From contig NW_014040510.1 in the NCBI RefSeq assembly GCF_001186125.1, positions 1 through 53,537 on the forward strand: 53,537 nt of DNA. The letters run 5' to 3'. This stretch comes from Sphaeroforma arctica JP610 (lineage: Eukaryota). The notes below the pieces were generated by a model, which had not been told where the DNA came from, made no database searches, and saw only the letters and a program-made list of their open reading frames with translations. Below, in pieces: positions 1-53,537 of this stretch. The position numbers were made by a program, and so were the translations under genes. Within the stretch, counting starts at the first letter, position 1. Each line of letters starts with the position of its first letter.

Positions 1-86
1 TGTGTGTGTGTGTGTGTGTGTTTGTGTTGTGTGTGTGTGTGTGTGTGTATGTGTATTGTGTGTTGTGTGTGTGTGTGTGTGTATGT
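1..86. repeat. (TG)n microsatellite
   Basis: Direct TG dinucleotide run with interruptions. Confidence 0.95.
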
Positions 87-1694
87 ATCATAGGTGTATA
101 AAGAGAACGGCATCAATTGCCTGCTGTGTTGCCGCCGAGATAGATGCGTTTGTCCACTGTGTAGGTCTGCAAAGCCACTGTCGCCGGAAAATAACTCATC
201 GAAGAATACCTTATCGCTAATTAAACGAAAAGGGCTGGTGATCCTTTTCAATATCCACGAATTAATATCTGACATCCCACCTCCATAATATGCAATGACG
301 GCTTCACGATTCAAAAGATGACCAGCCATTGAATCTAGTTGAAAGAGCCCTTTACATTTGTAGAGCTTCTACGAAGGTATGAGTTCGAACTGTATTACGT
401 GCGATTTAAACAGCACGGGCTGAGATACAAGCATACTGTGAGGATGCTGTCTCACACTACTGGACAGCAAGCCATACAGTTAAGTGTTTGTGACACTGTT
501 TCTAGTGACTATCGATCTCCCACAAAATTATTTCCTGGCATCGCACAACATAAAGGCTTCGTACCACTCTTATTACTGCATTAAATGCACCCTACTACAC
601 GCTTGCCACTCCAGATTGTAGTTGGATGATAGAATCAATCTTCGTCCTTAAGAGATAATGGCGTCGACCTCAGGGATGATTTTTAAACATTGTATAGTGC
701 GAGTTACAATATGAATAATCATTTCACTATATTGATTATAAACCCCGTATGATCGCACATTAAGACCGTTTAATACACGACGTCATCTGCCACACATCGA
801 CAGACGACAAATATCGACTGCAGAGTCAAGACATAAATATATAAAATATATATAAATGTCTAATTTAGAAGGCTATGATAAATATAGGATTAAAATTTTG
901 TGCCATATGTCAAAGTGACAACTGATACAACTCATATACATTTGATGGGGTGTGGCGTTCACAAAACAATCTAAAGATCTCAAATATTAGTATTTCATTG
1001 GGGTAGACGTTTGCGCGCCAAACAGATTTGAAAAATCATTTACAACTAATACAGATTTTGTTGTAAACTCTATAGTCATCTCTATACAATCGACTTATTT
1101 ACAACGGTATTTTGAAACATTGTTGTTACGAATACCTACAGGGGTAAATGGGATTCGACTGATTTGACCTTTTTTGGGTCGACACAAAGCCCCTCTATAA
1201 ATATAATTGATATAATGAAACTACGATCGACGAAAAGTTAATGATATAGTAAAATTATAGGACGCTAATGAGATAGTTCTATATATGTTATCACAAGCAC
1301 CTGCAAGTAAGATACGCGCGTCAACATCATATAGAGAAGATAATATTAGGTATGCATATGTTGAGAGAAGCGTAGCAGAATCTCTTCTGTCATTCGCGTA
1401 TTATCAATGTTTGTACGTCTTGTGGTGTATTAAGTGTGCCAATGAAGTTTGCTTCCATGATCATACTTTATGATATTTTGGTACGATTCTTACATGAATC
1501 AGGAAGTCTAAGCAGCATTCGAGGGGTGTTGCCGAACAAATAGATCGTTCAATCTCATACTTCGATCATAATAAAACGTATACTGTATTTTGTTAGCACA
1601 GGCGCACTTAAACCCAATAGGAGTCGCTAATATGTCATTAAGCAGGTGCCACAAAGTAAATATAATGGAATATATTAGTAACCATGTAGCCAAG

Positions 1695-1728
<34 letters not shown>

Positions 1729-2601
1729 AAGGTATATACATATATGTATAAAAATATACATATATATATATATATAGGTGTGTGTGTGTGTGTATATATA
1801 TATATATTGTGAGTGTGTGTAAATGATATATATATATATGTATATATTGTGTTTGTGTGTGTAAATGTATAAATATATATATATATCTATATATATATAT
1901 ATGTATGTGTATATATACATATACATACCTAGATATATATATNNNNNNNNNNNNNNNNNNNNATGTATCGTATGTTATATTATAGTTACTTATTATACTT
2001 AGTACTTAGTACGTATATAAGTTATATATTACTATGTGGTGTTAGTGTATTAGTATATATATCACTATATATTAGTATATCGTAGTAATAATATATTTTG
2101 TGTAGTATATTATATATATATATATACATGTATGTATGTACATATATATATACATATGTATGTGATATGTATATATGTATAATTATATATATATATATAT
2201 ATATGTATAATTATATATATATATATATATGTATAATTATATATATATATATATGTATATATGTATAATTATATATATATGTATAATTATATATGTATAA
2301 TTATATATTTATATATATATATATGTATAATTATATATATATATAAATATATCTATATATATGTGCATATCTATATATATATGTTTATACATATGTGTAA
2401 TTATATATATAAATATATCTATATATTATATATGTATATGGTGTATGTCGGTGTTTTTTTGTTCGATATATATATACATATATATGTATATGGTGTATGT
2501 GTGTGTTTTTTTGTTCGATATATACATATATGTATAAATATATATATATATATATAGTTAGGTTTAGGAATATACGTAACACATTTACATACACATGTAC
2601 A

Positions 2602-2632
<31 letters not shown>

Positions 2633-2726
2633 GCATGTGTATGTGTGTGTTGTGAATATAAATATACTTGTATGTATATATATTATCGTAAATATATATT
2701 AGCGCATATATATATATATATATTAT
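1695..2726. repeat. Compound (TA)n/(TG)n low-complexity region containing an N gap at 1943-1962
   Basis: Runs visible directly; overlapping YI/HT-rich ORFs are artefacts. Confidence 0.95.
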
Positions 2727-3283
2727 AGTTGCTACTGGTATGGCTCCCTCAGTTATATATACGCTTGCGCAAGTAAAATACATTGGATACGTTTTTCCAG
2801 CCATGGTTGCACTTGGTAGAATTATCGTATAAGCGTGTGCAAGGAGCTGTTGATCTGTACCTCTCGTTGTTTCGATTTCAACGGAAACATATGCGTCGCC
2901 ATCACGGCCCTTGTAAGTCCCTACACCTTAGTAGATGTATTGTTTGGCGGGTTTTCGTAAAAGATAAAGTGATCGTGCACCGCATTTGGGCACGCATCTA
3001 CACGCTTCTAAACTTTTGGATTTTGGATTTTGACTATTAAAAAAATCTTCAAATCTACACTGCTGATTGTGAAACCCCCCGAAGCTACGTATATACACCA
3101 TACAAATTGACATGATTGACTGATCTCTCAACACTATATCAGGTGTACACACATAACAACATATGGCCGTTAGGCCCTTAAACAAGTGAGCCTCACAACA
3201 TTTGAGAATCTAATACTCCTGCTTTCTTTTTCCCTGTTATATGGCGCTTGATGATTGGTAGAGTTGTATAGTAGACCGCCAAC

Positions 3284-6177
3284 ATGGGACAGGATCGTCT
3301 AGCCATCTTTCCCACGCGCATGGCGCTGACCACCATCAAACTGCGTTTGAAAGGTGCGGAGAAAGGTCACAGTTTATTGAAGAAAAAAGCCGACGCCCTC
3401 AGTTTGCGCTTTCGGTACGTGTTTTTTCCCTTAAATTTCTGATAGCATTGTTGCTTCTGGGCTGATCTCTGATTATGGCAGATTAATTTGGGGAATATGG
3501 GTGCATGGCCCTGTGGTTGTGAGAGGATATGATCTACGTCGTTTGCTTTGTGAGCATGCGCACTGTCCCGTTGTATTGCGCGATTGTCCAAGCAGTCGAT
3601 ATCAGAGTAAAATTAGCTTTTGAATTTAATAAATTCGCTTTTGAATTTAATTGCGTACTGGATTGTATATGTGAATCACTGACGACATACTCAAAAACAG
3701 GAGAGAGTATATGGTGCATGCATACAACTTATAACTGTCTGTCCATTGCCATTGTTTAATAGTGCTCTACTGAAGAAGATTATTGAAAACAAAGAGCTCA
3801 TGGGTGATGTTATGAAAGAGGCCTTCTTTTCACTCGCTCAAGCAAACTTCACGGCTGGTGATTTCAGGTACGTTGTGTTCAAATTGTCTTGTATTGGGTT
3901 GCTCAAATTGCTCATTAAGGGCGACTTGGTAGGTGCTACTATAATGTACGAGCCGATAATGTGTTAAATCATGGTCTGGTCATCGGTGCTTCACTGGATT
4001 ATTGCTGGAAAGAGCTTTATAATACCATTACTCAGAAGCTCGAAATTAATATACAATATATCAGCGATGCTCACAAGGTCCATGCGTGAAAAAAATCCTA
4101 AGTATGTAGTGTAAAACGTTCATCACACTATATACAATATGAACGCGCGTATTATTTTTCGATGGGAGATTCCTGGATGGTGTACGGAACTTTTCATCAG
4201 TATATTGTACATGGTATGCGCATGATCATACTGACACGCGTGTTACATCTGCAACGGCTTGCTGACAATTTCTAATCTATCAATTTATATTATCGGCTCG
4301 ATCTACACAGCCGAGGTGTCTATGAGAACGCCAAAGTAGCTGCTATCAAAGTAAAGGCGAAGACAGATAACGTTGCCGGTGTCAAACTACCGGTTTTCGA
4401 ATACACCCATGCTGGAGATGATGGTATGTGGACAAGGCATGAAATCAGCGATGTAGTGATGCTGATGGCGAAAGCTGCGTCCAATTTTAAGGCATCAAAT
4501 CTGTTTGAGTTCATGTGAAAATTATCTATCCAAATGGCACTATATATTTCATTGGAGCATCATCCTGTTTCTATCGATGTTCTTCTATAACACTGCCATA
4601 ACATGTCGCCCTTTTCTGTAGTTTTCAGTCTCACGGGTCTCGGACGTGGAGGAAAGAATATTTCTGACTGCAAAGAGGCTTTCAAGAAGGCGTGTGAATT
4701 GCTGGTGAATCTCGCGTCATTGCAGACTTCATTTGTCACTCTCGACGAAGTGATCAAGGTTTGTTTCAGGATTGGCATATTTTGTTGAACTGTTGACGCG
4801 CTCGATGTTCGTGTACCCTATCTGTGTGTTACCCTACAAGTTACTCATCTATGGATGTTAGCTGCCCACTAAGCTTGAATGTGTTAGTTAGGCCGTGTTC
4901 GTATATACCCATGTCGCCACGAATATTGATATCGCATAAGTGTAGTATTCGTCTTCCCGATTGCGGTGACACTAGTCTGAATTTTTCCAGGGTCGCGCGC
5001 AACACATAAATTAATAAGCATCCCTTCCTTCTTTGATAAATTTACTTGTTTTCCTTCACTACTCAATCCTAACAGGCCACGAATCGACGTGTAAACGCTA
5101 TCGAGTACGTGATTATCCCACGTCTCCAAAACACTGTGGATTTTATTGTGTCTGAGCTGGATGAGTTGGAGAGGGAAGAGTTTTTCCGTCTGAAGAAGGT
5201 CCAAAATAAAAAGAAGGAGGTGAAGAAAGCTCAGGCTCTTAAAGAGGCTGAGGCTGCGGAGGCGGCTGGTAGGTGGAACACGGCATTGATGTTTTTATCG
5301 AGTCCCGTTCCCAAGCATCGAGGCGAGAGCTTCTTTGTGCGGCGGTATCGTCTATGTGTTTTTTTCATCGGTATTTAAATGCTGAGTGTTCCTCTTTTGG
5401 TCGGCTGCCTCGTACGAGTGCATTTGTGACACACACACATGTCAAATCAGATCGCTGGAAGCGTCTCGCGAGTCAAATAGTGTATTGTCTTTTAATGTAG
5501 GTTATTCTTTTAAAATACGACATCGACAAACTTGGGGGTTGCCACTGGCGTTTACCACTTATTTTTGATATCCAAGCCGCGTAGAATTCTAGGGTCTCAA
5601 ATGCTCCGTTTTGCACTATTGCCCATTAGTGTCTGTAAAAACGTATCTAAATTTGATTCTTTGAGTGATCAAGAAATTTAAAGATATTTGTTGCATATAA
5701 TTAAAAGGCAAGACTTTGCATTTATGCCTGCTTATATCCATATCCATGTACATGTGTGTTACTGTCAATACGTATACATACATACATGGGTACACGCGTA
5801 GAATATCTAATATAGACATGTACGTATATATATCTATATATATATACATACATATACTTGTATATACAGATCACACATACACTTACACTTACATATACCA
5901 CGTATATATATATATATATAACATATGTTGTTAGTGTATGTGTTCTGCATAAGGCCATGCTTATGCTTTGCTTATGTATGTATATATATATATATTCATG
6001 TTGATAAACACGTATGCATGTGGAAAAAATTCTGTTTACTATATAAATTGATAGACATGCATCCATGTAGACATTCAATACACTAACAAAAGGAACCTTC
6101 TTTTTCATGCAGATGGGGTAACGGGACAAGCATCGAGTATGCTGACAACGGAGGACGATGCTGATATACTCTTCTAA
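3284..6177 (+). CDS. ATP6V1D: V-type proton ATPase subunit D (6 exons, about 247 aa)
   Basis: Exons 3284-3414, 3763-3867, 4311-4423, 4622-4758, 5076-5268, 6113-6177, all GT-AG and frame-consistent (744 nt). Motifs: [69 protein letters not shown]-terminal EDDADILF*. Confidence 0.96.
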
Positions 6178-7719
6178 AGTGTTCTTGAAAAAGGCTATAC
6201 GAATCATCAAAAAAATATTAAATCACGAAACAACAGTCTAATTAAGTATGTAAAGTAGGGTCGAGGGCATGTCTTGGTTACCCATTTTTCCTATAGTAGT
6301 AATTGAATAGTCCTATTCTTGTGCATTTCTTGGCTTATATTTAGCACAAATGTGGCAATCTATTACTAACTTTACAGGGTAACAGATGCGTCTCTCGCTA
6401 TTTTGCAACTTTTACAGGAGAGTTTGGTTTGTTCGTCGTTTCTTTACCCTGTGGGGATGTACACCAATTGAAAGCTTCGTTTGAACCTTCCGACGCTCAT
6501 ATTGTCTATTGATTAGGCATATCTGACATCGCTAGTAGCATAACACCAAATTAGAAACCCTTTTTACGTTAAAAAAAATCACCGACTTTCTAGTGTTTGC
6601 AAGTTTCAGAATTGTGAATTGGCAAGTCTGTTCGCTGTCTGTGCTACTCTGCAACCCGCCTCCAGAAAACTCAGGATTTCAAAATTATAAGCAGCAGTGT
6701 GACGGTTAGTACTAGTTTCTATTTAATCGTCATCGCGAACGAGCCTTGATCGCATTTACCAGAAATTTTTACACGGATATGAGATGCTTCGTGAGGGTAT
6801 TGAGGCACTTCATTTTGTTACATACGCGCGTTCGAGATGAAAGTATATCATTTGTAAGTGCAAAACCCATGCACTTCAATATTTGCCCACGCTATCCAAA
6901 ATTGCTGCTGAGCATGCAACAAGAATCAAATGCAAACCGGTAACTACAAGCAGTTTACATCGCCTAATCGGAGTGAACCAGTTGCGTCTCATTCTTGGCG
7001 TTTGACTGGCTTTCCTGTCTGCAACTTTCTGTAGCACACCAACGATGTGAGCGCAAAGAGAGGTTATGACCCAACGGTAGCATAGACGTGACCATTAAGT
7101 AGCGAATACCGATAACATGGCACCTGAGATACACTAGTCTTACTATTTACATTTCTATATAGCTCAAAATAGCTATCGTGTGAGATATAAATGCATAGCT
7201 ATCGTGACTATCTAGTAGTGTAAGGGTGTAGACTGTATACAGTGTAGACTGTAGTAGACTGTAGGCTAGTACAATGGTACTTTTAAAAATAAATAGTAGC
7301 TCAGTTCTCATCTCAAAGTGGCAAACCCCCGCCAAAACCGAGCATTTTAGGAAATAATAATAAAAGATGTTCTATTTATAGATTCACTTTTTACTTGCTG
7401 TGAGTTGGCCTTCTGCTCATTGCGAAAGAGGAACTAGTCACCTATTTTATTTTATGTTATTTCGTGGTTCGGTCGTACATTATTTATGTACTGTCGAAAT
7501 AATACCATATTAAAAACACAATTCGATATTATTCCACATTTCAACGCAAGAGTCATTCGGAGTAAATTTAGTTCAGGAGCGTATACATATATGAACAGCT
7601 AGTCGCGCATACCGGAAATCACACATTTACACGCACCCATTCATCCATACACATAAAAATATCTAAATATCTTTTTAAATAGCGTCAATTGCATCAAATA
7701 CCATACCATAATATTCATC

Positions 7720-9646
7720 ATGTTGAGAGCAGTGTCTATGATTCGTGCTACTAATGTCTCGGCTGTTGGTTCAGCTATCAATCGACTAGCTACCGCACGC
7801 TACCACGACTCGGTATGTCTTGAACATATATGTTGCATGTGGTCATGTTATAAGATTCTTTCGGTTGCCTCAGTTTTTATATCAGGTTTCAGAACCGATT
7901 TTTATTCTTGTCGGCCACTAAATTACAAAGTATAAAATAAGTCGTTAAAACCCGCGACTGATAGACGCCTTTGGCGAGAGTGGTCACTTGCTCGCCTGTG
8001 AATAACGTTGAAACTCGTGCTTATGCGTTTTGTTGATGCCTGGCCAAGTTGTAATAATCTTGTTCCTGTACATAAGCGTTGACATGAACTCTTAGTGGTA
8101 TCCTTGTTCTGGAGAGTGTGTGTTTCCATCTATTCTTTATGAATTAAGACGAACCAGCGCATATTCTCCACCGTTTTGCCATATGATTGTAGGTTTGATG
8201 TCTGTAACTGTGGAGTGTGCATGAATATTGTACTCTCGTTAGGCTGAACGATCAACATTGGTTAGATCTTACCATCTGGAATGTCCTCTAACCCCTCAAC
8301 ATTTTTCAAGACCTCCTTAATATGTGGTCCATGTGTATATCAGAGTAGCACTTGTTCACTCAATGGTGGTTTTGTACTTAAATTTCCCAATTTTCTCGCA
8401 CTGTACACACTGTGTAGCTGTAGATTATGTCACACTGCTTTAGATTTTGGTACTTTCATCACCATCACTGTTGTTCGTCGGCTTACTTTTTGTTATTAAC
8501 TTTTAACACATTGGTGTACGGACTCTGGGGTCATGACTATTCGGTCGAATATACGAGTCATTGACTGTAGGTGATTAACATACGCAAAGCTTAGCGTTAT
8601 GATTGATTTAGTATCTCCTGTGTTTATCTCGCGTTTTCTGATGTTGAGCTAATTGCTTTTACAGTGTAAGTGCGAAGGGCCATGCAGAGTTTGTGTTGGT
8701 CATAACATTTTATATTGTGACTATGTATGTGCTTGCTTTCCTTGAATAGTGTAGCGGCACCCAGGCGTACATTCGTATGTGCTTTTAGGTGCTTTTCTGC
8801 GATATATGCCGTGTGCACCCGTATTTAGCTGTTGTTATACTTATGAGCTGGCACTGGCATACTTTCTTTGATAAAGGTAATTGATCATTACGAGAAGCCC
8901 CGCAATGTTGGCTCGATGGACAAGAAGGCCTTGAACGTTGGCACGGGTCTTGTTGGTGCCCCTGCCTGTGGAGATGTCATGAAACTACAAATTTTGGTAG
9001 ACGACGATGGTAACATTAAGGACGCTAAGTTCAAGACATTCGGATGTGGTTCGGCCATCGCGTCTAGTTCTCTCGCCACCGAGATGATCAAGGGCATGAG
9101 TCTAGAAACTGCTGGTGCAGTCAAGAACGCCGACATTGCGAAAGAGCTGCGTCTGCCCCCTGTCAAGATTCACTGTTCACGTATGTGCTATGTGTCATGT
9201 GTTAAGCTCTATGTCAATGCTTGATACCCTAGGTGAACGATTTGTGTTTGCATATTTTGTAGTATAAATTGCATATTGTTGGCCAATTAATCATTGGGGC
9301 CCGACGTGTGTATCGGAGTTGTTTTCACCCAGCCAATGTCTGCATTCTTGACTTCCTCAATCCCGACATTTTTTTTTGAATTTATCCCATCTGCGTTGCG
9401 CATTTATGCTATCTGCGTTGCAATCGTGTTTGGTCTCACACTTTTACTTCTACCCTTTTTATCTGACTCCCCTTGTGCTAGCATATTCGATTTAGTCCGT
9501 TCATTCACTATAGTGATGTACTCATTTAGCCTTTCTATTGTTATTATATGCCTTCAGTTCTGGCTGAAGACGCTGTGAAGGCGGCCATCAAGGATTACAA
9601 GCAGAAGCTGGCAAAAAAACAAGAACGTGAGGCCGCTTCTGCTTAA
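7720..9646 (+). CDS. ISCU: Mitochondrial Fe-S cluster scaffold protein IscU (3 exons, about 161 aa)
   Basis: Exons 7720-7812, 8877-9180, 9558-9646 (486 nt). Arg/Ser/Ala-rich presequence, then YHDSVIDHYEKPRNVG, GAPACGDVMKLQI, FKTFGCGSAIASSS, LPPVKIHCSLLAEDA. Confidence 0.97.
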
Positions 9647-10920
9647 TTTGGCAAAGGAGTGTATAGTTAAGCCAATAGGCGCGCTGTGTGGCCAGTTTCA
9701 ACAAGTCCGGTTTCGGGCTGATTGATAAGCAAGACGGCAGTAGTAGCTGTAGTATCTTTCTTTATAATTTAAGATTTTGACTGTATATGTGCAAACTGGA
9801 CAGTGCCAAGCTATTTGCGAGTCTGAGGGTTCCATAGCCGTATCCGTGCTTTTTTTGCTCATTAATTGAGCTTCGCAGCATGTTGTTTATCGCGTATTCG
9901 TACGAACGGTCGCGATCTGCTAGCCGAAAACTGAAGATTGACGTGTAGAGATCAGATTGTAACATCTGCCAACACGTAGCTGGCTATCAACTCTGCCAGT
10001 GATTCAGGCGAGATAAAGCCTGACAAGTTCATCAACAATAAACATTTGTACGCGAACCTGCGTTTTTTTTGTGTTTTTTTTTGCCTTCGTAAATTCCACT
10101 GTATCTTTGGAGACAATCATTGTTTTCGATGTGCAAGCCTGTGTAGTATACTGTGGATCAAAATACCATGTCGGAAGTCCGGTCAAATAATAAAATATGA
10201 GATTTTCCCGATGAAACTTGAAGTCAACATTATTATAGTCATACGATCTCGACCATAATCAGCGAATTACCTGCCATGAGGTGAATGTCGTCGGATTTAT
10301 ATAGCATCGATCATCAAGCGTTGGAATACAACCGAAGCGACGGTCGGAAACCCTGACATGTGCGAGACTTCCGGCCCGCCATGAGGATGTTGAGCTTAGG
10401 CAAAGCTAGATGTCCTGCTTTGTACAATATGCAAATCTTCGAAGATGGATTATATGGGAGACAAATGCAAAACAGAGTAGTGCTTGACGAACCTGTACGA
10501 CACATACAGCCTCCCTCTCCGGAAGTAGAACTATATGAAGGATGGGAAATAAAACATCTCGAATTTGATCAGCCAGCACTAGTATTTAAAAGTGGCTCGG
10601 CAACTATTTACAGGGCCGAAAACAGGTGTACGAACTCATCATCATGGAGAATGTGTGGCTTAACTTCAACACAAACTTCTGTAGTTAGCATATCAACCAG
10701 GCGCACTTGTAGAGGAAGTAACGTAGCACGATACATCCAACACAAACTCAAACTGTGCTATTGTCATCGCAGCTTCCTTTGATGTCCCTAAATTTTATTC
10801 CCGAGAGCTGCACAAACTAGTAATATATAATACGCAGAAACTAGCAAACGTATCCTCTCTAATCATCGTGTTCTCTTGTGATACAGCTACTCAGAATCAA
10901 TATCTCCTGGATTTTGTAGC

Positions 10921-13143
10921 CTATTCCTCATCGGCGATGTCCTCTTCTTCAAGAGCGTTGATTCTTCTCTCTTCAGTATCCCCACCCAACAACATAAGAA
11001 CGCCCACGCACACGAGCAAACATACTAGCAGCGCCAACCACGGGCTGTACCAACTAGGGAAGAACCCTAATGGCATGAAGCCGAAGACTAAGGACACAAG
11101 ACCAACCAATGCAGCGTATGGGAAGGTTGTCTCAAAATGTGACCCCACTTCGCAACCCGCAGACATGGACGAAAGTATAGTAAGATCAGCGATGGGACTA
11201 CAATGGTTGCCGAACAGAGACCCTCCCAAGATGGCACTGGTCGCGAGTAGCATGACATGTTCGTCATTGCCACTCACCTGATATGCCAGTGGGACTGCAA
11301 GAGGGAACAGTACACCCATGGTGCCAAACGATGTACCTGTGGCAAATGAGATCACATAGGCGAACACCGCCACTATGGCTGGCAGCCATTGCACAGAGAT
11401 AGAGGAACCCAGCGCGCTTACCAAGTAGTTGGCTGTGTTGAGATCCTGAATCACAGATCCCAGCGCCCATGCGAGAAGTAGTACCAGGGTTGGCTCCAAC
11501 ACATCCTTCACACCCTCTACCCAAGAGTCTATGATGGCACTAAGGCTCAGCAGCTTCTGTGCTGTGTACATTATGGCTGCCACTACGCAACCCAGCACTG
11601 AGGCCCAGTATAAGGCGGACACTGAGTTGGCACTCGACACAATTGCGATGATGTCGTGCGAACCGCCCGCGGGAATCTTGATATACCCATCGTACACAAT
11701 ACCTACCATAGTGGCCACAATCACCGTTCCAAACGGTAAGACAGCGTTTATAACACGCTCAGGCTTGCGCTTAGCCAATGCAGGAATGTCCTCATCTGAA
11801 TTGTCATCACTAACGATTGGGCTGTTACCACCGCTCTCCCCATCGTCTGTGCTAAAACTACCAGACGGAACTGATGTAAGTAATCTATTTGGGTCGCTTC
11901 CCCCATTGATACTATCTCTTCTAATAAGCTTGTGGAAATTTTTCTCGGCTGTCGCCATAGGCCCGAAGTCTTTTCCCAGGGCGATCACGGCTAGCGCAAA
12001 GAAAATGCTAATAATCGGATAGATTCTGTAAGGAATAGTTTTCATGAGCACCAGAAATGCGTTCTGGTCGACACCTAGTAGCTTGTACTGTTGTTGGAGG
12101 TAACCTAACTCCACACCTATCCAAGACGATACGGGCGTCATAGAAGCCATCTGAGCACAAGTGTGGATTATATATGCAAACTTTTCTGGAGACATGCGTA
12201 TGGACCGTGTGATAGGCCTGAGAGAATTACCGGTGATCAACACACAGCTATAGTCGTCGTAAAAGATACCTACGCCCAAGAACCAGCACATCAACTGCCC
12301 TCGCTTAGGTGTAGATGCTACCTTCACACATTGTCTCGCTAACCCCAGAGCACCGCCACTTTTCTGCACAAGACCTATCAAACCCCCCAGGAAGAAGGTG
12401 AAAAGGATTACGTTCGCATGGCCGTCCGACATAAACGCATTCGAGACGTATTCGTCAAAGGTACGCATAAAGGCGATGACCACGTTGTACTCGTACAACC
12501 AGATGCAGCCCACCCAGACACCTATAGTTAGTGCAATCATCACTTGTCTCAGGGCAACCGAAATTACCAAGGTGACCAGTGGTGGCAACATTGATAACCA
12601 AGCAGGAATCGAGTATGTACGCTGAGAGACCTCGGGCAAACCCTCAACTTTCACCTTAATAAAGCCGACACCGAAGTCATCGAACACGATGCCTTCCAAA
12701 CTATGTGTAAGAATAGGTAAGTTATAATGTTTATCTAAATTGGAAGTATTCAGTGTAAAACGCATAGAGTGCGTGACCACCCCTTTGCTGATAACATCAA
12801 GCATGACGGGCACATGCGCATCCCACACCTGCATTCGTTCATCTTGAGCTGGTAAGTCTATGCTGATTGCTGTGCTCACACCCGCGAGGAAAACTTTGGG
12901 AAGTGTTAGATTAGCTTTGGCTGGGTGGCGCAATATAGGCTCCCATAATTCTCCACTTATGCCATTAGAATGTTCTGTCAAGTTCTGAACGCTTGAGCCA
13001 CTGAGCTGTGTGCGCAAAAGACCCTCGTCGGCACCGAGATCTTGTGCCAGATTATTATCTGCTAACGTTTCGACTGTAGCTGATACAGGAGTGTGGCATG
13101 CAAGTCCTATTAAGGCACATCGAACTATCCCTTGAAACCTCAT
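10921..13143 (-). CDS. NhaC-family Na+/H+ antiporter-like membrane protein, intronless, 740 aa
   Basis: Single long ORF with many hydrophobic segments; motifs WLSMLPPLV, IFYDDYS, SPEKFAYI, PVSSW, SFATGTSFGTMG and GNHCSPIADLTILSS match the NhaC/ion-transporter family. Signal-peptide-like N-terminus. Confidence 0.88.
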   Translation of the reverse strand: MRFQGIVRCALIGLACHTPVSATVETLADNNLAQDLGADEGLLRTQLSGSSVQNLTEHSNGISGELWEPILRHPAKANLTLPKVFLAGVSTAISIDLPAQDERMQVWDAHVPVMLDVISKGVVTHSMRFTLNTSNLDKHYNLPILTHSLEGIVFDDFGVGFIKVKVEGLPEVSQRTYSIPAWLSMLPPLVTLVISVALRQVMIALTIGVWVGCIWLYEYNVVIAFMRTFDEYVSNAFMSDGHANVILFTFFLGGLIGLVQKSGGALGLARQCVKVASTPKRGQLMCWFLGVGIFYDDYSCVLITGNSLRPITRSIRMSPEKFAYIIHTCAQMASMTPVSSWIGVELGYLQQQYKLLGVDQNAFLVLMKTIPYRIYPIISIFFALAVIALGKDFGPMATAEKNFHKLIRRDSINGGSDPNRLLTSVPSGSFSTDDGESGGNSPIVSDDNSDEDIPALAKRKPERVINAVLPFGTVIVATMVGIVYDGYIKIPAGGSHDIIAIVSSANSVSALYWASVLGCVVAAIMYTAQKLLSLSAIIDSWVEGVKDVLEPTLVLLLAWALGSVIQDLNTANYLVSALGSSISVQWLPAIVAVFAYVISFATGTSFGTMGVLFPLAVPLAYQVSGNDEHVMLLATSAILGGSLFGNHCSPIADLTILSSMSAGCEVGSHFETTFPYAALVGLVSLVFGFMPLGFFPSWYSPWLALLVCLLVCVGVLMLLGGDTEERRINALEEEDIADEE

Positions 13144-13673
13144 GGTTGATGTATAGTTTGTGATGCGATGAAGCTCACCAAACTCCTCTTATCATTGTGA
13201 AAGTTTCACATCTTGCATTGTTATTCGAGCATATATTACGTACATGTGAATTTTTCCAGTGATAATTTTATTCATATTTTCCTGTGTACACAGTAGGATT
13301 TTAGTAGGGGGTTTAAAATTATTTTAGGAGTGTAAAATAAACTAAATATATACAGATTTATTACATAGCGTTCTAAATTGAACACATATTACAGTGATTA
13401 CTATTTACCAGCTTTATCATAACTACTACATGATCGTCACATACAATCACAGGTTATGAGGCACAGTCCTCACGACTGCTATTAATTCTACTTGCACAAG
13501 TGCTTTTTTTAGCACCTTCCGCAGTCAAACCCTCTATGCTAAACAATATAGTTATTATACTGCGTCTATTACTTGAGCTAGCTGCACACTTTCCCTGTTC
13601 CAGTCAGAGGTTGTGAGCAACATGAAGTGCCGAGGGTCACTCGCTATATCTATCTCATCGTCCACTGCACTAA

Positions 13674-16625
13674 TTAACTCCTTTCTTTTTCTTCGTCCAC
13701 CGTGGTACTGATGGTTTCTTTCACCTCCCTCACATGCAGTTCCTCGCCGAGTTCGAAACCGCTCATATACCCAAACAGCAGGTGTATAGCTAATACACCG
13801 CAGAATAAGTAACCCGCCATCCAGAACATAGGTTTGAAACCGTACTTTTCCGCTGCCCAGCCTCCCACAAGCGCACCAGTCCCCGCACCCAAACACCTCA
13901 GAGTGGTTTGCACAATTGTCATGGTCGCCGTTCCCCACCCTGGAGGAGATATCTGCAAAAGGATAGAGCATAATTTGCGTTTATCGTCTGCGTTGATACT
14001 CATTGCGTGTCGTAACTATTATTGCAAGTGAATCGAGCGAAGTATTGACGAAAACTGCCATGTATTTGAAATACAGATCAATATGGTAGGGATTGATACA
14101 GAAGTATACAGTAACGACAACTAGCGATTTGAGCTCCAAATTAATATGGTAGCGATTTATACGGCAGTGTACAGTGAAGCGTTCTGCATCGTTTTTGGAC
14201 TATGACACCGGTAGGAGCATAATTAGATTCGCTGGATGCTGACATTTAAGGAATTATAGCTACAAAAAGAGGCACTTCATACATACCTGAGATACTATGC
14301 TGATTGTAGCTGTCCACATCAATCCAAAGGTTATCCCGTGCATGAGCTCCAACAACAGCACGTAGTGGACTGTCTCCGTGGTCAGATATGTGTACCCAAA
14401 CATGCGCACAATAAATGCGCACATTGATATCGTCATCATGGTCTGTGGTGGATAATGTGGATCGATTTCAGACTTGAAACCTATGCAAATACAATATACT
14501 CGCGCTTTGATTGTTCAAATACTTTGTGTGGAGGCTCTACACATGCTAGCAAGTTACAATCGTCGATAAAAACTACTCCACTATACTGAAAATGAGAACT
14601 ACCCGTTATGTTCAACTGTTGATTGGGATCATGCCTAATACCTTGTCGGCTTGTCAATGCTTCTTTCACCGTGACAGACCAAAAAACATACCTGAGGACC
14701 AATCCGTTGCAGTACATATTTGCCATAGTAGAAAATAGGCAGCTCCATGAGGACAGTGCAGCCCACAGTCAATCCACACAGAAATTTAGAAGCATTAAAG
14801 GATTGCATGAGATACACGAACAGCAATCTGTCCACAATCCCAAAGCCACACCCAAACACAGTCAGCAGAAGGAGTAAGCATAGGACCCTCGGCCGTGTCA
14901 TTGCTTTGATAAGGACAGACATCTGTATATCAAATTGGGTGAAATGATTGTTTAGGAGCTCACTAAATTATACAGATCCGACAGAGTATTATGGCTATCC
15001 GGGAGAGTAGTTTATACCAGAGCGCTGGCTGAATCCGCTCCCAAGCTTTTCACTTTCAACCACCCTCGATATGCACGAGACCATGTGTGGTCGTATGCGA
15101 GACAACTGTTGACAATTGAAAGGTTAAAAAATCATGCGTGATTCTTGAACATACCCGAGGTTTCCCTTCAGCGGTGCGACCAACTCTCTTTTCTTCGTCA
15201 GTATGACTAGGTACAAAGACCGCTAGCACGCACAGGTTGATGAATTGAAATATCCCGAACACCCAAAAGACCACACCGAACCCGTAGTCATCTGAGTATG
15301 TAAAAATGAGGTGTAAATTTGTTTGGCAAAAAGTAGAGATATTCTGTGGTAGCTGGACAAATATCTGTCTAACTCAGCTTTTCTGTGCTCCAAAATACGC
15401 CACCCCCATGAGTATTACTTTGAACTAGGACCGTGTTAGCATATGTATGTGTGTTAAAAATTCTTCCCTATATGATATTGGTTGTCGTGTATGTACGCTT
15501 CGGTGATGTGCGCCCCATATACTAAAAACTAGAAAACTCAACGAACTGAAATCTCATATGGCTCATAGAACCATGCACTTACCGGAAATATAGCCCATGA
15601 AACAGGTTCCTAATCCCCATGAGATAGCTAAATACACTCGCAGCTTTCCGTAGTCATCCAGTTTTCCCCTTTTTTTCAGTTCATCGATCGCATATGCATC
15701 CAGTATACCCCCACTTACAAAGGCGGCCTCCATGCACGCCACCAGTGTGATCTTCACATACGAATCACTTATCCAATCATTTGAGAGACTGAGAATGCAT
15801 AAGGTTGCTAACGTGCTCGTAGCCATGTAGATTCCCTTTCGATTCTGCAGATCAGCAGACATGCACACACAAAATCGAATAATATTTTAGCGTTAATAAA
15901 AGAATGATCATATATCTGTTCGGTGTTTGAAAGCGGCATGCTAATGACACCTACTAGCACAGTTAAATGATTTGGACGTGGGAACTTACTATAATATACA
16001 ATACAATCTCGGGCCATTATTATTCAGACCATGATTTGACCGACATAGTAGGTTTATATATGAAAAATCCCTGCTATTTCTATACTCGCCTATATATCTG
16101 TGTGTATGTGTAAGCTTGTCGCCCCAATTACAGCTACGCATATAAATTAAATTGAATACATTCGCGAGAAGCAGATATCACAACGCATATATATCAGAGC
16201 TGCTATGCCACTATGGCTTCATCAGTAAGTACATTCATCTGGTCTGAACAGCACTGCTTGGTGCACCCAAAAAAATGATATCGTTCGCATCACTGCCCAT
16301 TGATACATACCCGACATCTATCGCTGAGAATTCCCCATAACGGCTGACCGATGGTTTGTATGAAAGGACATATGCATCCAATGAACCCAATTTCAAATGG
16401 ACTCAGTCCCTTTGTCACGTAGAATATAGTCGCATAACGTCCCCAAGTCGATCCCGAGAGACCTGATAGAAAGTAAAGTATTTTGACAATCACAACTATC
16501 GACTTCGGTCGCTGTTCATCTCGATTAGCTTCGGAGTCTAAAATGTTAAGTGGCACTGAAGCCATCAGAGGTTCACGTTCCCTATCGCCACTCATCGCAT
16601 TGTTCCTGTGCGCTACAGACCCCAT
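13674..16625 (-). CDS. Major facilitator superfamily transporter (MFSD6/MFS_1-like), 6 exons, about 459 aa
   Basis: Exons 16625-16311, 15844-15583, 15291-15155, 14922-14692, 14442-14287, 13952-13674 (1380 nt, GT-AG). Motifs GLSPFEIG, QPLWGILSDR, YGKLRVYLAISWG, ELPIFYY, ELMHGITFGLMW. Start codon uncertain (in-frame ATGs up to 16673). Confidence 0.88.
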
Positions 16626-16868
16626 CCTCAAATAATGGTAGTGGCTTGGGAAAGATGCATTATTCATATACATACATATTTATAAATTCTCTAATAAATC
16701 ACGTGGGATATTAAGCCGGTGATTGTACGAGATTAACAAAAATAAATATCACTGATGGCAAAGATTAGCTTTGTACGCACTTAAAAAGCTCACACTTTCG
16801 ATCTTTCTAGTGTACAGACTCTAGCGTACATACCAATATTCGTGATATACGTTATGATAAATCCGCAT

Positions 16869-17266
16869 ATGCTTGTGGGCAGACCACTCGGCCTTTGGGA
16901 CTACTGGGCCATGAACATGGCCTTCTTTGCGATGTTTGCGAGTCCGATTGTGAAAGAGGTAAGAATGCTGAGTGTACTATCGGACCGTCGTGTGGAGAAA
17001 TGCAGATAGTTTTGTCCTAATAGAGATGAACACGTCGATAAATTTCTTTCATGGCCAATTAATACGTTGCATGATAGTGCAGGGTGTTCTTTTGGACTTG
17101 CGCACAACCGACGTGAGAGAGACGTCACGTCTAAATATTCAGATTTGGTATCTATTTCGAAACCAAGTATTAACATCAGTACGTAGTTGGGCGAATGTGG
17201 TGTTATACTGAGGACTATATCATACTGATAACAATCGAAAATGGCACAGTAGATCTACATATCTGC

Positions 17267-17324
<58 letters not shown>

Positions 17325-17623
17325 NNNNNNNNNNNNNNNNNNNNNNNNNNNNNNNNNNNNNNNNNNNNNNNNNNNNNNNNNNNNNNNNNNNNNNNNNNNN
17401 NNNNNNNNNNNNNNNNNNNNNNNNNNNNNNNNNNNNNNNNNNNNNNNNNNNNNNNNNNNNNNNNNNNNNNNNNNNNNNNNNNNNNNNNNNNNNNNNNNNN
17501 NNNNNNNNNNNNNNNNNNNNNNNNNNNNNNNNNNNNNNNNNNNNNNNNNNNNNNNNNNNNNNNNNNNNNNNNNNNNNNNNNNNNNNNNNNNNNNNNNNNN
17601 NNNNNNNNNNNNNNNNNNNNNNN

Positions 17624-17658
<35 letters not shown>

Positions 17659-17701
17659 CGTGTGTAGTATTATTATATATGTGTATATGTATATGTATAT
17701 G

Positions 17702-17750
<49 letters not shown>

Positions 17751-17754
17751 TTGT

Positions 17755-17785
<31 letters not shown>

Positions 17786-20700
17786 TTATTCTTCATGTGT
17801 TTTTCATTGATGTGAACCTATGATAGATATTTGAATTTTTTAAATTCATGCTTCACATATCTATAGTTTTCTTTATATTCGAGTTTTAGTGTATTATATA
17901 TATATATACCTTTTGTGTGTGTGTTTGTATTTATAGATATATACAAGTCTATTGGTTCCGTGCATTGACTTCTCGGGTATTAGAATGGTTGGAACTAAAT
18001 GCAATTCTGTAACCCGATGCTTTTCCCAAATTTTTTACGTACAAAGTGATTATCAGCAAATATAAAAGTACACATACGTATAGAAATTAGCAACTCACAA
18101 TCATGGCGGCTGTGTAGTGTACTCACAAACCTGCAAGCTGAGTGATATTCTTTCGTGGTCATGTGCCCGTATCTTTATCCGCGTTTTAAAGTACTCTAAA
18201 ATAATACGATTGAATGAACTCTCATCGTAGATGTACAGTAATTCGGATCCCCATCTTATGTGGGTAACAGAGCTACGGCTTTCTGTCGTCTTGATTGGTC
18301 AGCTAGTCATCATCATGTACGTGTTTTACGCCGCGACGCTAGTATCAGCAGGCCACGTCAGGTTTCTCATCACTTTGCCAGGCCTGTGTGGACTAGGTGA
18401 GGAATCCGATTTGGGTCACTGAATTCGCTGTAGCTGTTTGTTGCGCCTTAAGCGCTAATCTAATCTGCACAACGTTTCGCACGCGTGTATATTCATTTCG
18501 TCCTTAGCGTGCATATTATAAGGCTAGATATCCCCAAACTCACATAAATGTTCTTATTTGTGAGTATAGTGTAATTCACAGCAAAGTCGCAAAGTTCAGA
18601 TACATGTATATGGTGTAGGGTGTGCGAACGGATCACAACTGCATTGCGATAGTCCCAAATCTAGCTACATGGATAATCCGTACATTTCTTAATGTATCGT
18701 ACCCACTCTGAGATGACATTTTGACATGCGCAAATGACTCATTCACCGTCACTGGTCTCCCGTTGTAGACTTGCCACTCTGGAGACACCATGGTATCATA
18801 TCAAGTCGCGATCGACTGCTGCTGTGATTTTAAATATTGCAAGCTTTTCCCCAAATATATTTCTTGAATTTGTTTTCCGTTCAAGCTCGTATCAATGCGC
18901 TCTAGGTCCGGCCTTGGCGCTTACCCATCTTGGCTCGCTGCACAACCATACAATGTTATTTCACCTCACGATTCGCGTTCAACGGGCCAGGCGTAGGCCA
19001 CCACAGATCTGTTGAGCTTACTTTCTTATTTTTGCATTCGTTTTCAACTGCAGTGGCGCTCACACCACTGTTCATCAGGAGAGATGAGGTTGTATACTTC
19101 CTAGCATACTCCTTATCAGTGGGTTTCATCAGTAGTCTGCGTGTTTTGGGCTTCGCATATGGCCACGGCCCATTGGCGCCGCTCGGTGTGCCCAACAATG
19201 GTCTGGCTTTCTACGCCACCGCCGCTCTGCCTATCAATATCGTGAGCACTTCAGCCAAAGTACCTGAAGAGACTGTAGAAGATGTAAGCCCGGTAAAGGT
19301 TAAAGACAATACCACCACAGCTCGAGCTCCTCTGAAAGGGACAACGGAGAGTGAGGACGCCATACCTGAAGTCGATGTCGATGCCATACGTAAGGTGTGT
19401 GTACAATTAAAGTCGCTCGTGAGTGGCTTGACTGCCTTGTCTATAATCGGGCGCTAACATTACCTTCATATGGATTATTCTATTTTAACATCTGCACCGA
19501 TTCGTTGGTGGCTTGATCAGATGATCCACACGCGGCTACTGCTCTACGATCTGCAGGTTTTGACCGATTGTTCATGCTACTTTACACAGGCCCCATCAAG
19601 ATTACCCAGCACAACGTCGCAATTGGCGCACTGTGGAATAAAGGCAGCCGTCGCCTACAGCATGACGCAGTTTGCGCCTGATGATATCATTCCTGTTTTA
19701 TTTAGACAGGAAGTCCTGCCGCCGTACAAGCTTCTGATCGTTTGTTTGTGGTTCTCCGCTGTAAGCGACGCATTGGGACTGGTAGCTTCTCGATTGTTCA
19801 ACATCACGGTCGGACCGAGCTTCGATAGGCCCTACATAATAACCTCGTTACGCGATTTCTGGGGAAGACGCTGGTGTTTACCCGTAGCGCAAACATTACG
19901 AACTACAGGTATGAGTCATCTATATATGAGCCGTACTTGCATGTGTCGGCTAGCGAATACGGGTCTATATGGATGCGTGTATATGCTCTCGATTTGTCTC
20001 TCCTTCAAGAAAATCTACGTGGAACGTATATTATATCCCATGTGAGTTAGCAACTTGGTACGCTCGCATATTATTCAAAAAATCGCAATACCCTTGGCAC
20101 TATATGGCCGTACTTGACTACACTGTATTAAAACACCTCAGCATATTTCTTTCGATATTATATGAAGTGAATTGTTTCCGCAGCATAGCGTTGCCCAGCC
20201 ATTTTTTCGATTTATGCAGTTCCGCCTTGTGCTCGCTCATGCTTACGCTGCTACTCGCATGCCTTGAGTGCGCAACACCTGCTTCAAATGCTTCTTTTAC
20301 GTGTATTGTGCGTACATTTCTATTCAATCTTATGCTCTCAAACACTGTCGCTGGACACTAATATGATCAAGTACATGAACGATGTTGACAAGTATTACAA
20401 TTTTCGAAAATTTGTTTCCCTCCTGCAGTCTACGAACCTATTGTCCAAGTGCTACAAGCCCTTATGGGCTTGTCAATAGCCAAGCATATCGCCAGGTGCA
20501 TTGTGTTTTGCGTCACCGGCGTGGTTGGAGAGATGCTCTACCGACTCGTATGGGAACGAGAGTATGCCTACCTGTTGTTCTTTATGTTGCAGGGCCTGCT
20601 TGTGGCTGTCGAAGAAATATCTCGCAAGTAGGTGTACTGTATATGAGTGTGTATTGCGTTCGGTCGCTCAATCCAGACAACCGCTCTATTTGCTAGGTGC

Positions 20701-20887
20701 CACTTTCTCAGATGAGTTTACACGCCTTACACGCCTGACTGAACAATCTCATGGTTCCACGCCTGCCTCTGAACTATCTCATTGTTTACTTTGCAGTTTT
20801 GGTCGCGATGAGGCAAACTCCTGGGCTACGGGGTCAATGGCCTTCTTAAAACTATACTATACGGCACGATACACAGTCTTCGCTTAA
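16869..20887 (+). CDS. Membrane-bound O-acyltransferase (MBOAT, wax-synthase-like) protein
   Basis: Proposed exons 16869-16958, 18231-18396, 19054-19394, 19590-19908, 20429-20627, 20797-20887 keep frame. Motifs GHGPL, PSFDRPYIITSLRDFWGRRW, LRTTVYEPI, FFMLQG. First and last exons are less certain (first intron spans an N gap; a stop at 20631 is an alternative end). Confidence 0.8.
17268..17785. repeat. (TG)n/(TA)n microsatellites flanking an N gap (17325-17623)
   Basis: Seen directly. Confidence 0.95.
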
Positions 20888-21707
20888 TTCTCAACTAGTA
20901 AGGCGACGGCTTCTCATGAATTGGTAGTTGCTTTGTTTGTCGGTTTGTAACAGATCAAGCAAAGAAATAAAATAGATGACATTCCACCTCTCCTACTTGC
21001 CTACAAGAGTAAGCAATAAACGACTAGACAGCTGAAGTCTGAAGGTCGAACATAGGATACTGCTTAGTATTGAGTTCGAGCTCGTGCAAGTAAACCAATA
21101 CACACCGGTATGAGCATACAGTACTATGAAGACCTAGTCATTTGCAAGTACATTTGCGACCCAGTCATTTGTAGCTACATTTGCGACCAGCATAGAGCAA
21201 TATTAAATATACAGAGCGATGACTTCAATAAACCGCTATGGTGTACCATTACAACCCAACCTCAGAATGTTCCATAAGGCAGTTTATAATTAACCAATTG
21301 AGCAACAAACACATAACCGCGAGACGAGTGCACACATGAAATGGCAGACAGAATTAAGTTTTACACTCAAAGGTGATGGCATCACAAAGGATCATGAAAC
21401 AAACACCACTCAAACGTTGATGCTTGCATAGTAGACTTCCGAACCATACTTGATACCCACGGTATATTTTCAATCGTAAAAAGTTAACAGTTCCACTTAT
21501 CATCGTTGCGGAGCGTTTTAATCCTATTTTTTCTCGACTAAAGAGTCCCAAAGCAACACCTCGCGTGCAAATCGCCCAAATACCAGGCAGGCGCACTTCT
21601 AGAATAATATTTACAGGGTGTGAGTGCAAGTCCATAATCAAGTCACACATGCACCGCGGCCCTTGACAGGCATGTCCCGGTACATACGTCATTCGACACG
21701 ACATAAT

Positions 21708-22420
21708 TTAAAGCTGTCCACAATCGGCAACAACAATCTTGGCAGAGGTCTTTCCGCTGTCTGATCCATATCCTTCGATCTTCTGGACAACATCCATACC
21801 CTCAGTAACGCTTCCGAAAACAACGTGCTTGCCATCCAACCACGCAGTCTTAACGGTGCACAGGAAAAACTGACTTCCGTTGGTACCGGGTCCGGCGTTA
21901 GCCATGGACAGGATTCCAGGTCCGGTGTGCTTTAACTCAAAGTTCTCATCAGCGAACTTGGCTCCGTAGATGGACTTACCGCCGGTACCGTTTCCGGCGG
22001 TGAAGTCACCACCCTGGCACATGAAGTTCTTGATAACTCTGTGGAAACTGGATCCCTTGAATCCGAAACCTGTCATAGAAAATAAATAGAACAATATAGT
22101 TGTTGAGTACAACAGATCAATTTACTTGTCAATTATGGGTAGAGTCAACAACCAGCAAGCGTCGTAGTACAATAACAACTAGTATTCAAAAGCAGTTGGT
22201 GTGTGGTATGACCAGCGAAGTTCTAGCACTCATAAGCACCGCGGACAACGGACGTACTGGCGTGCCTCCAGACGAATATTAACATACCCTTCTCGCCGGT
22301 GCACAATGCACGGAAGTTCTCAGCGGTCTTGGGTACTACATCAGCACGAAGAGTCATGACAATGCGGCCAAGGGCAGCACCGTTTGCGGTGATATCGAAG
22401 AAAACTCTGGGGTTGCTCAT
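21708..22420 (-). CDS. PPIA: Cytosolic cyclophilin-A-type peptidyl-prolyl isomerase (2 exons, 164 aa)
   Basis: Exons 22420-22288 and 22069-21708. [69 protein letters not shown]. Confidence 0.97.
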
Positions 22421-23775
22421 GATGATTAATAGATTGTGTATGTATCGAATACTGAGATTTTAGTTCCAGTGTTAGTTTGTTTATATTTTATTTTAGTTTA
22501 CATCTATTATCTGCATTACTGCAGAGCGCCGTGGGAAAAAGTACCGAACACCATACTCGTCTTAAATTCACAAGTCAGAAGCATACGACAAACGCGCCAA
22601 AAGATATAAATGTCTGAAAATAGGAAAAGGTCACGCTTTACCTACAGTAGGCGTCTATTCGCGAACGATTTGAAGAAAACTGTAAAAACGTAAACGAAAA
22701 GATGATCACTTTTTTTATAGCCTTCTAAATTGAAACACTTTTTTGTAGTTTTTGTATTTATTTATTTATATATTTATTTTTATTTTCTATTTTTTTTATA
22801 AAACATTAAGGAATGATTTTTCTAAATCGGAAATACTTTTTACTATTTTTTTAAATACTTTCCATAGTTTGTTTTTTAAAGAAGTGCAAATGTAGGAACT
22901 ATGTATTTAGTGTACAATTTGTTATCAGTTGGCTTACTTGTGGCTATGGTAAATACAACAATTGAACAATGTTGTATTTAAATATTTATGGAAGTACACT
23001 TGTACAGTACATACAAATTTACTCATTTATTTAAATAGCGACAGTCCCACAAGTGGCCAACACTCCCAAGGCTCCATCATCAAAAATAAATAGAATAACA
23101 CAGAATTGCCTAATATGTAAATCAAACCTTTGGCGCGCTTTGAGGTAGCCGTGTGGCCTGTGGCTTTGGCTACCTGTAAGACTGTGAGGCCTGTGCAATT
23201 GTGGGCTGTGAACGCCTGCGGCCTACCATAGTCCATGGGGCGTGCAGGCCACAAATTATTATTTTTGTAGGCGAAAGTCGAGTAAACGTAATCCGCATCG
23301 CAAATCCCATACTGAATTGCATTAGAATGCATATAGTGTGTCAGGCTGTGAGTGATGATGTGCGAATCTAATCTTAGCATAGTAGGCCGCGTCACTTAGT
23401 ATCACGAATATCTTACTGTTTTAAAGCTGCTATTATCACAGGTTGACACCAACTGTTCTTATGTAGACGTGTGTGTATGTATCGATAATCAATTATATCT
23501 GCGAAGCCATATCCCTCGAAATAAGAGCTTTGATCTGTCGTAATTCTAAGCACACACGGACTTTAATGAGCTCTCGTGACAGTGTAAGCGATGGTGCCGC
23601 TAGCAAGGGATGGTTAACAATCGATGCCGGTGTTCGACAATGAGCGACTAATTCATGTTCCCATTTGTAGACTTGCTTTGTTATATGTGGTTTGTACTTG
23701 TCGAATACGAAATTTCATGTCTCCCGTCATAGGCCCAATAATTGATCTCGCGACACTGGCCAGATTAGTAGTAAG

Positions 23776-23837
23776 TTAGGTGAATGACTGAACCAACCAG
23801 CCTAGTACTAGGCTGATTGGTTCAGTGATTCGCCTAA
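23776..23837. repeat. Near-perfect 62-bp palindrome (hairpin/MITE-like)
   Basis: ttaggtgaatgactgaaccaaccagcctagt|actaggctgattggttcagtgattcgcctaa; a related shorter copy lies at 29582-29621. Confidence 0.85.
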
Positions 23838-24799
23838 TCATTGAAAGTTATACTTCACTACTAGTGTGCATCAAGCTGCATTCAAGATTGTCTCATTAGC
23901 GTCTAAATACTGTCGTATACGGTGTCGTACTTTCTTGGCTAGCTCTAACAAGTCGGGAGCCAGTAGATAAATGAGATAAAACCATAGCACTTTACTCACT
24001 AGATTAATAAACAGGGTCTGAGGCTATGCCAGAATGAACAAATCTTCTTTAGCAAAGTGCGCGCCAATAATTATTGGCTGTAAAATACTGATAATAATTA
24101 TTGCTAATGTGTATATAAACACACATAGGTAGTTCATTTGCACGTGTGTGCATATAAGTATCCGTTTAGTAATTGAAGTTGCAGACCTGCTTGGGTTGAA
24201 TCGCCCAATATTAGTGTACTGTTATACCTAGCTGGTGTGAGCAAGCTACATCACACTGCACATAGTTTCATGCACACAACACACACGCTACAGATATTTT
24301 CTCGATCAAACTATCAAACTTTATTCCTTGATGAATGGGCAAGCTTCAAAAGATTGATGACAGTATTTGATGCTTATAGGGTGAACGGTAAGCTAGTAAA
24401 TGGCAAGCGCACTCAAAATAAGGATCTAAGAGCATATCAGGGTGTGGTCGTCTGTGCATGTCTGATGCATGTAGTTGATGCATTTATTTATTTTGTTTTT
24501 GCTAGCAAGTCTATAATAGTGTGTGTGTGCACCTCGCGTAGCTTTACTGATTAATATTTTGAAATGATAAAAATTTAACAATAGAAATGAACCTGGTGTT
24601 AACAGACGTCTCCAAGGCGTGTTATGATACTTGTGTATGTTGACCTGATACATGTAGTTGATGCATGAAAAAAATGTTTTGCTAGTACGTTTGTAGTAGC
24701 GTGTATGTACTTCGAATTACTATATTGATTAATATTTTAATATGTCCATTCAGAACAAGAGAAATTTTCCAGGATTGGGCGTCACCAAAGTGTGTTGTA

Positions 24800-25900
24800 A
24801 GGATGATGTAGCGTTGTTTTTTTTAATGTTGAAATAGCAGAGATGCTGATGCTCTTATGTACGGATAAAGATTTTGCCTACATGGTATCACCGACGGAGA
24901 TAGAGAAACAACTGCTTACGCTACAACTACAGGATCACATAGATTTTATATGAGCGTACAATGGTGCAATCGTTGTTGAATCGTACTTGACAACAAATGG
25001 TGTAGCATGTATCGCCAGTGTATTTTACAATCGTAATTTTAAGAGGATATGGGTAGTTAGTCTTTTGGACAAGACTGAATTCCAGTGCGATGAGTCGGAA
25101 TCAAAGTTCCTAACGGTTTATCAGATGCAATTTTTACGTGCTGTATTTGTCTTCGGATTTGGCAATACAGTGCTCATGACTGCTTTACTACTTTAGAGCG
25201 ATTATACAGTTCGTACCAGTACAGTATGACAGTACAGAGATTTTGCCCTTGGCTTGCATGATATCGAACAGACAAAGAAGGGCAAGTCACTGTCGGTTCT
25301 GCGTTTGTGTATAAGTAGAAAGCTGTACCTGAAAGAGCGAAAGAGATACATAGGTGTGACTTGAATATGACAAAGTTTCTGTTCTTCTGTCAGCCCGCTT
25401 TGTTTTGTTTTATGAGTCAATCGCTGTGTGGATGCATACGACGGCCTGATAGATATCTATCTGCGGTGAAGATGTAATAACTATTGAATATGAGATAGAC
25501 CATATGTAAAGTACACTGACTCCAGCACAGCGAGAAATGATCAGCGTAACAGACAGACAGTGTTATGGAAGAGTATTTTTTTTAGCATTATACATTAGAC
25601 TGGTATAGTCAACGAAGTTATCGGCTTGAAACACAGACGTGTGGAGTTCGCGCATTGGATTGGCACCGATTGTGCAATCTAGCATATTCTCTTGTATACT
25701 AAACTCTACACTTCAACTGTATAGTATGTTATACTAAAGAGGTATTGTTACACCACAACGATTTGAACCCAGATTACTTAGGCACCAACTTACACACAGA
25801 AAATGCAGTACTAAATAATTGTCTATCCCCGAAGTACCTACTTCTTTACTGGTAGCTGCAATGACATTACACTTAATGCATGTAATCAAGATGTCATCGA
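24800..25900 (+). pseudogene. Decayed SWIM-finger plus YqaJ-like nuclease ORF (putative ISL2EU second ORF)
   Basis: Reconstructed across frameshifts: RIWVV..C-I-C-x-GFGNT-C-S..TALLL (about 25142-25193), WMHTT-PD...ITIEY (about 25430-25490), EVIGLKHRRVEFAHW (about 25615-25658). Boundaries approximate. Confidence 0.45.
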
Positions 25901-26429
25901 GAAGGTGGTCGTTAATAGTAGCATTATCAAAGTATATTTTGGTACAGCTTTTTATACACCCCGACAAACTAAGGAACAATATCATCGTTCCATCGTCGAC
26001 TTGGTAACTGGCTATGTGAAGCTGAACGACGTTTTACAGAGAAAGCATCACATGTTGATGTACATCAAGGGCGAGGTTTCGCGCAGTTACCGGCACGACA
26101 AGATGATCATTATATGCGTAGCGATAATCGATAAGGGTAAATCAACAAAGTCGTGGTTTGTGGACAACGTTCAAGATGCGAGCTGTTTGTTGCCACCAGA
26201 TAAACAGAAACGTATTGCCACTTATGATAAAGAAGAAGAAACAAAGGTGTTTGGAGTGAGCCCATGTCTCAACCATTCATAGGGATAATATTATTTATTT
26301 CAAAAGAGACAAGTTACAAGTGAAATTAACAAGGGGGTTCAGTGAGCATCCATGCTGCGGGCAAGAACTTATGGCACTCGTTCATGTGTGCAGAACAGCT
26401 AAAGTAGCATAAACAAGTTGTTAATAGAA

Positions 26430-28390
26430 GCTTTATTCAACATCAAACTACGTCTAAATCGTTATCACTCTCGTGTGAAACATAAGAATCTATTCCATCC
26501 AATGATATATCCAAATCCATTGGGTCTTCACCCTGTTCTGGTTTTGTCATTCACCAATCTGTGATTGGTGCATCTAAGTTCACCATTCTACGTGCCACCT
26601 GCGCTTCATAGTGAGCTATATCTATCCCTGACAATGTTTTTTTCTGACCCCAAAACCAACATAGTTGCGCAACTCCTCCATATTGCGTTCGATTGATAGT
26701 AGTTCTCTTCCGTGCTATATTACGATCTGCCCGTGACCGTTCCTCACTAAACGCATATTGACCAATATGTTTCTATCTAGGTTTGCATACGCATATGCCG
26801 AGTTTCTCCAACTCGTAACGATCTGTCAAACTTCACCGTTGGAAATGATTTGTAATCGCTATAATACACAAATTGTGCCTCCACGTCACAGCCCGCCACT
26901 CTGTAGTATCCACATTATTGTTCAAATGAAGTGCAATACGATTACGCTCAAGCGTGTATTTGGCTGTCCGATGTCTATGTTTGAATACATAACTTGTGGC
27001 TATGACGAATGTGATATGCTACTTTGCTGTATCCCCAGCAACGTTGAATTGACACTTCCATACGCCCCGGGCTGCTATGTGACTTTCGAAAAATACAAAT
27101 AAATACTATAAATTGATGCCATGTCGATGACATACTATTCTTTCCTCCGATCGTAATAGGCGCATCATTACCTGACTCCTCCTTCCTATCAACTAGTGCA
27201 CAGTCCTCGAGAATACCAATCTGTATACATTTCTGTCGCATTTTCTGATTCCACATAGACATGTAGCCGAGTCCGTTGTTTTTGTTTAGCCATTCGAATA
27301 AAGCACGAAGTATTTGTAGATTCTGTTGACCAATTTTCTCCTTGCAGAAACGATCATCCTTCAGCCTCTCTATTCATTTGATCATACTATCAGGAGCTAT
27401 TCAAGTAGCGTATGAAACGACAGGTGCCGTTTCAGGTGTTGTTGCTTTAGTTCCATACGGGTTTAGGATCGGGCTGATTGTGTTTAATTGCTCATTTGAT
27501 AGATGTACACCAGAATTCTTGAGTTGTTCGCTCAGTGCAGCTTTAATAGAGATTAAATGTTCGAGTTCGCCATGTGATTTGCGTTGTGATGATGTTCTGG
27601 TATTCTCATTGTTCGTGTAAGGTAAAAATCTAGGCCATTCTTTTGGTATCAAACGATCTGTTCGTGTAAGGTACAAATCTAGGCCATTCTTTTGGTATCA
27701 AACGATCACGTTTGAATGTCTGATTGTTGAACTGTTTCCACTTTCCTAGAAAGTGATGCCTATATACACATACTAGTGCCCTCGGTTTCTTTGCACAAGC
27801 AGAGCCTTTATTCGCTTATTAAAAACCCTGCTATTTATCCTTAACAAGTATTCTAACCCATTGAAGCACGCATGCTTCATCTGATGGAAGATACAAGCCA
27901 TCAGTGCATTCGATACTTTCATTGCAAACTTAAGTACCAAATACCAATACGGGGACTCTCTTGAGAGCAAAGTCCTTATCCCACTGGCACTCTCTAAAAG
28001 GAAGCGTTCGAAATAAGTTCGTGTGTAGGTGCAAATTTCTACCGCCGTTCGTGAAATGTAGATTCTTTAGTTTGAAGTGTTTGGCGTTCACAAAGTGCTG
28101 TTTGTTCGACCTACTACATTCATCTTATTTGAACTTACTAGTATCTAATCCTCAGTAAGATGAGGATTAATATCTCCTAACCACTGGCGTACATGCAATG
28201 TCTCACTTTCAACGTTGCCATATCACATATCACCTTTCGGTAGAAATATCTTGCGAAAGAACCCCTTTAGACAATCGCGTACACCACAGTCACATCATTT
28301 CTGTACGAACCCTCGTTTCAACGTTCTTCCTCCTATCTGTCTCTTCGCCCTATGGACTACCACACCAGGTAAAACCATCCTTACAAATGG
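26430..28390 (-). pseudogene. Decayed DDE_Tnp_4 (Harbinger/ISL2EU-type) transposase
   Basis: Ordered minus-strand fragments: THAP-like VCVYRHHF (about 27760), VDTTE (26913-26899), YYSDYKSFPTVKF (26866-26828), QYAFSEE..RNIARKR..IERNMEELRNY (26693-26661), VNLDAPI (26583-26563). Stops, frameshifts and internal deletions present; ends approximate. Confidence 0.6.
27610..27707 (+). repeat. 49-bp tandem duplication
   Basis: tgttcgtgtaaggta(a/c)aaatctaggccattcttttggtatcaaacgatc twice. Confidence 0.92.
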
Positions 28391-28621
28391 CGGCAGTATG
28401 CACTGAAAGCTCTGTATGTACATACATATATACATATTCCGTTGAATTTTATATTCACAGTCAAGAATACTATCAAATTTTGGCGCGTGCTTCGCTATAG
28501 AATACTTGTTAATTCCGGGACGGCCCAGATTTTATCTAAAATTCAGTGGGTCAGATGCTCTTCATACTTTGCAGTAAGCTAGTTCGAAAATTAATCGGTT
28601 CTAGCAGTTCATCCCTAACAT

Positions 28622-28950
28622 TGTAGACAAAAGTGCCCTGGACAAAGATTTAGGACCGGACCAGAGGACCGGACCTAAGTGGATTATTTCAGGATCGGAC
28701 CAGGGAACCGGACCAGACAGTGGAATAGAGAACTTTGTGAGAAAGAAGGATGACTCATCGGGTGTCATCATAATTTAGTAACTGAGAGACCAGAACCAAA
28801 GACACATGCAGGTATTTTCACAATCACCCGTTGTTGGAGAAAATTTTGTCCCATGTAGAAACGTGATTAATAAATACAGAAGGCGCGCCGTTCACAACGG
28901 CACTTCTGACTGAGTTCACTTATTCAGACGTAACACTCTTTTACTAAGTG
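28622..28950 (+). mobile_element. LTR lacking its last approximately 20 bp, related to the LTR at 32405-32777
   Basis: Starts TGTAG; shares GGACC repeats, gtcatcataatttagtaac, aataaatacag and acggcacttctgactg..taacactcttt with the other LTRs. Confidence 0.88.
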
Positions 28951-31462
28951 CAATCTATGTATACTGTATTGTATTGAACCTTCGTTGAGTGCGCTGTACC
29001 CAAGCGCGGAGTGTGGAGTGCTTTGTCCGTCAAATAAATATAGCTATTCCTAGCTGGAGGCGCAACAGATAGACGTGCCTTATCTACGGATGCCTGATTG
29101 ATGACTGAACGGTTTGAATCCGTGTCAACGAGGGTGCCCATATCATGGTCGTTCACTTGTAAAGTAATATATACAAGATTATCGGCAGGGAACAATTTAT
29201 CCTTTACTGCAAATATGTTGCAGTATGACCAAATGATATGCACATGTTCACGTCAGACACCCAAACATCTCAATCCGAAACTATCTCTTTTTTCCATCCT
29301 GATGGTCTTTGTTCGGCTTCTATCAACTCATCTTCACTCTGTACGTGTGACTCGAACCTCTGCTGGTGGTTTATCAGGCTACTGAATACCGTTCACTAGG
29401 TTAATATCACGAGAGCGGAAGTTATTACCCAACCCCTGTAGCGCACGCGTCGATGTGCCCGTGGCCGATGTATGTTGTATAGAAGCTTACCAGGTTGTGT
29501 ACGGTCACCCTTGTTGGTCTGGGGTGAACAGCGGTTTGCATGCCCTGGTCCCGAAGGGAGGCCTTCCCGGTTTTATGATAAATTAGGCGAATGACTGAAC
29601 CATCCAAACTATTCACCTAATCTGTATACTACAGTGTATTTGCATCAGCACGCAAGTACATGAACGCAAAATACGTCACACATCTGCTCAGATGAGTAGT
29701 CTAGCCAATGTGGATGCATACGAAGAGTATCGCGGTAGTATGTTCCTCCCACAGCTTGACGTGTAAGATTAATCACATCATGATTACGATACTCCTGTAA
29801 AGTATTTTCATACTGTCGCATTTCCATGAATTCTACTTTGCGTTCAAAATCACAAATCTGTGTATCAAGCGATGATACCAAAGGTCTCAACTTCATACAC
29901 GCTAACACCAGTCTGTATGCGTTATCCTCCAAGTTCTGCTCTTCTGTGCATAAAACGAGAGCAGTGGCTTCACCAAAGAACTGCCAATTTTGCTCGTTCT
30001 CCACGATAGGTCCCTAAAAGAACCGGGTCTGACTTGTAAAACTACACACTCTTATGCCAGTCTAGAAAATTTTCATGCACCTGTATCTACTGCGGAGTAT
30101 CCGAATAATAGCTGTCCTGTGGATTATAGGCGGCCAATATATTTATTTATTTTGGGTGTTCGTTTGTCGAACGTCACTGAGAAAAGCATATTTTCAGTCC
30201 TATTAGATGCTCGAATTAGACTATGTATCGCACGCGCATCTTCTGTGCGTCCCTCTACTTCTGTGTGCATCATTAGTCGAATCAGATGGAAGGCTTGCAT
30301 CTATATCTTTGGTGCTGTAGACTCAGTGATACAAGTCTCTACAGGCTCTGATAGCTTACAGCGTAAGTAGTGATGGTAGCGATGTTCGTGATAAACAGAG
30401 AAGTGTTTGTGATATGTCAGCATATCAACAGGTCCATACGCAGCATCTTGACAATTCTTCTTCATCTCTTCCGGTGAACGTGGACGACTATGGCTTTGTA
30501 GCTTGTCACGAAATGGATTCGCTACTACCTGATCTTTATTAAGTGGTTGCCGTGGAGATTTCATCTCTCTGCGAAGTGCATCAAATGAACGCTTTGCTGA
30601 CGACAACAAATCATGCGGAATGTCCATTGCCAAGTGCAAATCCGCTGGGTTTAAATAGATACTGACAGAGTATTTCATCATGGTTTTCGATTCCTGAGTA
30701 TTACTAGGGCCACAAAGTTCTATCGGGATCCCATAAGGTGCCGGAATTTATTGTGCTCGATTTTGAGCGTATTTCAACGTACACTACCTGCGAGTATTGT
30801 GTACATTATCATGTTGTGCCACCTGATGTATAGGCTTCGTGCGGCAAATTATACGTTTCACTGGGCTGATTTGCTTCATCTCGTCACCCTCGCTGTTAGG
30901 CAATTGGTCAGTTGGTGTCGTTCATGCCTGCGTTGGGTATTGAGGTGCATAGAATACTTATCCTCAAAAGCCGTCTGAATCGTGCTATTGTCAGTAGTCG
31001 AGTTAACGTCCGCAGAGGAAATGTCACGAAGTTAGTGGAGTTTCCCCCGAATTAGCTGAATGATCTCCGTGGCTTCCTGTACATGCATTGTCAGCATTTG
31101 ATAAGTGGCCATCCTTGTGTATTAGCAATCCACTCATGCTGATATTTGGCCTTATTTGACATAGAAATCGAGTGTTGGGCTTCAAAAACTGAACAGACAA
31201 GTGAAACGTGGATTTCTGCCTTAACTTCATCCTTGGGTGTCGGATCCGTAGAAAAAGCTGTCTCCACCTTAGCGCAAATTAAAGGAAGTTAACGATGAAC
31301 TCCAAGCAGTCGTTTCCACAGCCTCTCACAAGCTTGCTTGCCCACCTCGGGTACCAGTGCAGTAGTAGGTTCCTTCATTACGGTAACCTAAGAAAAGTTT
31401 AACTTTGGTCACTTGAAATGTAGTCAAAACCGAGTAGCGCTTAGTAAAGAGTGTTAGGTCTG
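28951..31462 (-). mobile_element. Truncated, degenerate Gypsy remnant (LTR 3' tip, gag, protease) related to the 32.4-kb element
   Basis: Minus-strand fragments LNPADLHLAM, KRSFDALRREMKSP, CITESTA, DFERKVEFMEMRQYEN, YRDTLRMHP and VYITLQVN..LVDTDSNRS parallel the plus-strand gag/protease at 33.6-35.3 kb; LTR end (..ttttgactaca) at 31462-31419. Confidence 0.88.
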
Positions 31463-32404
31463 TAGTTCTTAGTCGTATTTGCTAATGTTAAATTATCCTA
31501 AGTTCTACTTGCTAAGATTTAAAATATTCTTGAAGAAACATGCACGTAAAGAGGGATGTCTTGATCTGCGGAAGGAAACAACACACCTGCACTTAACAGC
31601 CTATATCACGGACTACACAACGTGTGGCTGAAATGACTGAACAATTGAAACCGTACGAGGCGGGGACATAAGCAAGTCTCACTGGTACCACGGAACACTC
31701 CCACTTTTCTCACCTTGAAGCATGCTCTGCCCACACACCAGAGGGATAAGGACCAAAGACTCGGTTGTAGAGCCACCATTGAGATGCGTTTTTCTAAGCC
31801 AAGTTGAGATCAACCGAGAGCAGCGGTCAAGACTGGCTCGAGAACTCCCGTCATAATATAATTTTACCCGACAATACAATATGCTTATACCTCTGAAGAA
31901 AGCACAATAGGTCTAATATGTGCTCTGACAGCCCTGTATTTATGTGTCCCCAATTTTCTACAGTGGTTTGGAAGAAGAAGAAAAAGGTATAAAAGAAACC
32001 GAAAACAACAAATAACTATTGATAGAGTTCGAAAACAGGTACTCTCTGGACTAAATATTTTGTGCACCACATCCTCGAAACAACACAAATGCGCACGTGT
32101 CAAAGGATTGAGCACTCATACTATCAGCTCAGATATACACTCAGAAGTGAAACCACAGACAGAAAGAAATATCACGCTTGATAAATCGAACAAGGATAAA
32201 CCGTTTGACACGCCCAAGCTACAACAGAAAATGTCGAATGGGAGGCAAACAATGATGTTCAAATTTAGGGCCGTTCTAAGCCTGAAAAAGAAGGTCTACT
32301 ATAGGATTTTCTGAGTACTTATCAGTATTACGATTTCTTGGAAATCGATTTTCCAACAATAAAGCGATGCCATACACATGCACAAATACGCTATGTGAGA
32401 CAGA

Positions 32405-32777
32405 TGTGGACAAAGTACTCTGGACGGTAAGGATCAGAGGGCCCAACCTACAAGTGTAATTTTAGGACCGGACCAGAGGACAGGACCTAAGTAGAATATT
32501 TCAGGACCGTACTCAGAGGGACCGGACCTAATATTAAGACAAAGAATTTTGTATGAAAGATTGATGACTCAAGAGGTGTCATCATAATTTAGTAACCAAA
32601 GACAAAACATAGATAGGGGTATTTTTCATAATTGCCTGTTGTTAGAGAAAATCTCGTTCCACACAGGAACGTGATAATAAATACAGCAGACGCGCCGATC
32701 ATAAACGGCACTTCTGACTGGGTTCGCTTATTTCAGACTTAACACTCTTTATTAAGTGTTACTTGCTTTTGACCACA
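32405..32777 (+). repeat. 5' LTR (373 bp)
   Basis: TGTGG...CCACA termini; contains AATAAA; matches 40224-40451 and 28622-28950. Confidence 0.92.
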
Positions 32778-32917
32778 TTTTTAAGCGACCGAACTACTGA
32801 ATTTATTATACTACGTTCTTTAAAGGTTAAAGTAACTAAAAAGCAAATCAGTTTACTTTTAGTATTTTTTTTTTCTTCACAACGATGACGGGACACGAGA
32901 CTAGACCGTAGCCTACG

Positions 32918-35078
32918 GTGGGTAAGCAAGCCTGTGACCAGCTTCTGAAACGGTTGCTTGGAACGATTCGCCATTTAACCGAGCTATGCGATAAGGTGGA
33001 TACAGCACGTGCCAAGCAACCTGCACCCGAAGACGACGAGAAGGTGGGAATCCATTTGGAATTGACTCATTTGCTTTTGGAGGCCCAGTACTCAATCCGA
33101 ACCTTGGGTAGGCTTAGCCGAGCCCAAGCATGGATTGCGGATCAAGCAGGGTACCTAAATATGTTGATGCATTTGAAGGGAGCAAAGGAAAAGAGTCGCC
33201 TCATTCAAGAGCAACTCCGCCAACTCTGTCAATTGTCACTAGCAGATATTGACATGTATATGCCCCAGGACACGGCCCAGGCGAAAGTGAATGATGAATT
33301 TTCTGCGACTGAGGTCAAATCGGTTCCTCAATACCCAACACAAGCAGAGCTACCACCAACCGACCAGTCCCCTGACATCGGGGCTATCAAAAGGAAGAAA
33401 ATTAGCCAAGTAAAGCGCAGGATTGGCCGCACGAAGCCCGTACCTCAAGTGGCTCCTTACGAGAATGTCCATGTTACGCGCAGAGAGCGATTGCTGAAGA
33501 ACGCTCAAAATCGAGCCCAGACGATTCCGACTCCTGATGAGATGCCGGCTGATGGTCTGGATTGGTATCAGGAATCGACCACTTTGGTGAAATCACCTGG
33601 TAGAATTTTTTGGACCCAGCGGACTTACATTTGGATATGGCCACCCCTCAAAATTGGTCATCGACGGCGAAGCGGTCCTTTGAGGCATTTCGCAGAGTGA
33701 TGAAATCTCCACACCAACAGCCTATCAAGCGAATTTATTCAGGGACAAATTACAATAGCATCGTCGTCCGCAATCTTCAGAAGAAAGGAAGGAGAACTGC
33801 CAGGATAATGCAAATGTTCCTATCGATACGCTGGCATACTTTCCTGTTCACCACGATCGTTACCTAGAAGACCCGCAGGATGTGAAACGATGTAAGATAT
33901 CACCGCCTACGGAGGCGTGTATTACTGAATCTACCGCGGCAGAGATGAAAACACAGGTATTCCTTCTCACCCAACGTATGATGCAAGCAGAAGCTGAAGG
34001 ACTCACTGAGGACATTCGTTCGTTGCAGGGCTTAATTCGCACATCCAACGAGACGCTGAAGACTTGCTCAAAAACGGTAGAAAAACGGACATCCAAGAAA
34101 TGGCCACCTAATCCACAGGGCAGCTATTATTTGGATAATCCGCAGAAGAAACAGTTTCATGCGTTTATTTTGGATTGGCATAAAAATGTGAAATTTCGCA
34201 AATTAGACCCGACTCATATGCCGATGGGCCTACATAGGGCACTACAGAAAGAAAGAGCGCCCAAGGCGCTTTTGGATTTTATTGTGGAGAACGAATTAAA
34301 ATTGCATTCCATGTCGTTTCTGGACGCCACTGCTTATATTGTACGCACACACGAACAAGATATGGAGGACAACGTATACAGAAATGTATTGGTTTGTATG
34401 AAGTTAAACCCTTTGGTTCCACTAGAGACACAACTTCGGGATTTTGAACGCAAAGTAAACTTTATGAAGATGCGACAGTATGAGAACCCACTACATGTAT
34501 ACCGCAACCATGGTATGCTCAACCTAATCAATCAAGCTGTGAGGGGTGCATATCACCGTGATACTCTTCGTATGCACCCTAATAGGCGAGAATATTCCGC
34601 GGCACAAATGCGTGATGTATTTCGGGTGAGTATTGATAAGGCGGAAGAACACCGTCGGGCAAGCCTTCCCGACCACTGTAAATCCCCGGGGGTTCACGTT
34701 CACGCACACTGAACGCGTGTGGAGGCCAACACACGAGCTAATCCGCATGCGCCGCCAGCATCGAATCCTAAGGCCCGATGTCGGTCATGTGAGCAGAATC
34801 TCCCTCCTGGCCCAGTACACGCACCACGTTGCCTTAAGTTACTGCGAGCACCGAACGGAAACGAACACGGGCAGCCATACGCAACGTGGGGGTGCGCCAC
34901 CATACCGTTCATCGGCTGGGGCAACATCCACGCGCACACGACGTCAGATGAAGTAGGAGAGAGTGAGGTGATGAATATTCATGATTTGGTCGACGAGTCG
35001 TATGTCGACAGTGAAGATGAGTTGATGGAGGCTGCGCAAGGGCCAGCCGATAGGGAAGATGAGCCAAGCTCAAATTGA
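32918..35078 (+). pseudogene. gag-like ORF broken by frameshifts
   Basis: Overlapping ORF pieces 32918-33700, 33610-33867, 33882-34712, 34719-35078 between LTR and protease; Cys/His knuckle-like CRSC...H..RC near 34780-34835. Confidence 0.75.
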
Positions 35079-35169
35079 GATGTTGGGGTGTCTGAGTTAA
35101 ACGTGTGCGTGACGTTGGGTCGAACGGCAACACGAATATTTGCAGTAAAAGATAGTTCCCTGCTGACAA

Positions 35170-36900
35170 CCGTGTATATATAACGTTACAAGTCAACGGA
35201 CATGCGATGAACACACTCATTGATACGGGGGCGAACCGCTCCGATATTACTCAGACATCCGCAGCAAAGGCGCACCTGTCTATTACACCACCAGCTAAGG
35301 ACAGTTACATATACTTGGCAGACAAAGCTTTTCGCACTCCGCGCCTGGGCAAGACACATGCCACGACGGTTTAATATGGTACAAAGTCTGCTACAGGTTG
35401 TACGTTTGAACTTATGAATTTACCCGATAATATTGATGTAATTCTGGGAATGGATTTTATGGGCGTCGACATTCGCATGGCACCAGACTTGTCCGAGCCT
35501 GAGGATATACGGCAACGACTACGCCAGTACTTAGATGCCAACGAGACCATTTTGGATGCGGCTCGATGTACTTTACCAGGCAGCGAATTATCCCTCCCCA
35601 TACCTCGCGATAAACTTTTGGGCCTTCGACGACAAACACGGAACTTTGTGTCAGACAAGTACAAACCACACGTCACGCAACAGATACATAAATGGGAACA
35701 TGTATTGATGACTAAACGTCGTACGTCGGCGTCAGTGGTCAACCTGCTATTACTAGCAGTACCATCATTTACACCATCAGGGGAACTCATTAAGCTTCGG
35801 GTGTGTTTGGATTTGCGACAGATCAACGCCTTTATTCCGGGCGACCAGTTTACGTTACCGAAGGTCAATGAGATTATTAGTAACTTAAGAGGCAAGCGGT
35901 ATTATACCACATTAGATTTATCGGCTGCATATCATCGCCTTCCCGTACACGAAGACTCACAACATATGTTCTCGTTTACTTGGGACAGTCACCAATACTT
36001 CTTCACTTCGGCCCCATTCGGATTGTCGACACTCACGTCTCAATTCCAGCGCACAATCAGTAATCTGATGGCGGGTTTAGACGTGCAGTGCTACGTCGAT
36101 GACCTTATAATTGCATCTGATAACTACGAGAAACATATTGCAACTGTGGAAGAGGTCATCCGACGGCTTACCGAGAACAGCTTCAGGCTTAACCAGAAGA
36201 AGCATCACTTTGCAGTAAGCGAGGTTATGGTCCTGGGGAAGAAGATTTCTGCGAAAGGAATTAACGTTGATCATGATAAACAACAACGGCTGATCGACTG
36301 GCCAGTGCCGCGATGCCAAAGGGACATAGCATCTGCATTGGGGTTGGCGAACTTTCTACATGAGCACTTACCTAACTTTGCACATAAAGTGGCCCCACAA
36401 CGATTGTTCTCGAAACTCAAGCCGAAGGAACCGATTGGGGATCGTTGGAAACCAGAACATCAATAGGCATGGATCAGATGAAGGAAGCAATCATATCTAC
36501 GGTACGGTTAAATTTTCCGGTTGACGGGGTTCCACTCGAATTAGAGACTGATGCAAGTGATTATGGTATCGGCGGTGCATTATTTCAGTTAATTGGCGGC
36601 CACAAGCACTACCTGATGTTCTTTTTAACGACTCTCAACAAGGCGCAGCAGATATACGCGACACCAATGAAGGAATTGTTAGCGCGCACATATGCATTGG
36701 TCCACTTCAATGATCATTTAATATGCCAGCGCTTCACTGTGCACACGGACCACAGAGTGCTGATTTACATGAACACACAACTGAAATTGAACAGCATGCT
36801 GCAACGATGGCATCACATCATTGCGCAATTCAACTTCGTGATAACACATGTCCCAGGTGAACTGAATGAATTGCCAGACATGTGGAACCGGGTTCATGAG
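35170..36900 (+). pseudogene. pol: aspartic protease, reverse transcriptase and RNase H (frameshifted)
   Basis: Protease LIDTGANRS..VILGMDF; RT LRVCLDLRQIN, LDLSAAYHRL, APFGL, YVDD; RNase H ETDASDYGIGGALFQ, KELLA, TDH, HVPGELN. Confidence 0.93.
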
Positions 36901-36944
36901 GCACGGCGGATATCAACTTTCCTGCTATCTTCTACACATCGTGC

Positions 36945-37337
36945 TGGAAGTTGTATCCCGATTTCTTTGATCAGGTTTAAAAACACTTTGGACCTAAAGA
37001 CGTTGACGCCTTTGCATCAAGCCACAATGCTCAGCTACGACAATACTGGTCATACGATAAAGACGGAGGCGCTTTTAAATTTGACTGGAGTAAGTACAGT
37101 GCGTGGATGAATCCACCATGGCGCCTTATACACAAGGTAATTTGTAAAGTATTGTCGGACAAGGCGTCCGCGACAGTGTGTCTCCCGTTGAACACACGGG
37201 CGCCATGGTTCCCTCTGCTTCTATCGATGATGCAAGCAGATCCATTGCTGATCCCGCGTACAGCCCATACGTTCTTGAAGCATGGCACACAGGCATGTGG
37301 TAAGTATCCATGGGAACATACGGTGGTAGTGCGTATT
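36945..37337 (+). pseudogene. Dam-like N6-adenine DNA methyltransferase domain within pol
   Basis: One frame reads WKLYPDFFDQV*KHFGPKDVDAFASSHNAQLRQYWS..AFKFDWSKYSAWMNPPWRLIHKVICKV..TVCLP...PWFPLL; DAFAS at 37005-37019, NPPW at 37110-37121; premature TAA at 36978-36980. Confidence 0.88.
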
Positions 37338-38042
37338 GGCCCTCCATCGGGTTATAAAGTTTTTCCATCATTTTGGCGTAACTTGGGTCTCGAAGTACCT
37401 GTGTGTGAGGAAACTAATGATCGTTATCAAGAGACATGGGCGCAACTAGCCATGACCAGACGTACACGCCAGATTGCGGAACAGGTGCCTGAAATTTGTG
37501 CGGGGGCGACGGTGCTCAATCATCCTGGACACGAAGAAGCTAATCGCCGGGTACAACTTACTTGGCAATTTCATGAACAAGGACATCCTGCTCCAGCGGT
37601 CACAGTGCAACAGATGCGAGACGATGGACAGAATTGGGACCAAATGCTTCCAAAAACGGAAGAGATCCGGAAATATGACACACATTTGTATTGGCCCTCC
37701 ATCGGGTTATAAAGTTTTTCCATCATTTTGGCGTAACTTGGGTCTCGAAGTACCTGTGTGTGAGGAAGCTAATGATTGTTATCAAGAGACATGGGCGCAA
37801 CTAGCCATGACCAGACGTACATGCCAGATTGCGGAACAGGTGCCTGAAATTTGTGCGGGGGCGACGATGCTCAATCATCCTGGGCACGAAGAAGCTAATC
37901 GCCGGGTACAACTTACTTGGCAATTTCATGAACAAGGACATCCTGCTCCAGCGGTCACAGTGCAACAGATGCGAGACGATGGACAGAATTGGGACCAAAT
38001 GCTTCCAATAACGGAAGAGGTCCGGAGATATGTCGCACATTT
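37333..38042 (+). repeat. 355-bp tandem duplication of the MTase-integrase linker and the integrase His-His zinc-binding region
   Basis: Copies 37333-37687 and 37688-38042 are nearly identical; both encode FHEQGHPAPAVTVQQMRDDGQNWDQM. Confidence 0.95.
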
Positions 38043-38089
38043 TTAGGTAATGACACTATGAAGAAGAAATTTAATCCTTTAATGAGTAT

Positions 38090-38535
38090 TACGGCACGTA
38101 ATTCATGGGATCACATTCAAATGGATCTCATTCTGATGACAGTAACATCTACTAAAGGCAACAAGTTTATTCTACATGTCTGGATGTGGCATCCGGATAC
38201 TCTATTATACGGGCGCTGCCTGTAAAAGATGCTAAGACGGTGGCGACAGAGTTAGTATTGGTATTTGGTGAGCATGGCTTTCCTCGGAAAATTCAGAGTG
38301 ATGAGGGGACTGAATTTGTCAACAACATTGTCAGTTCTATAACACGAGCACTCGGAATTATACACAAGACATCTCAGCCATATCGTCCTCAAACATTGGG
38401 TGCGGCAGAGCGCCGACACAAAGAAATTCAGAAATGTGTGCGCGCGCTTTGTGTTGGCTGTCCGGAATTGTGGGATGAACGCCTACCTTTTACTATGCTT
38501 TACCAGAACCTCCGGATATCACGTCGACACAAGTC
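38090..38535 (+). pseudogene. DDE (rve) integrase core, 3'-truncated
   Basis: WDHIQMDLI, GFPRKIQSDEGTEFVN, PYRPQTLGAAERRHK, WDERLP. Confidence 0.93.
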
Positions 38536-39400
38536 TGTAATAGCCGGGTCTCCATATTAGACTCTATGTTATAAACGTACTCTTAAGCAGTACGTAAACT
38601 ATAAATGTACTCTTAATAGTACAAGGAACTTAAGTTTCCTAAATGGTTTTTAACGGTTTTATTAATTAATACCTTTTGCATTTTACATATCAGATATTTG
38701 GACGTGGCCATTAAAAGGCCTCAGTAAAATACCAGACATAAGAGTTGGTCTAGTTCTATTAATAGAACTATATTTACTTTCCAACTTTATTTATATCTGA
38801 TTACTTCGGTAGCGAGATGGCTCAACCGAATATAGGTTTCTAGGGACTAATAACGTTACCTAGTTGATCCTCCGATCAGCCAACTAGATGTGCCAGTCTG
38901 ATGAAGGCTAAGTCGGTAATTCTTGATAGTGGCAAGTTATTGGTTAAGACAATAACTAAGGACGTCAAGAGTATTTTTCATTTTTCATTTCTTTTTTCTA
39001 AAGATAGGATTTTATGAGTCTCTCGGATTCGCCCCAGAATAGAGCGACAACAAAACACTAAATAAAATCCCTTCGGCGGAAACAGTACTGAGAGGATTAT
39101 ATATAGGCAATGTCTCAGCCTCACAATCCCTCAGAGTATTGCTGTTTTCACGAGGCAAACCTAACTTTATTGTTTATTTATATCGATATTTACACGATAC
39201 TTAGAATTTACCGACGCGTTTATTTATTCTAAGGCATTTGTACCGCCTTTATTAGACCGAATCTTCAAACGAAGCATACCTATCTTTACTAAAAGTCTCA
39301 TTTCGTTTATTTACTTTGAAATTTTCACGATACTTAGAATTTACCTACGCGTTTATTTATTCTAAGGCGTTAATATCGCTTTGAGAGACCGAATCTTACA
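38536..39400. mobile_element. Candidate LTR of an unrelated family inserted at the integrase break
   Basis: Begins TGTAA exactly where integrase homology ends and finishes TTACA; non-coding and hairpin-rich; no target-site duplication visible. Confidence 0.5.
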
Positions 39401-40223
39401 ATAGGAAGGATAAATCGGAAATCACACAAATTGATGCCATACAATACCCATACGTTACTATACAAGTAATACGACACGCCAACATGAACATATATTTCAT
39501 GCGCGTAGACATGAGTCATTATTTCTATAAACAAAGTATGCGAAGTACCTTATAACCATTTTATGAATTTACAAATATTCATAACCAAGATTCGTTCGTG
39601 ATTTAATGTAAGATTACCTCGACATAATTATTAAACAAATGATAGTGAGCACAACAACGAATAGTGACATGACACACTTTAACAGCACGGGTCTTAGAGA
39701 CACTCACTTACATATATATAGACATTTAATCCGAATATACACATATAAATACTACAACATTGTAAACATTACACGGATTGAATCGAAGAATATCACAGTA
39801 AACAGATACATATATACACATAAATATGTGCACTACACAACATATACAGGAATACCATAATTAGCTGACTAAATATTACCAGTATCAGCATAGAAGAGAA
39901 TGATACAGGCAGTGATATTAGACGTAAGTTACAACACAAGACATTTACATTTACAATGAATCACAATACAAGAAGTATAAAATAGATAAGATTACTAATA
40001 CATTATATACTTACACTCGGAAACACTGCGGGAAGTCATCCACATAGTAGCAATAGGATGGCAGACGGCCACTCAGACACTCTACATTTGACAAATCGAC
40101 ACCCAATGAGAATTATCTATATCTATACTAACTAGTAGTTAATGAACTCATAAATCACCGTAATACGCACACATATAATAGGGTCTTACTGTTAATTTTC
40201 TATCACCATATAACATTCACGGC

Positions 40224-40451
40224 TGAAAGATTGATAACTTAAAGAGGTATCATCATAATTTAGTAACCAGGAGACAAAAACCATAGGTACGTGTATTTTT
40301 CATAATTACCCGTTGATAGAGAAAATATTGTTTCGCACAGGAACGTGATAATAAATACAGTAGACGCGCCGATCATAAACGGTACTTCTGACTGAGTTCA
40401 CTTATTTCAAACTTAACACTCTTTATTAAGTGTTGCTTGGTTTTGACCACA
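40224..40451 (+). repeat. 3' LTR, 5'-truncated
   Basis: Aligns to about 32554-32777; ends ttttgaccaca followed by CAGA. Confidence 0.92.
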
Positions 40452-40525
40452 CAGATTTACTCTACATACCGGCAGCCACAGCTACTTTTGTTTGTCGAGA
40501 AGTGCATATAGCGTTGTATATATAT

Positions 40526-40867
40526 NNNNNNNNNNNNNNNNNNNNNNNNNNNNNNNNNNNNNNNNNNNNNNNNNNNNNNNNNNNNNNNNNNNNNNNNNNN
40601 NNNNNNNNNNNNNNNNNNNNNNNNNNNNNNNNNNNNNNNNNNNNNNNNNNNNNNNNNNNNNNNNNNNNNNNNNNNNNNNNNNNNNNNNNNNNNNNNNNNN
40701 NNNNNNNNNNNNNNNNNNNNNNNNNNNNNNNNNNNNNNNNNNNNNNNNNNNNNNNNNNNNNNNNNNNNNNNNNNNNNNNNNNNNNNNNNNNNNNNNNNNN
40801 NNNNNNNNNNNNNNNNNNNNNNNNNNNNNNNNNNNNNNNNNNNNNNNNNNNNNNNNNNNNNNNNNNN
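40526..40867. other. Assembly gap
   Basis: Run of N. Confidence 1.
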
Positions 40868-43500
40868 CCACCATATGCCCCGACGATGTAATGGAGGCAA
40901 TACTACGCTATCCCAATAAGGGACCTGGCCCCGACGGGATCCATATCCTCCTCCTGAAGGCCGCAGTGAAGCGCTCTACCAAACGCCGGACATTAAGACG
41001 CCCCGACGCCAATAGCCCACTGATTAGACTCCTTGCCGAAGCATTCACTGAGCTACTGAAGGCGGGTACCTTCCCCGCAGCCCTGAACTGCAGCCTCCTG
41101 ACAGCGCACCCAAAGAAAGCCGATGCGGGTATCACCTCCCCCGCCGACTTCCGCCCCATCACGCTTACGCAAATAGTCAGACGCATCTTTGAAAAGTGCT
41201 TTCTTAATCTGATTACGAGCCACCCCGGCTCTGCTACCCATGCTACCCAAGCTGGCTTCAAATCACGGTACTCCTGTCATACCCAAGCACTTGCCACCAA
41301 GGAATCTGAGATACAGTCAGAAGAGAAGTGTAACGACGTCTGTCTGGACATAACTAAGGCATACGACAAGGTCGCTCTCCCACGCCTATGGGTACTTCTG
41401 CGTCACGCTGGAATGCCCAAAAACTGGATCAACTGCCTCTGCACGCTATTTGAAAGGGTCCCTACCCGAGTGACATACCGCGGTACGCTCTCGTCTCTAT
41501 TCTATAGAACGAATGGCATCCTACAAGGCTCAATCGTCGGCCCCCAGCTCTTTATTATCTACATGGATTCCTTAGCTGTCACGCTAGCACAATTTCGGCC
41601 CAAGCTCCTCCGCTCTTATTTATTTGTCGATGACACATGGATCCAAGCCCCTCGATCGGTTTCGCTCCAGCCCTTCTTAGATGACATTGATACGTGGTGA
41701 CACAAATCTGGCCTCGAACAGGGTGTCATTAAACCCCGAGTACGATCTACCGACTTGCGACACGCGGCGCCAACCATCCATATAAATGGTGAGCTTATCA
41801 CGCCGACGATTGCAGACGCACCTTGGAACACACGTTACCTCCCCCTGAAACTGGCGCCCACACATGCCGAACTGAAACACTCCAAATACCTGAGGTTCCC
41901 ACTCTCTCACGGAGTACCAGGAATCAACCTCGCTAGACATATGTAATCCCTGGTTGCAGCATTGTCACTGGGTATCGCCTCTTTCCGCGCTTATGGCTTC
42001 CATGGCTTCAGCTGGCGACACCCCCGCAACCGACTGGTGATGTTCAAAACATTCATCCTGTCCACGGCTACATATGGGCTGAACATTATTGCCTGGGCTC
42101 CGCCTATATGGAAGGATGCGTTGGACCCCCTATTCGAGCGCTTTAACTCAGTACTCATTCAAGCAGCAGTCATCATCACGGGCACTAAATACCCTCGTTT
42201 CCCAAACATCAAACAAACTTACTTCACTTTTGTGGCCTGCTCCCCGCGCGACCATTCGCGGACTACCTCGGAGGTTGCCTGGGAATACAACTCGACTCAA
42301 TGGCAAGCACAAATCCACTTACCCCTCTGACGCAACCCGCCTGGGCCCACGATAAACCATCACTGTGCTTCCCGTACAGTATCTATGCTCACCTGAAAAC
42401 TGTACACAAAATCACGGGCGGGTGTACACCCGACCATGTAGCCCTCCGCCAACGCTGTGACGTCATCAGGAAGAACTCAACAAAACGTTGGTCCAACAAG
42501 GAGATCGCGGCAATGGCCCGGCGCCAATACTACTACCAACTGGTTATGGTTATGGGTAAACCGCCAACCTCAAACCGAGACACAGCCAGACACGACAGTT
42601 TCAATCGCTGCTTCGAGTCTACACCAATTCGGCTCTGTGCTATGATTGTAACGAATACGTACATGTTCACATTGCTCGACTACCGCACCGACAGCTATCT
42701 CTGCCCTGTCTGCCCCGGTAGCCACAAGTTCGCTACCAGCCATTTTACCTGCATCCAACAACTGATTCGACGCATCCTGGTAGGCCCGAAACTGCCGCCC
42801 ATTGACCCTGACCTCCTTCAGCAATTACAGGAGTGCCACGACTACCACGGTATCTGGACCCTCCACGAACACCTTGGATGTTTTCTCCAGCATGCTGAAG
42901 AACCCCCGTACCCACACCCGTCCCTGACACATCAACAGATGTTCCCCATACCCCAGCTTATCACGCTGTTGAAGTACTACTTCCAAATATCGGTTCAAAC
43001 CAAATCATCGCGCTTGTTGGTTCCGACTATGATACTTTCGATCCAGGCCAGCCAACACATACCGAATTCATCCGTGATCTGGTGCGGCATTGGCTTACCC
43101 CCATCCTCGCTTCTCGACCGGATTATGACGGATAACCTGGTCCTTCTCGGTATTTCATACTCTGCACTAGCCCATTCCGCGGCACTACACGGCGCAGACC
43201 CGATCCGTACCACAGAGGGGGGTACTCTACTTAGTAGGTCAGCAAGCGAATATAGGGAACATTCGATAGTAACAGTGTTTTGTCAACACCGGCCCGAATT
43301 GACTCAGCATATATCTTCCATTGTCGACTCACTTGGCCCAAGCTTCAAACGGGAATTTACTGACCACTTATTCCCATCAACCTTTCCTGAACCACTTTTC
43401 CCATCAATCTTTCCTGAACCACTACAGCGACTATGAGAGCCATACCATATGTTCATACATTGTATCATACATACTTGCCATTTTTGAAATAAATAAAATT
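40868..43500 (+). mobile_element. Non-LTR retrotransposon (LINE) ORF2, degenerate, 5' part lost in the gap
   Basis: KGPGPDGI, DFRPITL, QAGFK, LDITKAYDKV, GILQGSIVGPQLF, FVDD, KYL; downstream CPVC..H..C finger; stops and frameshifts; aaataaataaaa near 43487. Confidence 0.92.
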
Positions 43501-43825
43501 ATTCCTATCACATGCTAAGCATCTTGATCATATTGTTCAACTATCATCAATATAAGAAATTCTTCTACCATTGTACGGTGACAGGCTGCAAGTCTGAAAA
43601 AAATATTCTAAAGGGCGCATATGGCGACTCACTTAAAGCGATATTTAGAATAACTTTTCACACCATATGACTCGGTCTGGAAAAAAGTAACGAATTCATG
43701 TTTTGAACGAAGGAATATTGCAGAATAATATTATCCCCAAGTTTTAAAAAGAAATTTCAGTCGCCATTTTCGAGTTTAAATTGTTCTATTGAATCATTTG
43801 TACATCACCATAATTTTGTGCACAC

Positions 43826-43909
43826 CGAAAAGATTTCAAACAGGACTGTGTGATTGTTGTTCTCCTCTGTACTGGGCGAACAGGTTGGGCATGGTAGTTG
43901 ACAAAACAG
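43826..43909 (+). other. Possible PLAC8-like exon fragment
   Basis: PKRFQTGLCDCCSP resembles the PLAC8 W/F-x-TGLCDC motif and ends at a GTATGC donor; no partner exons found. Confidence 0.3.
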
Positions 43910-44741
43910 GTATGCATAGTTATGAGGTGTCGAGTGTAACAGTACCGGAGACACAAGCTCATGTGTGTCGAAGTTGTTTTACTCTTGGTATAAATTTCTA
44001 CACATGATAGGCCACTTTGGATTTACTGACGAATATGTTCCTCAGTAGAATGTGTGCAGATATACACAAGGGCTGGAGTCCTACATTTCAAGGCTAGACA
44101 CAAGTAGGTTATGGGACTAGCTAGAAATATGACCACAGAAAACAATGTAATTTCTCGAGTGCGTTTCTCTCAGCATAAAAAATCCAAACATTTTTTTGTT
44201 CACTAGACTCGAGTTTCCACTTATTACTATCGCAAGGGGACCCGGTAGGCCACCGTTGTTTCCGTTATATTTCCGATGAATCCAATATGAGCAATAATTG
44301 ACCAGTGCCGGAAACTCAGAGTTTGATAATATCCGTACATGGGTGCTACACTCAGCATTTAGAACCACACGTATTCATTTGACAAAAAGATCATGATATA
44401 CGCTCATAAAAACTATGCACACACGCGTGTTGTACAATATAGACATGTATTCGACTCAAGTACTCATCAATCTGCAAAGCACATATTGTAATTATGGGTA
44501 TACAAGAAAGGGAATCGATTACAGACACTCAACTGTATCTTACATTCTTACATGATGTCGGCATCAAAATACTTGTCTCCGGAACGTGTCTCTGATTATA
44601 AGCCGTTTCCAGGTAATTGTCTATATCCAGGTTGATACCAAACTGTGCATTGATCAAGACTATCTTGTTGGGTTATCGAAGAGTTGCTAGATGGACTCTT
44701 TAACTATACAGAAAACTGTATATTTTTGTGGTTTGTCATGC

Positions 44742-45160
44742 GTCTATATATCCGGTGGATCAGGAACTTAAACAACGCAGAAACCTTCACTTTAACTGAG
44801 CTGATTGTTTATTTCTAAGACACACGCTGCCATTGTACTTAGTTGAGTTGTGTATTAATGTACTAGGATTTTCTGTCCATACGGCGTGTAGAAGCATGAT
44901 GACTATCATTTGTATAGAAACCCAACATATTCATTAGCGTTCTCCCCTCGTGCATACTTTTGAGATCTTGTATTTCGTCTATATATCCGGAGGTTCAAGA
45001 ACTTGAAAACCTCAGAAACCTTTACTCTAAATGAACTAATTTCATATTTCTAAGACACACGCCGCTTGTACGCAGTTGAGGTGTGTGGTATCATTTGAGG
45101 GTTTCTATCCTAACGGGCACGTATAAGTATGATAAAAATTCATTTGTGTAGAAAATGTAG
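44742..45160 (+). repeat. Diverged tandem duplication, period about 235 bp
   Basis: gtctatatatccgg..cagaaacctt..atttctaagacacacg..agttgag occurs at about 44742 and about 44977. Confidence 0.8.
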
Positions 45161-47549
45161 TCTTCAATATATTCAAGAGCGTTCTACCCTCGTTCATACT
45201 GTGGATACCTTTTACCCTCATTGTGTTTTGGAAGCTTGACCTATATATAGTTTCACTTTTATTTTTGCTTGTGCACGTAGAGTTTCTCTTAAACACTCCC
45301 GAGTTTATTGTATTTTGTCCCTCAGAGTGTTAACTGAAGTATGGCCTGGTTTAGCTGTAGTAGCATTTTCACGCTGCAGTGTTTGTAAGAATTTTTTTGC
45401 GCGTGCCATTATTATTCTGGCCTCGTTCCATATACATTGGCGCCCAATTTGTGCCTGTCTGAGTGTTAGTACTGCGCCTACTATTGGTGTTCCAACTTCA
45501 TACCCTTTCCCCTGTGGAAAGATTTTTTGGCGTACAGCTGATAGCTAAGTGTACGTTTTGAAGAAAAACTAATACTGTTAGTCTCTGTTTCATTTTTCTA
45601 TTTTTACAGTCAACTACAAGACAAATTGCGATCGCTTAAAAAATAGTCATACTGTGCTGTCTCGCACGTCGTCCAATAGCACGATTCTCGTACAACAACT
45701 TCACGTGTAGGTCTCCAAGCTTGTGGCATTGGCATTGATTAATTACGGAATCGACCTACATCGCATTCAAAAGGTACTAATAAAAGCTAAGAAGTTACCT
45801 TTTGCAAATGGTCAATTGATTATTAGCATTGGATTGTACCCCAACGCTTACGAAGAGTCATCACATTATCCTACTGGATGTTATATGAGCACGAGGTTCT
45901 GCAACTGTCGGAATTTAGCGTTCGACCTTCTAATTGCGATATTCGAATTTAATTAGTAGTCTATCTGTCATGTAAACAGAAATATATTGACTACGTGTAT
46001 GGGGGTCACGATGATCACGATCTAGCAGGTTGAATGTCTAACTCAGATTGATAGGCAAACCAGCGTATAATGTTTTGCACTGGAAATAAGATATATACCT
46101 CTATGATGAGAGGCACGATAATTCCAATCACCAGGTCGATCGCTGAATTATGTAGTGGGCAAATTAATTAGTTGTTGTCACTTACACTTGATGCTGATAT
46201 TTGGGTACTCACTAGTGTACAAGCAAAACCAAATGTTGCGCACTCGAAAGGCCACCTTGAAATATTCGATTCTTTGCTTTTGATTTTGAAACGACTACTT
46301 TTACCTTACTAGATATATATATTAATTCACATTTACCTTTTCCAATTTATACATACTACGCCTATATTGAAGAAGTTGAGTCTTCTCGGCAGCTTTTCAT
46401 TGATCGAGACTGATGGCCACTATCGTGAATGACCGCGTAAGTATCAAAGCAGTTTAATCAGCACATCAACGAGGACGTCTCGTCCCATACGACCACAGGG
46501 ATCCAATTTTAATCCACCGTATATAATCCAATTGTACACCTACTACTTATCACGTTATCTAACAATTTTATGGTCCAGAAGAATATATGTAGATTTGATG
46601 TTGAAGAGAGAATTGATTATGAAGGGTTTACATTCGATGTTTGCCAAAAGTAGTCGTACGTCAGTGCTTAAGTACCGTCAGTCTAGCATGTTGCCCTTGA
46701 AATGGTCTATTCTGTCTTTTCGATGCGTAGCAGCTGATATTGACCAAGATAAAGGTATCCGTGGTACTATTAAACTTGTGTCGTTGACCAATTCTAAATC
46801 TGGTGATCCCTATTTAAAAATTGCCCATTTCGAGTTGGATATATATATAGCTAGGCGCTATAATGGAGGAGTTTTTCGTATTCACTGAATCTTGTAGCTC
46901 ATTCAGGGGAATATGGTATATCAACAACTGTGTGGCGAGCGTTATATAAGATAAATAGCGAATATCTGGCCATCAGAGTACTACGGTGTGGCATCAGTTT
47001 CCAGTCGTAACACCTCGGTGTGCATGTGTGATACCACGACTTGCTGATGGAGGTTGCGAAAATGCGATCTAATGAATTCGGTATTCATTCCCACTTCGAA
47101 TATGACTTCACATGTGAAGCGCGCTCTGTGTATAGTAGAAATAAAAGTGCAATATATGGAATAGGATTCTGATAGCCGCGAAATACGTTATCCACTAGCT
47201 GTAACTCAACTTTAATACATAGTACATTTTTTTACCTAAACAATAAGAATATATATCTCTACCGAGTATCCTTTGAAGCTACGTGGCTTCGACACTTTGC
47301 ATTGCCGGCACGCGGCACATCAATAAACAAAATAATAGACGATAAGATTCCAACTCTCACAAGATTACGCATTAGAATGGCTTTATTGGAGGAAGAAGCG
47401 AACACTAATTTGTACACCGTGAGCTAGGAGTTTATTGTATATTTGGTTCAGTATGAAGTCATCTCGTTATCATTCGGAGCGCTCAGTTTCAATCTCATTG
47501 CGGTAGCACTGTGGGTCCCAGCATCACCTGCTTCCTCGATGGCGGGGCA

Positions 47550-50500
47550 TCACTGAGCCCGCAGCCATTTATGTGAACGAGAGAAGGCTTCCAGGAATTC
47601 AGTATCGTCTGATCGAGTGGATTTGATATGACCCAACGGCATCAGCACACTCACAAACTTGTCCACCAGCGGGTACTGGTCATTTAGCAGCAGGGAACCA
47701 GTACCAGTGTCTCGACCAATCACAAGCGCGTTCCATGGATTCACCGTCTGCACTCGCATATCGAAGTCCGTTTGCGCCTCACAGACAATCTGCAAACCTG
47801 GGCATGCTTTCTCCAATTCCTTCGCAAAGTTCTTTCCTTCATCGTCTCCCGAGGTCATGGACACTCGCACCTGTTCGCGTGCATTAGTCATGTAGAAAGG
47901 TAGAATGTAGGGTAACGCCTGCGTGCACGTATCCACGTCTGAGGTGGGTATGCGTATTTCAGTCATCTGTCCGTTTATTGGTGGTCTCTGCAGACCCCAC
48001 AGCGCGGTACGGGCGCCATAGCCCTTGTGTGGCCCACTTTGTGTTGCATCGTATATATAGTCACTCAGCATGGCCAGGTACCCGTGCACATGCGTCTGTG
48101 AGTCTGTATCGACTTTATTCTTTACACAAGACCATAGCGATCGCACTGCTTTGCACGCCTCAAACTCCTTCGCCTTAGCGGCCTCGTTGAGCAGGTGTAG
48201 ATGGGTGTAAGTGGTCATATATCCCGGTGTGGAGGAGGGCACTATTACAGGGAATTTGGTGTATGTTGACAGTACTGATCTCGGCGGGAACTCACCAAAC
48301 ACTTCAGCCTCTTGCGGGCGGGCCTGGCACGAGAGCGCGGGTGACTTCTCAGTATCACCTATATTACGAAATCGAAGTAGGCAAATGTTAGAAGTCTATA
48401 GACAGTCCTGGAGTTGCGAATCAACAAATATTTCAATCCGTTGGTATATATTGTCACGTATGCTGGCTAGCGATGCGCCGGAATTCACTGGTCATATTAT
48501 ACAAAGGCACATGTGAAACAAATCGAACTTAAACATAATACGAAGCTATTCAAGCTTATGCGTTTATCCACAACGGATTTGTCGAAGCACGGTACAGTAC
48601 GTATCTCTTTATATGTTGTATCGTGACTTATGCCGATATCACGGACAAAATACATAATGGTGGACGTACCAATTATACAGACCGGGTACACAGAGTTGCG
48701 ACAAAGCAGAACATACCTATTGAATACACGACTTGAGCAGTTTTCTCGAACAACCTCATGGCTAGAGGCCACCCCTTCTCTCGCTCAATGCTGTCTGGCG
48801 CGTTGACACTCAGTGTAATGGGTTGCTCAGTCACTAACCAGCGACAAAGATCATTTACAAACGCCTCCGAGGACAGAGTCTCCACATCTGCTGTCGTCGT
48901 TACATCCACAAAACATCTGCGCCAGTGTTCATCGATTCCGTATGGCAACGACTGGGTACTGACGTGCGCATTGCTTTCCGTAGTTTTGGGTGTGTATGCG
49001 GAGATCCTGTATGCAACAGGCGCCTTCTCTGAGTGCTGAGTGTGAGTTTCAGGTACTTCTTTTCCGAATGTCTCCGCCCAGCCTTTTAATTGCGCACTGA
49101 AGCCCTCCACCCGCAGACTATCACTGGCTTGATCCACCACTTGCAAATTTTCGCGGGAGAATATGTCTTCAAGAACTCCATCGGTGCAGTTTGGTGTGAC
49201 CAGATGACGTAGAGCGGTACACTGGCCACTGTTCTCTATCGCGGCTGACATAATCACAGCCTGTTTATATTGGAGATAACAACAAAACAATTTTCGATAA
49301 AAAATACACAGGATAGTACTTGCGAGTATTAGGTGAAGTCCATGAAAATTCTATCCACTAGGTAGCAAAGCACCAATATGAATATATGCTCTGCTCGAAG
49401 GATTGTAGTACATATGTGATCAGTACATAACTTACAACGCACAAGTACAACGTAAGATCAGAAATGTATACGCTCATGTCAAGTATACACACCTCATTGA
49501 CAGGGCCCGTTAGGTGTGTGGCTACCATCGTATTCGGGCCTCCGGTGGAGGAGAAAGTATTCGGGAGGATATCTTTGATCGCCTTCGCTACTGGACGAGC
49601 GCCTGTGAAGTAAAGTGGGCTGCCGTTGCATTCGCTCATAATACGGCGCTGTAAGAGGGTAAATCGTAGGAGGCAAATGTGCAATATTAAAATTAGGGCG
49701 CACTTGGGTGAATTCGACCACATTAATCCTTCAGTGAGTGCAACAATTCAGACGCTACACACACTGAATAGGAGTACAATGCTATGCAGGGACCTGTACT
49801 CCCGCTAAGCACTATACCAAATACACCACTCTCGCGAATTATCCACCACTTGAGTGGGCATGTATGTAAAATCCAACACCTGGCGACGTGTACAAGCTCA
49901 TACTCAGTCATGCACACTGTTGCAGGACGATGGTCATCGACGGCAAAAGAGAGCAGCGGCTATAAATAGGCCCGCTAGCACACAGCGACGACCCACCCCA
50001 ACCAAAAAGATTCCGAGAATACTCACCTGTTGCTCAATATCACATGAGACGTATGTCACCATGCCTGCGTCCAGCCCGTGTTTCTGCATATACTCCTGTA
50101 GCATCATGAACCATCTAAAGGTATGCTGTACGGTGTTTGACCGCGACAGCACTACCACGGGGATGCCCAACTCCAGATTGCGCAGAGTTTTCCGGCAAAG
50201 ATCCAGAAAGTTCGTGAAATTGGACACACAGCCTACGAGTGCAGGGCTGCGATCAATGTGCAGCATGCCTTTCGTCTCGTCTTCGAAGAGCTTATCATTC
50301 AACCGCCGCTCGACGGTGTTTGCCATGTGCGACTGACGCCCCATGGGCACAAATAAAGATGTGATAATCATAGATGAGTATCGAGTGTGACTGTGTGAGT
50401 ATGAGGTGAACGATGCAGTACCACAGTGCACAGATCATTGCGCGTTGATTTTAATCACACGGTTGACATTCAGGGTGCTCCCAGAGTGATATCATATTGG

Positions 50501-52628
50501 GATCTTAATTCTCTGATGCCTCGGAATAGCAAACTGCAGTGAAAATACTGAGACAAGTACGTGATGAAGTCTGTACCTTCAATATACAAACAAGTCACCT
50601 TTGAAGCCGCTTGTTGTTATCTTCATCATATGAAGACTATTGGGTTGGCGGCAATGTACTAATATGATATGATGAGACGACATAGAAGCTGGCGAGCGTG
50701 TATAAAGCTTATCAAGTTACAATTATAGACTAAAACCGCACAGACTCGCAGAGTGATGCTGTTCTTCATCACCTAGTCAAAAAGGCGCAAATTCGCAAAG
50801 ATAGGCGACATTATCAACAACTTTGCAGTCCTTCCGCTCGTAGAATCATGTTCACAATATGACTCCTTCAATGTACACCGCACTTCACAAAGCAAACAGA
50901 ACATGTGTACACATACCTCTTCAATCTCAGTAACCCCATCCTGCTTGCCAAAATCTTTCGCCTGGTTTCCAATTAGCATAGCCGCGCTCTCGTTGAAAAG
51001 GATTTCGCTTTCGATACTCCTCACGACCTTCCGCAAATCCTTGTCAGGGGCTTGGTAAGTCTGGACGTAGTGCATACGTTTATAGTTGAGAGATCTTAAA
51101 ACTACTGAAGAAACTGCAGACCTAGACAGTCACCAATCAATATATTTGCGGCTTCGGGTTGAACATGCATATGACTCAAGAATGCTGGGTATGATTATTG
51201 GCACTCATCGTAATCTAACAGCATACTAGACTACACGGAAGCATCTTTGGGAGCACTGTATTGAATCTGGTCATCACCGTTCTTAACCATTACAGACTGG
51301 TGCACCTAGAATGGTTTAGATGTGGTCATCTCCCCGGGGTTTTCATCGATCGCCATAATCCGTTGATGACACGAAAACGTTCGTGTTTTCTCTCCAAGCC
51401 AGTGACTGCTGATATAAGCAAATTCATCTCACACAACTCAAGTGACGGATCTAAATTCTATCTAAACAAACAGCGAATGATCCTATCTACAGGTAGTGCT
51501 TTCGGTCAGTAGCAATTGTCAGCTCTTCAGTTCAATATCGCTTAGATCCGCGATTACAAGCGGTGCCGATACTAAGATCAATCGGTAACCGTCAACTGAC
51601 TTCAGAAAGACGTGCTGAATATACACACGCAGAATAACAGACGGTTGTACCTGTATGTGCTGGATTACTCTGTCCACAACTTTGGGACTGCTGAGAATCT
51701 GCAAGCCATTCTCCTTTTGGAATGCATCCGTCGTAGTGATCGACTTGGCATCCTTGTCGCCGCTGGCCAAACTGTGACCTATTGCAAAGGAGGTGAATGT
51801 TTAACCACTAAGCATGCTCGCTTATAAGACACACTCGTCGATATATCCACTTTAGGCATATTCTTAGTCATCAAAAATCGGTACTTATAAAGATCTCTCC
51901 GTCAGATGCGACTCAAGATATTATCTACGGCAATCCGCTGTACAATAAACATTCATCAACTGGAGAGTTTGAATCTATCGAAGAAGCCCCACTCAAGCGC
52001 TTACCCACACATTAAACGTGCTTATATTTGAAAAAATTGGAATGCCAATATGTTGTGGGAAGACTCACGAGAATTTCAAAAAACTGATAGCGCCCACAAC
52101 TATCTTGGCTTTAGAGTTCTGGTCACACCGTTGAATTATTGAGCTGCATATAAACTGAAAAATTATGTGCATACACACGTGCTCCAAGCCCATCGACCAT
52201 CACAGCTATATAACTATTATGATACACGTCCAAGATTTGTTGTGCCTGAGATCACGATCTATGCAAGGAACAACCACGATCAGACAATCATACGTTTAAA
52301 ATTGCCTATATGAAGTGTGGCAAGAAAGAGATACTTCAACCAACCTTGACCCATGTTTAAAGATCGAAACAATTTTCAAATACTAGCTAGACATACCCTG
52401 CAGGTGAGTCACTATAGGCTTGTCGTACCACAGTTTGGGATCGAAACTATCCAGATACTTCAGTGCATCCTTTCGGAGCTTGTCAGTATCGACAGGAGGT
52501 AGATCACCGAAACAAGCAACATACTGTCTGGAGGCAAAATTGTATTGTCTCTTCCTGACAGTATTCAGTACTGCAGAAGCCGAACGAAAACGCAAAAGCG
52601 TGTTCCGACTCAAAATTGGCATGCTCAT
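47550..52628 (-). CDS. Divergent aldehyde-dehydrogenase-like protein, 7 exons, about 772 aa, probable mitochondrial presequence
   Basis: Exons 52628-52397, 51778-51651, 51060-50917, 50332-50027, 49648-49493, 49260-48717, 48358-47550 give a 2319-nt open frame with GT-AG sites. ALDH-like motifs [21 protein letters not shown]. Confidence 0.75.
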
Positions 52629-53424
52629 TGTACCGCAAGTGCAAATGTGCAGAATGCGCAGTATGATGCACAGTTGTTACCCAAATGTGCCGTAGCAGTC
52701 GTAGAGTATGTAGTATGTGTCGGTGGCTTTTCTGAAGCTGTCAAGTTGAGAATTTAACGCACTACACAATGTTCTATTGGACCACAGCGGTTGTTTGTTT
52801 TTGTCCTTCTGTATGCATTTTGAAGTTTTGACACACAGGGTTCCTTGGGTTTAGAGTTCCTTGTTCAATTTTCAACTTGTGAAATCGTTTGCTGCGAGGC
52901 TGTTTAATATGTAGTGCGGCCGCACATAGTGGATAGACGCGCTGTCATCACCACACCCACATAAGCTCGGTCACACTTTCCGCGAATGCCGCTACATACC
53001 CTTGTGGTTCGCGGGAAGCTATCAATTCTATTGAGTTAAAAATAGAGTATTAATGTGTACAGGCTATTTGCTTTGTAGGCGGTGTGGGTGTTACTTCTGA
53101 GTATAACTTCTTAGAGTGAATGTGAGCGAACACAACGTGTTATCGTGTCAAACTACTTATTCAGATAAAGGTATTGATTAAAGACTATCTGAAAATATTT
53201 TAGGCATGCAATCGTTATCCACTATTGCTTGGACCTATACTGAAATATATTTAGAATAGAAACAGCCGCAGCATTCAATGTCAATTTTCAATAGTAGGCT
53301 ATGAATTCAACTATAATACAGTAACTCCGTAAACAGCCAAAATAAATAAATACATTATACGATCTGGATTCAAATACATCTAGAACAGAAAATGGTAGAT
53401 GTAATGTATATGCACGAACACCAA

Positions 53425-53434
53425 CAAACATATA

Positions 53435-53486
<52 letters not shown>

Positions 53487-53537
53487 TACAAATACCCACC
53501 CACCCACCCACACAAACATATACACATACATACATAC
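53425..53537. repeat. (CA)n microsatellite
   Basis: Seen directly. Confidence 0.95.

What the first reader, a model, noticed from the sequence alone, without database searches (positions are those of the whole stretch)
36945..37337. Integrase-type Gypsy LTR retrotransposon carrying a DIRS-style N6-adenine DNA methyltransferase
Seen: immediately after RNase H and before the integrase zinc finger, one frame encodes W-x-L...FG..VDAFAS..N..L..Y.S..AF..DW....WMNPPW.LI.KV..K....P....PWFP.L. The ORF track hides its N-terminal half because of a frameshift near 36900-36945 and a TAA at 36978. The same element has TG..CA direct LTRs, a 4-bp TSD (CAGA) and a DDE integrase, and I see no tyrosine recombinase. 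Established: the DLFAS...NPPF/W pattern is the Dam-like amino-methyltransferase found after RNase H in DIRS1-type elements, whereas canonical Ty3/Gypsy pol is PR-RT-RH-IN. Inference: this is a Gypsy lineage with a PR-RT-RH-MTase-IN polyprotein that might mark its own cDNA or LTR with 6mA for protection or expression. This copy is inactive, and I cannot verify whether the architecture is already described.
Basis: partly seen in the sequence, partly recalled or inferred. Interest (0 to 1): 0.9.

Follow-up and report, generated by a model that had tools for sequence, protein, structure and literature searches.

The report
Broken gypsy retrotransposon carrying adenine methyltransferase
This is a broken copy of a gypsy-type jumping gene that carries an adenine-methyltransferase domain between its RNase H and integrase; the design is real and conserved, the host is likely an ichthyosporean protist, and a 2026 preprint already describes such elements there, though what the domain methylates is still untested.

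Summary
36942-37337 is a Dam-family amino-methyltransferase (Pfam PF05869, 41.8 bits, cut-off 28.1) with intact DAFA and NPPW motifs, lying between RNase H and a DDE integrase of a Ty3/Gypsy element. It is not a one-off DIRS insert: 13 of 150 top homologues carry RT-Dam-integrase in one chain, the RT groups with these and apart from DIRS-like proteins (SH-aLRT 99), and other copies in sequencing runs lack this copy's stop. One correction: the 3' LTR is only a 228-bp remnant. The host is likely an ichthyosporean; the Dam's sister is a Sphaeroforma arctica protein. bioRxiv 10.64898/2026.05.21.726589 already defines this "Ichthyosporean DAM-LTR lineage", so the architecture is known; this scan also noted it before on other DNA (23 findings). 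What remains open is the substrate: the fold's nearest solved relative is the RNA cap methyltransferase CAPAM/PCIF1, not E. coli or T4 Dam, and the preprint's DNA assay was negative. A Copia polyprotein with the same domain turned up in passing. Interest 0.3.

The parts
32401..32404 (+). left copy of the candidate 4-bp target-site duplication
   Evidence: CAGA directly before the TG start of the 5' LTR
32405..32777 (+). 5' LTR, 373 bp, TG...CA
   Evidence: 78% like a solo LTR at 28649-28950, whose upstream flank also resembles the LTR start (by eye)
32912..34712 (+). gag-like region, two ORFs (32912-33700, 33759-34712); inferred from position, no Pfam family above cut-off
   Evidence: conserved as protein in a second copy on the - strand
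35171..35356 (+). aspartic protease, N-terminal part; broken downstream
   Evidence: Pfam gag-asp_proteas 30.4 bits
35375..36466 (+). reverse transcriptase ORF (core about 35741-36262)
   Evidence: Pfam RVT_1 78.4 bits; best solved match Ty3 RT, E 2e-28
36472..36900 (+). RNase H, in another frame than RT
   Evidence: Pfam RT_RNaseH 80.7 bits; tblastn with P0001
36942..37337 (+). Dam-family (PCIF1-like) N6-adenine methyltransferase domain; DAFA and NPPW intact; stop at 36978 and a frame change just upstream
37333..38045 (+). integrase zinc-finger region, present twice as a 355-bp tandem duplication (two His seen, Cys pair not recognisable here)
38043..38536 (+). DDE integrase core, split by a frame change near 38180, C-terminus lost
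   Evidence: Pfam rve 37 bits
38536..39400 (.). unrelated TG...CA-ended repeat of far higher depth that replaces the 3' end of pol (not part of the element proper)
   Evidence: depth 30-300 times that of the pol bins and loose ends at both borders; ends
40224..40451 (+). 3' LTR remnant, 228 bp, 89% identical to the 3' part of the 5' LTR
40452..40455 (+). right copy of the candidate 4-bp target-site duplication

Best explanation
This is a decayed Ty3/Gypsy LTR retrotransposon with a Dam-family methyltransferase domain between RNase H and integrase, likely a member of the published ichthyosporean DAM-LTR lineage, whose intact relatives would carry the domain into the particle and are predicted to N6-methylate adenines on the element's own replication intermediates. 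Shown: the domain, its position, its intact SAM-binding and catalytic motifs, one-chain RT-RH-Dam-IN proteins in relatives, and conservation of Dam at the level of RT. Inferred: pol is made as one polyprotein and cut by the element's protease; the roughly 130-residue Dam has no target-recognition domain of its own, so it would find its substrate by being tethered to RT/RNase H or integrase inside the particle; the methylated adenines on new cDNA would then be picked up by the host AMT1 system and keep new insertions in transcription-permissive chromatin (the preprint's model). Odds: identity as a DAM-LTR about 0.93; this cis-acting DNA-marking mechanism about 0.45. This copy itself is dead.
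For: Pfam hits and order. 13 of 150 best Dam homologues have RT, Dam and integrase in that order in one chain by my own profiles; Pfam independently gives rve or Integrase_H2C2 for 10 of these 13. P0001 is the best or near-best match for protease, RT, RNase H, Dam and integrase alike (35, 38, 45, 44, 45% identity), which is what co-inheritance predicts. RT tree: 18-row group of integrase-bearing Dam proteins incl. the window, SH-aLRT 99, apart from 38 DIRS-like rows. Dam tree: sister to S. arctica SARC_07150 (98), inside an 18-row group with three Abeoforma whisleri proteins and no DIRS-like row (95). NPP[W/F] is kept in 16 of the 17 other members of that group. Mean pairwise identity in 8 intact relatives: RT 0.46, Dam 0.43, integrase 0.36 (7 of the 8), flanks 0.14-0.18. 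In 4 of 4 runs laid, the contigs covering 36978 lack the stop, and Dam-bin depth is in the range of the RT/RNase H bins in 3 of 4 runs. Host gene 10921-13185: nearest named relative is EukProt CFRG1228T1 at 75%, next best 39-44% (CFRG = Creolimax, an ichthyosporean, is recalled). The preprint reports more 6mA and more transcription on DAM-LTRs than on other LTRs in S. arctica and A. whisleri (whole text read).
Against: No activity has been shown: the preprint's expression of eukaryotic DAMs in dam-minus E. coli gave no 6mA gain. Iyer et al. (PMC4738411, passages) judged DIRS MTases likely inactive. The nearest solved fold is an RNA enzyme. The 6mA enrichment is a correlation that host AMT1 could produce on any transcribed element. 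Relatives were found with Dam as query, which inflates Dam identity; no dN/dS was computed. Both trees are quick searches with SH-aLRT only, and the RT tree holds no Dam-less Gypsy references. In run X7 the Dam bins are shallower (5.7-7.2) than the RT/RNase H bins (20-33). The pairing of the two LTRs rests on a 4-bp match across 11% divergence and an intervening foreign repeat. The host species is inferred, not shown.
Confidence: 0.8

Rival explanations
1. Same element, but the domain is an RNA methyltransferase of the CAPAM/PCIF1 kind: it would N6-methylate an adenosine of the element's own transcript (cap-adjacent or in the primer/template hybrid), affecting stability, translation or packaging rather than chromatin.
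For: Foldseek: the only 2 matches with E<=0.001 among 500 counted are human CAPAM. Wide structural search: zebrafish CAPAM Z 9.6, rmsd 2.9, 116 of 119 residues aligned, the only 1 of 48,161 chains at Z>=8; E. coli Dam 6.8 and T4 Dam 6.7 tie with rRNA methyltransferases at 6.5-7.0. Iyer et al. place the DIRS MTase in the PCIF1 clade. No DNA methylation in the preprint's E. coli test; the preprint text never mentions PCIF1 or CAPAM.
Against: A shared fold shows no substrate; sequence identity to CAPAM is 18-25% and a profile search of solved structures found no methyltransferase; no phage Dam of the PF05869 type appeared among the structural hits, so CAPAM may win by default. The sequence profile hits are phage DNA methyltransferases. 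The model covers only the methyltransferase core, with no counterpart of CAPAM's cap-binding helical domain (recalled). DAM-LTR DNA is enriched in 6mA.
Confidence: 0.25
2. The domain is kept as a non-catalytic binding module (SAM-fold nucleic-acid binder or spacer) that helps RT or integrase or steers integration, and the 6mA on these elements comes from the host alone.
For: Negative heterologous assay; Iyer et al.'s judgement of DIRS copies; S. arctica SARC_07150 lacks the catalytic Asn; earlier unverified scan notes report conserved but motif-less versions in other hosts.
Against: NPP[W/F] in 16 of 17 clade members and in 108 of 150 hits, DxFA in 135 of 150: hard to explain without catalysis in this lineage.
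Confidence: 0.2
3. A one-off: a DIRS fragment nested in an ordinary Gypsy copy, or a misassembly.
For: The copy is heavily rearranged; no listed contig spans the element; no genome was available to count full copies.
Against: One-chain relatives; Dam groups with integrase-bearing elements; only this one Dam match in the six frames of the window; a contig of a different copy bridges RNase H and Dam (record 25, 36839-37058, 15 other letters) and one identical to the window bridges Dam and zinc finger (record 26).
Confidence: 0.03

Closest known systems
Ichthyosporean DAM-LTR lineage (Pirum gemmata, Abeoforma whisleri, Sphaeroforma arctica) of Fernandez-Moreno et al., bioRxiv 10.64898/2026.05.21.726589 (whole main text read; figures and supplements not seen)
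   Same: Ty3/Gypsy RT with DDE integrase and a Dam domain with the Asn-Pro-Pro pocket; nearest named homologues are from A. whisleri and S. arctica; host gene points to an ichthyosporean.
   Different: This copy is dead and rearranged. The text does not state the Dam's position for this lineage (it does for the Chloro-Ochrophyta clade: between RT and integrase), and the sequence lists are in closed supplements, so I could not confirm that this very family is in their set.
DIRS1-type tyrosine-recombinase retrotransposons with an MT domain after RNase H (PMC4738411 and PMC5890265, passages)
   Same: Same Dam-like domain, same place right after RNase H; 45 DIRS-like proteins are in the Dam tree.
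   Different: Here the domain is followed by a DDE integrase, there is a protease, LTRs are direct, no tyrosine recombinase was hit, and RT lies outside the DIRS-like rows.
CAPAM/PCIF1 cap-specific adenosine N6-methyltransferase (PDB 6irv, 6irx)
   Same: Closest solved fold of the domain; same clade according to Iyer et al..
   Different: 18-25% identity; a cellular 480-residue RNA enzyme with extra domains, against a bare 130-residue core inside a polyprotein.
KnitGypsy-Dnmt3 of Klebsormidium (PMC5890265, passages)
   Same: Gypsy pol that has taken in a DNA methyltransferase.
   Different: Cytosine C5 enzyme of an unrelated family, separate capture.

Membership tests
Ty3/Gypsy LTR retrotransposon | pol order protease, RT, RNase H, integrase | tested here: met
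   (with Dam inserted between RNase H and integrase)
Ty3/Gypsy LTR retrotransposon | RT of Ty3/Gypsy type | tested here: met
   best solved match Ty3 RT, E 2e-28, of 18 hits; groups with integrase-bearing rows, SH-aLRT 99; no Dam-less Gypsy references in the tree
Ty3/Gypsy LTR retrotransposon | DDE integrase | tested here: met
   Pfam rve 37 bits, cut-off 32.6; D, D, E seen in the translation
Ty3/Gypsy LTR retrotransposon | two direct TG...CA LTRs with target-site duplication | tested here: inconclusive
   5' LTR whole; 3' LTR a 228-bp remnant at 89%; 4-bp match on both sides
Ty3/Gypsy LTR retrotransposon | primer-binding site and polypurine tract | tested here: inconclusive
   no TGG-type site after the 5' LTR; a 7-nt self-complement is not significant; no purine tract before the 3' remnant
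DAM-LTR, ichthyosporean lineage | Dam domain at E<1e-5 in an LTR element | tested here: met
   E 7.8e-9 for the natural ORF, 1.1e-10 read through the stop
DAM-LTR, ichthyosporean lineage | Asn-Pro-Pro-aromatic catalytic pocket | tested here: met
   NPPW in the window
DAM-LTR, ichthyosporean lineage | Dam clusters with Abeoforma/Sphaeroforma/Pirum sequences | tested here: met
   sister to SARC_07150 (98), group with three Abeoforma proteins (95); no Pirum sequence among the 20 proteins looked up
DAM-LTR, ichthyosporean lineage | ichthyosporean host | tested here: met
   host antiporter 75% to CFRG1228T1, 39-44% to the next hits; one gene, clade level only; the meaning of the CFRG prefix is recalled
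DAM-LTR, ichthyosporean lineage | no chromodomain | not testable with these tools
   the integrase C-terminus is lost in this copy
DAM-LTR, ichthyosporean lineage | 6mA enrichment and transcription of insertions | not testable with these tools
   no modification data; no listed run on record as RNA
DIRS1-type element | tyrosine recombinase instead of DDE integrase | tested here: not met
   no such family in 22 stretches scanned, which include all + strand ORFs of 120 aa or more in the element; rve present
DIRS1-type element | RT in the DIRS clade | tested here: not met
DIRS1-type element | MT domain after RNase H | tested here: met

The most novel reading that the evidence does not exclude
The 'Dam' of DAM-LTRs is not a DNA methylase at all but a stripped-down CAPAM/PCIF1-type enzyme that the retrotransposon carries to methylate its own RNA or RNA-DNA intermediate inside the particle; this would explain the failed E. 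coli DNA assay, and the module has spread beyond Gypsy into Copia (P0075).
Probability: 0.25. Interest if true: 0.75.

Novelty: already known. Interest (0 to 1): 0.3.

Why it matters
The architecture shows retrotransposons borrowing a methyltransferase, possibly to tap the host's 6mA mark for active chromatin, but that was published as a preprint in May 2026 for this very group of hosts, so this dead copy adds little. What it does add is a pointer for the open question of substrate: a confident model whose nearest solved relative is the RNA cap methyltransferase, which suggests assaying RNA and hybrids, and a set of intact natural polyproteins (P0001, P0012 and others) on which to do so.

Tried and rejected
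Word-index homologue searches with the Dam ORF (longer proteins) and with the RT ORF (E<=1e-20) returned nothing; the exhaustive HMMER search did (2090 hits at E<=0.001). A single-sequence fold was poor (pLDDT 56.8) and was not used. A profile search of PDB sequences found no methyltransferase. No genome is held for this window, so no copy count, no dN/dS and no check of the host's AMT1. A second, narrower read-laying over the Dam could not be obtained, so differences among copies within the domain are known only from the 40 best-supported rows. A locus search with the clade alignment had no stretch conserved enough. No RNA holder was listed: no evidence on expression. Self-priming of the Tf1 kind (recalled): a 7-nt complement between the bases after the 5' LTR and the LTR exists, but 11.5% of 200 shuffles fold as well and the - strand copy does not show it: rejected as unsupported. 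No depletion or excess of GATC or ApT that would point to a target motif. The second copy on the - strand breaks off early in RT and cannot test for the Dam. For the Copia-Dam protein, the Atlas gave only ordinary Copia clusters under 0.9 and a metagenome scan gave 4 loci, none with Dam and Copia domains together. Literature: 8 searches; only the 2026 preprint described Dam in integrase-type LTR elements; the Chlamydomonas and Ectocarpus papers (passages) concern DIRS and DNA transposons; Repbase, GyDB, Dfam and subscription journals were not searchable.

Full report
Observation. Pfam Dam (PF05869) scores 41.8 bits (cut-off 28.1, E 1.1e-10) with X at the stop and 35.9 bits on the natural ORF behind it; PHROG 111, a phage DNA methyltransferase family, also hits (E 4.1e-8). 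Upstream lie protease, RT and RNase H, downstream an rve integrase core, all above Pfam cut-offs. tblastn with the intact relative P0001 puts RNase H at 36472-36900 in one frame and Dam plus zinc-finger region at 36909-37676 in another, confirming the frame change. A six-frame scan with my own profile finds only this Dam in the window.

Element anatomy. The 5' LTR is 32405-32777 (373 bp, TG...CA), preceded by CAGA; the 3' LTR is a remnant, 40224-40451, 89% identical to the 3' part and followed by CAGA. Between integrase core and remnant lie a TG...CA-ended repeat of much higher depth (38536-39400, no flanking duplication) and about 800 bp of low-depth DNA, so the pairing of the LTRs is likely but rests on a 4-bp match. 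The zinc-finger region is duplicated in tandem (355 bp, 97%). The copy is dead.

Is the Dam a regular part of the family? An exhaustive search with the 119-residue ORF gave 2090 hits at E<=0.001; the best 150 were listed. With profiles that I built from some of these hits, 13 of 150 have RT, Dam and integrase in that order in one chain, 10 of them among the best 22. I scanned 30 of the 150 (chosen by rank and length) with Pfam; 10 of the 13 get rve or Integrase_H2C2 there, 3 do not at E<=0.001. P0001 matches every window domain at 35-45%. In 8 intact relatives mean identity is 0.46 for RT, 0.43 for Dam, 0.36 for integrase (7 of the 8) and 0.14-0.18 for the flanks of Dam; these were found with Dam, which biases that figure up. 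I laid 4 of the 24 listed runs: all 30 bins are covered; Dam-bin depth is within or near the RT/RNase H range in 3 runs and lower in the shallowest; in 4 of 4 runs the contigs covering 36978 lack the stop, and a one-base difference near 36899 is seen in part of the depth in all 4, so both breaks are private to this copy or assembly errors. A contig of another copy bridges RNase H and Dam, and one identical to the window bridges Dam and zinc finger.

Phylogeny. RT tree, 57 rows (14 cluster duplicates and RT pieces under 125 profile positions left out; labels by domain layout, two truncated proteins labelled by hand; quick search, SH-aLRT only): the window's RT lies in an 18-row group of integrase-bearing Dam proteins (99), apart from 38 DIRS-like rows. 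Its best solved match is Ty3 RT (E 2e-28). Dam tree, 77 rows (pieces under 95 positions and Dam-only proteins below rank 30 left out): sister to P0006 (98), in an 18-row group without DIRS-like rows (95). Of 20 proteins looked up, P0006 is S. arctica SARC_07150, P0002, P0005 and P0012 are Abeoforma whisleri, the rest are unnamed or carry generic names. A host gene at 10921-13185 is 75% identical to EukProt CFRG1228T1 and 39-44% to the next hits; CFRG as Creolimax is recalled. The host is therefore likely an ichthyosporean, Sphaeroforma being the obvious guess.

What is known. bioRxiv 10.64898/2026.05.21.726589 (whole main text read; figures and supplements not seen) claims the first identification of Dam domains in non-DIRS LTR elements, defines five lineages including one in Pirum, Abeoforma and S. 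arctica with conventional Ty3/Gypsy organisation, reports more 6mA and transcription on these than on other LTRs, and reports no 6mA gain on expression in E. coli. The natural ORF here passes the E-value threshold of that screen. I could not check that this family is in their lists. Earlier scan notes report the same kind of element in at least 3 other genomes (23 findings; unverified); none overlaps this sequence.

Mechanism. Shown: DAFA and NPPW are intact here; NPP[W/F] is in 16 of 17 clade relatives and 108 of 150 hits, DxFA in 135 of 150. The model from a 45-row alignment is confident (pLDDT 92.3, pTM 0.84) and is a bare methyltransferase core. Inferred: lacking a target-recognition domain, it would depend on tethering within the pol products, hence act in cis on the element's own nucleic acid in the particle. 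I put about 0.45 on marking of cDNA or hybrid that host AMT1 then maintains, 0.25 on an RNA substrate, 0.2 on a non-catalytic role. The RNA rival comes from structure: CAPAM/PCIF1 gives the only 2 Foldseek matches at E<=0.001 and the only Z>=8 among 48,161 chains (9.6, against 6.8 for E. coli Dam and 6.7 for T4 Dam); Iyer et al. place DIRS MTases in the PCIF1 clade and thought them inactive (PMC4738411, passages); the preprint has no mention of PCIF1 or CAPAM. Against it: a fold shows no substrate, identity is 18-25%, and sequence profiles point to phage DNA methylases.

Verdict. Real feature, correctly read, already described as a kind and probably in this host group. Interest 0.3, mostly for the untested substrate question and for the Copia-Dam protein seen in passing.

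Noticed in passing
protein P0075 (1248 aa, one ENA member, 6110-bp contig; not in the window): Uninterrupted Ty1/Copia polyprotein (Pol_BBD, rve, SH3, Dam, RVT_2) with an intact Dam between integrase and RT (Pfam 48 bits); its Dam groups with chromovirus-type Dams. The preprint text has no occurrence of 'copia', one literature search and one search of scan notes showed no such element. Single sequence; two searches for relatives found none. Possibly an undescribed Copia DAM-LTR, possibly a chimera.
   Followed up: partly
proteins P0035, P0039 (2144 and 2382 aa): Layout endonuclease/exonuclease/phosphatase domain, Dam, RT, RNase H, integrase zinc finger, RT on a very long branch; may correspond to the odd Euglena-type elements of the preprint, not checked.
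   Followed up: no
protein P0001, C-terminal 100 residues: The closest all-domain relative ends in a stretch that looks by eye like a degenerate chromodomain, though Pfam gave no Chromo hit at E<=0.001; the preprint says the ichthyosporean lineage lacks chromodomains.
   Followed up: no
window 23511-31462 (- strand): Second, 67-71% identical copy of the family (LTR end, gag, protease, start of RT), interrupted at about 28950 by a + strand solo LTR of the family (28649-28950) and about 5 kb of other DNA, and cut off early in RT.
   Followed up: partly
window 36796-36837: In 3 of 4 runs, contigs match only this end of RNase H and go on with other sequence on both sides (table 7): a related LTR family; whether it carries a Dam is unknown.
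   Followed up: no
window 38536-39400: 865-bp TG...CA-ended repeat with far higher contig depth than the element and internal 133-bp repeat, likely a solo LTR of another, very abundant family.
   Followed up: partly
window 32724-32730 and 32782-32788: No tRNA-type primer site after the 5' LTR; a 7-nt complement to the LTR hints at self-priming but is not significant.
   Followed up: partly
window 40900-43436 (+): Decayed non-LTR (LINE-like) RT, Pfam RVT_1 69.5 bits, behind an assembly gap.
   Followed up: no
window 10921-13188 (-) and 21711-22340 (-): Host genes: an intronless NhaC-type Na+/H+ antiporter and a cyclophilin with one intron.
   Followed up: partly
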